Shown: one piece after another, positions 1-64,000 of the stretch | Position numbering within the stretch: position 1 is the first letter of the stretch | Layout of the letters: each line of letters begins with the position of its first letter | NCBI GenBank assembly: GCA_030390025.1 | Contig: CM059432.1 | Coordinates: 42,348,001 to 42,412,000, forward strand | From: Squalus acanthias | Lineage: Eukaryota | Direction: 5' to 3' | Length of the DNA: 64,000 bases | Notes under the pieces: model-generated | Databases searched by the model: none | The model's input: only the letters and a program-made list of their open reading frames with translations | Told to the model about the DNA's origin: nothing | Program-made: the position numbers and the translations under genes

Positions 1-50
1 CTTACGCCATTATTGTGCTGGTATTGCGCAATAGAAGATCAAGGAAACTT

Positions 51-2011
51 GGGGGTCAAATTTGATTAAGGCCCAAAAACGGGCACAGGCACCGTGATGC
101 GAGATATGCCTGCACCCGTTCAGAAAGTGCAGGCAGCACGTCAACTTGGTGCTGCCTGCTATTTTACATGATAGGAGTGCACAGCCTAGTGACTATCGCG
201 CTGTTGACAGGCTGTGCGCTCAGCAGGCGGCCCAAGTTAATGTCGCTGGAGGGAGGCTGCCTTTCCTTAAAGCTAACCTATTCCTTGACAAGGCAATCTC
301 TAGTCCTTAAAGCTGAATTACATTCTGAAAACAAAATTTAATATCATTCAGAACTAGGCAGTCTGCAGCTCGAGTGGTCAAGGTCAAGGTCAGTGAATGT
401 ATCTTCCAAAGCCGTCTCCTACCAACTGCACCACTAGCCTCACACACTGCTCAATGCACGACCACCCCGCTGCCCCATCATTCACCTACCAACAATCTCT
501 ACCAAACACGAGGCACACCTCACATTCTTAGCTTCGCCTCACCCCCTTGGAGGAGACAGTGCTGGCCATTCTTGGCAGGGGCATGGCTGAGCCCTTGGCC
601 AGCCATGTGGCTGAAAGAATACAAGTTCCTGGTATCCTCATACACTATCCTCTTTCTCACATCCCACTTCCCCCTCATCCCACAATCTCTTCTGATTTAC
701 AAGGTGCGCATGGTGTAAGCATGCACCTCTTGCTTTCCTGCCCTCCCCTCGCCACACCCCTACCCTTGTGCCTTCCTCATTTCAAACATCCAAGAAATCC
801 AACCTGTCCAGCCAGTGGTTCACCAAGAAGAGGGAGAGGAGAGTGAAGAAGAAAAAGAAACATTGACACTCGATTTCACACTCCCAGCACCAGCTCCTCG
901 AGGTCGTCCTGGAAGGCCATCTGCAGTGTCCCCCACTGAAAGGCAGCAACCTTCCACCAGCCATGCTGCAGCCACTGGGGTAGCACTGCATAACATCACT
1001 AGGATAGGCAAAGGCAGACGCAAGACATTCACTAAGGGAATGCGCAAGGGTGATTAGTTGATTTTTTGATGTAATATTGGATGCATATATGGATAAAGTT
1101 AGGTTGGAAAGTTTGCTTTGTGGTGGCTTTTATTTCAGCATCGTGGCCAAGAGGACGCTGTGATGGTCAGTAACAGAGGGAAGGTAAGATGTGGGACAAT
1201 TTTGAAAGGGGAATTGGGGTTGTATTCACTGGTACCGCAGGCGGATGATTCCATCCCGGATATCCCGGCCAGAAAGGGCTGTCTGGGTTGCATCCTTCCT
1301 TCTGCTTTTTGCTCTTCTGCTTCTTCCTCTTTCCTCTGCGAGCAGCTTGTCCCCTTTGCTGCCTTTGCTCCATCTCCATGTCATGTTGCAGCCCAAGGGG
1401 GACTGCAACTAGAGCCCCCAGGACTGGGAGCAAGTAGTCTTCTCAGAGGCCTTTTTTTAATATCCAAAGCCTTACAAGCTTGCAGTAGCACTCCTTGCAC
1501 ATTTTAACAACTTTTAAATGTATTGTACCAAGCCACTACTCCAATAAAATGTAAAAAAAAAGTCCAAAAGTCAAAATCTAAACTTACCTGAGAGATGTGT
1601 GAGTCTCTTTAAGAAGTGCTGGCAGCATCAATGTCGTACTGCTGCACGCACGTTCTTCTGCGCATGGTTAGTAGAGGGTGGTATCCAGAGCGGCGACACC
1701 CAAAATCACAGTCGTGCGTCAATTCAGGCATTTTTTTTTATTATTCATTCATGGGATGTGGACATCGCTGGCAAGGCCAGCATTTATTGCCCATCCCTAG
1801 TTGCCCTTGAGAAGGCATTGCATGCCAATTGATGTCACGATCAGCAGAATTTACATGTGGGCGGCGAGCGCAGGCAACGGCAGCGCTAACGACCTCCCCA
1901 AAATGGCGGCCGCTGCGTTCTGCACCAGAAGGGGGCGGAAGCGAGGTGGCCGCCATTTCTTCAGCAAAACCGGCCTTGACGGCCGGTGCTAGACCTCCGA
2001 ATTTCACAGCC
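51..2011. mobile_element. Internally deleted, degenerate PIF/Harbinger element
   Basis: The + strand has Myb-gene remnants: RVVK|gtcagt donor at ~380-395, an exon-2-like piece at ~545-630, and the C-terminus RGRPGRPSAVS..QQPSTSHAAATG..GKGRRKTFTKGMRKGD* ending at 1057. On the - strand, transposase N- and C-termini (..IRDGIIRLRYQ*, stop at 1226) are fused with no catalytic core. The ends GGGGGTCAAATTT / AATTTCACAGCC are weak TIRs with a possible CTT/TTG TSD. Confidence 0.75.
1731..1815 (-). mobile_element. Short 3' fragment of a poly(A)-tailed non-LTR retrotransposon inserted in the Harbinger element
   Basis: Poly(T) followed by ATTCATTCATGGGATGTGG..GCCCATCCCTAGTTGCCCTTGAGAAGG, nearly identical to 44221-44302. 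AGGCATT on both sides is a likely TSD. Confidence 0.75.
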
Positions 2012-2538
2012 CTTGTGTTTAGGGCATTTTGCCACTTATGCGGAGCTAATGTACTAGATGCAAGTTTTCTCGATCTTGTTGGCAACTTTGACGATCTCCT
2101 CGCTCAAGCCCCTTGGGGCTCAATTGGATAGGAGCGCCACTCACCTGGTGGTGCTGTGCCTGGAATTTCCTGCTTTTACGCCACTACTGCACTCTGGGAA
2201 AGTTAGACCCATGTAAAGCAAGCACAGCTGCTCCCCAGTCACTGATTCAGGGGAAAGTGAGGAGTCAGAGAGCTTTGAAGATTTGCCAAACTTTACATGC
2301 TGATTTCTGGCTTTACAAACACTTTTTCAACCCTTTTTTCACAGTTTTGGCCACTTGCAGCCCCCCCCCCCCCCCCTGCCCCCTAACAGTGCTACACTCT
2401 CACCCCACCCCTACATTTTTCAATCCCCCCACTCCCATTAACCCCCACATACTCAAAACGACTTTGGAGAAGGTATGGCCTTCCCCACGAGCCTACATCT
2501 CTATTTCATACTTATAGAGGTGGAGGAACAGCCTGTGT

Positions 2539-2964
2539 GTGGAGGCAAAGAGAATAAGACAGCATGGCAAAAGATACCAGCCTACCAGGTACTGCTCTCC
2601 ACAGGTGCTTCGAGGACCTCTTGAAGAGCTCCGTGTTCACATGATGCGATTTTCCAAGGTTGTCATTGCAGATCAGTGCGCTCTTCTTCGCGAAGAGCTT
2701 CATCCTCGCAGCACTGCCAGAACAGCTCCATATGTACGTCCCTTCGAAACCGACCATTGCCCTGAATTCTTTTGGCACCGGATCCTTTCAAGGTGCCTAC
2801 TGGGTGCAACATCACCCAGGAGTCTGTCCCTCCTATCTTCCACTTCTTCCAGGAGAGCTTGCAGATTTTCCTGTAAAAAAAAATGCCAACCCTTTGGCGA
2901 GATGCTGCCCCATTATGGTGTTCTGTGGGCACAGCTGGCCTGTGACTGCTCATGTTTCTGCTGA
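2539..2964 (+). pseudogene. Degenerate Harbinger transposase N-terminal fragment
   Basis: RFSKVVIADQCALLREEL and TIALNSFGTGSFQ lie in different frames and match RFSKEVVTELCHLLQPDL and TVALNFYATGSFQ of the 35242 transposase. Confidence 0.65.
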
Positions 2965-3469
2965 GTGGCACTTCAGATGAGGGTGGGATATGCCGAGTGG
3001 ATAAAATGCAAAGGGATCAAAAGGAAAGAATCTCTGTAGGCTCCCCTTGCTATCCCCAAGTGTCCCAATGAGGACTAAATCTTTGCAGAGGCGGCACCAC
3101 ATCTGCAAGTTTCCTGTAGCATAAGCTACTCGCTGCACTTTTAGAATGCAATTATATCAGAACTTAAACCACCTCAAATGTAAATTAACTTACCTTGCAT
3201 GCAACTCTCTTTGCTGGTGAACGGTGTAACTTCTCAGCACAACAATGGGCCACAGTCAAACTAATATAAGTCAAATTAGAAACCTTTCCACACAGTGATG
3301 AGCTAAGATTGGTAAAATGACCTTCCTGTCTGTATCTATCTTTTGTTCCTGTGTTCTCCTTCTCACCATTGTCTTTTTTATCCTCCTACACAATTCTATT
3401 TATCTCAAAATTAAATTAACTTTGAGCCTGAAATTGCTAGGCACAGAGAGCGCAGAAAATTGGGATTGC

Positions 3470-3622
3470 GAAAGGCAGCACCTCTGACAGTGCAGCGGTC
3501 CCTCAGTACTACACTGAAGTGTCAGCCTGGATTATGTGCTGAAGTGTCTGGAATGGGGCTTGAACCCTTGACTTTCTGAATCAAAGGTGAGAGTGCTAAT
3601 ACTCTGCCAAGGCTGACACCTA
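3470..3622 (-). mobile_element. tRNA-headed Deu-domain-type SINE, 5' part
   Basis: The reverse complement matches the heads of the SINEs at 52858 and 61683 (GGCTGACACTTCAGTG..GTACTGAGGGA..CTGCACTGTCAGAGGTGC). Confidence 0.65.
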
Positions 3623-5029
3623 TGGAATTTCAATCCCACACCATAAGGTTCAGAAAACTGCTGGAATAGTTTTCAAGTGAAAAAATGCAACTTAGAAAAT
3701 ATAGGAAGACTCTACGTACCAGTCTTACTAAAAACTTGATTATCATCTTTGTATTCAATACCCACAAAGCTGAAAAACAGTGGTCCTATTGTAAAAGTGT
3801 GATAACAGGATTTGTCACTCTAATCTCAATCCAATCTCAGTAACCATTACAAAAGTGAAAAGAAAGTTTACTAATTGACAATGAGAATGAAATTCAGCTG
3901 CTTTTAAAATCTCTCTGGATGAAAGCCTATTAACTTCATCTGTCTAAGCTTCTATTCAACCCTGCTATAGCAATGTGTCAGCGATAACAATTGCACAACC
4001 AGGGACTGTGTAGTATGTATGCTGTAATGAATCTCCCTGCATAATGTTCTCAAGGAACAGCACTGGGCAGATTATAGGATGTGTGAGTCTAATGTTCTGG
4101 GACCAGATTTTGTGAAATGATGAAATCAGATTCTTCTTTTCTTCAATATTAATTCTTAATTGAAAAGTATTCCCTCAGTTCTTTGACCTTAGTGCTGGAT
4201 GCAATTTTGTTACCTGTTATAGTGCATCAACAAAGGAAATGCTGTCATCTGAGAGCAGTGCCAAATTAGTTGTTTTGTCATCTGGGTGGTAATATTGTGA
4301 ACAGAGGCAAGTTTTTCATTAGTATCACAGATAATAGCAAAGGTTTTTGATATAAAAGATAAGGAACAAAGGTGGCACCAACATGTATTTATCTCATTTA
4401 TCTCATTGTTGTTTGTGGGACCTTGCTGTGCGTAAATTTGCTGCCACGTTCCCCACCATTACAAAAATGAATACACTTCAAAAGTACTTCATTGGCTGTG
4501 AAGCACTTGTTGAGATGAAGAGCAGTAGCTGTCAGGACCAGCTGTTAAGGCAGCAGTGAGGAACTCCTGCAATAGAAGAAGCTGGAGATCCTTAAGTAAA
4601 GATTTCTGAAGGAAGGAAACATTTCTAAAGTGTTTTTTTTCTCTTTTGCATTCTGCCTACAGACACCTGCACTTGCCCTCTGACTGCTTCTCAGAAAGTC
4701 AGAGTTCTGGCAGATTTTCAGACTCCAGCAACCACCACTGCGCCTCCGTCCCTCCCCCCGCCTCTCATCCAACATCTGGGGTACTCAGGATAAGGTTGCC
4801 AACTCTGGTTGGATGTATTCCTGGAGGTTTGATCATGTGACAGCTGACCACATGATGTCTGATCATGTGACATCAGTAGCTGTTATGGCATTTACCTTAT
4901 AAAAGTTAGGTCCCTGTAGTTGAGTATCTTTGCTCGTGGTTTTGGACCAGCAGCTGCTGTGCGAGAAGTTCCGAGCACTGCTCCCACTCACCACGTTGCT
5001 GCTGCTGCTGGTTCTGGCTGGGACCCACG

Positions 5030-5312
5030 CCCACCCCATTCCCCAGTTTCCTCTCTCCTTTTGAGTGCCCACCCCCGATCCCCATTCTCCAGTTTCCATC
5101 TCTCCACCGAGCCCCCATCCCCGATCCCCATTCCCCAGTCTCCCTATCTCTCTCGGCAACCATTCCCCAGTCTCTCTCTCTCCAAGCTCCCATCCATGAC
5201 CCCCATTCCTCAATTCCCTCTCGCCCCGAGCCCCATCCCCCAACCTTCATTCTCCAGTCTCCCTCTCTCCCCCAAACCCCCATCCCCGACCCCCATTCTC
5301 TAATATCCCTCT
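5030..5312. repeat. Pyrimidine-rich degenerate tandem/low-complexity tract
   Basis: Repeated CCCCATTCCCCAGT(C/T)TC / CCCCCATCCCCGA units. Confidence 0.7.
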
Positions 5313-5324
5313 CAAACAATGCCT

Positions 5325-5730
5325 AGATAAGGAAAATAGGAACAGTAGGCCATTCAGCACCTTTAGCCAGTTCCACCTTTCAATTAGATCATGGCTGATC
5401 TATCACTCAACTCCATTTACCCCTCTTTGCTCTATATCCCTTGGTACCCTTACCTAACAAAACGCGATTGATCTCAGTCATGAAAGTTTCAATTGACCCA
5501 GCCTTTTGGGAGAGAGAGTCCCAGATTTCCATTATCCTTTGTGTGAAAAAGTGCTTCCTGATTTCACTCCTAAATGGCCTAGCTCTAAGATTATGCTCCC
5601 TTGTTCTGGATTCCCCCACCAGAAGAAATAGTTTTTCTCTATCTACCCTATCAAAAGCCTATATCATTTTAAACACCTCAATTGGATCATTCCTCAACTT
5701 TCTAAACTTAAAAGAGAATACAACCTAAGT
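5325..5730 (-). mobile_element. CR1-type LINE 3' end fragment
   Basis: ESRTREHNLRARPFRSEIRKHFFTQRIMEIWDSL is the typical CR1 ORF2 C-terminus, followed by a 3' UTR homologous to other CR1 copies in the window. Confidence 0.85.
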
Positions 5731-6811
5731 TGTCCTTGTAATTTAACCGTTTACAATCAAAACAAAATGGACCTGTAGCTCTATGGGATGTTCTCCTGGT
5801 CTCCTCCATAAACTTTGTCAGGAAACTGGTGGAACCCACAGAGAGATGGTGCTTTTAGCCATTTACACTATTTTGCTCAAAGTTCCATCTGTCTCCTTCT
5901 GAAGTTACAATGGGAATGTGGGAAAACTCTTGCAGAATTTCAGGGGCAATGTTTCCTTCAACACAGCTGGAATTTCTAAGTCTAGCACCACAGCAATTAT
6001 ATTTATTTCTGTTTAGTTTGATCTCCTTGATAATCTCTATATGTACATTACCAAAAATAATATATAAGCAAAATGCTCGGAGTAGATTGCAATTGCCTCA
6101 TTATTGCAATTATTATTTCAAAAACAAACCAAAAGCACGAAATTAAAAGGACATCACATTTATGACTATAGAAGAAATTTAATGGAATGATACACATTTT
6201 TGCATACTTTGCATACATAAGCTTCAAATGTTAAGTTTTAAAATAGAGTGTCACACAAAAGGGACTAGTTTATATTACAGCATTGCCACTACTCCATATA
6301 TTCTACCTGGAATAAAATCATTTAGCTACCAGAATCCAGTATTCCAATCTTCAGGTAAAACATTTTTAAGAGGAAATGGCCATTATCCTCAAACCAGGCT
6401 TTTGCATGGATCAACCCCACCTATTTTCTTTCGCTCTAAGGGGGCAGAATTGTTCTGGTTGTGTAGGAACATGTAGATGCGTTCAAAAAGAATGCATAGC
6501 AACCAGAACAATTTCCCCTCATAGCCCTGAATCCTCACTCTCTTCAGAAATTAATTCAATTGTCTTTTGAACCCAATTATATTATTTGCTTCAACAGCTT
6601 TCTCTAGGTACTTACTCCAGAACTCCTTTTGGTGATATCCTTCTGACTCCTATGCTCCTAATTTTTAATTTGTGTCCTCTGATATTTGAACCCTTTACAT
6701 GGTTGATCATTTTTGTGGATCAATTATGTCAATTCGCTTCCTGAACTTGAAAACTTCAAATAGGGTACCTCAAAGTCTTTTTTTTCAAAGAAAGCATGTC
6801 TAACTTCCTTA

Positions 6812-7433
6812 GGGGTAGAAATTCGGTTACGCCGCCATTTAGGCAGCCAGTTAGCGCCCGGAGCGAGAGTACCGCCCCAGCGGCTAAATTAGGCTTACTG
6901 CCTCGGCAAGGAAGCAGAGCGCTATCTCAGGCGCTCCACCTCCTCTCGGGACGGTGTCTGGGGCGCAAAGCGCGGTAGCGCCGGAGCACTACATAGCTGC
7001 TCCACGTAGCGCTGACGCGTTTCATCGCCCCTCCCCTTCCGTTAAAGAGGGGGGACGCTGCGCACTCTGCAGGCCGTTTGACGGCCTCCATTAGCCCACC
7101 AGGGCGGCGTGGTGCCGTGGCTGCAGCCCGGCACTGAGACGCGGTGCCGGGCTGAGCGATGGCGGCCATGGCCCACGGCAAGGGCCACCAGGAGGGACCC
7201 CCAAAACAATGAAATGGCGGTGCGGGGCACAGCAGGCTTCCCCTTTAATTACCGCCTCGCGAGCGGAGGTCGGCCCGGTTCGCGACCCACGAGGCTGTCG
7301 CTGACATCACCCGTGGTAGCTTCGCAGGGCGCAGCTGAATTTCAGCTGTGGGGCGGTAAGGGGTTGTGTCGCTCGGCGATGACGTCCCCTAGGGGTGCTA
7401 ATGAGAGGCGCAAGCCAACCCAATTTTTCCCCC
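6812..7433. mobile_element. Non-autonomous Harbinger (MITE), 622 bp
   Basis: TIRs GGGGTAGAAATTCGGTT / AACCCAATTTTTCCCCC, with a TTA TSD at 6809-6811 and 7434-7436. GC-rich with TAGCGC motifs. It sits within a decayed CR1-like fragment. Confidence 0.9.
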
Positions 7434-7787
7434 TTAATCTTTCTTAAAGTTAAATTCTGTTAACTGAAATCATCTTTGTTGCTCACTTCTGTACCCTTTC
7501 AATGACAAAAGTATTTTTCCAATGAGCATGTAACAAGAACTGCACACACTACTCCAGATTTGGTCTGACATACATCATATATAGTAACAACAGAATCCTT
7601 TTAGATTTGTACTCCATTCCATCTACAAATGCAACTCAGCGCCATATTTGGCTGTTTTGTTGTAGTTAAGCAATGTTCTAACAATTTTATAGGCTTATCC
7701 ACAATAATCTTTAGATCTCCTTCATAATTAACATGCTGTAACATTTGATAAATACCTGTCTTTTGGTTCCTTGCTCACATTCTAAAA

Positions 7788-7868
7788 TAAAAATCGGAAG
7801 AGATGTAAATCAGGCTGCTGATTCGCTGTCATCCGTTTTACACTATCGCACAAAGTCAAAATTACCCC
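7788..7868. mobile_element. Half copy of the palindromic MITE at 10409
   Basis: Matches the right arm of 10409-10592 and ends CAAAGTCAAAATTACCCC. Confidence 0.6.
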
Positions 7869-10408
7869 TGATGTGTGTGAAATTATATGTGCAAAAACTA
7901 TAATCCACCAGTCCATGGCAAAGCATGTTGTAATGGCAGTGTGCTGTCCCTCGAGGCCATCCTAATACAAGGATTATTTAAATAAACTAATGAAGTGAAA
8001 TGGCTTTTCGGCAGTCCTAACCAAGATTTTAATAGGTATGGACCCACAGCATAAAGCTGGCCATAAAGCATAAATGTCAGACATAAAATTAACAGACTCA
8101 ATCAGAGAAACAATAATGCTGGAGTAAAAGAACATTCGCACTGGTAAAGCAGGGCGTGCTCTTCTGAGGTTGGGGTTAAAGCATATTGTTAAGAAAGAAT
8201 AGCAGGAGCATTACTCTACATCTGACCCTGCTGTATCTGATCTGGGAAATGTTTGACGCTGGATGGAGAAGGTATTGATGAGCAAAAATAAATTCACCGA
8301 GAAATATATTTAAAAAAAATTCTAGAGGAAGGTCAGTACTCAAAATGAACACTATCTTTTGTTGTAATGTTTTTGCATTATAATTTGCTACGATACCCTA
8401 ACATTTAAGGCTATGAAACCACAAGTATGTGAGCTCCAAGCATAAAGCAAGATTAGCACTAAGAGTTAATTACCAATAAAAATGCAGATAACAAAAGTGA
8501 AACTTTTCCACACAGAATCCTTCGACACTTTATGGTGAAGATTAACATAATTGCCTCTAGGCACCAAAGAGGGAAAGAGGAGTTTATAAGGAACACTGTG
8601 CTTTCAACGGCAAACGTCAATCTTCTTCTGTGAAAAGACTATAGGGAAGTATTCTGAAGTTATGGCTTGTAGCAGATGTAGTGGGTGTTGAATATTCATC
8701 ACTGAATGAAAAATTGAAAAGGAATCAAATTTATTAAGAATTAAACTGCTCTGCAGTCCTCTGACAGATTCACGAGGTGGCCTGTGACAAAAACTAATGG
8801 CAGATGTTTCAGTACCGGCACCTAGAGCTTGAGTAATAGAAAAGAAAAGAAATTGCTTTGAACTTCAACTGAGCTTTAAATGCCTCAAATCAATAGGGTC
8901 ACAGGACTCTTTAATAGTATGATGAGGTCTTGCCCTAGCAGATACTCATAGTGGCATGTTGATGGGCTTCCAAAGAGTAGGTCATAAAAATTCAGGCTTC
9001 TCCCTGAAAGAGTGCTTTGTGCTGGAGAGGTCCATTTAGAGTGACTCCTTAGTGCAGCCAGTCTCAAAAGATGGACCGTGATAGTCTTTTAGTCTCTAGC
9101 CAACTGAATGGGAATGTGACCCCAGAAAGTTGTGAATTACTTCTGGAAACTTAATCTACAAACTGGCCTCTTCATATGCAGACCGCTGAATTCATGTTTA
9201 CTCCTAAATGGCTGTCACAAAACCTATTCATCAAAATCAAAAGGGAAGGCTTTCACATAAGGCTGCATCAAGTACGGCACCATTAAATAATCATTAGACA
9301 TCATTGCAAGTCTTGAGACCACTTAAAAATCCACAAAGCTGGCTTTTACCATTCATCAGAATTGCATTTAGATGGGATTTTGTTGTGATAAAAGAGTGTG
9401 TTGTGTGTCCATCTTTATCAATTTCACAGCTTCATTCTTTCCATGTGAGAGGAGTTATTTTTTTTAAACTCCAATGAAAGGAGAGAAAGGCAGATGGCAG
9501 AATCCTTTAATATCTGTTTTCTTTATTTGCACAGCCTAATGTGGTAAAGCAGATCAGAATGAAACCACTCGATTAGGTGACGCAGGAACATTAAACAGGG
9601 CTTGGAGGTAGAAGAATGGTACAAAGGGCTCGGATGATTTATGAAACCTTTGTTTAATGCTAATGATCGCTTTATGAACAAAGACACACAGAACAGACTA
9701 CGCTGTTAAGAATGAAACATATGGAATGTTATCGTGTCTTGACCATGACAGTGAACGTACTAAGAGTAAAACATACACAGTACTGATGTATAACCATTGT
9801 AAATATTTGGGGAGAGCTGCTATGCTGCTTTAATGGGAAAGGCAGAGTGTATTGCAGAAGATCATGCATTTTTAAAATCTCTTTAAAACACACAATCCTG
9901 CTAGTTTTAATTTTAACGTTAACCAAAAACTCACAATAACAAGTAAGGGTATATTTTCAACTTTATTTCCCATCACTAGTTAGATAGTATAATCTGATTT
10001 TGATTTTTTTAAGCTCTATGGTATTTTACGTCTATTTGGTTGTTTTGATTTTGCTGTGCATGTATTTGACAATAAAAGTGTGTAATTGTTTTTGGACCAC
10101 AAATGTTCTAATAAAATATATATAAATTCCATAAGGAGAGGATTTTAAAATAATATATATGTAAACAAAAGTTGATGGCATTTTGTAAACTATAGTGGTA
10201 CTGATTCCGAGTTACAGAAATATAGTCAATGGCTTTTTTGCACATTCAAGGTCACTCTTGGAATCCAAGAATCAATGGTTAATCTTCTTCCCTGAAAACT
10301 GCAACCAGTCTTTGTTTTACTTTATCACACCCTAGGTTTTCAACTTATTTAAATGGTATGTCAATTGCTTGGCAAATCCTTTTTGGTTTGGTGAGGGATC
10401 AGAACTGT

Positions 10409-10592
10409 GGAGTCATTTTGCCTTTGGGTGCTAGAGTAACATGGATGGTATCGATTCAGCTGCCCGATATGCATCCCTCCCTATTTTCATTTTCATTGAC
10501 TTTAATAGAAATAAAAATTGTGAGAGATGTATATCGGGCGGCTGAATCGATAGCGCCCATTTTACATTATCGCCCAAAGTCAAAATTACATT
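10409..10592. mobile_element. ~180-bp fully palindromic (hairpin) MITE
   Basis: The left arm ..TATCGATTCAGCTGCCCGATATGCATC.. is the reverse complement of the right arm ..GATGTATATCGGGCGGCTGAATCGATA... Ends are GGAGTCATTTTGCCTTTGGG / CCCAAAGTCAAAATTAC. Confidence 0.75.
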
Positions 10593-11356
10593 GTGTGTGT
10601 CAGTTTTATGATGTCACATGCAAATGGTGCATTTCAACCTGATTTATGTGATGTTCTCCTGTGTTTGTGAACAAAGAATATAGGTTAACTAAATATTTTT
10701 TTCACAAAAGTGGTCTCCTTTTAGGAAAAGAACTAACTTTTGCAGTCATTTTGCACAGGCGATAGACTATGCTCTGTGGCTTCAGTGGTCATTTGCTTCT
10801 GTTCTATTGTCTGGTCATGTCACTGACTGAAGCAGTATTGCTATTTTTTCCACAAGTGACTTCAAAGTCACATTTTGGTCTGATTTCCATTGTGGGGCAT
10901 TTGTCAACATTGGTACTGATATGCTGTGTGTTACAGAGAGCCTCCGGGCATTGCGCTGAGTATTCTGTTTGGTGACAGAAATCAAATAAATATTAATTAG
11001 GGCTTCTATATGTATTTCTGGAGTGCTTTGACATGCTGGAATTCTATTTGTGCATCAGAGGTTAACAAAAGAGACCTGCTGCAGTGCAACACAGGCTGGG
11101 GGCGATATTGGCCAACCCCCAAAAACGGGTATGGGTACACGATTAACTTGTGCCCGTTCATTGCGTTGTGGGCAGCATGTTAAATGCGCTACCTGCGCTG
11201 TTCATTGACTGCATGGATCACCGGGGGGGGCCAATATCACGAGTGGCTAGTGCTACTTAAAGGCACCCTGCGCCGTTTAAAGGGGAGGTGCATTGTGGCT
11301 GCAAAAAGTGGTGGGAGTCATTTGAAAACTCAACTTGTGCTCTGATACTTTGAGCA

Positions 11357-13214
11357 ATGGCTGAACATGCGAGGGAGCGTGCACCAAGGCTTTCAGACAC
11401 TGCACTGGAGCTCTTGGTGGAAGAGGTGGAAAGGAGAGACGTCCTGTATCTGCAGGGGGACCGGAGGCCCTCCAGACAGATGCTCAGGAGGCAGTGGGAA
11501 GAAGCAGCGGCGGAGGTCAATGCCAGGAGTATTGCTCCAAGAACATGGATGGAGTGAGTGTAGGAAGAAGTTTAACGATCTGACACGAGTTGCCAAGGTC
11601 AGTGAGTTCATCTTCAAATGGCACATCCTACTAACTGCACCACTAGCCTCATCCATTGCTCAATTCACTACACCCCCCATCATCCATCTACCAACAATCT
11701 CTATCAATCAGTACACAACCCTAAAATTCATATGCTTTACCTGATCCTCACACACTTAGTACTGTTGCAAGCCTCACATCCACAACTCACAGCTTGCACA
11801 TTTTGGCAGCGATTCAACCATGACAGCCATATCACCCAAACATATTTCAGAACATTCACTGACATACTTCCCTCTTTCTTGCAGGAGAAGGTGGCGCATA
11901 ACAGCAGGCAGCAGCAAAGAACTTGAGAGGACAAGCGCGCCTGCATGTTTTAACCCCCATGGAGGAGGCAGTGGGAAGGGGCATTACTGAGTCCGTGGCC
12001 ACTGGCAGTGCTGATGCAATCACTGATGACGGTATCTGCATACCTAATCCTCCTTCTCTCATCCACTTCTCCCTCATCCCTCAATCTCTTCTGACTTAGA
12101 AGCTGCAGATCGTATAAGCACGCACTTCTTACTTTCTCCTCTCTCGTCACCACAACCTATCCCTTGTCCCTTTTTCATTTCAGATATCCAAGATCTGGAG
12201 CCTTCCCAGTCAGTGAAGGAGGAGGAAGAAGACAGTGAAGATGAAGAGACACCGTCTCTCGATCTTACAGTCACAGCCACCAGCTCAGGTACTGACACTT
12301 GACGTATTTTAGAGGCTAGGATAGAGGAGGGATCTGCATGTGATAAGACACCAGGCACAAGTGCACAGGAGCCAGGGCAAGGCGAGGGGCCAGCTCGCCG
12401 GAGGGCACGGTCACTCACTTTGTTCTGCTGCAGAGGACTCCGATGAGGACATCGACGGGCTAGGCTACAGAAGAAGGCCGATGGTTGTGCATAACCAAAT
12501 GCTTGGTGCACTGGAAAGCCTGCCAGAAAGCTTCTGCTTAATGTCAAGGAGCATGGAGGAGTCCTGCACCAACTTGGCACAGGGCTTTGCGCAGACCTTG
12601 GAGCCCATCCTTTCCGACATGGAACGGGTGGTCACCTCCATCAACACACCTGTGGAACCCACCATGATGCAACATCTGATGGCCAATGTCACAGCTTCCA
12701 TTGCAGCACAAACAACTTCTGCAATTGAAGGTCAGACTGCTGCCTTGCAAGCTCAGACTGCTGCCATTATGGCTCTGGATACCACTGTCAAAGGGGCTTG
12801 CAGGGTGTCATAGCAGTCCATCAATCCTTTCTCCAATAGATCAGTCGGATTGTTGAAGCACCGTTCCAGGAGAGTGGCAGTGGCTCCATGGAGCACGAAC
12901 CTGCTTTCCTCTCTCAGGATGTCAGCATTCCTACTCCCATCCCTGCCACTCTGCCAGTGTCCTTGCTGTTGCCTGTCAGCCAGCCAGCCCAGATTGCTGC
13001 AGCCCAGGCTGAAATAGTGCAGTCTGAAGCTGAGCCTTCTAGGCCCAGAGCTGCTCGAGGTTGCCCTCCTAGGCCATCTGCAGTCTCCTCAATTGGAGGT
13101 CAGCAGCCTCCCACCACCCATGCTGCAGCCACTGGGGAAGCACCTCATAGGAGCACTAGCATAGGCAAAGGCACACGCAAGAAAGGCACCAAGGGACTGC
13201 ACAAGGGTGATTAG
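11357..13214 (+). pseudogene. Harbinger Myb/SANT-like DNA-binding protein gene, 3 exons, disrupted
   Basis: Exon 1 11357-11597 (RERAPRLSDTALELLVEEV..W..CRKKFNDLTRVAK|gtcagt, frameshift at ~11555). Exon 2 11885-12031 (ttgcag|EKVAHN..). Exon 3 12184-13214 with stops/frameshifts, ending GKGTRKKGTKGLHKGD*. Confidence 0.85.
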
Positions 13215-13386
13215 TTTAATTTTACATGCATTATATCATGATTGAATTTATAAATTGGGATTGGAATGTGCATTTTTCTGGTGGTTTTTATTCCTGTGTT
13301 GTCGGAAAGAGAACGATGTGATGGTCAGTGATAGAGTAAACGTAAGGAGCGTGGGACTGTTGGTGAATGGGGAGGTGTGGTTGAGG

Positions 13387-14589
13387 TTACTGGTATCGCT
13401 CATTAATTATTTCATCACGTAGAGCCCGGGCACAAAGGGGTTGTCTATGTTGTAGCCTCCCTTCCTCTTCCTGTTCCTCCACTTCCTGTTGCAGTTCCTC
13501 CTCCTCCTCCACTTCCTCCTCCACCTCCTCTTCCTCATGCTCCTGCTCCTCAGCTTCTCGCCCGATCGGTGGTGGCAGGGGCTGTCCCCTCATAATGGCC
13601 AGGTTGTGCAGCATGCAGCAGACCACCACAAATGTGGATACCCACTCAGCTGTGTACTGCAGGGCTCCTCCAGAGCGGTTCAGCCAGGGGAAGTGTTGCT
13701 TGAGGACACCGATGGTGTGCTCTATAATGTTCCTTGTGGCAGTATGGCTTTCACTGTATGTCTGCTATGCACGTATGCATGATTTCTGGACCAGAGTCAT
13801 GAGTCATGTCATGAGTGGCTAACCCTTGTCGCCCAGTAGCCAGCCTTTGACTTGGTGTGGTGGGCCAAATACAGGTGGTACAGGTGACTGCCCCAGAATG
13901 AAGGAATCATGACTACTGCCAGGATAACGGGCATTCACCTGCATGATGCGCTGCCAGTGGTCACACATCAGCTGCACATTGAGGGAATAGAATCCCTTTC
14001 CATTCATGAAAATGGCTGAGTTCAGATGAGGCGCACACAAGGCAATGTGCGTGCAGTTAATGGCACCCTGGGCCATGGGGAAGCCTACAATCCATGCATA
14101 ACTTTGTGCTTGATTCTTCTGCTTGTCTCTTGCAAGGGGGAATGAGATGAAGCTGTCTCTCTGTGTATAGAGAGCCTCAGTGACCTCCCTTATGCAGCAG
14201 CGTACTGCAAACTGAGAGATGCTGCTTATATCTCCAGCAGCAGCCTGGAAATAGCCAGATGCATAAAAGTTAAGAGCCACGGTCACCTTGATAGCCACAG
14301 GCAATGCGTTCCTTGCCCTGCTTTGAGGTTGCAATTGTGGCTGTAGCAGTTGGCAGATTTCAGTCACAACCTCTTTAGTGAAGCAAAGACATCTCAAGCA
14401 TTGGTCCTCACTGAAGCTGAGGTAAGGGAATTGCTCCTTAAAGACACTCGGTGGATATGACCTCCTGCTGAGAGCCCTTGTCCCCTTCCTCCTCCTTCCT
14501 CTTCTAGCAGCTTGTCCTGCTCTCTGTGGCCTCTCTTCATTCTCCCACTCATGCTCAATTCCAAGAGGAAGGCCTACCAGGCCACCCAT
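13387..14589 (-). pseudogene. Harbinger (HARBI1-like) DDE transposase, disrupted
   Basis: MGGLVG..VTVALNFYASG..GAINCTH (first catalytic D changed to N)..SLNVQL..ARYPGSSHDSF..WLLGDKG* then a frameshift, then VVCCMLHNLA and an acidic tail. Confidence 0.9.
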
Positions 14590-15244
14590 GTCTAGAAGCA
14601 ACTTGTTTCAGCACAAGCTTTTAAATGAACAAAAAAGTACTTCAGCACCAGCCAGACCACTTCCTGTACACTATTGAAACTTTAGGCAAGTATAGGAAAG
14701 CTCCAAAAACACATACTATTGCACCAGCAGACAGAGGAAATAATCCAACAACCAATCTGTAAGTAGTTGATGATCAATGTAAGTAGTGCTGGTGGGGGAT
14801 CCTTCATGCCGTTTAACGTCGTATTCAGCTGTGTGAGGTTAATACAGGGCGTATTGATTGACGTCATAATCTGCCTGCTCTGCATGCTGCTGGTGGTCAT
14901 TAGGTGAGCACGTGTTAAACCCTTTACTAAGATGGCGTCCGGCGCATTTCCCGTCGAAAATATGCACGCACATCTTGGATGCCATTTTCAAACGCTAGGA
15001 AGCCGCTAAAAATATGAAGAAGATGTTTGTTGAAACAATCCAAATGGATTAATATCTTGCGTTACTGTTTCAGTCCAAGGATACTATAAAGAAATGCACT
15101 TTAAATCAAAGTTAATAGAGCACAAATAATTAAAAATTCATGTTAGGTTTTACACTGTTGTATGAAATCTATCTAAAAATTGTCCTCATCAAAGAGGCTG
15201 TGTCACATTACCAAAAAGGGGCAGATGTGGTATAAAAGAGGAGG

Positions 15245-15602
15245 TACTAAGTCAGAAGGTCTTGGGTTCACTTCAGGACTTGAACACATAATCTAAGATG
15301 ACACTTCAGTGCAGTACTGATGGAGAACTTCCCTTCTGCAGGTTTTGGATGAGATGTTAAACTAAGTTGCAGATGTGATGACTAGTATTTGTCCTGGCCA
15401 ATATTTATCACTCAAACAACATCACTAAAACAGATTATCTGGTCAGTTACCTCATTGCTGTTTGTGGGAGCTTGCTGTGCGCAATTTGGCTGCTGTGTTT
15501 CCTACATTACAACAGTAATTACACTTCAAAAAGTACTTCATTGGCTGTAAAGCCAATAACTTGAGGTCAGGAAAGGCGCTATATGAATGCAAGTTCCTTC
15601 TT
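15245..15602 (+). mobile_element. Deu-domain-type SINE with L2-like tail, internally deleted
   Basis: Homologous to 52858-53285 and 61683-62120. Contains GATGAGATGTTAAAC and ends GGCGCTATATGAATGCAAGTT. Confidence 0.7.
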
Positions 15603-16235
15603 TAGTCTAAATTTGCAGATGTGATGGCTCGTATAGAGCTGCAGATGTAAGTTTTACACATGCATATTTTATGTATATTAAGTAGATTTAGCTGCATCTG
15701 TACAATAATGGAAAATGGGCAAAAGTAAAGAACCAACAGGACAATTAAAGGCTTGAGATTGATCACAAACTACGAGAATGAAAATTGATCAGTTTCTATA
15801 TGTTAACTGCAGATTGTGTGACCAGCAGTACTTTGTTTCAACTTTTGTAGGGCAGAGTCCTGGCACAAAGAGTTTCATTCTGCTTCACAACAGGTCTGTG
15901 AGCAATAATATTCTAATCTGTAAGGAGAGGATAAAAAATGCATTTATGGATATATTATAAATTAACTACAGGTGCTCAAAAGATGATTTATAACATGTTT
16001 ATAAATACATTTGGGAAAGTAACAAATTGATTTAATGTATGATTTATAATGCCCTCAAACTCTCCAGCAACTCTTATTTTTCTCATACACCTTGGAAATT
16101 TCCAAAGAATTATTAGAATGTAGAAGAGTAACCCAAGGTCCTCATGCTGTGATGTAATTGAATTCATATGATAAAAATTGGACTTATGTTAGGTTACTCA
16201 CTGTCTTATATATATTAAAGCATTTTAATGACACA

Positions 16236-16520
16236 TGTGCTAACCAGGAGGGTCCCAGGTTTGATCCCCAGTCTCTGCTGAATTAGTTGATCTCACCTGA
16301 ACCAGTAGCAGGGATGCTACTTTTGGGTGGAGAGGGGAAATTAGTCAGAGTCCTCACTCCTTATTGCTATACAGCAATCCCTACGAAGGTGCATGTGTGG
16401 ATATCAGGTGAAGACCTGGCTGTGATGCCTCCAGTGGTCGATTAGCCACTTAGGACCTCACTGTCATGAATAATGACTATTTGGAAAAGGAAATGGAGAG
16501 CACCAGCACCTGTTCAAGAT
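16236..16520 (+). mobile_element. Old SINE-like repeat (second copy at ~51140-51400)
   Basis: A tRNA-like box GGTCCCAGGTTTGATCCCC. The body (CAGAGT.CT..TCCT.ATTGCTA..GCATGTGT.GA..GCTGTGATGC..GGT.GATTAGC) recurs at 51165-51280. Confidence 0.45.
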
Positions 16521-16840
16521 TCACCGGCAGCAGCAGCGAGAGCGGCCCTGGGTGGAGACTGAGCGCAGAAACCGAGGATTTAAGGAGCGGGGAGAGAGAG
16601 AAGTAAAAAGTAATCGAAGTGTGACATCACCAGAAAGCAGATAAGTGATTGGTTGGTGCGTATTTTCTCTCTTTCTCGCTTTTTTCCAAACTTAAATTTT
16701 GTGGTTTATAGTTTCTAGGGTCTCTGTTGAGTAGTGGAGAGTGCTAGTAAACAAGGGCCCTTGAGTATATCATTTAATTGTAGTGTAATTAGTGGTATTG
16801 ATTTGATTTAATTGAATTTGAATTAATTAAAGGGTAAGTC

Positions 16841-17750
16841 ATGGCAGCACAGCTCAGCCCCGTGGCATGCTCCTCCTGCACTATGTGGGAAATCAGGGAC
16901 ACTTCCTGTGTCCCTGGCGACCATGTGTGCGGGAAGTGTATCCAGCTGCAGCTACTGGCAGACCGCATTGCGGCGCTGGAGCTGCAAATGGATAGATACT
17001 GGAGCATTCGCGATGCTGAGGACATCGTGGATAGCACGTTTAGGGAGTTGGTCACACTGCAGATAAAGGCTGCATAGGCAGGAAGGGAATGGGTGACCGC
17101 CAGGCAGAATAGTAGGCGCAGGCAGGTAGTGCAGGGGTCCCCTTGTTGGGGGAGATGGCTTATCGGGGAAATGCAGCAGTAGCCAACTTCCTGGCACCAT
17201 GGGTGGTTCTGCTGCACAGGACGGGAGGAAAAAGAGTGGGAGAGCTATAGTGATAGGGGATTCTATTGTAAGGGGAATAGATAGGCGTTTCTGCGGCCGC
17301 AAACGAGACTTCAGGATGGTATGTTGCCTCCCTGGTGCAAGGGTCAAGGATGTCTCAGAGCAGCTGCAGGGCATTCTGGAGGGGGAGGGTGAACAGCCAG
17401 TTGTCGTGGTGCATATAGGTATCAACGAAAGTAGGTAAAAAATGGGATGAGGTCCTAAAAGCTGAATATAGGGAGTTAGGATGTAAATTAAAAAATAGGA
17501 CCTCAAAGGTAGTAATCTCAGGATGGCTACCAGTGCCACGTGCTAGTCAGAGTAGAAATAGAAGGATATTTCAGATGAATACGTGGCTAGAGGAATGGAG
17601 CAAGGGGGAGGGATTCAAATTCCTGGGACATTGGAACTGGTTCTGGGGAAGGTGGGACCAGTACAAACTGGACGGTTTGCACCTGGGCAGGACCGGGACC
17701 GATGTCCTAGGGGGAGTGTTTGCTAGTGCTGTTGGGTAGGGTTTAAACTA
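16841..17750 (+). pseudogene. CR1 ORF1 (zinc finger, coiled coil, SGNH esterase), disrupted
   Basis: CSSC..CGKC, LADRIAALELQM, VIGDSIVRG, VVHIGIN and DGLHL, broken by in-frame stops and frameshifts. Confidence 0.88.
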
Positions 17751-17858
17751 AAATGGCAGGGGGTTGGGAACCTGTGCAGGGAGACAGAGGAAAGAGAAGC
17801 AAGGATAGAAACAAAAGACAGGAAGGAGAAAAGCAAAAGTGGAAGGCAGAGAAATCAA

Positions 17859-20223
17859 GTGTGTAAATCAAACAGGGCCACAGTAAATAATAATTCTAAA
17901 AGGACTAAGAGTGTTAAAAAAACAAGCCTCAAGGCTTTGTGTCTTAATGCGAGGAGCATTCATAATAAGGTGGATGAATTAGCTGCGCAAATAGATGTAA
18001 ATGGATATGATATAATTGGGATTACGGAGACATGGCTCCAGGGTGACCAAGGCTGGGAATTCAACATCCAGGGGTATTCAATATTCAGGAAGGACAGGTA
18101 CAGGCAAAAAGGAAAAGGAGGTGGGGTAGCATTGCTGGTTAAAGAGGAGATTAACACAATAGTAAGGAAGGATATTAGCTCTGATGATGTGGAATCTGTA
18201 TGGGTAGAGCTGAGAAATACCATGGGGCAGAAAACGTTAGTGGGAGTTGTATACAGACCCCCAAACAGTAATGCTGAGGTTGGGGATGGCATTAAACAGG
18301 AAATTAGAGATGCGTGCAATAAGGGCACAGCAGTTATCATGGGTGACTTTAATCTGCATATAGATTGGGCTAACCAAATTAGTAATAATACTGTGGAGGA
18401 GGAATTCCTAGAGTGTATACGGGATGGTTTCCTGGACCAATATGTCGAGGAACCAACTAGATATCAGGCCATCTTAGATTGGGTATTATGTAATGAGAAA
18501 GGATTGATTAGCAATCTTGTTGTGCGATGCCCCTTGGGGAGGAGCGATCATAATATGATAGAATTCTTCATTAAGATGGAGAGTGAAGTAGTTGACTCAG
18601 AGACTAGGGTCCTGAATTTAAATAAAGGAAACTACGATGGTATGATTCGCGAGTTGGCTAGGATGGATTGGGGAATGTTACTTAAAGGGTTGACAGTGGA
18701 TAGGCAATGGCAAACATTTAAAGATCGCATGGATCAACTACAGAATTTGTTCATCCTTGTCTGGCATAAAAATAAAACAAAAAAGGTGGCGCAACCATGG
18801 CTAACAAGGGAAATTAGGGATAGCATAAGATCCAAGGAGAGGACCTATAAATTGGCCAGAAAAAGCAGCAAACCTGAGGATTGGGAGCAGTTTAGGAGGA
18901 CAAAGGGCTTAATTAAGAGGGGGAAAATAGAGTATGAGAGTAAGCTTTCAGGGAACACAAAAACTGACTGTAAAAGCTTCTATAGATATGTGAAGAGAAA
19001 AAGATTGGTGAAGTCAAGCGTAGGCCCCTTGCATTCAGAATCAGGGAAATTTATAATGGGGAGCAAAGAAATGGCTGACCAATTAAATACATACTTTGGT
19101 TCTGTCTTCACAAAGGAGGACACAAATAACCTCCCAGAGATGTCGGGGAACATAGGGTCTAATGAGAGGGAGGAACTGAATGAAATCATTATTTGTAGGC
19201 AAATGTGTTAGGCAAATTGACGGGATTGAAGGCCGATAAATCCCCAGGGCCTGATAATCTACATCCTAGGGTACTTAAGGAAGTGGCCCTAGAAATAGTA
19301 GATGCATTGCTGGTCATCTTCCAAAATTCTAAAGACTCTGGCATAGTTCCCATGGATTGGAGGGTAGCTAATGTAACCCCACTATTTAAAAAAGGTGGTA
19401 GAAAGAAAACAGGGAATTATAGACCAGTAAGCCTGACATCGGTAGTGGGAAAAATACTAGAGTCCATTATAAAAGATGTAATAGCAGAGCACTTGGAAAA
19501 CAGTGACAGGATCGGACAAAATCAACATGGATTTACAAAAGGTAAATCGTGCTTGACTAATCTACTGGAATTTTTTGAGGATGTAACTGGTAGAATAGAT
19601 AAGGGAGAACCAGTGGATGTGGTGTATTTGGACTTTCAGAAGGCTTTCGATAAGGTCCCGCATAAGAGATTAGCGTGTAAAGTTAAAGCACATGGGATTG
19701 GGGGTAAGGTACTGACTTGGATAGAGAACTGGTTGGCAAACAGGAAGCAAAGTGTTGGAATAAACGGGTCTTTTTCCGAGTGGCAGGCAATGACTAGTGG
19801 GATACCGCAGGGATCGGTGCTAGGACCCCAGCTATTCACAATATATATTAATGATATAGACAAGGGAACTAGATGTAATATCTCCAAGTTTGCAGACGGC
19901 ACAAAGCTGGGTGGGTGTGTGTGCTGTGAGGAGGATGCCGAGAAACTCCAGTATGATTTGGACAGGTTGGGTGATTAGGCAGATGCATGGCAGATGCAGT
20001 ATAATGTGGATAAATGCATGTTCTTGGCATGGAGGGAGTGCAGCGAAGATTCACCAGACTGATACCTGGGATGGCAGGAATGACGTATGAGGAGAGATTG
20101 GGTCGATTGGGCTTATATTCGCTGGAGTTTAGAAGAATGAGAGGGGATCTCATTGAAACTTATAAAATTCTAACAGGACTAGACAGACTAGATGCAGGAA
20201 GGATGTTCCCGATGGCGGGGTAG
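17859..20223 (+). pseudogene. CR1 ORF2 (APE endonuclease + reverse transcriptase), disrupted
   Basis: [43 protein letters not shown] and FADG. There is a frameshift at ~19205, a stop at 19978 and an internal deletion at ~20015. Confidence 0.95.
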
Positions 20224-21398
20224 TCCAGAACCAGGGGTCACAGTCTAAGTATAAGGGGTAAGCCATTTAGGACAGAGATGAGGAGGAAGTTCTTCACCCA
20301 GAGAGTGGTGAACCTGTGGCATTTTCTACCAGAAAAGGCAGTTGAGGCCAATTCATTAAATATATTCAAGAAGGAGTTAGATATATTTCTTAAGGCTAAA
20401 GGGATCAAGGGATATGGGGAGAAAGCAGGGACAGGGTACTGTATTTGGATGATCAGCCATGATCTCATTAAATGGCGGAGCAGGCTCGAGGGGCCGAATG
20501 GCCTATTCCTGCTCCTATCTTATCTGTTTCTATGTTTCAACGTATTCAGGAGTGGGGGGGGGGGAGTTGAGGGGTAGCAAAGAAAGTTGCTGAGGGAAAA
20601 AAGAGACGAAAAAAAGAAACAAATCTGTATGTAGTGTAAGATAAAAAGGGTAGTATTCAGACAACTATCCGTTATAGAATGTCAGAACACACCAGTAACT
20701 GACACCTTCAGGACCCTGGTAAGAGATTTACACCAAAAACACATTTTACAATTTTCCAGCTGGTTCAAAACTAATAGAATGACTGAAAATAGGGCCCTCA
20801 AGGTTGACTATTACTGAACTTAGTTTCTTTTGGGAGTGTTGTCAGTTCTTGGAACTGGCTACTCCACTGAAGCCAGCCATTCAATTTGGGAGCACTGTTT
20901 GACCCAGCTTGACTTTGGCTCAGATCACACCGTCAGGGTGCCCCATTGGCGATGGTAATGGAGGTGACTGTCACCCAACTGTTCATCACGTCCTGCTGCA
21001 AGAGGCTCCATGTTCATAAGTGTCCTGAAATTTAGGGAGATCTAAACTAAGAAAATGTTTTGTTTTCACCCGGTTCAAACCTTACTTCATAGTAGGTAAT
21101 AATTACAGAGGCTGGAATTTTTACCGTGGAGTCGGGTCAGGTGCGTGTGGTCTGCGTAGCGGGTTGGGAATGCGATGTTCTGCTCAGTGCGTTCTTCAGG
21201 GCGACTTTAACTTAATGGCCCCACTTATAGCAGTCATGTGCGTTTCCCGGCCCAATTAAATGGAGTGGGGCTGATGAAGTCATCGATGACTCGTTTCCAG
21301 CACCAATATTTAAAGCAGCCTTGCACACAACTCATTTGAAGGTTGCTAGTGTGGAAGCTGAAATACAAAGGGCTGAGTACTGTTCTAAATTATCAGTG

Positions 21399-23923
21399 AT
21401 GGATAGTCAAAGGCAGAGGGCTGCACCACAATTTTCTGACACATCCCTGCATACTCTGGTGGAGGCAGGGAGAGCACGCAGGGAGGTCGTGTTCCCTGCA
21501 GGTAGGCGCAGGAGACTTCTAAAAGACACCAAAAGAGCCTGGCTGGATATAACAGAGGAGGTCAGCAGCAGGGATGTGGTCAGGAGGAGCAGGATCCAGT
21601 GCAGGAAACTATTCAATGATCTCCTGAGGTCAGGAAAGGTGAGTGCAATGCTACACCCACCTTCATCCTGATGTGCCTGTCACCACATCCACATCACTCT
21701 GCCTTCCCTACCCTACTCCTGCACATCATTCCTCACACCAACATACCTTGCACGTCCACCTATCCCTCTCTCTATGTACATACTCACATCCCCATCGGAC
21801 TAACCACCCCTGACACTCACCCTCATCCTAATGCAATTATAGCAAGTAACACCACAGAAGGAGGCCATTTGGCATTGTCACCCCACTCTCTCGTAGTCAC
21901 CCTATACAGATGTGACCCAACCATTTCTTACATTCATTCCATCACTCTCACTCAAAGTTCTCTTCTTTCCCTCCTTGCAGGAGAAAAGAGCCCATAACAT
22001 GCGGGAGATGCAGAGAACCAGAGGTGGCCCTTCAGTATTCACCCAACTAACACCAGCACAGGTGGGGGCCCTGGAGATATCGGGATTTGCAGAGCTGCTG
22101 GCAGTGGGAGATGGAGAGAGGTGCCCATCCCAACAACCTAGTGACAGAATTACATCTCAATCAGCCACATGGCATACAACAGTCACTCATATGGTGACTG
22201 ACATCAGCAGCCAGTGAAATGTCATCATGTGCATAATGGTAACGTAAGAACATAAGAAATAGGAGCAGGAGTAGGCCATTTGGCCCTTCGAGCCTGCTCC
22301 GCCATTCAATAAGATCATGGCTGATTTTCTACCTCATCTCCACTTTCCTGCACTATCCCCATATCCCTTAATTCCCTTAATATTCAAAAATCTATCGATC
22401 TCTGTCTTGAATATACTCAACGACTGAGCCTCCACAACCCTCTGGGGTAGAGAATTCCAAAGATTCACCACCCTCTGAATGAAGAAATTTCTCCTCATCT
22501 CAGTCCTAAATGGCCGACCCCTTATTCTGAGACTGTGACCCCTGGTTCCAAACTCCCCAGCCATGGGAAACATCCTCCCTGCATCTACCCTGTCAAGTCC
22601 TGTAAGAATTTTGTATGTTTCAATGAGATCACCTCTCATTCTTCTAAACTCTAGAGAATATAGGCCTAGTCTACTCAATCTCTCCTCATAGGACAATCCC
22701 CCCATCCCAGGAATCAGTCTGGTGAGCCTTCGTTCCACTCCCTCTGTGGCAAGTATATCCTTCCTTAGGTAAGGAGACCAAAACTGTACACAATACTCCA
22801 GGTGTGGTCTCACCAGGGCCCTATATAATTGCAGTAAGACGTCTTTACTCTTATACTCAAATCCCCTTGTAATAAGGGCCAACATAACATTTGCTTTCCT
22901 AATTGCTTGCTGTACCTGCATGTTAACTTTCAGTGATTCATGTACAAGGACACCCAGGTCCCTCTGAACACCAACATTTCCCAATCTCTCACCATTTAAA
23001 AAATACTCTGCTTTTCTATTTTCCTACCAAAGTGGATAACTTCACATTTCTCCACATTATATTCCATTTGCCATGTTCTTGCCTATTCACTTAGCCTGTC
23101 TATATCCCCTTGAAGCCTCCTTGCATCCTCCTCATAACTTACATTCCCACCCAGCTTTGTATCATCAGCAAATTTGGATATATTACATTTGGTCCCCTCA
23201 TCCAAATCATTGATGTAGATTATGAATAGCTGAGGCCCAAGCACTGATCCTTGCGGTACCCCACTAGTTACAGCCTGCCAACCCGAAAATGACCCGTTTA
23301 TTCCTACTCTCTGTTTTCTGTCCGTTAACCAATCCTCAATCCATGCTGGTATATTACCGCCAATCCATGAGTCCTAATATTGTTTAATAACCTCTTGTGT
23401 GGCACCTTATCGAATGCCTTCTGAACGTTACCCATTCTTATTATAACACTTCTAATTAATCTCTTTACTCTCCCATTGGTCCATCAAGTGCCCCCCCCCC
23501 CCCACCCACTGTCCCCAGTCAGAGGGTGAAGACGGCTCCTCAGAGGAAGCTTCACCTCTGCAAGGTGCTCTCCAGCTCCTTGCTAGCAGGGAAGTGCGGG
23601 TGGCCCATGAGAGGGATGATGGTGAGAGGGGACATGCAAGTGGGGGCTCTTCTCAAAGCGCTCACACTTCTCCCCCATTGCCTCCCCCTCAGTCAGTGCC
23701 CCACATGCTTCCTCGGATCCCAATGGCCAAGTTTGCCCCTGCACAGACGCAGGAGGAGCAGACTTTGGCGGGGCCATCACAGGCTCCAAAACCCAGAGGA
23801 CGTCTGCCAAAAATGTCTAACGAGTTGCAGCAGGGAAATGAGCAGCCTGCCTCTACTTCTGCTGAAGCTACAGGGGTTGCACCTCGTAGAAGCACTCGGA
23901 AAAGAAAAAAGACACAAAAGTAG
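21399..23923 (+). pseudogene. Harbinger Myb/SANT-like gene, interrupted by CR1
   Basis: Exon 1 21399-21638 (MDSQRQRAAPQFSD..W..IQCRKLFNDLLRSGK|gtgagt). Exon 2 starts at 21981 (ttgcag|EKRAHN). The last-exon remnant ends AGPSQAPKPRGR..RRSTRKRKKTQK*. Confidence 0.8.
22246..23423 (-). mobile_element. 5'-truncated CR1 LINE
   Basis: RT C-terminal ORF 22334-22984 (RDLGV..RPHLEYCVQFWSP..RRMRGDLIETYKI), an (AAGAACAT) tail, and a candidate AACGT TSD at 22241-22245 / 23424-23428. Confidence 0.93.
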
Positions 23924-25706
23924 ATGCACACGGGTATGCACATGGGTGCATGAACAAATGTTACTGTTAAGTTTCAGTTAATTTTGTGACACACATAAAT
24001 GTCTTTTTTTGCACCACTTTCTGGTCTTGTCCATTTTTGCCTGCTACCTTGGAAGCGGTTTTGTCACTTGGAGTGAATGGTGAGACATTACTTAACCTCG
24101 AGCACTGGGGGTTTGGGTGAGAGGAATGGCTGGTCATTGTAGGGATGCTTTATGGTGTTGTTGGGGGGGTAACTTAGTACAGCATGTGGCAGCCATGTGG
24201 CTGCTCTGGAGCAAGTTAAGTAAATCTGGCCATGATGAGGCCATCCTAGGCCTCCCGGGCAGCAATGTGCGCCACTGCTGGTGCCATCTCCACCTCAGGT
24301 TCCTCCTCCTGCTCCTCCTCACTGCTGTGCTATGTTGTGCAGCGCGCAGCAAATGACTATGATTCTGGAGATCCTGGCTGGTGCGTACTGAAGGGCGCCT
24401 CCAGATCTGTCAAGGCATCTGGAGCGCATCATCAGCATGCCTATTGCTTGCTCTATGACACATCTGATGGCATGTGGCTCTCATTATAACGCTCCTCGGC
24501 CTCAGTACTTGGCGTCCTCAAGAGTGTCATGAGCCACGTCTTCAGTGGATAGCCCTTGTCTCCAAACAGCCAGCCGATAAGTCTGTTTGGAGTAGCGAAG
24601 AGCTGAGGGAGGGTGGACTGGCACAACATGAAAGAGTCATGACAGCTGCCAGGGAATCTGCTGCACTCATGCATAATTATCTTTTTATGGTTGCAGACAA
24701 GCTGCACATTGAGGGAGTGGAAGCCCTTGCGGTTCACAAACACTCCTGGGTGATGCGGGGGTGCCTTCATGGCCACATGTGTGCAGTCGATGACGCCCTG
24801 CACCTGTGGGAAGACAGCCAGAACCGCAAAGCCGAGCGCCCGCTCAGTCGTCATCGCGTTGTGTTGCTACACCTTCCCTCGCCACTGTTCCACGCAGGCT
24901 CTGGCTTGAGAGTTGAAGTCCCTCAGATTTTTAGGTCTGCATGGCTGTGGTAGTAGAAGGCATTCTAGGAGATGCTCCATTGTTTGAAATGCCTCTCCGC
25001 AGTCACAGTCGGTAGTATCAATTTGGCTGTATCCCCACTTCTGCATGAGGGCTCTGCAGCAGCCAATACCAGTCCTGAGGCAATTGAGACACAGCCAAGT
25101 AGGCCAAGTCTCACTGGCTCCTGTTGGAAGAGATTCCTCTGTATCAAAAGATAGCTTGTGTGGCTTGTCTGCAGATCCTTTGACCAAGCATCTAGTCTAC
25201 AGCTGTGGGAATTACATTCCAAGGGCTGGACAGCATGTAAGAAACTGCTCCTGGAATTGAGCCTCTTAGTTGCTGGCTCGAATTGAAAAAGTGGATGACG
25301 GGGATCACCTTTCCACTCTTGATGAAACTCGCTTTCTTATGAAAGGTGGGGCAATACCAGCAAGCAGGTAAAGATCATCCACCTTCATAGGTTTCAGGCA
25401 GCCAGAAATAGCACTATGGGCTGCATTGAGGACTGGATCCATCTTCTTGGCATGTGAGGAGCGTTCCCAGACTGGACAGGCATATTCAGCTGCTGAATAG
25501 CACAGGGCAAGGGCAATAGTTTGTAAGGTCCTTGGGTCAGTTTCCCATTTAGAGTTGGACAACTTCCTTAAGAAGTTGTTTCTGGCTCCCACCTTCGACT
25601 TTGCTTTGATGACATGATCTTTGGAGTTGAGGGCACGATCTAATGTTACGCCAAGGTATATTGGCTTAGAGTTGTTTGCCAGTCTTCGCCCATACCACCA
25701 GACATT

Positions 25707-26467
25707 GGCCCAGAAATTGGACTTCGATGGTTGCCGCGGGGGTAAGGATCCCCCGCGATATCGCACTCCGCGCCTGCCTTTATGGTTTTGGCCCACATGA
25801 ACTTCTGCTCCTGGGCCTCTCCCTGGTGCCGGCGCGCAGTGTGTGCGTGTCCCAGAGGCGCAGTTAGTTCGATGCGACCACTGGGATCACGTGGGCCAGT
25901 TAGAGCCAATGGCAGCACACCATCTTTCATTCATAGTTTTGACAGGAGAACTGTCAAAGCTATGAATACAACTTGCCCCCAAAAGAACAGCTAAACCTCA
26001 ATTAAATTAAAAAAAACATCACATTAATAAAATAACTATAGTTAAATAAATTAACCACTTTAAACAAAAATTTAAATTTTTGAAAAAATTTAAATTCTTT
26101 TTAAAAGTTATAAAAATAAACTTACCTTTCTTTAAAGTCTCTAAAAAAGATAAACCTGTTGAAAAATTTTTAAAATAATACTTAATTAACTACTTACCTT
26201 GTTAAAAGGGGGTCTTACGCCTCCTTTCTTCATGTGTAAAATCTTCAACACTTACCTTCGCGTTCAAACCTGGAAAAAAAACTAAGTGTGCTGCGTGCGC
26301 GCAGCCTGTAGTGCGCACGCAGTTCACTTAGGAACCGCCCCCTTCGCAATATCGGAAGTGCCGGTTTCCCGCGCATGCGCAGTGCATGCAGGAAACCGGC
26401 ACTTCGGGACCGAATATGGGTGAGTACACAGTGCGTACTCTCCCGTATTCGGACGAATTTCTGGGCC
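25707..26467. mobile_element. Non-autonomous Harbinger-type MITE, 761 bp
   Basis: Perfect 12-bp TIRs GGCCCAGAAATT / AATTTCTGGGCC and an ATT TSD (25704-25706, 26468-26470). Removing it restores the LINE reading ANREHN-VWWYGRRL. Confidence 0.93.
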
Positions 26468-28502
26468 ATTATGTTCTCGGTTTGCATCTCTGTTCTTAAG
26501 ATGAAAAGCACTGATCTGTGTCTTTTCAGGGTTGGCTCGCAGATGATTGGTCGCATAGTAGTTGGTTAGCTCAGCAAGTGCATCGCCAAGGGACTTCTCT
26601 ACTTTATCAAAGGATTGGTCCTGAGATGCTATGCACAGATCATTGGCATAGAGGAAACTTCTGGTGTGTGGATGGATGGGCTGGTTGTTGGTATAGATGT
26701 TAAACAGCAAGGGTGCGAGAACACTACCTTGAGGTAACCCATTCTTCTGTCTGCGCCATCTGCTTCACTTGCCGCTGAGGTCAGTAAAGAAACATCTGTT
26801 GGCCAGCATGTTGCACATCAGCTCAGTCAATCTGGCATCTTTTGTTATGTGGAATACCTTCTGCACAAGAATCCGATGATTGACCATGTCATATGCAGCA
26901 GATAAATCCACAAAGGCTGCACCTGTTATTAGCCCAATCTCATAGCCATCCTCGATAAATTGGGTCAGATTTAGAAGCTGGCTTGTGCAGTATATTCCTG
27001 GCCTGAATCCTGCTTGTTCAGGGATAAGACATTCATCTACAATTCAGGATGAGTCTCTCAAACAGTTTATAGGTGTGGCATAACAGGGAGATTGGCCTGA
27101 AGCTCTTAGGGTTGGCTGGGTCTTTGCCGGACTTCAGAACTGCCACTATTCTTGCTTGTCTCCACAACTTAGGGATCTTGTTGGTGGCTAAGCAATTGTT
27201 GAGCATGTCAAGTAGCCATAGTAAAGCCACAGGCCCAAAATGCTTGATTTGATCGCAGAGAATATCATCAAGTCCAGCTGCTTTGTTGTTTTTCCTCACT
27301 TTGATACCAAAGAACACCTCACTCATGTTGAAGGGTCTTGTAAAGTCAGAATCCTCTTTATCAAGTCATTTCCTCGCATACTGATGGTTTTCCATGCTTT
27401 CCAGCTGTGCGTCATATCTGTGGATTCGATCAGTTCTTGCCACTTCTTGCGTCGCTCATCTGATATGGTATCAACAAGCCTTTCTCCAGCTTCCAGAGTA
27501 TCATCTCCAAAGGGATCTGCCTGGAAACAGTTGGTATAGACCTCATAGAGGTCTTTAGTATCCTCCGATAGTCCTGGGATGTAGTTTGTCCGGCACCCTC
27601 GGGGAATATTATTTCTAGAGGAAGTTTTCACCATCTCTACAAACACGCCGTAATGTTCTGGAGAAGCTGGGGTGTCTTTGAGTGCAGCATCCAGGTAAGT
27701 AGAGAACCTTTCCCAGTTTGTCTTCTTCAAATGAAGCGTTGGCGGAGGGGAACTGAGTGACGAGCAACTTCTGCATTGATCTTGATTCCAATTGGTCGAT
27801 GTTGGGAGTTTGGAATAGGATCCAAAACAATTTTCTCACATTGGTTAGCTGTGCGGTTAGAAGCAAGCACCAAGTCTGAGTTATAATCATGTCTCCATCG
27901 GCTGCTGCTGAAGGAGTTTTGCATCATGAATGAGAGACAGCTGACTTGCCTCTAACCGGCTTTCTACTAGTTCTGCATCCTCATTCGTCTCCGAGTATCC
28001 CCAGTGCACGCTGTGGCTATTGAAGTCGCCAATCACAACATTTACTGGGTTGTCAGTAAAGGCATCTGGGAAAGCAAACTGCTCATTAGGTGGCGTATAT
28101 ATACTGCACTGACTGAAACCCCCATAAGCTGGATGTTAAGGATTTCAATATTAGCAAGTTCTGACATGGAGGATTTATCAACAGCAACTCTGCTTCGGAT
28201 GAAAACGACACTGCCATACTCATGGAGTCTCTCTATCACGACCATGGCTGGATGCGTGTAGCTCCGCGGTATGTATCTTGTAGGCAAAGGATGTCACACT
28301 TGTTTCTTGTACATCTATCAGCCAATAAATGATGTTTGGCTGCTGACAGACCTTCAATGTTGGCAGAGATGATAGTCAGTGCCGGCCCTGATGAGGGCCC
28401 AAGCTTTCGACATTGACACCCGTCGCCGTCTTGGTCTCGGCTTGACTGCAGATTCATTCTTCACCCTCCAATACCAGATCAGGAAAGTTGGGTGTAGCGT
28501 TG

Positions 28503-28568
28503 TAGAAGGATTCACAAGCGAAAAACCTGATGGGGCCGCAACGTGAATGCTCCTTCTATGAGCCCCGC
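28503..28568 (-). ncRNA. HDV-like (CPEB3-like) self-cleaving ribozyme, probably inactivated
   Basis: GCGGGGCT CA TAGAAGGA GCA TTCACGT TGC GGCCCC AT CAGG TTTTTCG CTTG TGAA TCCTTCTA. P1, P2, P3 and P4 all pair in HDV order, and the motif starts at the first base of the LINE. Confidence 0.8.
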
Positions 28569-29587
28569 CACTCAGTAACACTGGCCTCATCAGTGGCAAA
28601 ATTGATATAATTGGCTGACTTGTAAAACATGGCATCGGTCACCTGGGTGATGCATCTGTGGGCGGCCGACTGTGAGATCCAGCAAATGTCTGTGCAGATC
28701 CCTGGAAGGAGCCTGAGGCGAAGAAGTTGAGGGCGGTGGTGACTTTGACAGCGACTGGCAAGTTGTGTCCACCAGGCCCTCTGGGCCGCAGGTCTTGTTC
28801 CAGCAAGCTACAAATGTCTGCGACGACCTGGCGCCATAGCCTGAGCCTCCTGAAGCACTGCTGCTCAGTCATGCTGAGGAAGCTCATCCTCTGCCTGTAT
28901 ACCCTGTGTTGGGGGTATCGCCTCTGGCACGCTGCAGCCCTGCGGTGGCTCCCTCTCTCCTGTGGAGCATCAGGTCATTGAAGAGAAGGCTGCTGCTGCG
29001 GGTGGTGGGGCTCATCTTGGTCCGATTCTGAGGTGAGACAGTATAAGCAGCACCCATGCTGATGTAGTAGATGGCAGGTAAAGTAGAGATCAGATGGCCA
29101 AGTGGCTTCCGAGGTTGCTGAAATGACCTGCAAACTGCTGACATCTAAATTTGTGGACAAAATGGAGTGAGCAAGAGCCTTTCCATGAGGCAAGTAATGA
29201 GGTGTAATGTTGCAGTATTTATGTGCTTTTCCCAGCTCTCAATGAATGGACTCGCCAATGGCCACTGAGCTTCCGCCTCCCCTTCACAGCCGAGGCGCCC
29301 GAGTGTGTGAATCCTGCGCTCCTGCAGGAAAAATCAAAAGCTGGCATTAAAAACCCTCTTAAGGGTCTCTCAACAAGCAGTGAATGACTTGAATGAGGTC
29401 GCCCGCCTCTGCTGATCGGATTCGTGTCGCGCCTTCAAAGCCGCCCGAGTTAAATGCGTGAGGCGGCGGGATGACGCTCTCGCAATTTACGAGATTTTTA
29501 CTGCCAACCTGCCCCCAAACCTGCATGCTCGGCAATGAGAAAATTCTGGCCAGAGAGTTGTATGCATATGTACTTTCATGCATGTTC

Positions 29588-29905
29588 TAAAACAAAAACA
29601 AAATATACTGGAAGCATGCAGGAAATCAGTTAACAACTGAGGAGTCAAAAACAAGTGTACATTTTAAGTGCGAACCCTTTAGAACTTAAAAATGCCATCT
29701 TCTCACATTCTCCAAACTTATATATATATATAAATCCCCCTCCCCTTTATTCATTGTATTAATATGCCTGGCTGCCTCTTATTTTCAGTTTAAAGAAAAA
29801 ATATAAATTTGTCTATTCTTTCCACAGATGCTGCCTGACCTGCTGTGTATTTCCAACATTTTCTGTTATGGTTTCAGATTTCCAGCATCTGTCGGATTTT
29901 GCTTT
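29588..29905. repeat. Degenerate inverted pair of a short dispersed repeat, possibly Penelope-like terminal repeats
   Basis: 29820-29900 (CACAGATGCTGCCTGACCTGCTG..TTTCCAACATTTTCTG..CAGATTTCCAGCATCTG) has a weak inverted counterpart at 29588-29690. Confidence 0.35.
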
Positions 29906-31809
29906 TTCCCATTTCCATGCACGTACCAGGTGCTCTGGATAAGGAACTTCTGTACTGGTAAAACTTGTGAGGCTTTCATTGAAGCGACCAGCGCAACATA
30001 AATGAGCACTAAATACAAATGTGATTTATGTCTCAGTTTTCCACATATAATACACACCCGTCTAATGTGTACTCTTCCCTGCCTCTGTATAAAAATACAT
30101 ACAACATACACTTTGGTCTTTGCACTGATGTCCAAAATCGTGCCCTTCAGGATTATAATGGGTGCTCACGTGTAACATGCAGACAGGTACCAAGCTAAAT
30201 AAAAATTTTAGGAAAACCTATTTAGAGAATATATGCGCAGAACCATATTTTAATGATAGAAGGTATGATTTATCTGCTAAAATTTACAACGGATTTATGG
30301 TAGTGAATATAATTTTTTAATATACTGATTTGAGGAAGAGATCTACAAATAAGATAGAAGCCTATGTTACAAGTGGTGAACAAAAATAAAATGGACACCA
30401 TTTTAAAGGTTGCTTACAGGCCTGTATAATTATATCTTTCTACAAGAAAAAGTGTGGAGTTATGGAGATGTGCAATGGAGTTTGGAGAGCAGGAAACGCT
30501 TAGAGTGCCATTTTTTGCAGGCACATGTGCCATCAGCAGTTTTACTGCCAACGCCACTACTTCTTACATGTTGCCTGGGGACTTTACTTCCTCAGCACTT
30601 GAGAGGCTGCTCACCTCCAAATGGGGAAACAAGTATCAAAACTTCTCTCACTTCCATTGGTATTTTAATACGTATCTCAACTTTCTAAAAGAGGAACTTA
30701 TAGATGACTTAGGTTCCTATTTGATAATTGCATGCTATCTATAGATTTGCCTCATAACGTGAAATGCTTCAACCAACTTCTACATATATAGTAACATCGT
30801 TTCTGGAAAGTGAAATTATACGCTCTACTTTTCCACAGTTTCTGTCAAGAACAAAATAAATGAGGCACGGTTGATCTAAAGAAAAACAACAGTTGTGAGA
30901 ATAACAGGAATTCTTTTCTCTCTCCCTCCTGGTTTATAGCACAGCCCTGCATCTCTTCAACACATCAAAACGAGGAAGAAACTCTTAGAGAATTCGGTCT
31001 GCCTTGTGTTAAGATGGTGTATCTCTGTGCACTGTGACACGGGTTCACTTCTGCTTGCCGTTTATCTGCTTATACTCTCAGGTCTCTTGACTGTAGTAAT
31101 CACATCCCACACACATTCTGACAGCAACCATGGCTCCAGCCAGCTTCCAGAGACACAGCCGAGCCTGCAGAAAGATGTCAGTGTTCCAAGAGTACAGATG
31201 GCATGCTTTAATTAACCCTTTGAGGCTTAATGGAGCATTTTTAGAACATGCTAAACTATACAAGGTATGAGTTTCTGATTTATTAAAGAAAGTACCCAGG
31301 GCAAAACTTAATCTAACTCTCAGATTTTGATTCCATCCTTTTCAGTAACATAGATCATTGAAATATTACAGTAATTCCTTATGGATATCAAATGACAGCA
31401 TCTATTCATATCTTTGGAATGCTAGAAGAAATTCAGCACTCTGTGTGCTCATTTGTAGTGTTGCCCCAGCTTACACAATGCTAAAAATAACTGCTATAAA
31501 TGATCAAACAAGTCTGCAACATATTATTTTTTATTAAACGCTTTTGTTCATTGTGCTGATGAACTAGTTGTCCTGTGTATTGTACATGCCTCTAGTACTT
31601 TTGGGTCTGATTGCCAATGGTGATTGTGGGAAATCTGATGCACTAGTGCCTGCTCTTAAAAGAAACCTTTCTGGCTTTTGCTTATAGAAAATAGGAGCCT
31701 ATTTTTAATACAGTACCTAGCCATTCCTTTCATAGGACTTATCACTAGTTAAAAGATACATAAACAGTGAACAGGTTAGTATTTTAAAAAATTTGTGACG
31801 ATCACATTT

Positions 31810-32012
31810 TACCAATTCAATTGAAGTTTTTGAAGAAGTCACTAGGTTAGTAGGTGAGGGTAACCCATTAGCCATTGTCTACCTGAGCTTCCAGCAAACT
31901 TTTGATAAGGTACCACATAAGATGCTTCTCTACAAGATAGAATCACGTGGAATTAGTGGTAATCTGCTGCGGTGGATTGAGAATTGGCTGAATGCCCATT
32001 GGCAAAAGTTGG
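31810..32012 (+). mobile_element. Old CR1-like RT fragment
   Basis: Reads FFEEVT..VYLSFQQTFDKVPH..WIENWL. Confidence 0.7.
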
Positions 32013-32094
32013 TCTTTTCCTGTCTGACATTTTTGTAGATTTAAATCATCTAAGGTGCCTCAATGAGAGGTGTATGTTAGTCATGTAAGGGGTG

Positions 32095-33101
32095 AATTTG
32101 GGGGATCTGACTACCACAACAAGAACTATCGGGCATTGCTCTCCTCTGCCAAAACCATTCATTACTCCAGGATATTCCTGGAAAGCAAAGCTAATCACTG
32201 TCTTCTTTTCTCCACTACCAACCATTTCCTTAAATCTCTCCCCTGTGCTCTCCACCCTCACCTCCAACAAAAATGGCAAAGAGCTCATGGACTTCTTTGG
32301 CACTAAGAGTGAGACTATCCATTCAGCTTCCATTCTCTAGCCACCGACTCCATCCCTCTCCCTAGCATCTGTCTGAGGCTGAACCAGACTGTTCGCAACC
32401 TTGGTGTCACTTGAAATGAGCTTCTGACCACATATCCATGCCATAACTAAGATCACCTATTTCTACCTCTGTAACATCGCCCGACTCCACCCCTGCCTTA
32501 GCTCATCTGCTGCTGAAATCCTCATCCCAGCCTTTGTTACCTCTAGACTTGACTATTCCAATGCACTCCTGGCCAGCCTCCCACATTCTACCCTGTGTAA
32601 ACTTGAGGTCATCCAAAACCCTGTTGCTCGTGTCCTAACTCGCACCAAGTCCCGTTCACCCATCACTCCTGCGATCGCTGACTCACATTGGCTCCCGGTT
32701 AAGCAACGCCGCGAGTTTTAAATTCTCATCCTTGTTTTTATAATGCCTCCATGGCCTCACCCCTCCCAATCTCTGTAATCTCCTCCAGCCCCACAACCCC
32801 CCGAGAAATCTGCTCTCCTCTAATTCTGGCCTCTTGAGCATCCCTGATTTTAATCGCTCCACCATTGGCGGCCGTACCTTCAGCTGCCTAGGCCCTTAGT
32901 TCTGGAATTCCCTCCCTAAACTTCTCCGTCTCTCTACCTCTCTTTCTTCATTTAAGACGCTCCTTAAAACCTACTTCTTTGACCAAGCTTTTGGTCACCT
33001 GCCCTAATTTCTCCTTACGTGGCTCGGTGTCAAATTTTGTGCAGCGCCTTGGGACGTTTTACTACGTTAAAGGCGCTATATAAATACAAGTTGTTGTTGT
33101 T
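32095..33101 (+). mobile_element. L2-clade LINE, deleted 3' portion
   Basis: AFVTSRLDYSNALLASLP..PITPAIADSHWLPVKQR, with the tail GGCGCTATATAAATACAAG(TTG)n. Confidence 0.85.
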
Positions 33102-33299
33102 GCCTCTGCCGCCTGCCCACCTTTTTCTAGCCCATCAACCACACCCCTCAGAGCACCAGGCCAGTAGAATGTGAGAGGCGAAACCAGGGTGCCCAGAAGC
33201 ACTCTTCAGTGATGCGGGGTTCATGACCAGCACAGCATCCACAGACAGTGGGGAAGAAACAATATACTGAGGGTCATGGTGCTACAAAACATGTGATAG

Positions 33300-33600
33300 A
33301 GTAAGTGTGATTGGCATTAGGAAGTCTCATTTTAAGGGCCTGGATAAATCTGATAAAGCCCTGCTGTCCAGTCCAGCAAGAGTGTCCATAATTATAGTAG
33401 CTTGCTGCATCCTGCAAAAATTTCACTATATAGAAAGCATTACTCCTTCCTGAAATTGAGGAGCATGATGAAGAAAATGGAGAAGGCCCTCCATCCCTGG
33501 AGCAGAAGGAAGTTTCACAACAGGGATTGGAGATGGAGCAAGACAAGTATCAGCCTGCAGCCAGAGAAAGGAGGCAGCAACTTAATAAAACAAAGTTGGG
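33300..33600 (+). pseudogene. Highly decayed Harbinger transposase C-terminal remnant
   Basis: SPARVSIIIVACCILQ followed by acidic EIEEHDEENGE and AARERRQQL, paralleling SPERVSNFVVVCCMLHN..EEEEDE..ARAVRQRL. Confidence 0.55.
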
Positions 33601-33619
33601 AAGGCAAATTAAAATCCTT

Positions 33620-34535
33620 GGGGGGAATTTTAACCCAACAAAACAGGTGGGTTGGGGTCGGGTGGGAAGTTAAAGTGTTAAAAATCTGAATCCCGACCAG
33701 AACCCGCCTCCAACCCGCCCACTTCCAGTTTTAACGGAGGCGGGACGGGGGGCGGGTAGTCAACCCACTCCCAGGAGGCGGGTCGTCCATTTAAATATTA
33801 TAATGAGGCTGGCATGCCTCAGATTTAACCACCATTTTAAATTTAACAGTAGCTGGTTGGGTTTTGCAGGCATCGTGAAACCCGCCAGCTAAAGTAAAGC
33901 GAGAACTGCTGGATCCAGGAGGTAAGTGCCTTTACATTTACTTTCTGGATCCAGCGTCCCTGCCTAACAGCCCCCCCCCGACCCGTGATCAATCCACCTA
34001 CAGGCCTCCGATTCCCCTCGCATGAGGCCTCGCCCCCCCATGCTCCTCTGACCCCTATATTGTCTGCCTTCCCCCCACTACCCCCCACCCCGTGCTTCTC
34101 TGGCCCTCCGATGATGCTCCTCCGGCCCTTGATGAGTGCCTGAAAGCCCCCCCCCCCCCCACTCCTCCGGCCCTCCGATCAGCCGCTCCTGCCCCCGATC
34201 TGTTCCCGACACACCCCCAACCCCCGGTCCTCCGGCTCTTTGATCTGCTCCAGACCTGCCCATGCTCCTCCGGCCCTCCGATCTGCTCTGGACCAGCCCC
34301 CTGATACGTCCCTCCCTCCCTGCTCTCTGCGGCCTAGTGCCGCGGGCCTACCCGCCCACAGTCAGCCAGCCAGCCTCTCAATCTGGCTGGCTGCGGGTAG
34401 AAAACAGAGGTTTCCAATCCAAATCAGGCCCTGCCATTAAATTCGACAGGGCCTGCGGGAAACCCGTTCTTTCAGGTTTCCCGATTGCTTCAGAGCCCCC
34501 CCGCTCCCAAGCTGGCAAACTATTAAAATTCAAGC
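33620..34535. mobile_element. Probable non-autonomous DNA transposon with a GC-rich tandem core
   Basis: Starts GGGGGGAATTTTAA and ends TTAAAATTCAAGC (imperfect inverted). Contains ACCCGCC motifs and internal CTCCTCCGGCCCTCCGAT repeats at 34095-34290. Confidence 0.5.
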
Positions 34536-34780
34536 ATTAGTTTCTGCCCGAACCATCCCCTTCCCCACACTAGTTGCCTCATTAAGACCAGAATTCCAAA
34601 AGGCATTTGTACCTCACCTCAACAATATAAATCTTGCATTCTCATATTTCATCAGCTCAGACCACGACGTTGCAGCCATCTGGAAAAATGAATTTCGAAG
34701 TCTTTGTAGTCAATCAATTTTTACTTTCCATTATAATATTTTCCAAGTAATTTCAAAAACTAACTACAGTTACCTTTCAG

Positions 34781-34799
34781 TCATAGAGTCATAGTCATA
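34781..34799 (-). repeat. Displaced (ATGACTCT)n-type 3' tail of the CR1 at 41820-43920
   Basis: TCATAGAGTCATAGTCATA is the reverse complement of the tail unit that ends the segment at 39098-39107. Confidence 0.8.
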
Positions 34800-35241
34800 G
34801 GGGGAAAAATTCAGTTGGTTGCGCCTCCCGTTAGCACCTTAAGAGGGCGCTAATGGGGCGCAAAGCCGCTAGCGCCCAGGGCGCAGCGATGTTTGCGCCG
34901 CTGGGGAACTTAACTAGACATTGTGCGGCGGCGCTAAACTTTACCGCCGCGACCACCTGCGCGCGCAGATTGTGACGTCATTCCATGGTGCAACGCCCTT
35001 GTGGCGCCCCGGAGCGGAAATTGAGTGGCGCCCCCTGCCTTACCGCCTGGCGCATCCAACGACCGGAAAACTGGAACGCTATCAATCGCTGTGGGGCTGG
35101 GGGGGCGCTATTTAAAGGGGGCCTCTTCCTGTCTTTTTCTGTGGTTGACATTTTTGCACCACTCGTTCTGAGAGAGAGAGAGAGATTCGGAGAGAGAGAA
35201 AGAGAGACTTCTACATTGAGTCAACGCTTTGTGAGGTAGTT

Positions 35242-36456
35242 TTGCCTACTGATCCTAACTTCGCTGGTACTTTGGTTGCTGTTCTTCATAACTTTGCTTG
35301 CAAAGAGACTATAGGGGCTGCATTGATTGGGGGCGTCGTCCTGCTCCAGCTGAATTGGAGGACACAGAGACGCAGAGAGAGAGTGGCAATGATGGCCAGA
35401 CGGAGGAGGGCCAACAGGCGTATGTACAGGAGAGCTTACCCTCCCAGGGTATATCGTGAACAGCTCTCCTACATTCATATGTCTGAGGAGCTGTGTTTGC
35501 GAAGGCTGCGATTCAGCAAGGAGGTGGTCACTGAGCTCTGCCACCTGCTGCAGCCAGATCTGCAGCCTCAACTGAGGTCCAGTACGTCTCTGTCGGTGGC
35601 AGTGAAGGTCACAGTGGCTCTCAACTTCTATGCTACTGGCTCATTTCAAGCTGCTGCTGGGGACCTCGCCAATATCTCCCAGTTCGCGGTGCATTGCTGC
35701 ATCCGGCAGGTCACAAATGCCCTCTTTAAAAGGAGACGAGAGTTCATCTCTTTCCCCATGACCCTAGACAAGCAGTGTGACCGCGCTCTGGGCTTTGCGA
35801 GGATAGCGGGCTTCCCCATGGTGCAGGGCGCCATTGACTGCACGCATGTGGCTTTGCGTGCTCCACATGAGAATGCCGAGGATTTCCGGAACAGAAAGGG
35901 GTTCCATTCCTTGAATGTTCAGTTGGTCTGTGACCACAGACAGCTGATACTCGCTGTCAATGCCCACTATCCTGGCAGCTGCCACGATGCTTTCATCCTG
36001 CGCCAGACTACTGTGGCAGAACTTTTCGAGGCACCGCATCAGCCAGTTGGTTGGCTTCTCAGGGACAAGGGGTATCCATTGAGCACCTGGCTGATGACAC
36101 CGCTCCGTACGCCCAACACCCCTGCTGAGCTGCGGTACAACGAGAGCCATCAAGCTACCAGGAACATCATTGAGCGCACAATCGGCGTGCTGAAGCAACG
36201 GTTCCGCTGTCTCGACCATTCTGGAGGAGCCCTGCAGTACTCGCCTGAGCGAGTATCCAACTTCGTAGTTGTGTGCTGCATGTTGCATAACATGGCAATC
36301 GTCAGGACCCAGCCAATGCCACCAGGCCTTGGAGCACCACCAGAGGAGGAAGAGGACGAGGCGGATGATCATCAGCAGCACCAAGGCGGGAGGGCGGCCC
36401 ACAATGGTGAAACTGCAAGGGCCGTCCGTCAACGGCTGATAGCAAGCCGCTTCTAG
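35242..36456 (+). CDS. Harbinger (HARBI1-like) DDE transposase, copy A
   Basis: Open frame with the first ATG at 35389. GAIDCTH / LRDKGY / IERTIGVLKQRF form the D-D-E triad, plus [22 protein letters not shown] and CCMLHN. The conserved G before the second D is R here. Confidence 0.93.
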   Translation: MPTDPNFAGTLVAVLHNFACKETIGAALIGGVVLLQLNWRTQRRRERVAMMARRRRANRRMYRRAYPPRVYREQLSYIHMSEELCLRRLRFSKEVVTELCHLLQPDLQPQLRSSTSLSVAVKVTVALNFYATGSFQAAAGDLANISQFAVHCCIRQVTNALFKRRREFISFPMTLDKQCDRALGFARIAGFPMVQGAIDCTHVALRAPHENAEDFRNRKGFHSLNVQLVCDHRQLILAVNAHYPGSCHDAFILRQTTVAELFEAPHQPVGWLLRDKGYPLSTWLMTPLRTPNTPAELRYNESHQATRNIIERTIGVLKQRFRCLDHSGGALQYSPERVSNFVVVCCMLHNMAIVRTQPMPPGLGAPPEEEEDEADDHQQHQGGRAAHNGETARAVRQRLIASRF

Positions 36457-36768
36457 GGCCCCTGCTGTGGAAATGGCTTCTGCCATTGCTAACAACATCA
36501 ATGAACCCAGCACGCAACCCCTGAGCCGGCCAAGGCACCAATGATTCCAAACACCAAACATGTATATTTTGAATACAAAAACTTATTTATTTTACAAACT
36601 CTGTGTGTGTCATTTCCTCATGACAAACTCATAGAAATAAACACAAAAAAACAGTCATTAACATAACTGGTTCTCACAACCTGGAGATAATGTCCAAAAC
36701 ACTAGACAAAAGTTGGACCACGAACCTCGGCCTTTAATAAAAAAATGACCAGCATTTTGTCACACCTC

Positions 36769-38588
36769 CTACTTTTTGCCCTTCGAGGGTGATCTCCTTC
36801 CCTTGCGCACTTCCCCCCTTCTAACCCTACTGCTCCTCCGTAATGGGACCTCAGTGGCTGCAGCAAGGCTGGTGGAAGGCTGCTGATTGTCAGACCCTGA
36901 CACTGCAGATGCCCCTGAAGGACGGCCTCGACCAGTTCTGGGCCTGGAGGGCCCGGCTGCAGACTGCACCAACTCTGCATGGGCGGCAGCAGTCTGTCCT
37001 ACAGGCGGTGGCAAGCGCAGTGGAGAAGTGACAGTGTTGGCAGCAGGAATGCTGTCATCGTGAGAGAGGACAGCAACTCCCTGCTCGACCGACACACTGG
37101 CACTCCCACGGGGCAGCACTTCAGCATCCGGAGCAATCTGCTGGAGCACAGATTGCTGGCCTGCTGCGGCGCGGTGAGAGCCCCGGGGACCTGTGAACGA
37201 ACCATCGAGGTTGGCAGCAGTCAGTGCTCGCGTGGCCTCAATCTGAGTCTGCATGAGAGCAGTCAGAGATGGGATCACGGCAGTCAGTGACTGAATTGCA
37301 GCACTAAGCTTTAGTGTGGCATCCGCCTGTGCTACAGCGAAGTGCTCCACACTCCTTGCCAGTGACTCAATGCATTCGGGCACCCTTCCCACTGCACCCA
37401 TGAGCTCAGTGTGCATGCCCACCGCCTGGGTGTTCATTTCTGCGATCAGCCGCTCCTCCTCTGCGTCCATTGCAGTAGGAGTCTCTGGCATACTCTCCCT
37501 CTGGGGAGAAGGCCCCCGTTCTTCACTACCCCCATGGCGTTGCTGCAGCCCGCTGGGTCCTGGAGCTTCACCCTCATCAGACCCTTCCCCCCTGCTCCCC
37601 TCCAGGGAAGGCGTGTTCCCAGTGTGGGCATGGGCTTTCTCGGGAGAGGGTGGCACTGATGCTCCGGCTTCCTCTTCCTCCTCGGCTGCAGCTTCACTCC
37701 CACTGGCAGCTTCAGGGCCCGTCTCCTCAGCTGGTGAATCACCATCTGAAAGCAGGGAGGTACAAGAGTGGCTTTAGCGTGAGGACAGGGTGGCAGTAAG
37801 GGAGGAATAAGTGCAACGAGTTAGCAAGTTGGATTGAAAGTGTCAAAGGCTGGTGTTGTGAGGGACAAGTGGAAGGACAGAGGATAAAAAGGTGATGACC
37901 TTACCATTGCTGTCCAGAACGGGGTCGGCGTCTCCAGTGGCGACGGGACCGATCACCCGGCTTGCCACAATCCTGTGGACGCGCTCCTCAAGATCGCTGA
38001 GGGGTTGCAGCTGAGGCCGCCCTCCACCTGTCCGTTGCTGCTGTCTCCTATTATGTGCCAGCTTGGCCTGCAAGAAAAAGGACAGCATCTGAGTAAATAT
38101 ACAGCCATGGTCTTGCCTGATGTGCCTCCCATAGGTGAATAGCCCTTACTGTATGCAGCCATGGTCTTGCCTGATGTGCCTCCCATAGGTGAATAGCCCT
38201 TACTGTATGCAAAGTGTGGAATGTGTGTGTGTGTTTCATGAAAGGGCCATAGGTATTGGATGAGTGTTGTGCATTGGGGTTTTAAGACCCTCTGGCCATA
38301 GAGTGAGGTTGAGATGGAGGGATGGAGAGGTATGGAGAAAAAGCCACTCACCCTGACGACCCGAGTGAGGTCGTTGAACTTTTTGCGGCATTGAACATGG
38401 GTCCTGGGCACCATGCTCCTGGAGGAGACGCTCTGAGCCACCTCCCTCCACATTCTTCTGTACTCGCGTGGCAAAGGCCTCCTGCCACTCTCAGGGAAGA
38501 GTATAGATCTTCTGCGCTCCACCGCGCCAACCAGAGCATCCAAGGCCCGCTCGGTGAAGCGCTGAGCTCGTTCTCTCACCCTCTCCAT
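36769..38588 (-). CDS. Harbinger Myb/SANT-like DNA-binding protein, 3 exons, predicted 458 aa
   Basis: Exons 38588-38352, 38067-37905 and 37745-36769 with canonical GT-AG introns (phase 0, phase 1). The spliced length is 1377 nt, in frame to TAG. The N-terminus RF...LDALV...W.EVA...QCRKKFNDL is a trihelix/Myb motif. Confidence 0.9.
38102..38209. repeat. Exact 54-bp tandem duplication in Myb gene intron 1
   Basis: CAGCCATGGTCTTGCCTGATGTGCCTCCCATAGGTGAATAGCCCTTACTGTATG x2. Confidence 0.95.
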
Positions 38589-38949
38589 CCTTGGCTGCAA
38601 AATGGATTCACAGGTCTCTCCAGGCCGAGATTCAAGGCTGCAATGAGCAGGGTGTGGCTGGGGAGCAAGTTGGCCCCCCCTCCCTTTAAGAACTGGCCGG
38701 CGCCAGTTGTGTCTATGTTCCCTCGCTAACTGGCAGCACCTGCGCTGCGCTCGCGCGCTGAGTTAGCGCCTCACTGCTCGGCCTTTGCGCCTTAAGACAG
38801 GTGTGCAGCGCCTGATTTAGCGCACCACTCACCTCCCGGGGCGGTAAAAGTGAAGTTTCCAGTCAGTGGCGATAATTAGCGCCAGGCGCTAATTTTTGCG
38901 TCCAGACGATATTTGCGCCCCAAACGGGGCGCGACCTAATTTTTCCCCC

Positions 38950-39107
38950 TCAATGTTTTCAAGGGGAGAATGGATAAGCACTTGAGGGAAATAAACTTGC
39001 AGGGCTACGGGGATAGAGCGGGGGAATGGGACTGACTGGATTGCTCTAGAGAGCCAGCATGGACTCGATGGGCCGAATGGCCTCCTCCTGTGCCGTTATG
39101 ACTCTAT
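38950..39107 (+). mobile_element. Inverted 158-bp piece of the CR1 3' end
   Basis: CR1 ORF2 end and 3' UTR (GGGCCGAATGGCCTCCTCCTG..TTATGACTCTAT) lie on +, while the rest of the element lies on - on both sides. Confidence 0.9.
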
Positions 39108-39128
39108 GGGGGAAAAATTAGGGAGAGT

Positions 39129-39851
39129 ATGCCAGCGACTCCTACTGCAATGGACGCAGAGGAGGAGCGGCTGATCGCAGAAATGAACACCCAGGCGGTG
39201 GGCATGCACACTGAGCTCATGGGTGCAGTGGGAAGGGTGCCCGAATGCATTGAGTCACTGGCAAGGAGTGTGGAGCACTTCGCTGTAGCACAGGCGGATG
39301 CCACACTAAAGCTTAGTGCTGCAATTCAGTCACTGACTGCCGTGATCCCATCTCTGACTGCTCTCATGCAGACTCAGATTGAGGCCACGCGAGCACTGAC
39401 TGCTGCCAACCTCGATGGTTCGTTCACAGGTCCCCGGGGCTCTCACCGCGCCGCAGCAGGCCAGCAATCTGTGCTCCAGCAGATTGCTCCGGATGCTGAA
39501 GTGCTGCCCCGTGGGAGTGCCAGTGTGTCGGTCGAGCAGGGAGTTGCTGTCCTCTCTCACGATGACAGCATTCCTGCTGCCAACACTGTCACTTCTCCAC
39601 TGCGCTTGCCACCGCCTGTAGGACAGACTGCTGCCGCCCATGCAGAGTTGGTGCAGTCTGCAGCCGGGCCCTCCAGGCCCAGAACTGGTCGAGGCCGTCC
39701 TTCAGGGGCATCTGCAGTGTCAGGGTCTGACAATCAGCAGCCTTCCACCAGCCTTGCTGCAGCCACTGAGGTCCCATTACGGAGGAGCAGTAGGGTTAGA
39801 AGGGGGGAAGTGCGCAAGGGAAGGAGATCACCCTCGAAGGGCAAAAAGTAG
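39129..39851 (+). pseudogene. Truncated Myb-like gene (3' part of exon 3 only)
   Basis: A 240-aa ATG-initiated ORF identical, except one residue, to the C-terminal part of the 36769-38588 product. The DNA-binding exons are deleted. Confidence 0.85.
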
Positions 39852-40163
39852 GAGGTGTGACAAAATGCTGGTCATTTTTTTATTAAAGGCCGAGGTTCGT
39901 GGTCCAACTTTTGTCTAGTGTTTTGGACATTATCTCCAGGTTGTGAGAACCAGTTATGTTAATGACTGTTTTTTTGTGTTTATTTCTATGAGTTTGTCAT
40001 GAGGAAATGACACACACAGAGTTTGTAAAATAAATAAGTTTTTGTATTCAAAATATACATGTTTGGTGTTTGGAATCATTGGTGCCTTGGCCGGCTCAGG
40101 GGTTGCGTGCTGGGTTCATTGATGTTGTTAGCAATGGCAGAAGCCATTTCCACAGCAGGGGCC

Positions 40164-41378
40164 CTAGAAGCGGCTTGCTATCAGCCGTTGACGGACGGCC
40201 CTTGCAGTTTCACCATTGTGGGCCGCCCTCCCGCCTTGGTGCTGCTGATGATCATCCTCCTCGTCCTCTTCCTCCTCTGGTGGTGCTCCAAGGCCTGGTG
40301 GCATTGGCTGGGTCCTGACGATTGCCATGTTATGCAACATGCAGCACACAACTACGAAGTTGGATACTCGCTCAGGCGAGTACTGCAGGGCTCCTCCAGA
40401 ATGGTCGAGACAGCGGAACCGTTGCTTCAGCACGCCGATTGTGCGCTCAATGATGTTCCTGGTAGCTTGATGGCTCTCGTTGTACCGCAGCTCAGCAGGG
40501 GTGTTGGGCGTACGGAGCGGTGTCATCAGCCAGGTGCTCAATGGATACCCCTTGTCCCCGAGAAGCCAACCAACTGGCTGATGCGGTGCCTCGAAAAGTT
40601 CTGCCACAGTAGTCTGGCGCAGGATGAAAGCATCGTGGCAGCTGCCAGGATAGTGGGCATTGACAGCGAGTATCAGCTGTCTGTGGTCACAGACCAACTG
40701 AACATTCAAGGAATGGAACCCCTTTCTGTTCCGGAAATCCTCGGCATTCTCATGTGGAGCACGCAAAGCCACATGCGTGCAGTCAATGGCGCCCTGCACC
40801 ATGGGGAAGCCCGCTATCCTCGCAAAGCCCAGAGCGCGGTCACACTGCTTGTCTAGGGTCATGGGGAAAGAGATGAACTCTCGTCTCCTTTTAAAGAGGG
40901 CATTTGTGACCTGCCGGATGCAGCAATGCACCGCGAACTGGGAGATATTGGCGAGGTCCCCAGCAGCAGCTTGAAATGAGCCAGTAGCATAGAAGTTGAG
41001 AGCCACTGTGACCTTCACTGCCACCGACAGAGACGTACTGGACCTCAGTTGAGGCTGCAGATCTGGCTGCAGCAGGTGGCAGAGCTCAGTGACCACCTCC
41101 TTGCTGAATCGCAGCCTTCGCAAACACAGCTCCTCAGACATATGAATGTAGGAGAGCTGTTCACGATATACCCTGGGAGGGTAAGCTCTCCTGTACATAC
41201 GCCTGTTGGCCCTCCTCCGTCTGGCCATCATTGCCACTCTCTCTCTGCGTCTCTGTGTCCTCCAATTCAGCTGGAGCAGGACGACGCCCCCAATCAATGC
41301 AGCCCCTATAGTCTCTTTGCAAGCAAAGTTATGAAGAACAGCAACCAAAGTACCAGCGAAGTTAGGATCAGTAGGCAA
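40164..41378 (-). CDS. Harbinger (HARBI1-like) DDE transposase, copy B
   Basis: Open frame with the first ATG at 41231. IDCTH, canonical LGDKGY and IERTIG are present. It differs from copy A at two residues. Confidence 0.95.
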   Translation of the reverse strand: MPTDPNFAGTLVAVLHNFACKETIGAALIGGVVLLQLNWRTQRRRERVAMMARRRRANRRMYRRAYPPRVYREQLSYIHMSEELCLRRLRFSKEVVTELCHLLQPDLQPQLRSSTSLSVAVKVTVALNFYATGSFQAAAGDLANISQFAVHCCIRQVTNALFKRRREFISFPMTLDKQCDRALGFARIAGFPMVQGAIDCTHVALRAPHENAEDFRNRKGFHSLNVQLVCDHRQLILAVNAHYPGSCHDAFILRQTTVAELFEAPHQPVGWLLGDKGYPLSTWLMTPLRTPNTPAELRYNESHQATRNIIERTIGVLKQRFRCLDHSGGALQYSPERVSNFVVVCCMLHNMAIVRTQPMPPGLGAPPEEEEDEEDDHQQHQGGRAAHNGETARAVRQRLIASRF

Positions 41379-41819
41379 AACTACCTCACAAAGCGTTGAC
41401 TCAATGTAGAAGTCTCTCTTTCTCTCTCTCCGAATCTCTCTCTCTCTCTCAGAACGAGTGGTGCAAAAATGTCAACCACAGAAAAAGACAGGAAGAGGCC
41501 CCCTTTAAATAGCGCCCCCCCAGCCCCACAGCGATTGATAGCGTTCCAGTTTTCCGGTCGTTGGATGCGCCAGGCGGTAAGGCAGGGGGCGCCACTCAAT
41601 TTCCGCTCCGGGGCGCCACAAGGGCGTTGCACCATGGAATGACGTCACAATCTGCGCGCGCAGGTGGTCGCGGCGGTAAAGTTTAGCGCCGCCGCACAAT
41701 GTCTAGTTAAGTTCCCCAGCGGCGCAAACATCGCTGCGCCCGGGCGCTAGCGGCTTTGCGCCCCATTAGCGCCCTCTTAAGGCGCTAACGGGAGGCGCAA
41801 CCAACTGAATTTTTCCCCC

Positions 41820-43920
41820 TGAGTGTCTCCTCTTCCACCACTTCCGTCGGTAGCGAGTTCCAGGTCCTCACCACTCGCTACGTAAAAAAGATTTTCCTCA
41901 CATCCCCCCTGTATCTCTTGCCCAAAACCTTAAATCTGTGTCCCCTAGTCCTTTTACCATCAACTAGTGGGAACAGCCTTTCACCGTCTAACCTATCCAA
42001 ACCCATCATAATCTTGTACACCTCTATCAAATCACCTCAACTTCCTTTGCTCTAATGAAAACAAATCCAGCTTCTCCAACCTGTCCTTGCAGCTAAGATC
42101 CCCCATCCCTGGAACCATTCTAGTAAATCTCCTCTGCACCCTCTCAAGGGCCTTCACATCCTTCCTAAAGTGTGGTGACCAGAACTGGACGCAATACTCC
42201 CAATCGATATTTGGGTAATTAAAGTCCCCTAATATCACCACTCTAAAGCTCTTGCATATCCCTGCGATTTCCCTGCAGATTTGCTCCTCTACCTCCCTCT
42301 CACTAATTGGAGGCCTGTAGAATACCCATAATAGCGTGATCATACCATTTTTGCTCCTCAACTCTAACCAAATGGATTCTGTCCTTGTCCCCTCAAGAAC
42401 ATCCTCCCTTTCCAACACTACAATGTCTTCCTTAATCAGCACTGCCACCCCACCTCCCTTTTTCCCTTCCCTATCTTTTCTGAACACCTTGTACCCTTGA
42501 ATATTAAGTGCCCCGTCCTCACCGTTTTTAAGCCACGCTTCTGTTATTGCCACAACATCATATTGTCACACGGCTAATTGTGCTTGTAGCTCACTAACCT
42601 TATTCACCACACTTTGGCGTTTATGTACATGCATTCTAAACCCATTTCTGAATTTTTCATAGTCTTTCTTAGTCTGTTTCTATCTAATATGGTACTACTT
42701 CCACCTCTACTACTACTTTCTTCTCTAGTACTATCCAACACACTCACTCTTTTATACACTTTATTCCTCTTTTCTACTCCTATATGCTGGTGCCCATCCC
42801 CCTGCCAAGTTAGTTTAAACCCTCCCCAACAGCACTAGCAAATCTTCCCATGAGAATATTGGTCCCGGCTCTGTTGAGGTGTAACCCATCCAGCTTGTAC
42901 AGGTCCCACTTTCCCCAGAAACGGTCCCAATGCTTCAGGAATCTAAAGCCCTCCCTCCTGCATCATCTCTCCAGCCACACATTCATCTGTTCTATCCTTC
43001 TATTCCTGTACTCATTAGCACGTGGCACCGGGAGTAATCCGGAGATTACTACCTTTGAGGTCCTACTTTTTAATCTCTCTCCTAGCTCCCTAAACTCTGC
43101 CTGCAGGACCTCATCCCTCTTTCTGCCTATGTCGTTGGCAATGTTGGACAACGACCTCTGACTGTTCACCCTCCCCCCTCAGAGTGTCCTGCAGCTGCTC
43201 AGTGACATACTTGACCCTGGCACCAGGGAGACAACATACCATCCTGGAGTCACGTCTGCGGCCGCAGAAACGCCTGTCTGCTCCCCTAACTATCGAATCC
43301 CCTATGACTATTGCTCTTCCACTCTTTTTCCTCCCTCCCGTGCAGCTGAGCCACCCTTGGTGCCGTGGACTTGTCTCTGGCTGCATGCCCCAGAGGAACC
43401 ATTGCCCTCACCAGTACTCAGAACACAATACTAGTTGGAGAGCGAGACGCACTCCGGGGACTCCTGCACTACCTGCCTGGTCCTCCTCTTCTGTCTGGCG
43501 GTCACCCATTCTCTCACTGCCTGCATGCTCTTAAGCTGCGGGGTGACCACATCCTGAAATGTGCTATCCACGTAACTCTCGGCCTCGCGGATGCACCGCA
43601 GTGACTCCAGCTGCTGCTCAAGCTCCGAAACACGGATCTCAAGCTGCCGTAGCTGGTGACACTTCCTGCATATGTGGTCGTCCAGGACTTCCCACATGGC
43701 ACAGGATGTGCACTGCACGGGACTGAGCTGCCCTGCCATGCCTCTATTTAATAGACTTAGCAGAAATAAACTTAAAACTTAAAAAGAAACACTCACCAGC
43801 TACTCACCAATCAGCTCCTTCCCTTGTGCCGACATCACTTTTTCTACTCTGATGTCACTCTTTCGAATTCTGCCTCTATTGAGTTGCTGCCTCTCTCGCT
43901 CTGCTCCCGCCCAGGTCCAC
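41820..43920 (-). mobile_element. CR1 LINE with 5' UTR and ORF1 and a large ORF2 deletion; 3' end disrupted by the Harbinger pair
   Basis: ORF1 starts at 43739 (CTSC..CRKC, IGDSIVRG). The endonuclease (ITEAWL..GDFNYPNIDW) is fused directly to the post-RT EYCVQFWSPH at ~42200. Confidence 0.92.
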
Positions 43921-44220
43921 TGCCTCCTCTGGATTTTATTACAATGTCTATCCATTGTGCCAGTTAACTTGCTTGACGTTCATCTCTTCGCTGTCTTCAA
44001 TGCATTGGCAGTGCATAAGCAGCATAGGAAACTTTCTCAGAAAGGAAAATCTCCCACTATGTGTGTTTAAAACACTTCCTCCAAGTTTTCGAATGCTTTT
44101 TGACCTGTGCACCCACTGGCTTCATTTGCTTATGTCAGAGTGAGAGACAGTGGTGTAGCAGCTGCAAGTTGCTAGGTTTGCACTGCTAATGCATTCTGGG
44201 CAATTTAGACGCTAATGGAA

Positions 44221-44652
44221 TTTTTTTTTATTCGTTCATGAGATCTGGGTGTCACTGGCAAGGCCAGCATTTATTGCCCATCCCTAATTGCCCTTGAGAA
44301 GGTGGTGGTGAGCCGCCTTCTTGAACCGCTGCAGTCCGTGCGGTGAAGGTACTCCCACAGTGCTGTTCGGGAGGGAGTTCCAGGATGTTGATCCAGTGAC
44401 AATGAAGAATCGGTGATATACTTCCAAGTCAGGATGGTGTGTGACTTGGAGGGGAACTTAGAGGTGGTGGTGTTCCCATGCGCCTGCTGCCCTTGTCTTT
44501 CTAGGTGGAAGAGGCCACAGGTTTGGGAGGTGCTGCCGAAGAAGCCTTGGCGAGTTGCTGCAGTGCATCTTGTAGATGGTACACACTGCAGACACAGTGC
44601 ACCGGTGGTGGAGGGAGTGAATGTTTAAGGTGGTGGATGGGGTGCCAATCGG
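44221..44652 (-). mobile_element. 3' end of a poly(A)-tailed non-LTR retrotransposon (clade not assigned)
   Basis: LNIHSLHHRCTVSAVCTIYKMH ORF-end motif, a poly(A) tail, and a second copy at 1731. Confidence 0.7.
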
Positions 44653-44949
44653 ATGTAAGCCCTTTTTCAGGCAAGTGCAGGTCACATGGGATAATTACTT
44701 CAAAGTAACTTCAAGCAGCCACATGCACTGCCTCTGATATGATAGAAGTTGAATTCCCGGACTTCTTAGTGTAAGTATTTAACAGAATTTACGTCAGTCA
44801 CCAGATTCATTACTAAATAAAACCTAGGGTATGAACACTTTAATGGGTTCTAGCCAATTTCCTTCAAAACTATGCTTTGGAATCATCTAAAGCAAAGATA
44901 TTGAACATTTTACTTCGATAATACTAGTGGGGGGGTGGGGGGGGGGTGT

Positions 44950-45968
44950 TGGCGGTGGTGATTGCCGCAAGGATCAGTGCTTGGACCTCAGCTATTTGCA
45001 ATCTATATTAATGACTTAGATGAAGGGACCGAGTGTAATGTATCCAAGTTTGCTGATGATTCAAAGCTAGGTGGGACAGTAAGCTGTGAGGAGAACATAA
45101 AGAGCCTGCAAAGGGATATAGACAGGTTAAGTGAGTGGGCAATAAGGTGGCAGATGGAGTATAATGTGAGATTATTCACTTTGGCAGGAAGAATAGAAAA
45201 ACAGAATATTTTTTAAATGGTGAGAAACTATTAAATGTTGGTGTTCAGAGAAATGTAGGTGTCCTCGTACAGGAAACACAGAGTTAGCATGCAGGTACAG
45301 CAAGCAATTAGGAAGGCAAATGGCATGTTGGCCTTTATTGCAAGGGGGTTGGAGTACAAGAGTAAGGAAGTCTTGCTACAATTGTACAGGGCTTTGGTGA
45401 GACCACACCTGGAGTACTGTGCACAGTTTTGGTCTCCTTATCTGAGGAAGGATATATTTGCCTTAGAGGCGGTGCAACAAAGGTTCACTAGATTGATTCC
45501 TGGGATGAGAGGACTGTCCTATGAGGAGAGATTGAGTAGATTGGGCCTATACTCGCTGGAGTGAGAAGAATGAGAGGTGATCTCATTGAAACATATAGAA
45601 TTCTGAGGGGGTTTGACAGGGTAGATGCTGAGAGTTTGTTTCCCCTGGCTGGGGAGTCTAGAACTAGGGGGCATAGTCTCAGGATAAGGGGTCGGCCATT
45701 TAAGACTGAGATGAGGAGGAACTTCTTCACTCAGAGGGTTGTGAATCTTTGGAATTCTCTACCCCGAAGGGCTGTGAATGCTGAGTCTTTGAGTATATTC
45801 AAGGCTGAGATAGATAGATTTTTGGACTCTCAGGGATTCAAGGGATATGGAGATCGGGTGGGAAAGTGGAGTTGAGGTCGAAGATCAGCGATGACCTTAT
45901 TGAATGGCGGAGCAGGCTCGAGGGATTGTATGGCCTACTCCTGCTCCAAGTTCTTATATTCTTATGTT
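44950..45968 (+). mobile_element. 5'-truncated CR1 LINE
   Basis: [36 protein letters not shown] and a (TTCTTATG)n tail. Confidence 0.93.
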
Positions 45969-47499
45969 CAATCAAATTGGAAGCATCAGCCAACAAGTAG
46001 CATATTGGCACTAGTTGGGTTCTCTCTATCAAATAAAATCAACATTTCAAATAACTCTTTAAGCAGGTGAACTTACACTGCAATTTATAAGTATGCATTT
46101 AAAAGTTTTGATAAGAGCACACAACCTTCTTAATACTGAAGTTTATTCCTTCACTCCATTTTGGAAGTAATTTTCTCTGCTTTAGGTTCTACCCTACCCT
46201 CTCCCTAACAAGAGAACTATAAGTAACCTGCACCTTAGCCTTTACCAATGACATTCTGAACCAACCATTAGGAAGTACCCTGGTACTTAAAATCAATACT
46301 TATCAAAGAATCAAAACAAGTGTTCCTTAACTCATTGACTGTTTCTAGCATGTGTATCTGTGCATGGTTCATTACTGTAAGAATATCCAACAGCCAATCA
46401 GTTCATTATGGATAAAATGCATGCAGCATTCAGGAGTTAATATATTATTTGTAATGTAGATATTTCTTGTTACAACTTTAACATTTATGTTGTCATATTT
46501 TAGATCCTTGCAACAGACCATGAGAAGGTCAGATGATATGCTTAGTCATGCAGCTCAGAATAAAGTAAGCAGCAAACAGATGGACAAAGTGTAGTTTATT
46601 TGATCCGCTACTGTTTGCACGGAAGTAATTGTCTTCTAACCTGGAGAAAACAGAGTGCTACCAGAGGACAAACAAATTAAACATTGCTGGCTAGAACACA
46701 TATGACACTGTTTGTGTAACATAACATGGGCTCTAATCCCTGCAGTCTTTGTTCTCAGTAAACTTTACATATACCATATGTAACAGGCAGTGCAGACAGA
46801 TGACACCTCTATTGTAACTGCCTGCAACACAATTAGCTAAATTTGTGGATGCATCATTTTTTGGAACATTTGTTCAGTGTCTTACAATTAACAAAGGTTT
46901 GGTTTACAGCATTTGAAATGCTCTGCTTTAAACAGCAGCTCCATCTCTATCTAAGCCAGACATTTTACCAGAAGTAACCACTGCATCATAAATCGCATGC
47001 ATTGAAATTCAAGGTACAGTATAGATTGATTAATCCATCAGAGTACTGAATGTCCTTACAATGTTAAAACATAGCACCATCTTTTCTCTGTTTGATTTTC
47101 CATGGTTTTCAATATATTCCTCCACAACGGAAAACGTATGGTATATATAAAATGTCATCTATAGGCCCAAGTAACTAGAACCATGGTGTAATAACCAATT
47201 TATATGATTTTCTAACAGGACTATTTGCAATGAATCCTTTACTAAATCTTTTATTTAAGGACAAAGAAAAAGGAGGTTTGCAATTACATTTCACAATACT
47301 GACCTCAATTGACCAGAACCATGATGTAAGATGAGATGTTATTAATATATGAGTTAGTACTGTGCATCATCTAAAGATGATCCTTTTGAAAGACTGTTGC
47401 ACTGGCCACTGAGCCCTGTTTGCTTTCAGTTTGGAGAGTAAAGATAATCCTAGGCTCCTTTTTTGATGACCAGTCCCCTCCATAAACCCTTCTCTCCCA

Positions 47500-48342
47500 T
47501 CCCCATGCCACCACTTCTAACACCAAGTGCGAGGAATCACAACTTTTACCTCAAAGCTGGGAAGATCAAATATATCTTCTTTGGCCATCACCATAAACTC
47601 TACTCCCGTGCTGTAGACTCCATCCTCCTCCCTGGCCATTTTCTCGAGTTAAATCAAACTGTTCACAGTCTTGGCATATTGTTTGACCCTGAGCTGAGCT
47701 TAAAACCCCATACCCTATCCATCACCAAAACCACTTACTTCTGCAACATTGCCTGTCTGCAAACCTGTCTCAATCGCTCCACCACTGAAATTCTTTTACA
47801 TGCCTTTGTCGCTTTCAGACTCAGCTACTTCAATGGAATCCTTGCTGGCCTCCCAATCTCCTCCCTTCATAAATTCCAACGTATGCAATACTCTGTTGCT
47901 CATATCCTATCCTGCATGAAGTCCCATTCATTCATCACTCCTGTTCTCGCTGACCTTCACTAGCTCCCCATCCCCCAACCTATTAAATTTAAAATATTTC
48001 ACATTGTCTATAAATCCCTCCACAGTCTTGCCCCACCTTATCTCTCGACAAGCTCCTGCAGCTCTCCTGAATGCTCAATTACTCTGATTCTGGCCTTTCA
48101 ATTCATCCCCCCTTCACTGCACCATTGGTGGTAAAGCCATAGAGGCTTCGATCCTACTCTCTGGAACTCTCTCCCTAACTCTCTCTCCATCTTTAAAATC
48201 CTTCTCAAACTCCATCACTTGAGACAAGATTTTCTGTCACACCTCTCTTTTCCCAATTCAGTGTACATTTCTATTCTAACGCCCATCTGTGAAGCACATT
48301 GTTTACATCAAGGTGCTATATAAATTCAAGTTGTTTTTGTTA
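47500..48342 (+). mobile_element. Old L2 LINE 3' fragment
   Basis: SLGILFDPELS..HAFVAFRLSYFNGILAGLP..ITPVLADLH, with the tail GGTGCTATATAAATTCAAGTTG. Confidence 0.8.
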
Positions 48343-48547
48343 TATTAAGTGATATGGAAAGGTTTACCCTTATTACATGTAATTAATATTAATATACATT
48401 GAATTATATAGCGTAAAGGAATTTTGAAAAATGTGAGGAGTCAGTGGATATGGTCACACTCCTTTTAGAACCAAGCATTTTTATGGGTGGCACATTTGGC
48501 CTTCGGGCTTACTTTTTAGACTATTATTTGGCCACCTTTAATCATAC

Positions 48548-50905
48548 ATAAGAACATAAGAAATAGGAGCAGGAATAGGCCACTTGGCCCCTCGAGCCTG
48601 CTCCGCCATTCAATAAGATCATGGCTGATCTTGGGCTCAAAGCCACTTCCCCGCCCACTCTCCATAACCCTTCACTCCCTTATCTTGCAAAAATCTGTCT
48701 ATCTCCACCTTAAATGTATTTAATGACCCAGCCTCCATGGCTCTCTGGGGCAGAGAATTCCACAGATTTACGACCCTCTGACAGAAGAAATTCCTCCTCA
48801 TCTCAGTTCTAAAAGGGCGACCCTTTATTCTAAAACAGTGCCCCCGCGTTCTAGATTTCCCCACGAGGGGAAACATCCGCTCTGCATCTACCTTGTCGTG
48901 CCCCCTCAGTATCTTATATGTTTCAATAAGATCACCTTTCATTCTTCTAAATTCCAATGAGTATAGGCCCAGCCTGCTCAACCTTTCCTCCTAAGTCAAC
49001 CCCCTCATCTCTGGAATTAACCTAGTGAATCGTCTCTGAACTGCCTCCAATGCAAATATATCCTTCCTTAAATAAGGAGACCAAAACGCAGTACTCAAGG
49101 TGTGGTCTCACCAATACCCTGTACAGTTGTAGCAGGACTTCCCTGCTTTTATACTTTTATACTCCAACCCCTTTGAAATAATTTGCCTTTTTGATTACTT
49201 GCTGTACCTGCATGCTAACTTTTTGTGTTTCATGCACAAGGACCCCCAGGTCCCTCTGAACTGTAGCATTTTGTAATCTCTCTCCATTTGCTTTTTTATT
49301 TTTCCTGCCAAAGTGTATAATCTCGCACTTTCCCACATTGTACTCCATCTGCCAAATGTTTGGCCACTCACTTAGCCTGTCCATATCCCTTTGCAGGTTC
49401 TTTGAGTCCTCTGCACAACTTGCTTTCCCACCCATCTTTGTATCATCCGCAAACTTGGCTACACTACACTCGATCCCTTCATCCAAGTCATTAATGTAGA
49501 TTGTAAATAGTTGAGGCCCCAGCACCGATCCCTGTGGCACCCCACTATTTCCTGTTTGCCAACCGGAAAATGACCCATTTATCCCGACTCTCTGCTTTCC
49601 GTTAGTTAGCCAATTCTCTATCCATGCTAATATATTTCCCCCAATTCTGTGAGCTCTTATCTTATGCAGTAACCTTTTATGTGGCACCTTATCGAATGCC
49701 TTCTGGAAATCTAAATACACCACATCCACTGGTTCACTTTTGTCCACCCTGCTCGTTACCTCCTCAAAGAACTCCAGCAAGTTTGTTAAACATGATTTCC
49801 CTTTCATAAAACCATGCTGACTCTGCTTGACTGCATTATGATTTTCCAAATGCCCTGCTACTGCTTCCTTAATGAAGGACTCCAGCATTTTCCCAACGAC
49901 AGATGTTAGGCTAACTGGTCTATAGTTTCCTGCTTTCTGTCTCCCTCCTTTCTTAAATAGGGGTGTTACATTTGCGGTTTTCCAATCCACTGGGACCTCT
50001 CCAGAGTCCAGGGAATTTTGGTATATTGCAACTAATGCATCCACTATCTCTGCAGCCACTTCTTTTAAGACCCTGGGATGCAGGCCATCTGGTCATGGAG
50101 ACTTGTCATCTTTTAGTCCCATTATTTTACCAAGTACTTTTTCCTTAGTGATAGTGATTGTCTTTAGTTCCCCCCTCCCTATGGCCCCTTGATTATCCAT
50201 TATTGGGATGTTGTTAGTGTCTTCTACCGTGAAGACAGATACAAAATATTTGTTCAGAGTCTCTGCCATTTTCCCATTCCCCATTATTAATTCCCCAGTC
50301 TCATCCTCTAAGGGACCAACGTTTACTTTAGCTACCCTCTTCCTTTTTATATACCTGTAGAAGCTCTTACTATCTGTTTTAATGTTTCTTGCCAGCTTAC
50401 TCTCATAATTCATCTTCTCTCTCTTTATTTCTTTTTAGTCATCTTTTGCTGGTTTTTAAAAATTTCCCAATCCTCTGGTCTCCCACCAATCTTGGCAACA
50501 TTGTATGCCTTCGTTTTCAATTTGATACCATCCTTTACTTCCTTAGTTAGCCACAGATGGTGCTCCCTTCTCTTAAAATCTTTCTTTCTCACTGGAATAT
50601 ATTTTTGTTGAGAGTTATGAAATATCTCCTTAAATGTCCGCCACTGCATTTCAACTGTCTTACCCTTTAATTTATTTTTCCAGCCCACTTTAGCCATTTC
50701 TGCCCTCATGCCACTGTAATTGCCTTTGTTTAAGATCAGGACACTGGTTTGAGAGACAACTTTCTCACCCTCCAACTGAATTTGAAATTCAACCATGCTA
50801 TGATCACTCTTTCCTAGAGGATCCTTTACTATGAGATCATTTAGTAATTCTGTCTCATTACATAGTACCAGATCCAAGATAGCCTGCTCCCTGGTTGGTT
50901 TCATT
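48548..50905 (-). mobile_element. 5'-truncated CR1 LINE (ORF2 with frameshifts)
   Basis: [37 protein letters not shown] and FADD, with an (AAGAACAT) tail at 48548. Confidence 0.95.
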
Positions 50906-51469
50906 ACATACCACCATCTTGTTGTCATTCAGTTGCTTTTTTTCATTCCTCATCATTCCTGGAAATGGGTTGCTTTAGCCTGGGTAATTAAACTTTCTTT
51001 TTATCAATTGTCAGACCAATACTTGCAGTTTTTTCTTAGTAAACATGGCTCTACTGTAATTTTGAGTTTTAATACTATTTTCCACTGTGTATTATAAGCT
51101 ACAATTGTTAACAAAAGTCAAGTGGCTCCCATGTGGGTATAGCCACCATAGGTGTAATACTAAGCCAGAGTTCCTGTTCCTGATTGCTACCCAGTGCCCC
51201 TGCTGGAAAATATGCATGTGTAGACATTGGGTTAGAAGAGGAACATGCTCAGCTGTGATGCACTGCATGGTTGATTAGCTTGCCAATAGTCAATGTCTAG
51301 GCTCATTATATAGCTTACCACTTGGGCAGGTTACCTGAGGGTTGCTGGCAAATGTAGAACTGTAATATAATATAACAAAAGCCAATGCCCTCAGAAAGGG
51401 AGAGAATTGAAAAAGGGCAAGTGGCTCATTACTGGCTTTTAAATTGGTAGGGTATTAAGCATCATTTTG

Positions 51470-52210
51470 ACGAAGTCCAACACCGCCTTCAGTGTGCCAG
51501 TGCAGCCTTCAGTCGCCTGAGGAGGAGTGTGTTTGAAGACCAGGACCTCAAACCCGACACTAAGCTCATGGTCTACAGAGAAGCAGTGATACCCGCCCTG
51601 CTATATGCCTCACAGACATGGACCATGTACAGCAGGCACCTCAAAGCACTGGAGAGGTACCACCAACGCTGCCTCCGCAAGATCCTGCAAATCCATTGTC
51701 AGTGTTCTCGCTCAGGCCAACATCCCCAGCATCGAAGCTTTGACCACGCTCGATCAGCTCCGATGGACGGGTCACATCGTCCGCATGCCCGATACGAGGA
51801 CCCAAAACAAGCGCTCTACTCGGAGCTCCGACACGGCAAGAGAGCCCCAGGTGGGCAGAGGAAACGCTTCAAGGACACCTTCAAAGCCTCCTTGAAAAAG
51901 TGCAACATCCCCACCGACACCTGGGAATCCCTGGCCCAAGACCGCACAAAGTGGAGGAGAAGCATCCGGGAAGGCGCCGAACACCTCGAGTCTCTTCCCC
52001 GGGAGCAAGTGGAAGCCAAGCGCAAGCAGCGGAAGGAGCGCACGTCAACCCAAGCACCCCACCCACCCGTCCTTTCAACCACTGTCTGCCCCACCTGTGA
52101 CAGAGACTGGAGGTCCCGCATTGGACTCATCAGTCACCTGAGAACTCATTTTTAATGTGGAAGCAAGTCATCCTCGGTTCCGAGGGACTGCCTAAGAGAG
52201 AGAGAGAGAG
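51470..52210 (+). mobile_element. RTE-clade (BovB-like) LINE 3' fragment
   Basis: TKLMVY..LLYASQTWT..YHQRCLRKIL, QLRWTGHIVRM, GGQRKRFKD and a C2H2-like CPTC..IGLISHLRTH end, followed by a (GA)n tail. Confidence 0.88.
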
Positions 52211-52857
52211 GTTTCATTTATAATTGGATGGTTAAATTTATTGCCAGTGGTAAATTATAAAGTGGATAATATCTTGCTTATAATGCCGCACTATATATCT
52301 ACTTATTTTATACTGGACTGAATGAATTTTGCTCCATCATAGCATAATTTTCTTCCTAGTATTTTACAACAAAAAACCTATAAGTGTTTTTAATACATCC
52401 CTAACCAGAATCATTGCGTAAATAGAAAATATAGATGATTCACATTGAGCATGATTTTGATTCAACTCATGAGCTTAATGTATCACATTCAAGATTTTGT
52501 CAGGCTCACTGACTGCATAAATAAATAACCAAATTCATGCTCTAAAGTAGTGCATCTAATTCATACAATTAGTGGCTTTTGTGTTAGCACCAACTTCAGC
52601 CAGACATTCCTAAAAACACAGAGGTCTTTAATAGTTATTTACATTTTTGCTGGAATGATTCACTTACTAACAGTCCTGCTTCTGTCCCAGCCAGTGTATG
52701 TATAGTTAGTTGGTTAATTTTAGGGTGTTTTTACATTGCACTAGTACTGCCAGTTTCCTGAAGTGTGAGTCTTGTGCAGCCAGCTGCAAACCAAATGTAA
52801 AACTGCTGGAACTCAATGAAATGGCTGGGCCAGAGGATCTGCTAAAAATTACATCAG

Positions 52858-53288
52858 ATTGGCTCAGTTGTTAGCATTCCTGCCTCATAGTCAGAAGGGT
52901 GTTAGTTCAAACCCCACTCCAGCACTTGAGCACATAGCCTAGGCTGACACTTCAGTGCAGCACTGAGGGACTGCTGTGCTGTTGAAGGTGCTGCCTTTTG
53001 GATGAGATACTAAAGCTAGGCCCCATCTGCCTTTCCTGGTGATTCAGGTGGATATAAAAGATCCCATAGCACTAGTTGGAGAAGCGCAGTCAGTTCTCCC
53101 AGTGTCCTGTCAATGTTTCTCCCTCAACCAATAGCATCTCACTTGGTATTTACGGAACCTTGCTGTGTGCAAATTGGCTGCTACATTTGCCTACATACCA
53201 ACAGGACTGCACTTTAAAAGCAATGAATTGCTTGTGAAGCACTTATGGATGTAATCAGTTGCTATATGAATGCAAGTTCCTTCTTTCT
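52858..53288 (+). mobile_element. Deu-domain-type SINE
   Basis: A tRNA-like head (TGGCTCAGTTG..AGTTCAAACCCC), a core GGATGAGA..TAAA..AGGCCCC, and an L2-like tail GCTATATGAATGCAAGTT. Confidence 0.75.
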
Positions 53289-54744
53289 TTCCTGGCAGCT
53301 AGCCTTAGTGAGTTCTGGCAGTTTTAAATTTGGCTTGCAGATAGCTGTATGAGACCCAGGCTTTAGGAATCTGGTGGCACTAGCACAGGTCTCACGCAAT
53401 ATAAAAACACCTTTTAAATTTATAAAACACACAAGCATAGATAGCACTGTCAGTGATGTTATCATATAAACGCTTAACATTCTCTCATCAAATGTCTCGA
53501 TGTCATTTGAACAGAGACATTAACACAATCAAAATAAGGAGGTTAATGCTTCCAATAAAACAGCAGAGAGAAGCACGTGATATGAGTAAGTTAAGCGTTT
53601 GTACGACAACATTGCTGGCGATAATTTAAACCCAACAGAAAACTGATCGGCAGTTACCGCTTTAGATAATATTTCATATGCATAGCTTCTTTGCAAAATC
53701 ATGCATAGATTTCCAAAATCTCACTGTAACTGATACCCCAACACTTGGCATTTGTAAAAGTTCAGAATTGTTACTGGAGATAAAAAGTGAGTGATGTGAT
53801 TATATATTTCATTTGATATTAATCTGATTTGGTTACTCTGCGAAACAGGTTTTCAAATTCTATAAACAGCAGTAAGTAATGCAATGGATGTTAAAACACA
53901 GCATTTAGTAAGCTAATGCTCAGTATCCACAGCAGGAGGCTCACGCAGGCTTTTTGATGAGAAATGAATTGCTGGAAGCAAGGTTTTAATGGCAACTAAT
54001 TTCACAAATTTGATACTCAGCTCAGCCAACTATCATTTAACTCAACCATGACAAGACAATGAAGATTCTTTCACTAAGTCTTGGAGTTCTTTAATCTAGG
54101 ATACAAGCAGAGTGCTTCAGGCTACACTGAACTTATGGGTCTTTGAGCTTTGAGCTTCTGTTCGAAACAGAAAAAAGATCTTTCTGCACAAACGTGACTT
54201 TCATCTGTTAACTCTTTAGTTTGGAGGCAGGATTCTAACTGAAAAGATCAGAATTGTTTGTAGTTTATTACTGTGAGTCCCAATCAGGAATTTGTTACAG
54301 GCAAATTAGCAGTTCACATGGACTGGTGGATAAAAGGAGATGCTTTCAATCATTCAAGAAAATGACAAGTGAGGATTTATCTCTGTACTGTGCTTTGAAA
54401 GTTCCACTGCTACTTCATGTAGTAACATGCCTTTCTTCATCAAGACATGGATGCAACTTTAGGACTTCCAAGAACTCTAATAACTCTTGAGACAGATAAC
54501 CCTTATTAGCGGGAGAAAGATAACTCAAAGGGAATTTCCTTACTCTCTTCCCATCCTCCCTTTCTTACCTATCCTACACACATATGCCTGGAACTTCCAT
54601 GGGGGTTCTCCAGTGGGAGCTTCATGGATGCCCAGGTAAACACTGTAAATGGATATAAACAACTATTTGCACCATTTCTCTGCGGGATTTACCGATCACT
54701 CACCAAAATTACAGCAGGAGATCGGGAGAGTTATTGAAAGGATG

Positions 54745-55087
54745 CAGCGAGGCTGTTTCCCCTGGCTGGGGGGTCTAGAACGAGGGGTCACAGTCTCAGG
54801 ATACGGGGTAGGACATTTAGGACTGAGATGGGGAGAAATTTCTTCTCTCAGAGGGTGGTGAACCTGTGGAATTCTCTACCACAGAAGGCTGTGGAGGCCA
54901 AGTCACTGAATATATTTAAGAAGGAGATAGATAGATTTCTAGACACAAAAGGCATCAAGGAGTATGGGGAGAGAGTGGGAATATGGTATTGAGACAGAGG
55001 ATCAGCCATGATCATATTGAATGGCGGAGCAGGCTCAAAGGGCCGAATGGCCTACTCCTGCTCCTATTTTTCTATGTTTCTATGTTT
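54745..55087 (+). mobile_element. CR1 LINE 3' end fragment
   Basis: Close match to 20200-20538, with a (TTTCTATG)n tail. Confidence 0.9.
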
Positions 55088-57899
55088 CAAAGACTGTATA
55101 TGTTTGTAACCATAGAGTCATTATTAATGTTTGAGCTTGGCGGCTTATTATATATGTATAAGAAACTATAGCCTAGAAATTACTGATGCAGATATTAGCG
55201 AACAAATAATTCATGCATTCATATGACATTCCTCTATTTAATATTAGAGCAGAAGAATTAATCCATTTAAAATAAGTAGATTGAGCCCTGTGTTAAAATA
55301 GCAGATGAAGGAATGCCATATAAACACATGGGCAAGATTACATCCAACCAACAAACTTGGCATAAACATTTGAAAACTGACGATCCCTGTGGCAAAGAAG
55401 TTTCGCATCTCTTTGGATTGAAGGCCGCTTGCAGAGCGAGAGAGAGAGCAGAAGGGATCCAAGTTGAGATGTAAAGTTCCGTTACTCAATTAAATTAAAT
55501 GGTAAGTCAATTAAATTAAAAAGAAACATAATTTAAAATCATTACTAGTTAGTGCGTAATTTTTTATATAGATTATGATTTAAATATTTCTGCAAAAAAT
55601 CTGTTGCATCACTTCTTCGCAATAATTAAAAAAATAGAAAAAGTGAATAGCTGCTTTTGCATCCAAAGTACAGCAAGCATCCACTGATTTCACATCGATT
55701 GCTAATGGTTCTCTCTTATATCTGCCAAGATGGTGCTGGATCTTCTGAGGTGTCACATTCACCTGAACCTGTAAACATTGGCAAACACTTCACTGTTGTA
55801 GTGTTTGATTAAGATGAGGCTTTATGATTAATCTACCCAGCCCCACTCTGCTTAAATATCTATTATCCAGCATCTTTATAAATGTCACCCTTTTAAAGTG
55901 ATGGAGGTGCTTCCTGTGTTTCTCATCATCCTTGGTACTTTGTACAGATAGTTTTCTCAGTGATAATTTCAGGGTTAATTTGTGTGGCAGCCCATTCTAT
56001 CCTCTTTGCTTTTAACCAAAAAATTAAATTCTTACTCACTGAATATGAATTTCATGTATTTTGGCATTGCAAATCATTTTAATATATTTACTTCCAGCCA
56101 ACACTAAGCCACACTCAAGTGCTTCATTTTCAGCTATCAAAGTTATTTAATTTGTAGCTTTATTTCATTGAATGGCTTAACTCACCATTTGCGTTACCTT
56201 GGAACAAATGTGGAAAACAGCTTTTGTATGGGTTTGTGATACTCTGCACTGTTTGCGCATGGTTAATGTAATGAGCCTGTGCGTAGCTGGATTTTTCTCT
56301 TAATTTTTTACATAGAATAGAAATCCTTAGCAGCGTTTTCTAGAAAGCCTGCTCTCATGAATTCTCCAACACACTGCACCACAACGTATTAGAACTCAGG
56401 TCTGTGCCTGTGATTTCCCACACAGTGAGCTCCGGATTTCAAATGTGCCACCTCGGGCTATTGCCATCTGGAGGCCAGGCATTTCAACATGGGGGCGCCA
56501 GGAGAGGGGGGGAGGGGAACTACAAGGCCGATAGTTCCACAAAAACGATAGGTCCTATAGGAAGCAATGGTGAATTATCATTCTGGCAACATCCCACAGC
56601 TAGTTGTGAATGGAAGCCCAGAAATATACAAAGCAGCAAGTCTATGAAGGGCCACAGGTGAAGGGAAGCAGGTCACAAATAGCTCCAGGGCCATGTTATG
56701 AGCTTTATATCCACACAGAAGATGATACAGGACAAAATTAAGGAGAGTTATTCTTTACAAGAGGGAAAGCAGCTTTTAAAGAGGGAGGCTCCCCACCACC
56801 GCTAATTTTTAAAACAAGATACAAATGATTAGGATTAAAAGGAAATAACAGTACAGTGTAAGTACTTCGATTGCACTTATTCCCTTGTGTACGCTCTTTA
56901 CTTTCTTTAAAGATATCTGCCAGCAGCATTGAGGATTCTGTTTATACATTTCCATCTACATTGCAGCAGCCTATGTGTTTGCATTTTTGTAGTTCGTGAA
57001 GTGATGACGTAATGGAGGAGAAATAGGTATGGAGTTTGATTAGGTGTTGCTATTTGCTTTCCAAAATCCGACCATACGCAGACACGTTTAGCTACATTCC
57101 CAACGAACCAACAGCAATACCTGTCCCATTGCTACAGTTGTGAAAGATAAAAAACAGCACCTCATCAGTACAGAAACATCAAAATTCAGTCTTTTTGGTA
57201 GATGACTTCATGCCAATCCTTCTCTGTAAAGACATCATTCCACTGACTGGAATTAAGTGCAGGCTCATATAGAATAGCAGTTCACTACAGAAATTCTTTA
57301 AGGCTGATGACAGGTTTTAAAAGAAAATGCAAAGCAGATGTATGGAGTTCATTGCATTCAGTTTTATATGATAAATACTTATCTTACTCTGACATTTTCT
57401 TTAATTTTAATTTTATTTTGGGGGGGATTTTAACTGCGAGCTGGATTTAAATGAAGCCCAGGAGTTAATATACCCCTGGTCTCATGTTTGGAGTGACTTT
57501 TTAACTCACACCACTGCTCACCTGCCCAAACCATTTAAAATCAGGGGGGGAAAATTGGGTATCGCCCATTTTGGGCGTTAATATCAGCCGGGTGCAAAGT
57601 TTAGCCCCCGGTGCTAATTATCGCCGCCGATCGCGAAATTCGTCTTCAGCGCCCCGGAGGTGATTTGAGCGCTAAATCAAGCGCTACACACCTCTCTTAG
57701 AGCGCTAACATTGGGGAGCGAGGCGCTACCTCAGAGCGCTACTCAAGCTCCGGCGATGTCAATTACCTTGTATCCAGACAGACTGGCGCCTTCCAGTTCT
57801 TAAACGGGAGGGTCCATCTTGCTGCACAGCCGCACCCTGATCATTGCAGCGTTTAGCCTCGGGCTGCAAGCAGGTAAAAATATTCCTCAAACATTTGTG

Positions 57900-59809
57900 A
57901 TGGATACTCAGAGGCCCAGGGAGAGAGCTCAGTGCTTTAGTGACCAGGCATTGATGGCTCTGGTTGGCGCAGTTGAACGGCGACGGGCAGTGCTCTTTCC
58001 AGAGAGTGCCAGGAGGCCATTGCCCCGCGAGTTGAGAAGAGTCCGGAGGGAGGTGGCCCAGCATGTGTCATCGCGGAGCCTGGTGCCGAGGACGCATACA
58101 CAGTGTCGTAAAAAGTTCAACGACCTCACTCGGGTGGTCAGGGTTAGTACCTGCTTTTCAATACTTCTACATCCCACCATCTCAACCTCACTCTGTGCCC
58201 AGACGGTGTAAATACACAAATGCCCAACACTCATCCAACAACTATGGCCATTTCATAAAAGTCACATGCACATCCCACACCTTGCACACATTAGCGGCAA
58301 TTCAACTATGGTAGGCACATCTGCCAAACACATGGCTGCACACTCACTCACATGCTGTCCTTTTTCTTGCAGGCCAAGCTTTCACATAACCGCCAAGAGC
58401 AACAGTGGATGGGAGGAGGACAGGCGGAGCTGCACCCCCTCACATAATTGGAGGAAGAGTCCACAGTCTCATTACGAGCCAGGTAGTAGGCACTGTGGCT
58501 GTTGGAGAGGTTGATTCCCTTGGGGACAGCAATGGTATGTTCATCAGCTTTCTCTCCTCTCTCATATCACTTCCCCCTCACAACACCAGCCTTTTACACT
58601 TTCAATCTAACTATACTGTCTCCATTCCTTGCTCTCTTCCTGTCTCCCTGCCCTCGTGCTAAAGCCACTCTTGTACCTTCCTGCTTTCAGATAGTGATCT
58701 ACCAGCTGAGCAGCCTGTCCCTCAACCAGCCAGTGGCAGCGACACACTAGAGGAGGAGGAAGAGGAAGCCAGAGCCTCACCACCTGCGTCTCCCGAGGGT
58801 GACACTTCCGACACTGGGGCCACGCGGTCACTGAAGGGGAGCAGGGGGTTTGCATCTGATGTGGGTGAAGCTCCGGGACCCAGCGGGCTGCAGCAACACC
58901 ATGGGGGAAGGGAAGCTCGGGGGCCATCTCCCCGGAGGGTGAATGCGCGGATGAGTTCTGCTGCACAGGACTCGGATGAGGACCTCGATATAGCGGTCAT
59001 GAATACTCAGGCTCTGAGCATGCATACGGAGCTCATGGGTGCAATGGCAAGGGTGCCCGACAGCATAGATGTACTGGCTAGGAGTGTGGAGGAGTCCGCC
59101 GCCAGCACAGCTGTCATCTGTGGAAACCCTTGAACCCATCCTTACCTCATTGCAGAGGATGGTTGAATTACAGGGAGACCATGGGGACCCAGAGCCCATG
59201 CCACGTGTAATGGGTGAGGTGGGAGGATCTATTGCAGCACAGGCCGACGCAACGCAAAGGCTTAGTGCTGCATTCGAGTCATTGGCTGGTGCCATCCAGT
59301 CTCAGACTGTTCTCATGCAGTCTCAGATTGATGCCATGCAAGCGCTGACTGCTGCCATCATCTCTGGGTCGCCCACAGTCCACCGGGGATCTGACGGTGC
59401 CGCAGCAGGCCAGCAATCTGTGCTCGAGCAGATTGCTCCGGATGCTGAGGTGCTGCCCCGTGGGAGTGCCAGTGTGTCGGTCGAGCAGGAAGGTGCTGTC
59501 CTCTCTCAGGATGACAGCATTCCTGCTCCCACCACTGCCACTTCGCCATTGCACTTGCCACAGCCTGTAACCCAGCCAGCCCAGACTGCTGCCGCCCATG
59601 CAGAGTTGGTGCAGTCTGCAGCCGGGCCCTCCAGGCCCAGAGCTGGTCGAGGGCCTCCTTCAAGGCCATCTGCAGTCTCTGGATCTGAGATTCAGCAGCC
59701 TTCCACCAGCCTTGCTGCAGCCACCGGAGCCACATTACAGAGGAGCAGTAGGGTTGGGAGGGGGGAAGTGTGCAGGGGATGGAAATCGCCCTCGAGGGCC
59801 GAAAAGTAA
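57900..59809 (+). pseudogene. Harbinger Myb/SANT-like gene, 3 exons, frameshifted
   Basis: Exons 57900-58142, 58373-58534 (1 nt shorter than the intact copy) and 58691-59809 (frameshift at ~59110), with the same splice positions as 36769-38588. Confidence 0.88.
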
Positions 59810-60109
59810 AAATTATCCAATAAATGGGGGGAATGTTTGTGACAAAGTTTGATGTTCATCTTAATATATTTGTTTACTGTGTTGAGCTTATCTCGATGTG
59901 GCAAGAATGAGTTTTGTTAGTTTATGAATTGTTGTGTTTGTTTGTAATTCTTTGTCCTGAATAATAGTTTGACATATAAATAAAAAATTTTATTGGAACT
60001 TTACAACTTTGCTCATTTGACTCAGTGGAGCTTTGCCCGGCAATAGGGGCTGCGGGATGCTTGCGATGATGTGCTTCTTCATCCCAGAAGCCATCTTCTC
60101 TGTCAGTCA

Positions 60110-61048
60110 TCAGAAGCGGTGTCTTATCAGCTGTTCATGGACAGCCCTTACAGAGGCAACATTATACTCCTCCCTCCCACGTTGGTGCTGCTCATCCTCC
60201 TCTTCATCCTCCTCCTCCTCCTCCTCCTCCTCTCCCTCTTGCTCCTCCTGAGGTAGTGCACCAATCCCTGGTGGCAATGGCTGTGTCCTCAGAATTGCGA
60301 GGTTGTGAAGCATGCAGCACACAACAATGAAAACCGATACTCGATCGCGGGAGTACTGCAGGGCTCCTCCAGAGTGGTCAAGACACCGGAACCGTTGCTT
60401 CAAGACGCCGATCATCTGTTCAATGAGGTTCCTGGTGGCGCTATGGCTCTCATTGTATTGGAGCTCAGCAGGAGTGTTGGGGTTACGAAGCGGTGTCATC
60501 AGCCAGGTGCAGAATGGATAACCCTTGTCCCCAAGGTGCCAGCCACAAGGTTGATGCGGTGGTTGGAAGAGGTCTGGGAGACCAGTCTGGCACAGGATGA
60601 ATGCATCGTGGCTGCTGCCAGGACAGCGGGCATTGACGGCGAGGATGCGCTGTCTGTGGTCACAAACCAACTGCACGTTCAGAGAGTGGAAGCCTTTGCG
60701 GTTGCGGAAAACCTCTGCATTTTCATGAGGCGCCCGCAATGCCACTTTCACCTTCACTGCCACCGACAGTGATGTCCTGGTCCTGAGCCGAGGCTGCAGA
60801 TCTGGCTACAAGAGGTGGCGGAGCTCAGTGACCACCTTCTTGCTGAAGCGCAGCCTTCTGAAACACTGCTCCTTGGACAGATGAATGTATGAGAATTGCT
60901 CCCGGAATACCCTGGGAGGGTAAGATCTCCTGTACAGAGGCCTGTTGGCTTTCCTCCCTCTGGCCACATTTGCCACTCTCTCTCTGAGCCTCTGCGGCCT
61001 TCGAAGGTGAAGCTGGAGGACAACGCCCCGAGTTAGTAGAGCCCCCAT
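60110..61048 (-). pseudogene. Harbinger transposase with an in-frame core deletion and a stop
   Basis: MGALL..RFSKKVVTELRHLL* (stop at 60806). VAVKVK-VALRAPHEN is fused with IDCTH absent. GDKGY and IEQMIG are retained. Confidence 0.9.
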
Positions 61049-61682
61049 TTAATCTTCTAAATGTGGTAAATATGAAGCTCAGAGAAATAGGAACCTGAAA
61101 AGTGTTGCTCAGGACCAAAACCCCTTGTAGGACAGCGTTAAATCTCTCCAGACGTCTCTCTCTACCTCTCAACCTGCGTATGGCAAAAATTTTGCCGACA
61201 AGAAGCAGCAGGAAGTGCCCGCCTTTAAGTTGATCTTATACAGGTTATACTTTATCATAAAAATATTTATTATTAAAGAGGTTTTGACATGACGATATGT
61301 GAACAATATTTCAATGATACATACTGGGCTAGTTATTGCACCCATTCAACAGGTAGAAAATCTATCTTACTATGTCTTGGATAGGTACAGTGGCATAAAA
61401 TATACAAAGTGCCATGTAGATAATATGCGTGAAATAATTCCAAATATCAGAAGATCTCAAGATTGCAAGAGAGATATGACTGAGGATGGGCATTTGGTCC
61501 GTTTTAGCTCTTCCATATTGAACAAGTTCCCGAATAATAGCACTGAATCATTTCTTAAATAATCCCAGGGTTTTTGCCTTTGCTCTGCTGTCCAGAAGTC
61601 AATTCCACATGTTGATCACTCTTATGTGAAGAACTTTCTGACCCCTAGTCTAAATTTACCTATTACTGCCTTAAGTTATTTA

Positions 61683-62120
61683 CTGGCTCAGTTGATAGCA
61701 CTTTTGCCTCTGAGTCAGAAGGTTGTGTGTTGCAGCCCAATGTGAGGACTTCAGCATATAATCTAGGCTGAAATTTCAGTGCTGTACTAGAGAGTGCTGC
61801 ATTGTCAGAGAAGCCATCTTTTGGATGAGACATTAAACTGAGGCCCCAAGTGCCTATTCAGGTAGATGTAAAAATTCCCATGGCAGTGTTTGAAGAAGAG
61901 TTCTCCTGGTGTCCTGGCCAACATAAAACCCTCACCCAACTCTACCATTAAACATACTAACTGGTCATTTATCTCATTTGCTGTTTGTGGAACCTTGTTA
62001 TGCACTAATTTGCTTCATTTGCCTAAATAAGAAAAATGACTACAATTCAAAAGTAGTTTGTTGGCTGTGAAGTGTTTTGGGACATGCTGAGGATGCAGAA
62101 AGCACAATATAAATGTAAAA
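61683..62120 (+). mobile_element. Deu-domain-type SINE
   Basis: TGGCTCAGTTGATAGCA head, GGATGAGACATTAAACTGAGGCCCC core, and a tail ending AATATAAATGTAAA. Confidence 0.75.
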
Positions 62121-64000
62121 GCTGCATGCCCATGTCTACTAGAAACTGGATTTGGACTGCCTTCGATTCATATAAGACCCTCCGTGCGCTAATTTTCAGC
62201 ACATCTTGTTGGTAACCACATAAAACGGAGGAGAGGTCTGATTTTAATTTAAATGAACATGATCCAAATTTACTACATTATCCATGTATGCAAATAATCC
62301 TTTTGTTCCGGAGTGATTTTAACATGAGGCCACCTCGGAACCTCAGTGCTCATTATGCAGTATCCACTGGCATACCCTGTGCATTAGGATGAACAAGCTT
62401 ACACCAGTAACTGAGCCTGCTAACTCTTCCTCAGGAAACATCAAACTATACTCCCATCAGAGCATGTAAAAAAAAAACTACATAGACACTCAGAGCAAGA
62501 ACGAAAATCTTGCCCCAGATTATGAATTACCTGAAAATGCCAGCCTGTCATCTTTGGTGCTGTAGGCCCTCGATAATTCAAACCACAGCATTGTCAAGAT
62601 CTATGCTGATTTGGCCATATTTGCAGCCCTGACAACTGAAGCATGAATCTGTCAAACTAAATAAGGCGATTGCAGACATTCATTTCAAGGTCAAGGCATT
62701 ATCAGATCTGTGAATTTGTAAGCAACATAAGTGTGATAGTGTCTGGCACCTTTCAAAGATATAGCAAGGTGATTGCTTACTGACAAAGAGAAGAAAAGCT
62801 TTAGAACATGGAATAACATTCTACAAATCACTTCAGAGTGACTGCTGTGTGTAATACCACGATTGTCAATTGAGACAAGTAGTTACTCTCTCTGAAGGAT
62901 TCTCAGACAGTAATAGAGTTCTGGTACAAAAGCAGAATGAACAAGTAACAATATTTTGTTTTGAAAACTATGATTATATTGTTTCTGATGTACTAGTTTC
63001 TATTGTATGCTTGAAGTTTAAGATAATGCCAAGAATTCAACATGCAACATACTAATACGTGCAGGTAATATTAAGCATAAATAACCAACAATCTGGTATA
63101 ATGTATACTTTTTGTACCATGTTGAACCCCAAACTTTATTCAAGCAACATTTTCAATGTTAAAATCTGATTAGACAATGCTGAATGAGAAGGCATGTGTT
63201 ATGGCAGAACTATTTGAGAAGGCAAGGAATTGTACTATTTGTTTCTTCTACAGTACTTTCCCTTTCTGAACTTCCTTTTGGCAACCCATGTTAAATTGCA
63301 TTTTTTTTCCTTTTCATTATACTTTGATAGGATGGTCATTCTTGAATATTGAACATCACGATGATTTATTACATTCAATACTGATTACACTAAAGGGAAT
63401 ATAGCTTAATATCATTGTGGAATAGTGTGAAGCAGCAAGTCTTAATGCTGTTTCAGGATTGGAATTTAATGGGACTTACACGCACTCATTATACTGGTAT
63501 TGCTATTGTTATATTTTCGCACTGGTGTTATGTGTTAAGTTCAAATGAGCAGTTATAATGAAATGCATGGTGCCTGCTTTGTGTTTTATTATTAAAATGC
63601 AAAATAACATAATCAGAAAAATGAAATCTGAGAACCAAACCTCGCAGTTGTTACCTTATTCTATGTTGAAGCTGTAATATTTATTTAATACATGGATATT
63701 TAATGAGCCACTGCACACAGGCTGAGTTAAGGAAGGGATGGAGAATGGTGAAACTCATCGGCCTAGAAAGTTGAGCAGGCCTGGGGTAGAGGGAGCAATC
63801 CCCATGTCTGAATGGATAGGCCTGAAATGCACGTGATATTGGGCCTCGGACCTCATTATCATCAAGCCAATGTGCTGTGGACACCTAATGGGCATCCCCA
63901 GGCAGCTTGCTGCTGAAGAGGAATTGAAGATCAGGCCGCTGCGACAATCGGGGGGAGATCGAGGTCATGATGGGGAGGTCAAGGTCACGATGAAGGGGTT

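Follow-up and report, generated by a model that had tools for sequence, protein, structure and literature searches.

A probable CPEB3-type HDV-fold ribozyme, now decayed, at the 5′ end of a Vingi-like LINE of Squalus acanthias

Introduction

HDV-like ribozymes at the 5′ ends of LINEs have been known since 2010–2011. In the L1Tc/Ingi elements of trypanosomes, the ribozyme L1TcRz is described, in the available text of PMC3185411 and PMC3383444, as making up the opening ~77 nt of an APE-type LINE with a single ORF; the internally deleted, non-autonomous NARTc has it too, and it frees the element from longer transcripts (PMC6765202, available portion). For R2, RTE, and Baggins/LOA, an HDV-like ribozyme that sets the 5′ end after co-transcription is described in the accessible parts of PMC6765202 and PMC5786205. 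The shark LINE considered here appears to be alike in these respects, and in its proposed way of working it belongs with the ribozyme-headed LINEs already described. It differs from the L1TcRz system in host and in primary sequence, and from R2, RTE, and Baggins/LOA in clade and, again, in sequence. Moreover, R2 is site-specific in rDNA, whereas the shark LINE lies in a DNA transposon and its other copies are found at unrelated sites. It constitutes a further ribozyme-headed LINE, in a Vingi-like clade.

Vingi elements have been described as having one ORF of 993 aa (PMC3708506, in part), and as lacking RNase H and forming the sister clade of Ingi, which has an RNase H domain (PMC13708176, in part). 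They are accompanied by mini-elements and by tRNA-headed SINEs in which the LINE's first ~74 nt and its 3′ end are retained (available text of PMC5786205, PMC4494074, and PMC3708506), as with SINE2-1_ACar and SINE2-1_AMi (Kojima 2011, 2018). Judged by sequence against these published descriptions, the shark LINE is consistent with a Vingi-like element, and both kinds of derivative have a counterpart in the shark genome, the mini-element in locus L019 and the SINE in a repeat that we call SINE B. In the available portions of the same three papers, the Vingi 5′ end is not called a ribozyme, nor does Vingi appear among the LINE clades with a ribozyme in the corresponding portion of the 2018 survey. 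The matter has a practical side as well, in that Vingi-based gene-insertion tools keep the native 5′ UTR (PMC13708176, available text), and that UTR may hold a self-cleaving ribozyme.

The mammalian CPEB3 ribozyme (Rfam family RF00622) is a single conserved locus in a CPEB3 intron, whereas the shark form is multi-copy and found at LINE 5′ ends and inside a SINE. To our knowledge, earlier work has regarded it as an RNA of one locus whose conservation is confined to mammals. In the literature that we searched, we found no report of a CPEB3-type ribozyme carried by a LINE or SINE or occurring in a non-mammal (an earlier mention is possible), and no prior proposal of a LINE-lineage origin for the mammalian ribozyme was found in the searchable literature. 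What is new in this work is the sequence type. Here the CPEB3 family, with scores exceeding its Rfam cut-off by as much as 25 bits, takes the form of a retroelement module in many copies, in a cartilaginous fish and in a second host.

The window analyzed here is a 64,000-nt stretch of the S. acanthias assembly GCA_030390025.1 (contig CM059432.1, positions 42,348,001 to 42,412,000), and unprefixed coordinates below refer to it. Our main reading, to which we give a probability of roughly 0.85, is that the minus strand of 28503-28566 is a dead CPEB3-type HDV-fold ribozyme forming the first 64 nt of a compact, single-ORF, Vingi-like LINE that encodes APE and RT.

Results and discussion

Rereading of the minus strand from 28566 to 28503 gave the same letters and the same stem placement as the first-pass annotation of this DNA, which had been made from the sequence alone. 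P1 pairs GGGGCT (28566-28561) with GGCCCC (28537-28532); P2 pairs TAGAAGGA (28558-28551) with TCCTTCTA (28510-28503); and P3 pairs GCA (28550-28548) with TGC (28540-28538), the loop L3 between the two P3 strands being TTCACGT. P4 is formed by CAGG with CTTG, and the J4/2 junction reads TGAA, with its T at 28514. The elements follow the order P1-P2-P3-L3-P3′-P1′-P4-J4/2-P2′, so that the nested double pseudoknot is present in the window copy. The covariance-model scan that the annotation had asked for (cmscan, whole window) placed the RF00622 CPEB3_ribozyme at 28576-28504 on the minus strand with 38.9 bits against a gathering cut-off of 35 (E 7.3e-07), and among the 4227 Rfam families scanned this was the sole one above its gathering score in the window. 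Features of the CPEB3 ribozyme that the annotation had named, namely the UUCACGU loop, a G-rich P1, and CGAA, agree with the Rfam RF00622 consensus. The assignment of 28503..28566 (minus strand) as a decayed CPEB3-type ribozyme is based on this match, on the relatives, and on the pair counts described below.

The window score is modest, and taken by itself it could be the product of chance resemblance in repeat-rich DNA. We rejected this, and consider it almost certainly wrong, on the strength of the E-value, of a 19-nt ribozyme core pattern that occurs once in the window and in none of 100 shuffles, and of the copies found genome-wide, where 58 further matches reach up to 59.6 bits and bear out the CPEB3-like HDV fold as first proposed. 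Compensatory changes in the stems argue in the same direction, as does finding the ribozyme placed alike in another LINE family of this genome and in a related LINE on metagenome contigs.

The window copy departs from its relatives at several points. The first base of J4/2, where the catalytic cytosine is expected, is U (28514). At the border of P1 and J1/2 there is an extra base, GGGGCTCA against GGGGCCA in the relatives, which the Infernal alignment renders as two non-standard P1 pairs; the register of the first-pass annotation, with a U-G pair in P1, is an equally good reading. Compared with the majority sequence of its own sub-family (family A, below), one P3 pair is changed on both sides, from G-C to A-U, P4 holds one U-G wobble, and the first base of J1/4 is A instead of G, a position at which family A is itself split. 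The differences in P3, P4, P1/J1-2, and J1/4 should be compatible with an intact fold. A decay of P1.1, which the annotation had also considered, is possible. Having lost the catalytic C, the copy should no longer self-cleave; the cleavage site predicted for the module is 5′ of G28566.

The insertion site could be defined from the host sequence. The LINE interrupts the transposase gene (DDE_Tnp_4) of a Harbinger/PIF element, and both are in the same orientation, so that the Harbinger gene could supply read-through transcripts. The upstream half of this gene lies at 28577..28974 (minus strand; an ORF whose continuity with the downstream half is established through paralogues), and the downstream half at 24453..24839 (minus strand; Pfam PF13359, E 6.4e-19). 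In three uninterrupted Harbinger paralogues, the empty site reads ...GTTACTGAG[C/T]GGGCGCTC..., and the target-site duplication is thus 9 bp, ACTGAGYGG. Its 5′ copy (ACTGAGTGG) occupies 28568..28576 on the minus strand, from the alignment with the three paralogues and the 3′ junction, and its 3′ copy (ACTGAGCGG) occupies 24840..24848 on the same strand, from the empty-site alignment and the sequence. G28568 is therefore part of the duplication, and a single extra C (28567, minus strand) precedes the first G of P1 at 28566. This C is absent from the empty site and is not conserved before P1 in other copies; it was either added without a template or represents position −1 of the RNA. Hence the initial claim that the ribozyme stands at the exact 5′ end of the LINE holds to within 1 nt, whereas the 8-bp duplication proposed with it has to be extended to 9 bp.

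The whole LINE copy spans 24849..28567 on the minus strand and, from Pfam, blastx, and the ends of other copies, is a single-ORF APE and RT element with a frame broken several times and no poly(A). Its own sequence amounts to ~2.95 kb. The fragments match Exo_endo_phos_2 and RVT_1 in Pfam, and by blastx they cover residues 3-829 of a 902-aa relative (P0002) and reach residue 939 of a 939-aa relative (P0084), so that the broken window copy aligns along residues 3-939 of full-length relatives. The reading frame opens near 28448 and is shifted at several points, with P0002 residue 3 aligning from 28442, which leaves 28449..28502 (minus strand, blastx) as the short remainder of the 5′ UTR between ribozyme and ORF. 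Family copies terminate at window positions 24847-24849 without a poly(A) tail. Within the LINE, 25704..26476 is a foreign repeat that is not part of the element, recognized from the gap in the blastx path between 26477 and 25703; 65 residues adjoining it match more than 100 genomic places at 57–97% identity. As for the surroundings, the Harbinger family has 39 further places at 93–94% identity among 40 scored (out of 2637 first-look candidates), and it seems far younger than the compared LINE copies, which are about 86–90% identical. A CR1-like LINE fragment at 22334-23373 (minus strand) has closest named relatives that are all from cartilaginous fishes, at 66–74% identity, with birds and turtles at 41–50%.

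A search of the 3.71-Gb assembly with RF00622, in which the best 59 of ~178,790 rough first-look candidates were scored, gave 58 above the cut-off, at 36.5–59.6 bits. The window copy is itself absent from those 59, so the list is not exhaustive and the genome holds at least 58 copies. No RF00622 match above the cut-off was found in 14 control prokaryote genomes. The copies fall into two groups: some form the 5′ ends of LINEs of two families, and the others belong to an abundant SINE. When the window copy was aligned with all 59 candidates (60 copies), three sub-families could be sorted: family A (n=5, including the window copy), with a P4 of CAGG, a 7-nt loop, and CCTG; family C (n=6, with two more 5′ ends from a DNA search), in which GGGGGCC pairs with GGCCTCT in P1 and P4 has 7 bp; and family B, the SINE, with 49 aligned copies. 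The second LINE family (L009) carries the ribozyme in the same place, and its protein is about 50% alike (41–69% by tblastx segment). A G stands at +1 throughout. The foot of P1 is a G-U pair in family C, in the metagenome element L088 (see below), and in the Rfam consensus, whereas family A, the window copy included, pairs G1 with C. A natural copy with all core features exists in L013 (G000:C5:116922090-116922163, minus strand), where an HDV fold descriptor finds the full fold and no other Rfam ribozyme family matches up to E 10.

The first-pass annotation had attributed the loss of the catalytic C in the window to CpG-type mutation and expected the family consensus to be intact, and this agrees with what the copies show: CGAA is the commonest J4/2 in all three sub-families. 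It is found in 3/5 copies of family A, 4/6 of family C, and 23/49 of SINE B, or 30/60 overall, shares that are upper estimates since the copies were chosen with the CPEB3 model, which rewards CGAA. Among the 30 exceptions are 15 with TGAA, 11 with CAAA, 2 with CGGA, and 2 with AGAA. Twenty-six of the 30 are thus TGAA or CAAA, as expected from CpG decay, and the U of the window copy can be regarded as ordinary CpG decay in a family that formerly had the catalytic C. No intact LINE copy was found, the longest open frame among 150 scored places being 451 aa, and no long LINE frame was present in L038, an extension of the L009 locus; with every examined LINE copy frame-broken, the family looks extinct in this genome.

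Covariation in the stems, which had been put forward as a test of the fold, was assessed by pair counts over 20 sequences (L088, 7 of family C, 5 of family A, and the remaining 7–8 of family B) and 25 pairs, including the pseudoknot stem P2. Standard pairs are formed in 84.3% of cells, against 30–51% with slid partners, and 11 pairs are changed on both sides, against 2–6 with slid partners; none of 500 shuffles reaches the observed pairing values. At the second position of P2, for example, the LINEs have A-U where the SINE has G-C. Two pairs of P2 and two of P4 have both partners replaced when the shark type is set against L088, and shark P2 departs from the Rfam consensus in three pairs, again with both bases changed in each. 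Because P2 is outside the Rfam structure line, its compensatory changes constitute support that is independent of the RF00622 match. Differences within a family are mostly neutral decay, and only the changes between families speak for selection on the fold.

The 5′ ends of independent copies bear on how the module works. In an all-versus-all comparison of 30 loci, the 7 LINE-type loci all begin to resemble other loci at the first G of P1, whereas in the 23 SINE loci the resemblance extends 11–256 nt further upstream. In L013, L031, and L008 (the last a member of family C), the junction between a short inverted 5′ piece and the LINE's 3′ part lies within 0–1 nt of the first P1 G; the inverted piece of L031 begins one base in, and in L013 the equivalent of window 28566-28483 is joined to the last 686 nt. 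Such inverted pieces fit twin priming, with a second cDNA running to the RNA end. L004 has a similar inverted form truncated by 37 nt, whereas L002 is collinear, with a truncation of about 15 nt. Finally, L019:1512-1680 is a bipartite mini-element of ~165 bp that joins the ribozyme and a piece of the 5′ UTR to the LINE 3′ end, with a likely flanking duplication (by eye), and it has the appearance of a forerunner of the SINE's LINE-derived portion.

The sequences show the fold and its conservation, its position at the first base of the element, its spread along with the element, and the loss of the catalytic base in the window copy; the other steps of the working mode that we propose are drawn from the known ribozyme-headed LINEs R2, RTE, and L1Tc (PMC6765202, available portion). 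The LINE would be transcribed within a longer RNA that starts upstream, here possibly from the Harbinger gene, and the ribozyme, by analogy with its family, would cut just 5′ of the first G of P1, freeing a LINE RNA with the folded ribozyme at its 5′ end. Reverse transcription to the end of that RNA would rebuild the entire ribozyme at each new insertion and would have independent copies begin at the first G of P1, which is where they are observed to begin. On the model of R2 and L1Tc, the fold may also aid uncapped translation or bind the element's protein. After insertion, the catalytic C of the window copy changed to U at a CpG and its ORF was broken. The module persists in the mini-element and in the SINE.

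A fixed 5′ end at one G would fit a transcription start site as well, and the fold could on that account be a non-cleaving, structured 5′ UTR acting as a promoter, a protein-binding site, or a translation element. There is precedent for a double function in the first 77 nt of L1Tc, described as both promoter and ribozyme in the available text of PMC3383444, and the SINE, which keeps the fold despite a shortened P1, indicates that the module has some use apart from cutting. Even so, we judge a purely structural role improbable: the catalytic C and the CGAA junction are the majority state in all three sub-families, the full HDV core is kept across LINE families that are only roughly half alike in protein, and the SINE, which must not self-cut, is the only form with a crippled P1.

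That SINE (SINE B; L010-L037 and L051-L079, 49 loci) is a repeat of ~360 bp, and none was seen in the window. Its head has tRNA-like A and B boxes and is followed by a body, then by the ribozyme module, and last by a tail of ~45 nt that, over 22/22 nt, matches the 3′ end of the family C LINE inverted beside the L008 ribozyme. The commonest form of P3/L3 is GCG TTCACGT CGC. In the Infernal alignment, P1 is two bases short on each strand, which leaves GGCC with GGCC, a stem of 4 bp, and none of the 49 copies starts at the GGCC of P1. The SINE looks tRNA-derived. ARAGORN called no tRNA in the heads of 17 SINE loci (apart from one unrelated call in L020) or in the majority sequence, so the tRNA origin rests on A-box-like and B-box-like motifs read by eye. 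An RNA transcribed from the SINE head and carrying a working ribozyme would lose its own head; a 4-bp P1 should prevent the RNA from cutting off its promoter head in this way, and the crippled stem would fit selection against cutting. The retention of the fold would likewise fit a further use beyond cutting. The SINE with its shortened P1 thus amounts to a natural experiment, in which the ribozyme is silenced and the fold retained.

Relatives outside the genome were collected with L047, which holds a 392-aa LINE open frame. Those with both endonuclease and RT domains are mostly about 900–1050 aa, and the named relatives include proteins from sea star (73% identical), amphioxus (68%), sea urchin, aphids, and Anolis (P0084, 56%). 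No RNase H Pfam domain appears in the precomputed domain lists of the 120 listed relatives, a likeness to Vingi and a difference from Ingi. The RT region is nearer to the sea-star protein (73%) and the amphioxus protein (68%), listed as P0002 and P0006, than to the second LINE family of the same genome (roughly half), and horizontal transfer or very slow change may lie behind this closeness.

An alignment of 20 relatives was used to fetch 80 metagenome loci, and the 20 with N-terminal coverage were scanned. One element, represented on metagenome contigs by L088, L089, and L090, has a CPEB3_ribozyme match of 55.6 bits that ends ~40 nt before the inferred ORF start. From G1 through J1/4, L088 matches the Rfam consensus at 35/37 positions, and at the 3′ end it matches at 10/11 (manual count); its P2, TAGCAGAA with TTCTGCTA, has 7/8 pairs as in the mammalian consensus. 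J4/2 is CTAA and the reading frame is broken. Three other metagenome LINEs have HDV-like sequences just upstream of the ORF (L123:1089-1161, L094:12-78, and L084:2722-2786, the last recognized only by a weak, sub-cut-off Rfam match). L123 and L084 match another Rfam HDV family weakly, at 33.1 and 30.9 bits against a cut-off of 44, and L123 and L094 are of a different sequence type, with P3 ACC/GGT and a loop of TTCT[G/C]GT. A strict HDV descriptor missed L084 and L094, and a relaxed version recovered L094 only. With the latter, complete folds were found in L088, L094, and L123, that is, in 3/16 upstream regions, against 0/16 reverse complements and 2/320 shuffles; that the complete fold is confined to 3 of these 16 metagenome relatives is a point that we count against our main reading. 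A covariance model (R1) built from 20 copies and run over 83 loci returned only the L088 element, itself in the model, and a weak match in L152 (18.8 bits).

The first-pass annotation had also raised the possibility that CPEB3-type ribozymes are related to this retroelement lineage. The two forms have the same fold and a near-identical core, the best shark copies scoring 59.6 bits against the cut-off of 35. Common to both are a G-rich P1 of 6–7 bp, P3 as GCG/CGC, a 7-nt L3 of UUCACGU with an ACGU palindrome, and a J4/2 of CGAA with the catalytic C first (feature list of the CPEB3 ribozyme from the available text of bioRxiv 10.1101/2022.09.22.508989). They differ in P2 and the outer part of P4, by compensatory changes, and in the G-U pair at the foot of P1, which family A lacks. 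Since the shark module lies inside a LINE within a Harbinger element, is multi-copy, and belongs to a cartilaginous-fish genome, it is a member of the same sequence family as the CPEB3 ribozyme and not its orthologue. The proposed kinship is strengthened by the second host and by the compensatory P2 changes, and it is not proven.

How such a likeness might have arisen can be read in more than one way. The LINE ribozyme could be of a working type and yet share no descent with that of mammals, the two having converged because the HDV fold constrains both. Few bases are invariant in HDV-like ribozymes, and a repeated origin has been proposed for them (PMC8256844, available text); the G-rich P1, CGAA, and part of L3 are also functionally constrained; and a search with a CPEB3 model among very many LINE lineages will pick the most CPEB3-like. 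Such convergence is possible and, in our estimation, less likely than not. Relatives of the same clade (L123, L094, and L084) differ in P1, P2, P3, and L3 and have no match to the CPEB3 model at E up to 1, so a CPEB3-like sequence is not forced by the fold. Moreover, the agreement of L088 with the consensus extends to P2, whose pairs are free to vary, and the three P2 pairs that separate the shark type from Rfam are each changed on both sides.

We lean somewhat towards the reading that the mammalian CPEB3 ribozyme is an exapted 5′-terminal ribozyme of a Vingi-type LINE, or of a mini-element or SINE carrying it, that inserted, in an early mammal, into the CPEB3 intron. According to the available text of PMC5753468, Vingi fossils are present in the human genome, and the Vingi lineage was thus part of mammalian ancestry. 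On the exaptation reading, the CPEB3 sequence type would be an old retroelement module, common to cartilaginous fishes and at least one other eukaryote, and it would be carried by retrotransposition, since the copied RNA still bears the ribozyme after cleavage. The SINEs, which keep the fold and disable P1, would then point to a second role beyond cutting. Capture of a host CPEB3 ribozyme by a LINE was also considered and is less likely, since LINE copies are found beyond mammals and reports of the host ribozyme are confined to them. Specialists are likely to be surprised most by the bearing of this work on where the CPEB3 ribozyme came from, and a retroelement origin is now directly testable in tetrapod genomes.

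Among the metagenome loci, the loop TTCACGT also occurs with other flanking stems, at L106:3650-3720, L129:1180-1240, L134:1300-1340, and L152:3693-3766 (minus strand), the P2 of L152 being GACAGGT with ACCTGTC. These four may represent a third, more distant ribozyme subtype.

Follow-up and report, generated by a model that had tools for sequence, protein, structure and literature searches.

A 158-bp LINE 3' end lies inverted between two opposite Harbinger copies with exchanged TSDs in the Squalus acanthias assembly

The window analyzed here, a 64-kb stretch of Squalus acanthias DNA that contains no N, holds two DNA transposons in opposite orientation within the 3' end of a LINE. The full-length copy, referred to in the following as A, and a shorter copy, B, are separated by a 158-bp spacer (Table 1). 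Past an internal gap of ≈1.9 kb, the LINE resumes at 42198 and runs to at least 43196. We describe the LINE family as CR1-like; the CR1 name itself is our assumption, made from the 8-bp repeat of the tail. A member of the family, L122, encodes RVT_1 (E 3.6e-35), upstream of the 3' end.

Table 1. Features of the locus, in window coordinates.
Feature	Position	Strand	Details
LINE 8-bp repeat tail, outer remnant	34780..34799	-	ends in ATA (34797-34799), half of target site 1; empty copies share the same repeat end
Harbinger copy A, full length, 4,150 bp	34800..38949	+	12-bp TIRs at 34800-34811 and 38938-38949
Transposase ORF of A, 355 aa, open	35389..36456	+	Pfam DDE_Tnp_4, E 2.3e-39
Part of A without counterpart in B, 1,437 bp	37498..38934	+	from global alignment
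Myb/SANT-domain exon, second gene of A	38352..38588	-	Pfam Myb_DNA-bind_5, E 1e-10
LINE 3' end, inverted, 158 bp	38950..39107	+	contains TCA (38950-38952) and TAT (39105-39107)
Right-end remnant of B, 15 bp	39108..39122	-	last 3 bp are the deletion-junction microhomology
Harbinger copy B, 2,712 bp	39108..41819	-	twin of A 34800-37497; transposase at 40164-41231
LINE body	41820..42200	-	begins with TGA (41820-41822), half of target site 2

Copy A was assigned to PIF/Harbinger because it encodes both a DDE_Tnp_4 transposase and a Myb/SANT domain, the latter in a separate gene; the 12-bp TIRs and the 3-bp TSD are likewise those of this superfamily. More exons of the second gene, to about 36770, could be read by eye only, and no Pfam family matched 36772–37773. 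The transposase of A reads LRDKGY at a place where LGDKGY is found in B and in 20 of 26 other copies (A/B mismatch at 36061). Assembly-wide, the family amounts to 3,625 exact right-end motifs and 10,572 exact left-end motifs. Its insertions show an extended palindromic target preference, with A at -4 (28/32 copies), C at -1 (23/32), G at +1 (25/32) and T at +4 (27/32), and both LINE target sites at the present locus are similar to it.

When the junctions were read from the sequence, A was found between ATA and TCA, and B between TAT and TGA. ATA and TAT are reverse complements, as are TCA and TGA, showing that the TSDs of A and B are swapped. Such unmatched TSDs are abnormal for this family, since 26 of the 32 copies for which both ends were found have their own matching 3-bp TSD (from a sample of 40 copies, comprising the 36 best matches to the right end of A and 4 to positions 35260–35370). 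By a hand calculation from the TSD spectrum of the family, the chance of a double swapped match is ≈0.014. Re-inverting the spacer produced a model that aligned to 12 of 12 empty LINE copies as one block, running for 467–544 bp at 88–94% identity across the junction with the LINE body, whereas the as-assembled order gave two opposite-strand blocks in 11 of the 12. A first-pass annotation of this DNA had reported the exchanged triplets at these same coordinates and had proposed that flipping the spacer restores a continuous LINE 3' end; both statements held. The locus thus has the marks of a TE-bounded inversion, namely opposite copies, exchanged TSDs and a pre-insertion sequence restored by re-inversion. 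Judged on the assembly alone, inversion of the 158-bp LINE end between the opposite Harbinger copies is confirmed. The sole feature in a predicted fold of 38900–39160 was a 15-bp stem closing the spacer (z -3.3), which is explained by the TIRs.

The first-pass annotation had also described two near-identical copies. This is correct for the arms, which differ by four substitutions and one 1-bp indel, but B as a whole is incomplete, and its deletion had been missed. B follows A 34800–37497, after which a 3-bp microhomology joins it directly to the terminal 15 bp of the right end. The deletion covers most of the Myb gene, and the homologous arms are therefore 2.7 kb long. The deletion junction occurs a single time in the 3.7-Gb assembly, which rules out that B belongs to a mobile deleted subfamily. 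The TIR on the inner side survived the deletion, as did that of L069 (with 21 bp left) and L187 (33 bp left), both of them unflipped inverted pairs, and the loss may simply be a fate of close inverted pairs.

Among the copies compared, A and B are each other's closest relatives. Over 2,697 bp they differ by 4 substitutions, compared to a minimum of 22 and a median of 39 in the 325 pairs formed by 26 other full-length copies, and they share 9 private alleles that are found in no other aligned copy, while any other pair shares at most 2. They were the closest of 1,176 pairs in an alignment of 49 rows and 1.5 kb, with clade support of 99/95, and only A and B matched 35260–35370 at 100% among the 40 scored of 187 candidates. 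About 12 substitutions fall on the stem they share, and the two tips carry 4 and 0, suggesting that their split, or their last homogenization, was recent relative to the burst of the family. No other young pair was found within A's own subfamily among the 26 copies, and the 27 unflipped control pairs in the same LINE ends included no clear twins. In a related younger subfamily, L051 and L083, from different chromosomes, are separated by only 4 differences in 1,509 bases. Arm markers at 35327 and 35356 and an A-only marker at 38596 point to the same sub-lineage, and A appears to be free of chimerism, by what is a weak test in a star-like and partly mosaic family. A chimeric outer end of A, derived from another subfamily, was looked for among 88 distinct left ends without a match.

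Both target sites turned out to be family-wide hotspots in the abundant LINE 3' end. By exact-pattern counts, the TCA site is occupied in 148 copies and empty in 7,510, and the tail site, 155 bp away, is occupied in 597. The hotspot nature of both had not been noticed in the first-pass annotation. A search for two TIRs 132–192 bp apart returned 58 loci, of which 50 were listed, and 22 of these 50, the A/B locus included, have the same LINE spacer and the same two junctions. The shared spacer suggested that the A–spacer–B block might be a composite mobile element, but this was ruled out, as the other loci consist of unrelated elements inside intact LINE flanks. At these other 21 doubly occupied loci, the insertions are MITEs and full-length elements in every orientation, and 21 of 21 loci are unflipped; at L073, two full-length copies occupy the same two LINE sites in direct orientation. 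Since same-site doubles recur unflipped at other loci, two insertions 155 bp apart are unremarkable in this genome, and it is the flip that is rare.

The first-pass annotation had suggested looking genome-wide for other close inverted pairs with swapped TSDs. Here, 46 other close pairs were examined, and none of them is a second flipped twin. The 19 fetched out of 28 listed non-LINE pairs included none with arms >93% identical and no swapped twin pair, with the TSDs of L164 being ambiguous. A further search, for right ends 5–65 bp from another TIR, gave 30 loci; the 6 right-to-right inverted pairs among them, fetched in part, were all unflipped, and no further right-end-to-right-end pairs with spacers of 67–127 bp were found. 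The flip was therefore seen in 1 of 47 close pairs (this locus + 21 + 19 + 6). Apart from A/B, six inverted pairs have arms that are ≥95% identical (L068, L076, L084, L085, L175 and L181), and none of the six is flipped. Double occupancy was 12/100 versus 2/100 (Fisher p 0.01), where the empty sample came from one 30-Mb region; measured against a genome-wide upper bound of 8%, the excess is not significant (p 0.10).

Several close pairs served as controls for gene conversion. The copies of an inverted full-length pair separated by only 11 bp show 29 differences in 2,315 sampled bases (Fisher p 1e-6 for the contrast with A/B) and no flip, with L181, full-length and inverted, at the background level of divergence, and eight same-locus pairs of an 893-bp MITE family, 4 of them inverted, share 0–1 private alleles. 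L085, also unflipped, has 437 identical bp and one private shared allele, and may be a partly homogenized pair. Long identical runs in L076, L084 and L085 raised the idea that close inverted pairs are generally homogenized, but this is unsupported: unlinked pairs have runs of up to 326 bp, and linked pairs share 0–1 private alleles. Among the A/B differences themselves, 3 of 5 lie <80 bp from the ends of homology (p 0.004–0.012, depending on the test, with the 100-bp zone picked after the data were seen) and the other two are mid-arm. The derived state lies in A at all five positions and in B at none (p 0.06). In a toy likelihood scored against a recent split, single-tract conversion came to 0.18–0.29, and repeated conversion, which is absent from the control pairs, to 118.

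Ectopic recombination and hybrid element insertion are described as giving the same swapped-TSD product, with copies that are chimeric in the former and identical in the latter (PMC2775673, Delprat et al.). At the present locus, the arms are twins and A is concordant between its arm and its inner part, although conversion could have erased a chimeric signal. The copies are near-identical (4 substitutions, where other pairs have at least 22), the flanking sequence shows neither deletion nor duplication, and the LINE is continuous once re-inverted. Because A and B are twins and not chimeras, we favor hybrid insertion over ectopic recombination on this distinction from PMC2775673. Our leading, still tentative, interpretation is that both copies arose from one aged parent insertion through a single hybrid-element insertion. 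An origin from one parent, whether by this route or by a local hop followed by recombination, is probable. The second option offered by the first-pass annotation, a single aberrant transposition, accounts better for the twins and is accordingly the one we rank first. For its other option, in which two insertions preceded recombination of the arms, the 21 unflipped same-site doubles are real precursors; on its own, this route leaves the twins unexplained and requires near-complete conversion of a kind unseen in the controls.

In the proposed hybrid insertion, the parent would have occupied one of the hotspots, with the tail site, being the commoner, the more probable of the two. At a time well past the family burst, transposase would have brought together a left end from one chromatid and a right end from its sister or from the homologue. 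The younger subfamily, which has the same ends, is a possible source of this transposase, and such a late source is plausible given how little L051 and L083 have diverged. Both ends would then have been joined into the other hotspot of the same chromatid, at a distance of 155 bp, and this single reaction would yield the order flank-ATA-element-TCA-(inverted spacer)-TAT-(inverted element)-TGA-flank. The deletion in B may have followed, relaxing a 4-kb near-palindrome, or may already have been present on one allele. If it pre-existed, the crippled 15-bp right end of B would force the left end into trans pairing with the intact allele. In this end-deficient form, a natural germline hybrid-element insertion by a vertebrate Harbinger, in which the left end of the deleted allele and the right end of the intact homologue entered the hotspot 155 bp off, is unlikely when taken as a whole. 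Several observations count against hybrid insertion in general, namely the clustering of differences at the ends, as expected from conversion between the arms or from assembler collapse, the higher score of the repeated-conversion model, the fact that all differences are derived in A, the lack of another young pair in A's own subfamily, the common unflipped doubles (21/21), the possibly homogenized but unflipped L085 and the lack of a second flipped twin in 46 pairs.

The same twins could also stem from two independent opposite insertions, if intrachromatid recombination or a replication template switch had flipped the inner segment and overwritten nearly all of one arm. We consider this somewhat unlikely. 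It draws on the hotspot status of both sites (148 versus 7,510 at TCA; 597 at the tail), the double occupancy of 21 other examined loci, L073 among them, the existence of a full-length inverted precursor (L181) and the clustering of A/B differences at the ends, where the repeated-conversion model reached 118 times the recent split. Template switching is said to homogenize arms and invert spacers, the arms in that account being ≈10–16 bp (PMC8604942). Differences would be left near the ends, and a return switch may have made the microhomology deletion of B. However, a one-donor tract over at least 34903–37191 is needed, and single-tract models reached only 0.18–0.29 of the recent split; the eight same-locus MITE pairs have 0–1 shared private alleles, L181 is at background divergence, and the chimeric signal is absent in A. 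An unlikely course of events is that the aged parent made a local hop into the neighboring hotspot in reversed orientation, that the donor was restored from the sister chromatid, and that the spacer was later flipped when the arms, identical at that stage, underwent homologous recombination. This leads to the same sequence as hybrid insertion and explains the twin status equally well, and in rice a segment between inverted Ds elements 1.1 kb apart was inverted in 33 of 300 plants (PMC3239180). Doubles may also exceed independence, by the 12/100 versus 2/100 comparison. On the other hand, two steps are required instead of one, the excess is not significant against the 8% upper bound, the empty sample being from one 30-Mb region, and the other doubles are not twins (L085 being uncertain), which suggests that local hops leaving twins are rare.

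Very unlikely, in our assessment, is an assembly artefact, in which the arms of an unflipped inverted pair were collapsed and traversed twice, so that the inner orientation is arbitrary and only the flank-anchored ends keep differences. The end clustering of the A/B differences fits flank-anchored polishing. Nevertheless, a longer and tighter inverted pair at 1.25% divergence was resolved uncollapsed in the same assembly, full-length copies retain private variants and matching TSDs (26/32), the window lacks N, and two mid-arm differences persist. Contigs of four public runs over 38500–39500 came as pieces of ≈60 bp, among which family copies predominated; no piece spanned the locus or bore on its orientation or alleles. 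For the left flank, the assembly gave a single close match and no second haplotype.

This kind of rearrangement is already known (Galileo, Ac/Ds). Ectopic recombination is usually regarded as proven when TSDs are swapped, but with the twin status of A and B and the built-in controls the evidence leans away from it. Being tiny and confined to repeat DNA, the rearrangement has no evident effect on the host; the structure is a footprint without evident function, and its value is mechanistic. Should a single-insertion parent allele be found, it would mean that Harbinger transposases, like those of P and Ac, can pair ends across chromatids in a vertebrate germline and make inversions in one step. 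If the version starting from an end-deficient allele is true, such events could be counted genome-wide at the paired LINE hotspots, which would serve as a reporter whose unflipped controls are built in. A literature search of titles and the beginnings of abstracts, with most subscription literature outside its scope, found no report of alternative, aberrant or hybrid transposition, or of exchanged TSDs, for a Harbinger.

There are well-known examples of inversions that are bounded by transposons and have exchanged TSDs (PMC2775673, PMC3355041, PMC8225341). As presented in PMC2775673, the Galileo inversions 2j, 2q7 and 2z3 of Drosophila buzzatii resemble the present locus in having opposite cut-and-paste copies and exchanged TSDs with no flanking deletion or duplication. 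The Galileo copies are chimeric, pointing to ectopic recombination, whereas A and B are twins, and the segment inverted here is 158 bp within one LINE and not a chromosomal segment. The same source gives the prediction for P-element hybrid insertion, an inversion with two identical opposite copies and swapped TSDs that uses ends from sister chromatids or homologues at one site, as proposed here. A and B differ from the P-element case in superfamily (two-protein PIF/Harbinger, with a 3-bp TSD), in coming from natural sequence and not from crosses, and in that one copy is internally deleted (PMC2775673).

The Ds elements at rice OsRLG5 (PMC3239180) and alternative transposition of Ac/Ds (PMC8225341) are also similar in that, by these accounts, close inverted copies flip a short intervening segment; both are hAT systems in transgenic or selected plant lines, unlike A and B. 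The reversed-ends transposition of Ac/Ds, as outlined in PMC8225341, requires direct copies and loses the segment between them, neither of which is seen here. Comparable to the family of A are zebrafish Harbinger3_DR and rice Ping/Pong, which have a transposase and a Myb gene, a 3-bp TSD and an extended palindromic target (PMC2836001); a Harbinger target preference of 9–15 bp is given in the same paper. Compared to these elements as described there, the family of A has a TSD that is mostly NWN and not TAA/TTA, a 12-bp TIR and thousands of copies. It further differs from Harbinger3_DR and Ping/Pong in having two preferred sites, 155 bp apart, in an abundant LINE 3' end.

The 3' end of the LINE offers a second Harbinger hotspot besides its tail repeat, the TCA site (window 38950–38952 / 41820–41822), which lies 155 bp inside that end. 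Exact-pattern counts over the genome gave 148 occupied and 7,510 empty TCA sites. When individual LINE copies were sampled, an insertion in the tail was also present in 12 of 100 TCA-occupied copies versus 2 of 100 empty ones, and tail insertions may be enriched among the occupied copies. At the 30 loci where a Harbinger right end was located 5–65 bp from another TIR, many adjacent insertions were separated by exactly 11 bp, a distance equal to one LINE tail repeat unit plus a triplet. The host LINE copy itself has an internal gap of ≈1.9 kb at window 42198–42200, relative to the copies at comparison loci L069 and L085.

The full-length Harbinger element A contains a 54-bp tandem duplication (window 38098–38205) between exons of the Myb gene. 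Three older relatives in the window matched A at 66–81% by window self-comparison. The copies at L051, L081 and L083, elsewhere in the genome, represent a younger, related autonomous subfamily; L051 and L083 differed at 4 of 1,509 bases. The two short imperfect palindromes are possibly MITEs.

Features in the window and the inverted comparison pair
Feature	Location	Basis
Older, more distant Harbinger relative 1	window 57545–61048	DDE_Tnp_4 confirmed
Older, more distant Harbinger relative 2	window ~11600–14600	DDE_Tnp_4 confirmed
Older, more distant Harbinger relative 3	window 24328–24846	similarity to A
Short imperfect palindromes	window 10412–10589; 26057–26108	self-comparison
Inverted pair of two full-length Harbinger copies	L181–L183, L197–L198; G000:C1, ~253.014–253.022 Mb	

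Between 38 and 55% of sampled words from window 34300–42300 were found in public runs labelled as 10 other organisms and in two unlabelled runs, one such run aligning at 98% or more over window 38500–39500. The repeats of this region are common to other species, whether through kinship, through transfer or because samples were mixed.

One member of each of three closely spaced inverted pairs had suffered a deletion on its inner side: the right element at L069, the left element at L187, and B, the inverted twin of A, whose remaining inner end occupies window 39108–39122. The spacer-side end of each deleted element was reduced to 15–33 bp. At L085 the inverted pair belongs to a 773-bp MITE family and is unflipped; 437 central bp are identical between its arms, with differences on either side and one private allele in common, a pattern that might reflect conversion or a local hop. 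The pair of full-length Harbinger copies forms a near-palindrome of ≈8.4 kb around an 11-bp loop; it is likewise unflipped, and its arms, which diverge by 1.25% over the sampled bases, are without homogenisation.

Follow-up and report, generated by a model that had tools for sequence, protein, structure and literature searches.

The elements closest to the locus described here are two-gene PIF/Harbinger elements such as zebrafish Harbinger3_DR, which was rebuilt from a consensus (as cited in PMC2836001, PMC9710019 and PMC9392472). In the accessible text of these sources, this type combines a DDE_Tnp_4 transposase with a separate Myb/SANT gene, GGG ends, a 3-bp target duplication, a subterminal motif and a near-palindromic 15-bp target. 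Such elements require both proteins, which may come from separate sources (PMC2836001, PMC9710019, as excerpted). Harbinger-Snek is reported, in the part of the paper available, as 269 fully intact copies in the sea krait Laticauda colubrina (PMC8437027), and naturally intact vertebrate Harbingers, which the original prediction held to be of interest as genome-engineering tools, are thus already described. P element hybrid insertion, maize Ac/Ds sister-chromatid transposition and the Galileo inversions are described, again in excerpts, as leaving near-identical copies in opposite orientation around an inversion, with exchanged duplications and no loss of the flanks (PMC2775673; bioRxiv 10.1101/2020.01.07.897926). 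In rice, mPing/Ping ends lie at structural-variant breakpoints that the accessible text blames on aberrant transposition, and one 120-kb inversion is flanked by mPing (PMC7584900, PMC5724284). Among the matches listed in a literature search on alternative and hybrid transposition, P, Galileo, Ac/Ds and mPing were found and no vertebrate Harbinger, a weak negative since few subscription papers were covered.

The window, a stretch of 64,000 nucleotides of Squalus acanthias DNA (contig CM059432.1, forward strand, 42,348,001 to 42,412,000), contains at 34797-41822 two near-identical Harbinger-type copies in inverted orientation around a 158-bp spacer. The span first proposed, 35242-41378, contained two real copies and cut off both outer ends. 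Copy A (34800-38949, plus strand) was recognized from its ends, length and Pfam content as a full-length two-gene element of 4150 bp, and copy B (39108-41819, minus strand) from its ends and the alignment of the arms as its inverted sister of 2712 bp. The locus shows the DDE_Tnp_4 transposase, the short terminal repeats of GGG type and the 3-bp target duplication of PIF/Harbinger (PHIS) elements, the Myb gene being found in copy A only. It differs from Harbinger3_DR in its target triplets, TCA and TAT rather than CWG, and in its shark lineage. The CWG target of NuwaI (PMC4482050, in part) is likewise not found, and the NuwaII target C-TNA-G given in the same text compares with C-TCA-A at the first shark site and C-TAT-G at the second, two sites only.

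All four element ends start with GGGGGAAAAATT. The left terminal inverted repeat of copy A (GGGGGAAAAATT..., 34800-34815, plus strand) matches the right end at 14 of 16 bases and is followed by a subterminal region (34816-35110, plus strand) in which GGCGCTAA/GGCGCAAA-type motifs recur and a TATA-like TATTTAAA lies at 35109. The 8-mer GGCGCTAA occurs in copy A twice at the left, three times at the right and never in the interior, and GGCGCAAA twice, twice and never; these subterminal motifs may be sites for the Myb protein. Six motifs stand with the right terminal inverted repeat of copy A at 38765-38949 (minus strand), none of which is kept in copy B, where an AGG microhomology connects the 15-bp right terminal repeat with a point midway in Myb exon 3. 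This deletion joint was not among the joints listed (15 of 59) for the four sequencing runs compared.

Analysis of the ends showed that the target triplets are exchanged between the copies. ATA at 34797-34799 (plus strand), outside copy A, is one half of a target duplication completed by TAT at 39105-39107, and TGA at 41820-41822 (plus strand), outside copy B, pairs with TCA at 38950-38952. The two partners form the edges of the spacer (38950-39107, plus strand), which comes from the 3' end of a CR1, and flipping these 158 bp restores one colinear CR1 fragment, whose upstream part lies at 41823-42060 (minus strand) and whose tail lies left of 34797. In an empty-site test by dynamic-programming alignment to the CR1 copies of the window, the flipped spacer out-scored both the assembled orientation and the best of 100 shuffles against all five copies. 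The rebuilt site aligned through both junctions with no host DNA lost or duplicated, at about 65-70% identity, where small losses could escape; across the spacer, BLAST of the rebuilt empty site gave no more than short matches. The TCA site is near-palindromic over 15 bp (AGACAC TCA ATGTTT), and the TAT site belongs to the repeated tail of the CR1. The four distinct junctions, with their two matching triplet pairs, rule out a fold-back sequencing artefact.

The opposite orientation, the exchanged duplications and the preserved flanks are those of the P, Ac/Ds and Galileo cases. The shark locus differs from them in belonging to another superfamily, in a vertebrate, in the small size of the inversion (158 bp), in the deletion, probably later, of one copy and in that the event is deduced from one haplotype. 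It shares with rice the PIF/Harbinger ends at the breakpoints, although the 120-kb rice inversion was assigned, in the accessible text, to template switching among clustered copies and not to hybrid insertion (PMC7584900, PMC5724284).

The inverted arms are 2702 bp long and 99.815% identical, the five differences (four substitutions and one indel) being scattered without a divergent block. Copy A differs from the closest family contig pieces at 73 of 5021 bases (1.45%), a value drawn from the best 17 of 24 listed pieces (runs X10, X14 and X17), the other seven, at 5-9%, being set aside. Were the copies independent, and no more than 0.5% from the family, 27 differences would be expected, and the probability of five or fewer is 3e-7. 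The contigs compared covered 34600-39119 of the window (copy A, the spacer and the short end of copy B) in 4 of 23 listed runs, of which X1 and X17 are DNA and X10 and X14 were guessed to be RNA, as their splice joint supports. Positions at which all four runs had a different letter, at 80% of depth or more, were counted as departures from the family; copy B carried the letter of copy A at 10 of 11 such arm sites (40 of 315 rows listed), and the shared departures run from 35283 to 37191. Since the arms differ at only 5 of 2702 positions while the family distance is about 1.45%, the two copies appear to be sisters derived from one already mutated element.

On balance it seems probable that the locus arose by sister-chromatid (hybrid-element) insertion in one step, followed by decay. 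An ordinary member of an abundant shark PIF/Harbinger-type family would have inserted at TCA in the CR1 3' end and accumulated mutations, which include, as comparison with the family indicates, the loss of its start ATG. After replication, the family transposase may have combined the right end on one chromatid with the left end on its sister, and the hybrid would then have entered the TAT site of the CR1 tail, at a distance of 155 bp. One such step would yield two identical inverted copies, exchanged triplets and a flipped spacer without loss of host DNA; hybrid insertion from one site is described, in excerpts, as giving an inversion, exchanged duplications and identical flanking copies (PMC2775673). 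Copy B would afterwards have lost the Myb domain and the right subterminal region by microhomology deletion, and copy A would have acquired Arg in place of Gly, next to the catalytic Asp, through a CpG change. The deletion probably postdates the insertion, as copy B is without all six right-end motifs. Copy B is deleted and not identical to copy A, which requires an extra step under any account.

Arms of 2.7 kb that are nearly identical and 1.6 kb apart are a good substrate for recombination, and this favours a second route, in which the element, or a derivative of it with the deletion, was copied to TAT in reverse orientation, or an insertion of separate origin there was homogenised with copy A by conversion, the centre being subsequently inverted by crossing over between the arms. 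In one haplotype, a local hop with crossover, or gene conversion between neighbours, yields the same final structure. Exchanged triplets are a signature of ectopic recombination as well, for which the excerpted source describes chimeric flanking copies (PMC2775673). This route needs two or three events against one, the arm differences are spread out rather than gathered in a divergent block, and conversion must have covered nearly the whole arm, as the shared departures indicate; we regard it as possible and rather doubtful. It too amounts to ordinary decay without cooperation. Against the one-step reading, Ping in plants showed no preference for local targets in the accessible text (PMC7584900).

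Near-identical inverted arms of 2.7 kb are also a known assembly hazard, and no contig in the four runs compared spans the locus or a whole arm. The central 1.6 kb (37501-39119) might accordingly be misoriented, or the five differences otherwise phased; such a misassembly would place a full, G-bearing element at TCA and the deleted one at TAT. The five distinct differences and the four junctions with proper triplets suggest reads of phasing length, and an error of this kind is unlikely.

Both transposase frames match PF13359 (DDE_Tnp_4), with E 3.4e-39 in copy A and 1.4e-40 in copy B, and hold the D, D, E triad. As first reported, the motif reads WLLRDKGY in copy A and WLLGDKGY in copy B, and all three older copies of the window that keep it have GDKG (matches at 13845, 24575 and 60544). 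The difference is due to an A at 36061 (plus strand) in copy A only, a CpG-type change that puts Arg ahead of the second catalytic Asp. Gly is the family residue, by run depth and in 102 of the 116 homologues having a residue there, and Arg is rare, occurring in 1 of the 51 homologues that keep all three catalytic residues.

At the family start codon (35311-35313, plus strand; 41309-41307 in copy B), from which the transposase counts 381 codons, both copies have ATA. The family letter is G, which accounts for 339334.9 of a depth of 339369.8 in X1 and for the entire depth in X10, X14 and X17, and Met stands there in 68 of 71 aligned homologues. Five further non-family replacements are shared by both copies; the motif aside, the transposase of copy B is not canonical. 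The inversion itself stood, as very likely did a former element with Gly and the whole Myb gene at TCA/TGA. Rejoining the halves would not give the fully intact element that had been expected, because both arms share the ATA start and the non-family residues. Neither copy holds both genes and both ends complete, copy A having both genes, though with Arg at 36061 and without the family start, and copy B having no Myb domain and no right subterminal motifs. Unlike Harbinger-Snek, compared here by its description in excerpts, neither is intact by the start codon of its own family.

Downstream ATGs at 35389 and 35392, the second in good context, open frames of 355 and 354 residues with the triad. 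The frame from the first available ATG lies at 35389-36456 (plus strand) in copy A, and that of copy B, with LGDKGY, at 41231-40164 (minus strand); judged from the frame, a 355-residue product is possible. The loss of the start removes 26 residues and with them the greater part of the helix predicted at the N-terminus (H2-38). Two fish-type homologues, P0082 and P0105, have equally short N-termini, with 74-75 residues before the FYATGS motif as against 79. The transposase of copy B is therefore not demonstrably dead. A search of solved structures by sequence gave no match, and Foldseek gave nothing at E 0.001, just weak DDE transposases and integrases.

The Myb-like gene of copy A was found as first described. 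Its exon 1 (38588-38352), exon 2 (38067-37905) and exon 3 (37745-36769), all on the minus strand, join into a stop-free frame of 458 residues across GT..AG introns of 284 and 159 nt, with Myb_DNA-bind_5 (PF13873, E 9.9e-10) in exon 1. The predicted splicing was observed for intron 2, whose joint 37745/37905 occurs in contigs of both RNA-like runs (X10, X14) and of neither DNA run (X1, X17), and the 159-nt intron is spliced as predicted in family transcripts. The intron-1 joint 38352/38067, which was not among the joints listed (15 of 59), rests on homologue alignments: donor 38352 gives a gap-free alignment of 109 residues to P0008. An alternative donor at 38358 was ruled out by its lower bit score in 14 of 14 homologues. 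Copy B lacks the Myb domain together with exons 1 and 2, as first described, and its loss is larger, taking in 245 of the 977 nt of exon 3 and the six right-end motifs; a frame of 240 residues (39129-39851, plus strand) is left, in which Pfam finds no DNA-binding domain. Residues 60-220 of exon 3 had no homologue at E 0.001. The complex prediction for the N-terminal 140 residues of the transposase with the exon-3 helical region scored 0.00 and gave no answer.

It had been proposed that the transposase of copy B and the Myb protein of copy A form a two-component autonomous unit that can be rejoined to an intact element. The open Myb frame of copy A, the triad and LGDKGY of copy B, the downstream ATG and the separate supply known for such proteins (PMC2836001, PMC9710019, as excerpted) speak for it. 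Against it, the family start and with it 26 residues are gone in both arms, and the Myb protein is reported to import the transposase through the N-terminal end of the latter (PMC9392472, citing Sinzelle 2008, in the accessible text). Six transposase positions and four Myb positions are off the family, and the RNA-like contigs carry family letters there, never locus-private letters at the listed sites, which is not proof of absence because contigs drop rare variants. Because the family is both very abundant and transcribed, there is no need for complementation between neighbours; proteins in trans can come from any member, nothing singles out these two, and whatever copy A required to move would more simply have come from elsewhere in the family. 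Such a unit is very unlikely. Both copies look like ordinary decaying copies and not a hidden intact element, and very probably no cooperating pair exists here; their complementary look is a by-product of decay, through two ordinary later lesions.

Both arms retain the left end and the TATA-like site, pointing inwards, and it might be imagined that read-through, starting at the transposase promoter of one copy and entering the opposite arm, gives a 2.7-kb hairpin RNA repressing the family, like the maize Mu killer and Ac killer alleles. In excerpts, Ac/Ds is silenced in trans by inverted duplications that arose through transposition between sister chromatids (bioRxiv 10.1101/2020.01.07.897926). 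The transposase frame is followed by AATAAA signals, at 36636 and 36736, that stand 2.4 kb before the second arm, and the contigs compared do not support transcription of the locus; a silencer is highly improbable. The composite reading, a hybrid insertion by a vertebrate Harbinger whose hairpin RNA of 2.7 kb silences the competent family in trans in the manner of Mu killer, is scarcely credible.

The Harbinger family is very abundant and not a single locus. In X1 (55% of the run) 44,842 family contig records were found, whose summed depth reached at least 269,991 in each bin of the element, compared with 34.8 for the unique flank, a figure that is not a copy number; the left-flank contig of this run ends at 34789. 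Runs from two organisms, their RNA type being guessed, show transcription and splicing of the family, which by majority letter retains both the start codon and LGDKGY. A tool may accordingly be sought in the family. The locus, which departs from it at the start codon and about ten other residues, is a poor source; what it offers is a neat natural example, from the germ line of a vertebrate, of an inversion made by Harbinger ends.

If the insertion did occur in one step, cutting by the family transposase was still going on at a time when the two arms did not differ, much later than the family distance of 1.45% suggests. The divergence per arm is 0.09%, and the epaulette shark rate of 7e-10 per base per generation, given with a wide interval in the accessible text (PMC10587355), places the split of the arms roughly 1.3 million generations ago, a crude value given that the species may differ and CpG-rich DNA mutates faster. 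The near-identity of the arms does not show present activity. The best protein matches were from Pristiophorus japonicus, with 72% identity.

Copy A (34800-38949, 4150 bp, full-length) and copy B (39108-41819, minus strand, 2712 bp) are separated by a spacer of 158 bp, and all four of their ends start with GGGGGAAAAATT. Two genes lie in copy A, a plus-strand one for a DDE_Tnp_4 transposase and a minus-strand one for a Myb/SANT protein; by the features tested, the element is a PIF/Harbinger (PHIS) transposon. The closest protein matches (best 120 of 429) were shark and ray models annotated as 'putative nuclease HARBI1', the top one at 72% identity. The original prediction, which is confirmed in part, had given copy A an open Myb frame, and its exons indeed form 458 codons with no stop. 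In copy B the 15-bp right terminal repeat is fused via an AGG microhomology to a point 245 nt into Myb exon 3, and none of the six right-end subterminal motifs of copy A was found there. The arms, i.e. the aligned parts common to both copies, showed 99.815% identity over 2702 bp, the differences being substitutions at 34837, 36061, 36362 and 37484 and a single indel at 34878. Neither copy qualifies as an autonomous element. Within intron 1 of the Myb gene of copy A, at 38105-38210, about 52-54 bp are duplicated in tandem. Copy B retains a 240-aa plus-strand frame (39129-39851) of the C-terminal part of the Myb protein with its own ATG, lacking the DNA-binding domain and any obvious promoter; this piece might possibly play a dominant-negative role if ever expressed.

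The target triplets of the two copies are swapped, the TCA after copy A corresponding to the TGA after copy B, and the TAT before copy B to the ATA before copy A. The site was rebuilt by placing the spacer, flipped, between the right and the left flank, and scored against the five copies in the window of CR1, the host retroelement whose 3' end holds both transposons. The rebuilt site is one CR1 3' end, with scores of 202.5, 195, 211.5, 176.5 and 211, versus 133, 142.5, 132, 105.5 and 120.5 for the assembled orientation and 155, 169.5, 161, 131.5 and 154.5 for the best of 100 spacer shuffles. The swapped triplets and the higher scores of the rebuilt CR1 support the inversion well for this assembly, as had been predicted. 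No independent contig spanning the inversion was found among those of the sequencing runs X1 and X17 (DNA) and X10 and X14 (taken as RNA). The TCA site (41823-41828 with 38950-38958), with the sequence AGACAC TCA ATGTTT, is a 15-bp target close to a palindrome; in the CR1 tail, the TAT site agrees with this target on one side only.

The arginine of copy A results from a CpG-type change at 36061. The letter G accounts for 696776.7 of the 697313.4 depth in X1 and for all depth in X10, X14 and X17; among 120 homologues compared, 116 have a residue at this site (102 glycine, 6 arginine), and of the 51 that retain the complete D-D-E triad, 46 have glycine and one has arginine. Run depth and homologues thus identify glycine as the family residue, and not arginine, the outcome that was to have counted against the original prediction. 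In a confident structural model (mean pLDDT 89.6) G251 is placed at the end of a strand directly before the catalytic Asp; neither sequence match nor Foldseek found a close solved structure for the transposase.

The position of the family start codon is ATA in both copies (35311-13 in A, 41309-07 in B), and ATG in older copies of the window near 61048 and 14590. G at 35313 makes up essentially all depth in the four runs, and Met occupies the start in 68 of 71 aligned homologues, many of which are automatic gene models, Met-initiated by construction. Departures from the family were counted among the 40 best-supported of 315 difference rows, and in 17 of these 40 a letter other than that of copy A made up 80% or more of the depth in each of the four runs. 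Eleven of the 17 lie within the shared arm, copy B carrying the letter of copy A at ten. The transposase codons changed in both copies are the start, 16, 91, 152, 156 and 331 (numbered from the family start), and the Myb codons changed in copy A are 170, 207, 319 and 377. All of these changes would be present in a rejoined element; with six transposase codons altered, among them the family ATG lost from both arms, and four Myb codons altered, the claim that re-inversion yields a fully intact element is unsupported. Downstream ATGs at 35389 and 35392 open transposase frames of 355 and 354 aa. Equally short N-termini in the homologues P0082 and P0105 count against impairment; impairment of the short form is plausible, since the 26 missing residues make up the greater part of a helix predicted at residues 2-38, and since the Myb protein reportedly works via the N-terminal end of the transposase (PMC9392472, citing Sinzelle et al. 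2008).

Runs from six or more organisms contain near-identical sequence, with 46-80% of the sampled words present. From about 55% of X1, 44,842 contig records were aligned, and the summed depth, which is not a copy number, was at least 269,991 in every element bin versus 34.8 on unique flank; such depth cannot stem from one locus. The predicted intron-2 joint 37745/37905 (159 nt, CT..AC on the plus strand) occurs in family contigs of X10 and X14, from two organisms and two studies, and is absent from the DNA runs X1 and X17. At the listed sites the spliced contigs have the letters of the family, so they show transcription and splicing of the family, not of this locus. Both PIF/Harbinger proteins work in trans (PMC2836001, PMC9710019), so that copy A could be served by any expressed family member, and copy B would gain no special role from adjoining it. 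The proposed complementation of the two copies is accordingly unsupported. The majority family letters come from separate sites and are no proof of one fully intact single copy.

The element and contigs of X14 and X17, from other organisms, are about 98.5% identical over stretches of hundreds of bases (one X17 contig has 7 differences over 750 bp); a slow clock in sharks, horizontal transfer and carry-over of DNA are all possible causes. An X1 contig of depth 47.1 joins the right end to the left end (38950 to 34800) with 10 letters between, as head-to-tail copies or an excised circle would. Another X1 joint (35137 to 38815) skips 3677 bases, and summed depth is greater at both element ends than in the middle; these observations point to short non-autonomous derivatives.

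Copies A and B diverge by 0.19%. Of the 24 contig pieces listed for X10, X14 and X17, the 17 closest differ from copy A at 73 of 5021 bases (1.45%, a figure leaving out seven pieces at 5-9%); by this comparison the two copies are sisters or have been homogenised. Their near-identity favours a one-step route, in which, after replication, the right end of the element from one chromatid and the left end from the sister chromatid would have been taken together and inserted as hybrid ends at TAT, 155 bp away, in a single event. The joins, as we traced them, would give the order flank, element, inverted spacer, inverted element and tail, and would separate the members of both triplet pairs in the way seen here. 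This outcome has been described for hybrid element insertion, with identical copies, versus chimeric copies in ectopic recombination (PMC2775673). The pair might also have arisen by local copying and a subsequent crossover, or by conversion; the sequence favours one-step hybrid insertion, which would explain all features. The deletion in copy B, which removed the right subterminal motifs, probably came later than the insertion, and the glycine-to-arginine change in copy A would also have followed it. By the one-step route, an element with the glycine and the whole Myb gene would once have stood at the TCA/TGA site, in line with the original prediction, but with its start codon already gone. 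At the four polarisable arm differences the form in copy B is the commoner or the older one: it is commoner in three of four runs at 34878, in all four at 36061 and in three of four at 37484, and at 36362 it is that of the older copy near 60 kb. The derived changes thus seem to sit in copy A, which may be chance.

The target CWG of NuwaI differs from the TCA and TAT found here, and C|TNA|G of NuwaII agrees at half, judged from two sites only (definitions in PMC4482050). Harbinger-Snek is reported to have one-gene variants as well as 269 copies that are fully intact (PMC8437027), and zebrafish Harbinger3_DR, rebuilt from a consensus, was mobile in human cells (cited in PMC2836001). Transcription of teleost Harbingers is documented in PMC9179366, which found none in elephant shark; the available part of PMC11304231 adds nothing on Harbinger tools. 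Rearrangements at PIF/Harbinger ends are known in rice (PMC7584900, PMC5724284), and in maize Ac/Ds is silenced by inverted duplications that arose through sister-chromatid transposition (bioRxiv 10.1101/2020.01.07.897926); by analogy the A/B inverted repeat might silence its family in trans, at low probability. The locus is a fresh instance of a known element type and a known rearrangement type, of modest interest as an inversion in a vertebrate that was probably Harbinger-made.

The window contains at least six older Harbinger-related pieces (57544-61060, 11300-14610, 21231-24866, 28598-28926, 2623-2797, 33307-33423 and 6900-7433), whose similarity ranges from 76% identity to weak matches at the protein level. 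The piece at 57.5-61 kb lacks its left end, and its transposase is interrupted by a stop and has lost an internal segment. A Myb-like protein conserved in many sharks and rays (P0121-P0132), about 46% identical to exon 1, has the appearance of a domesticated relative.
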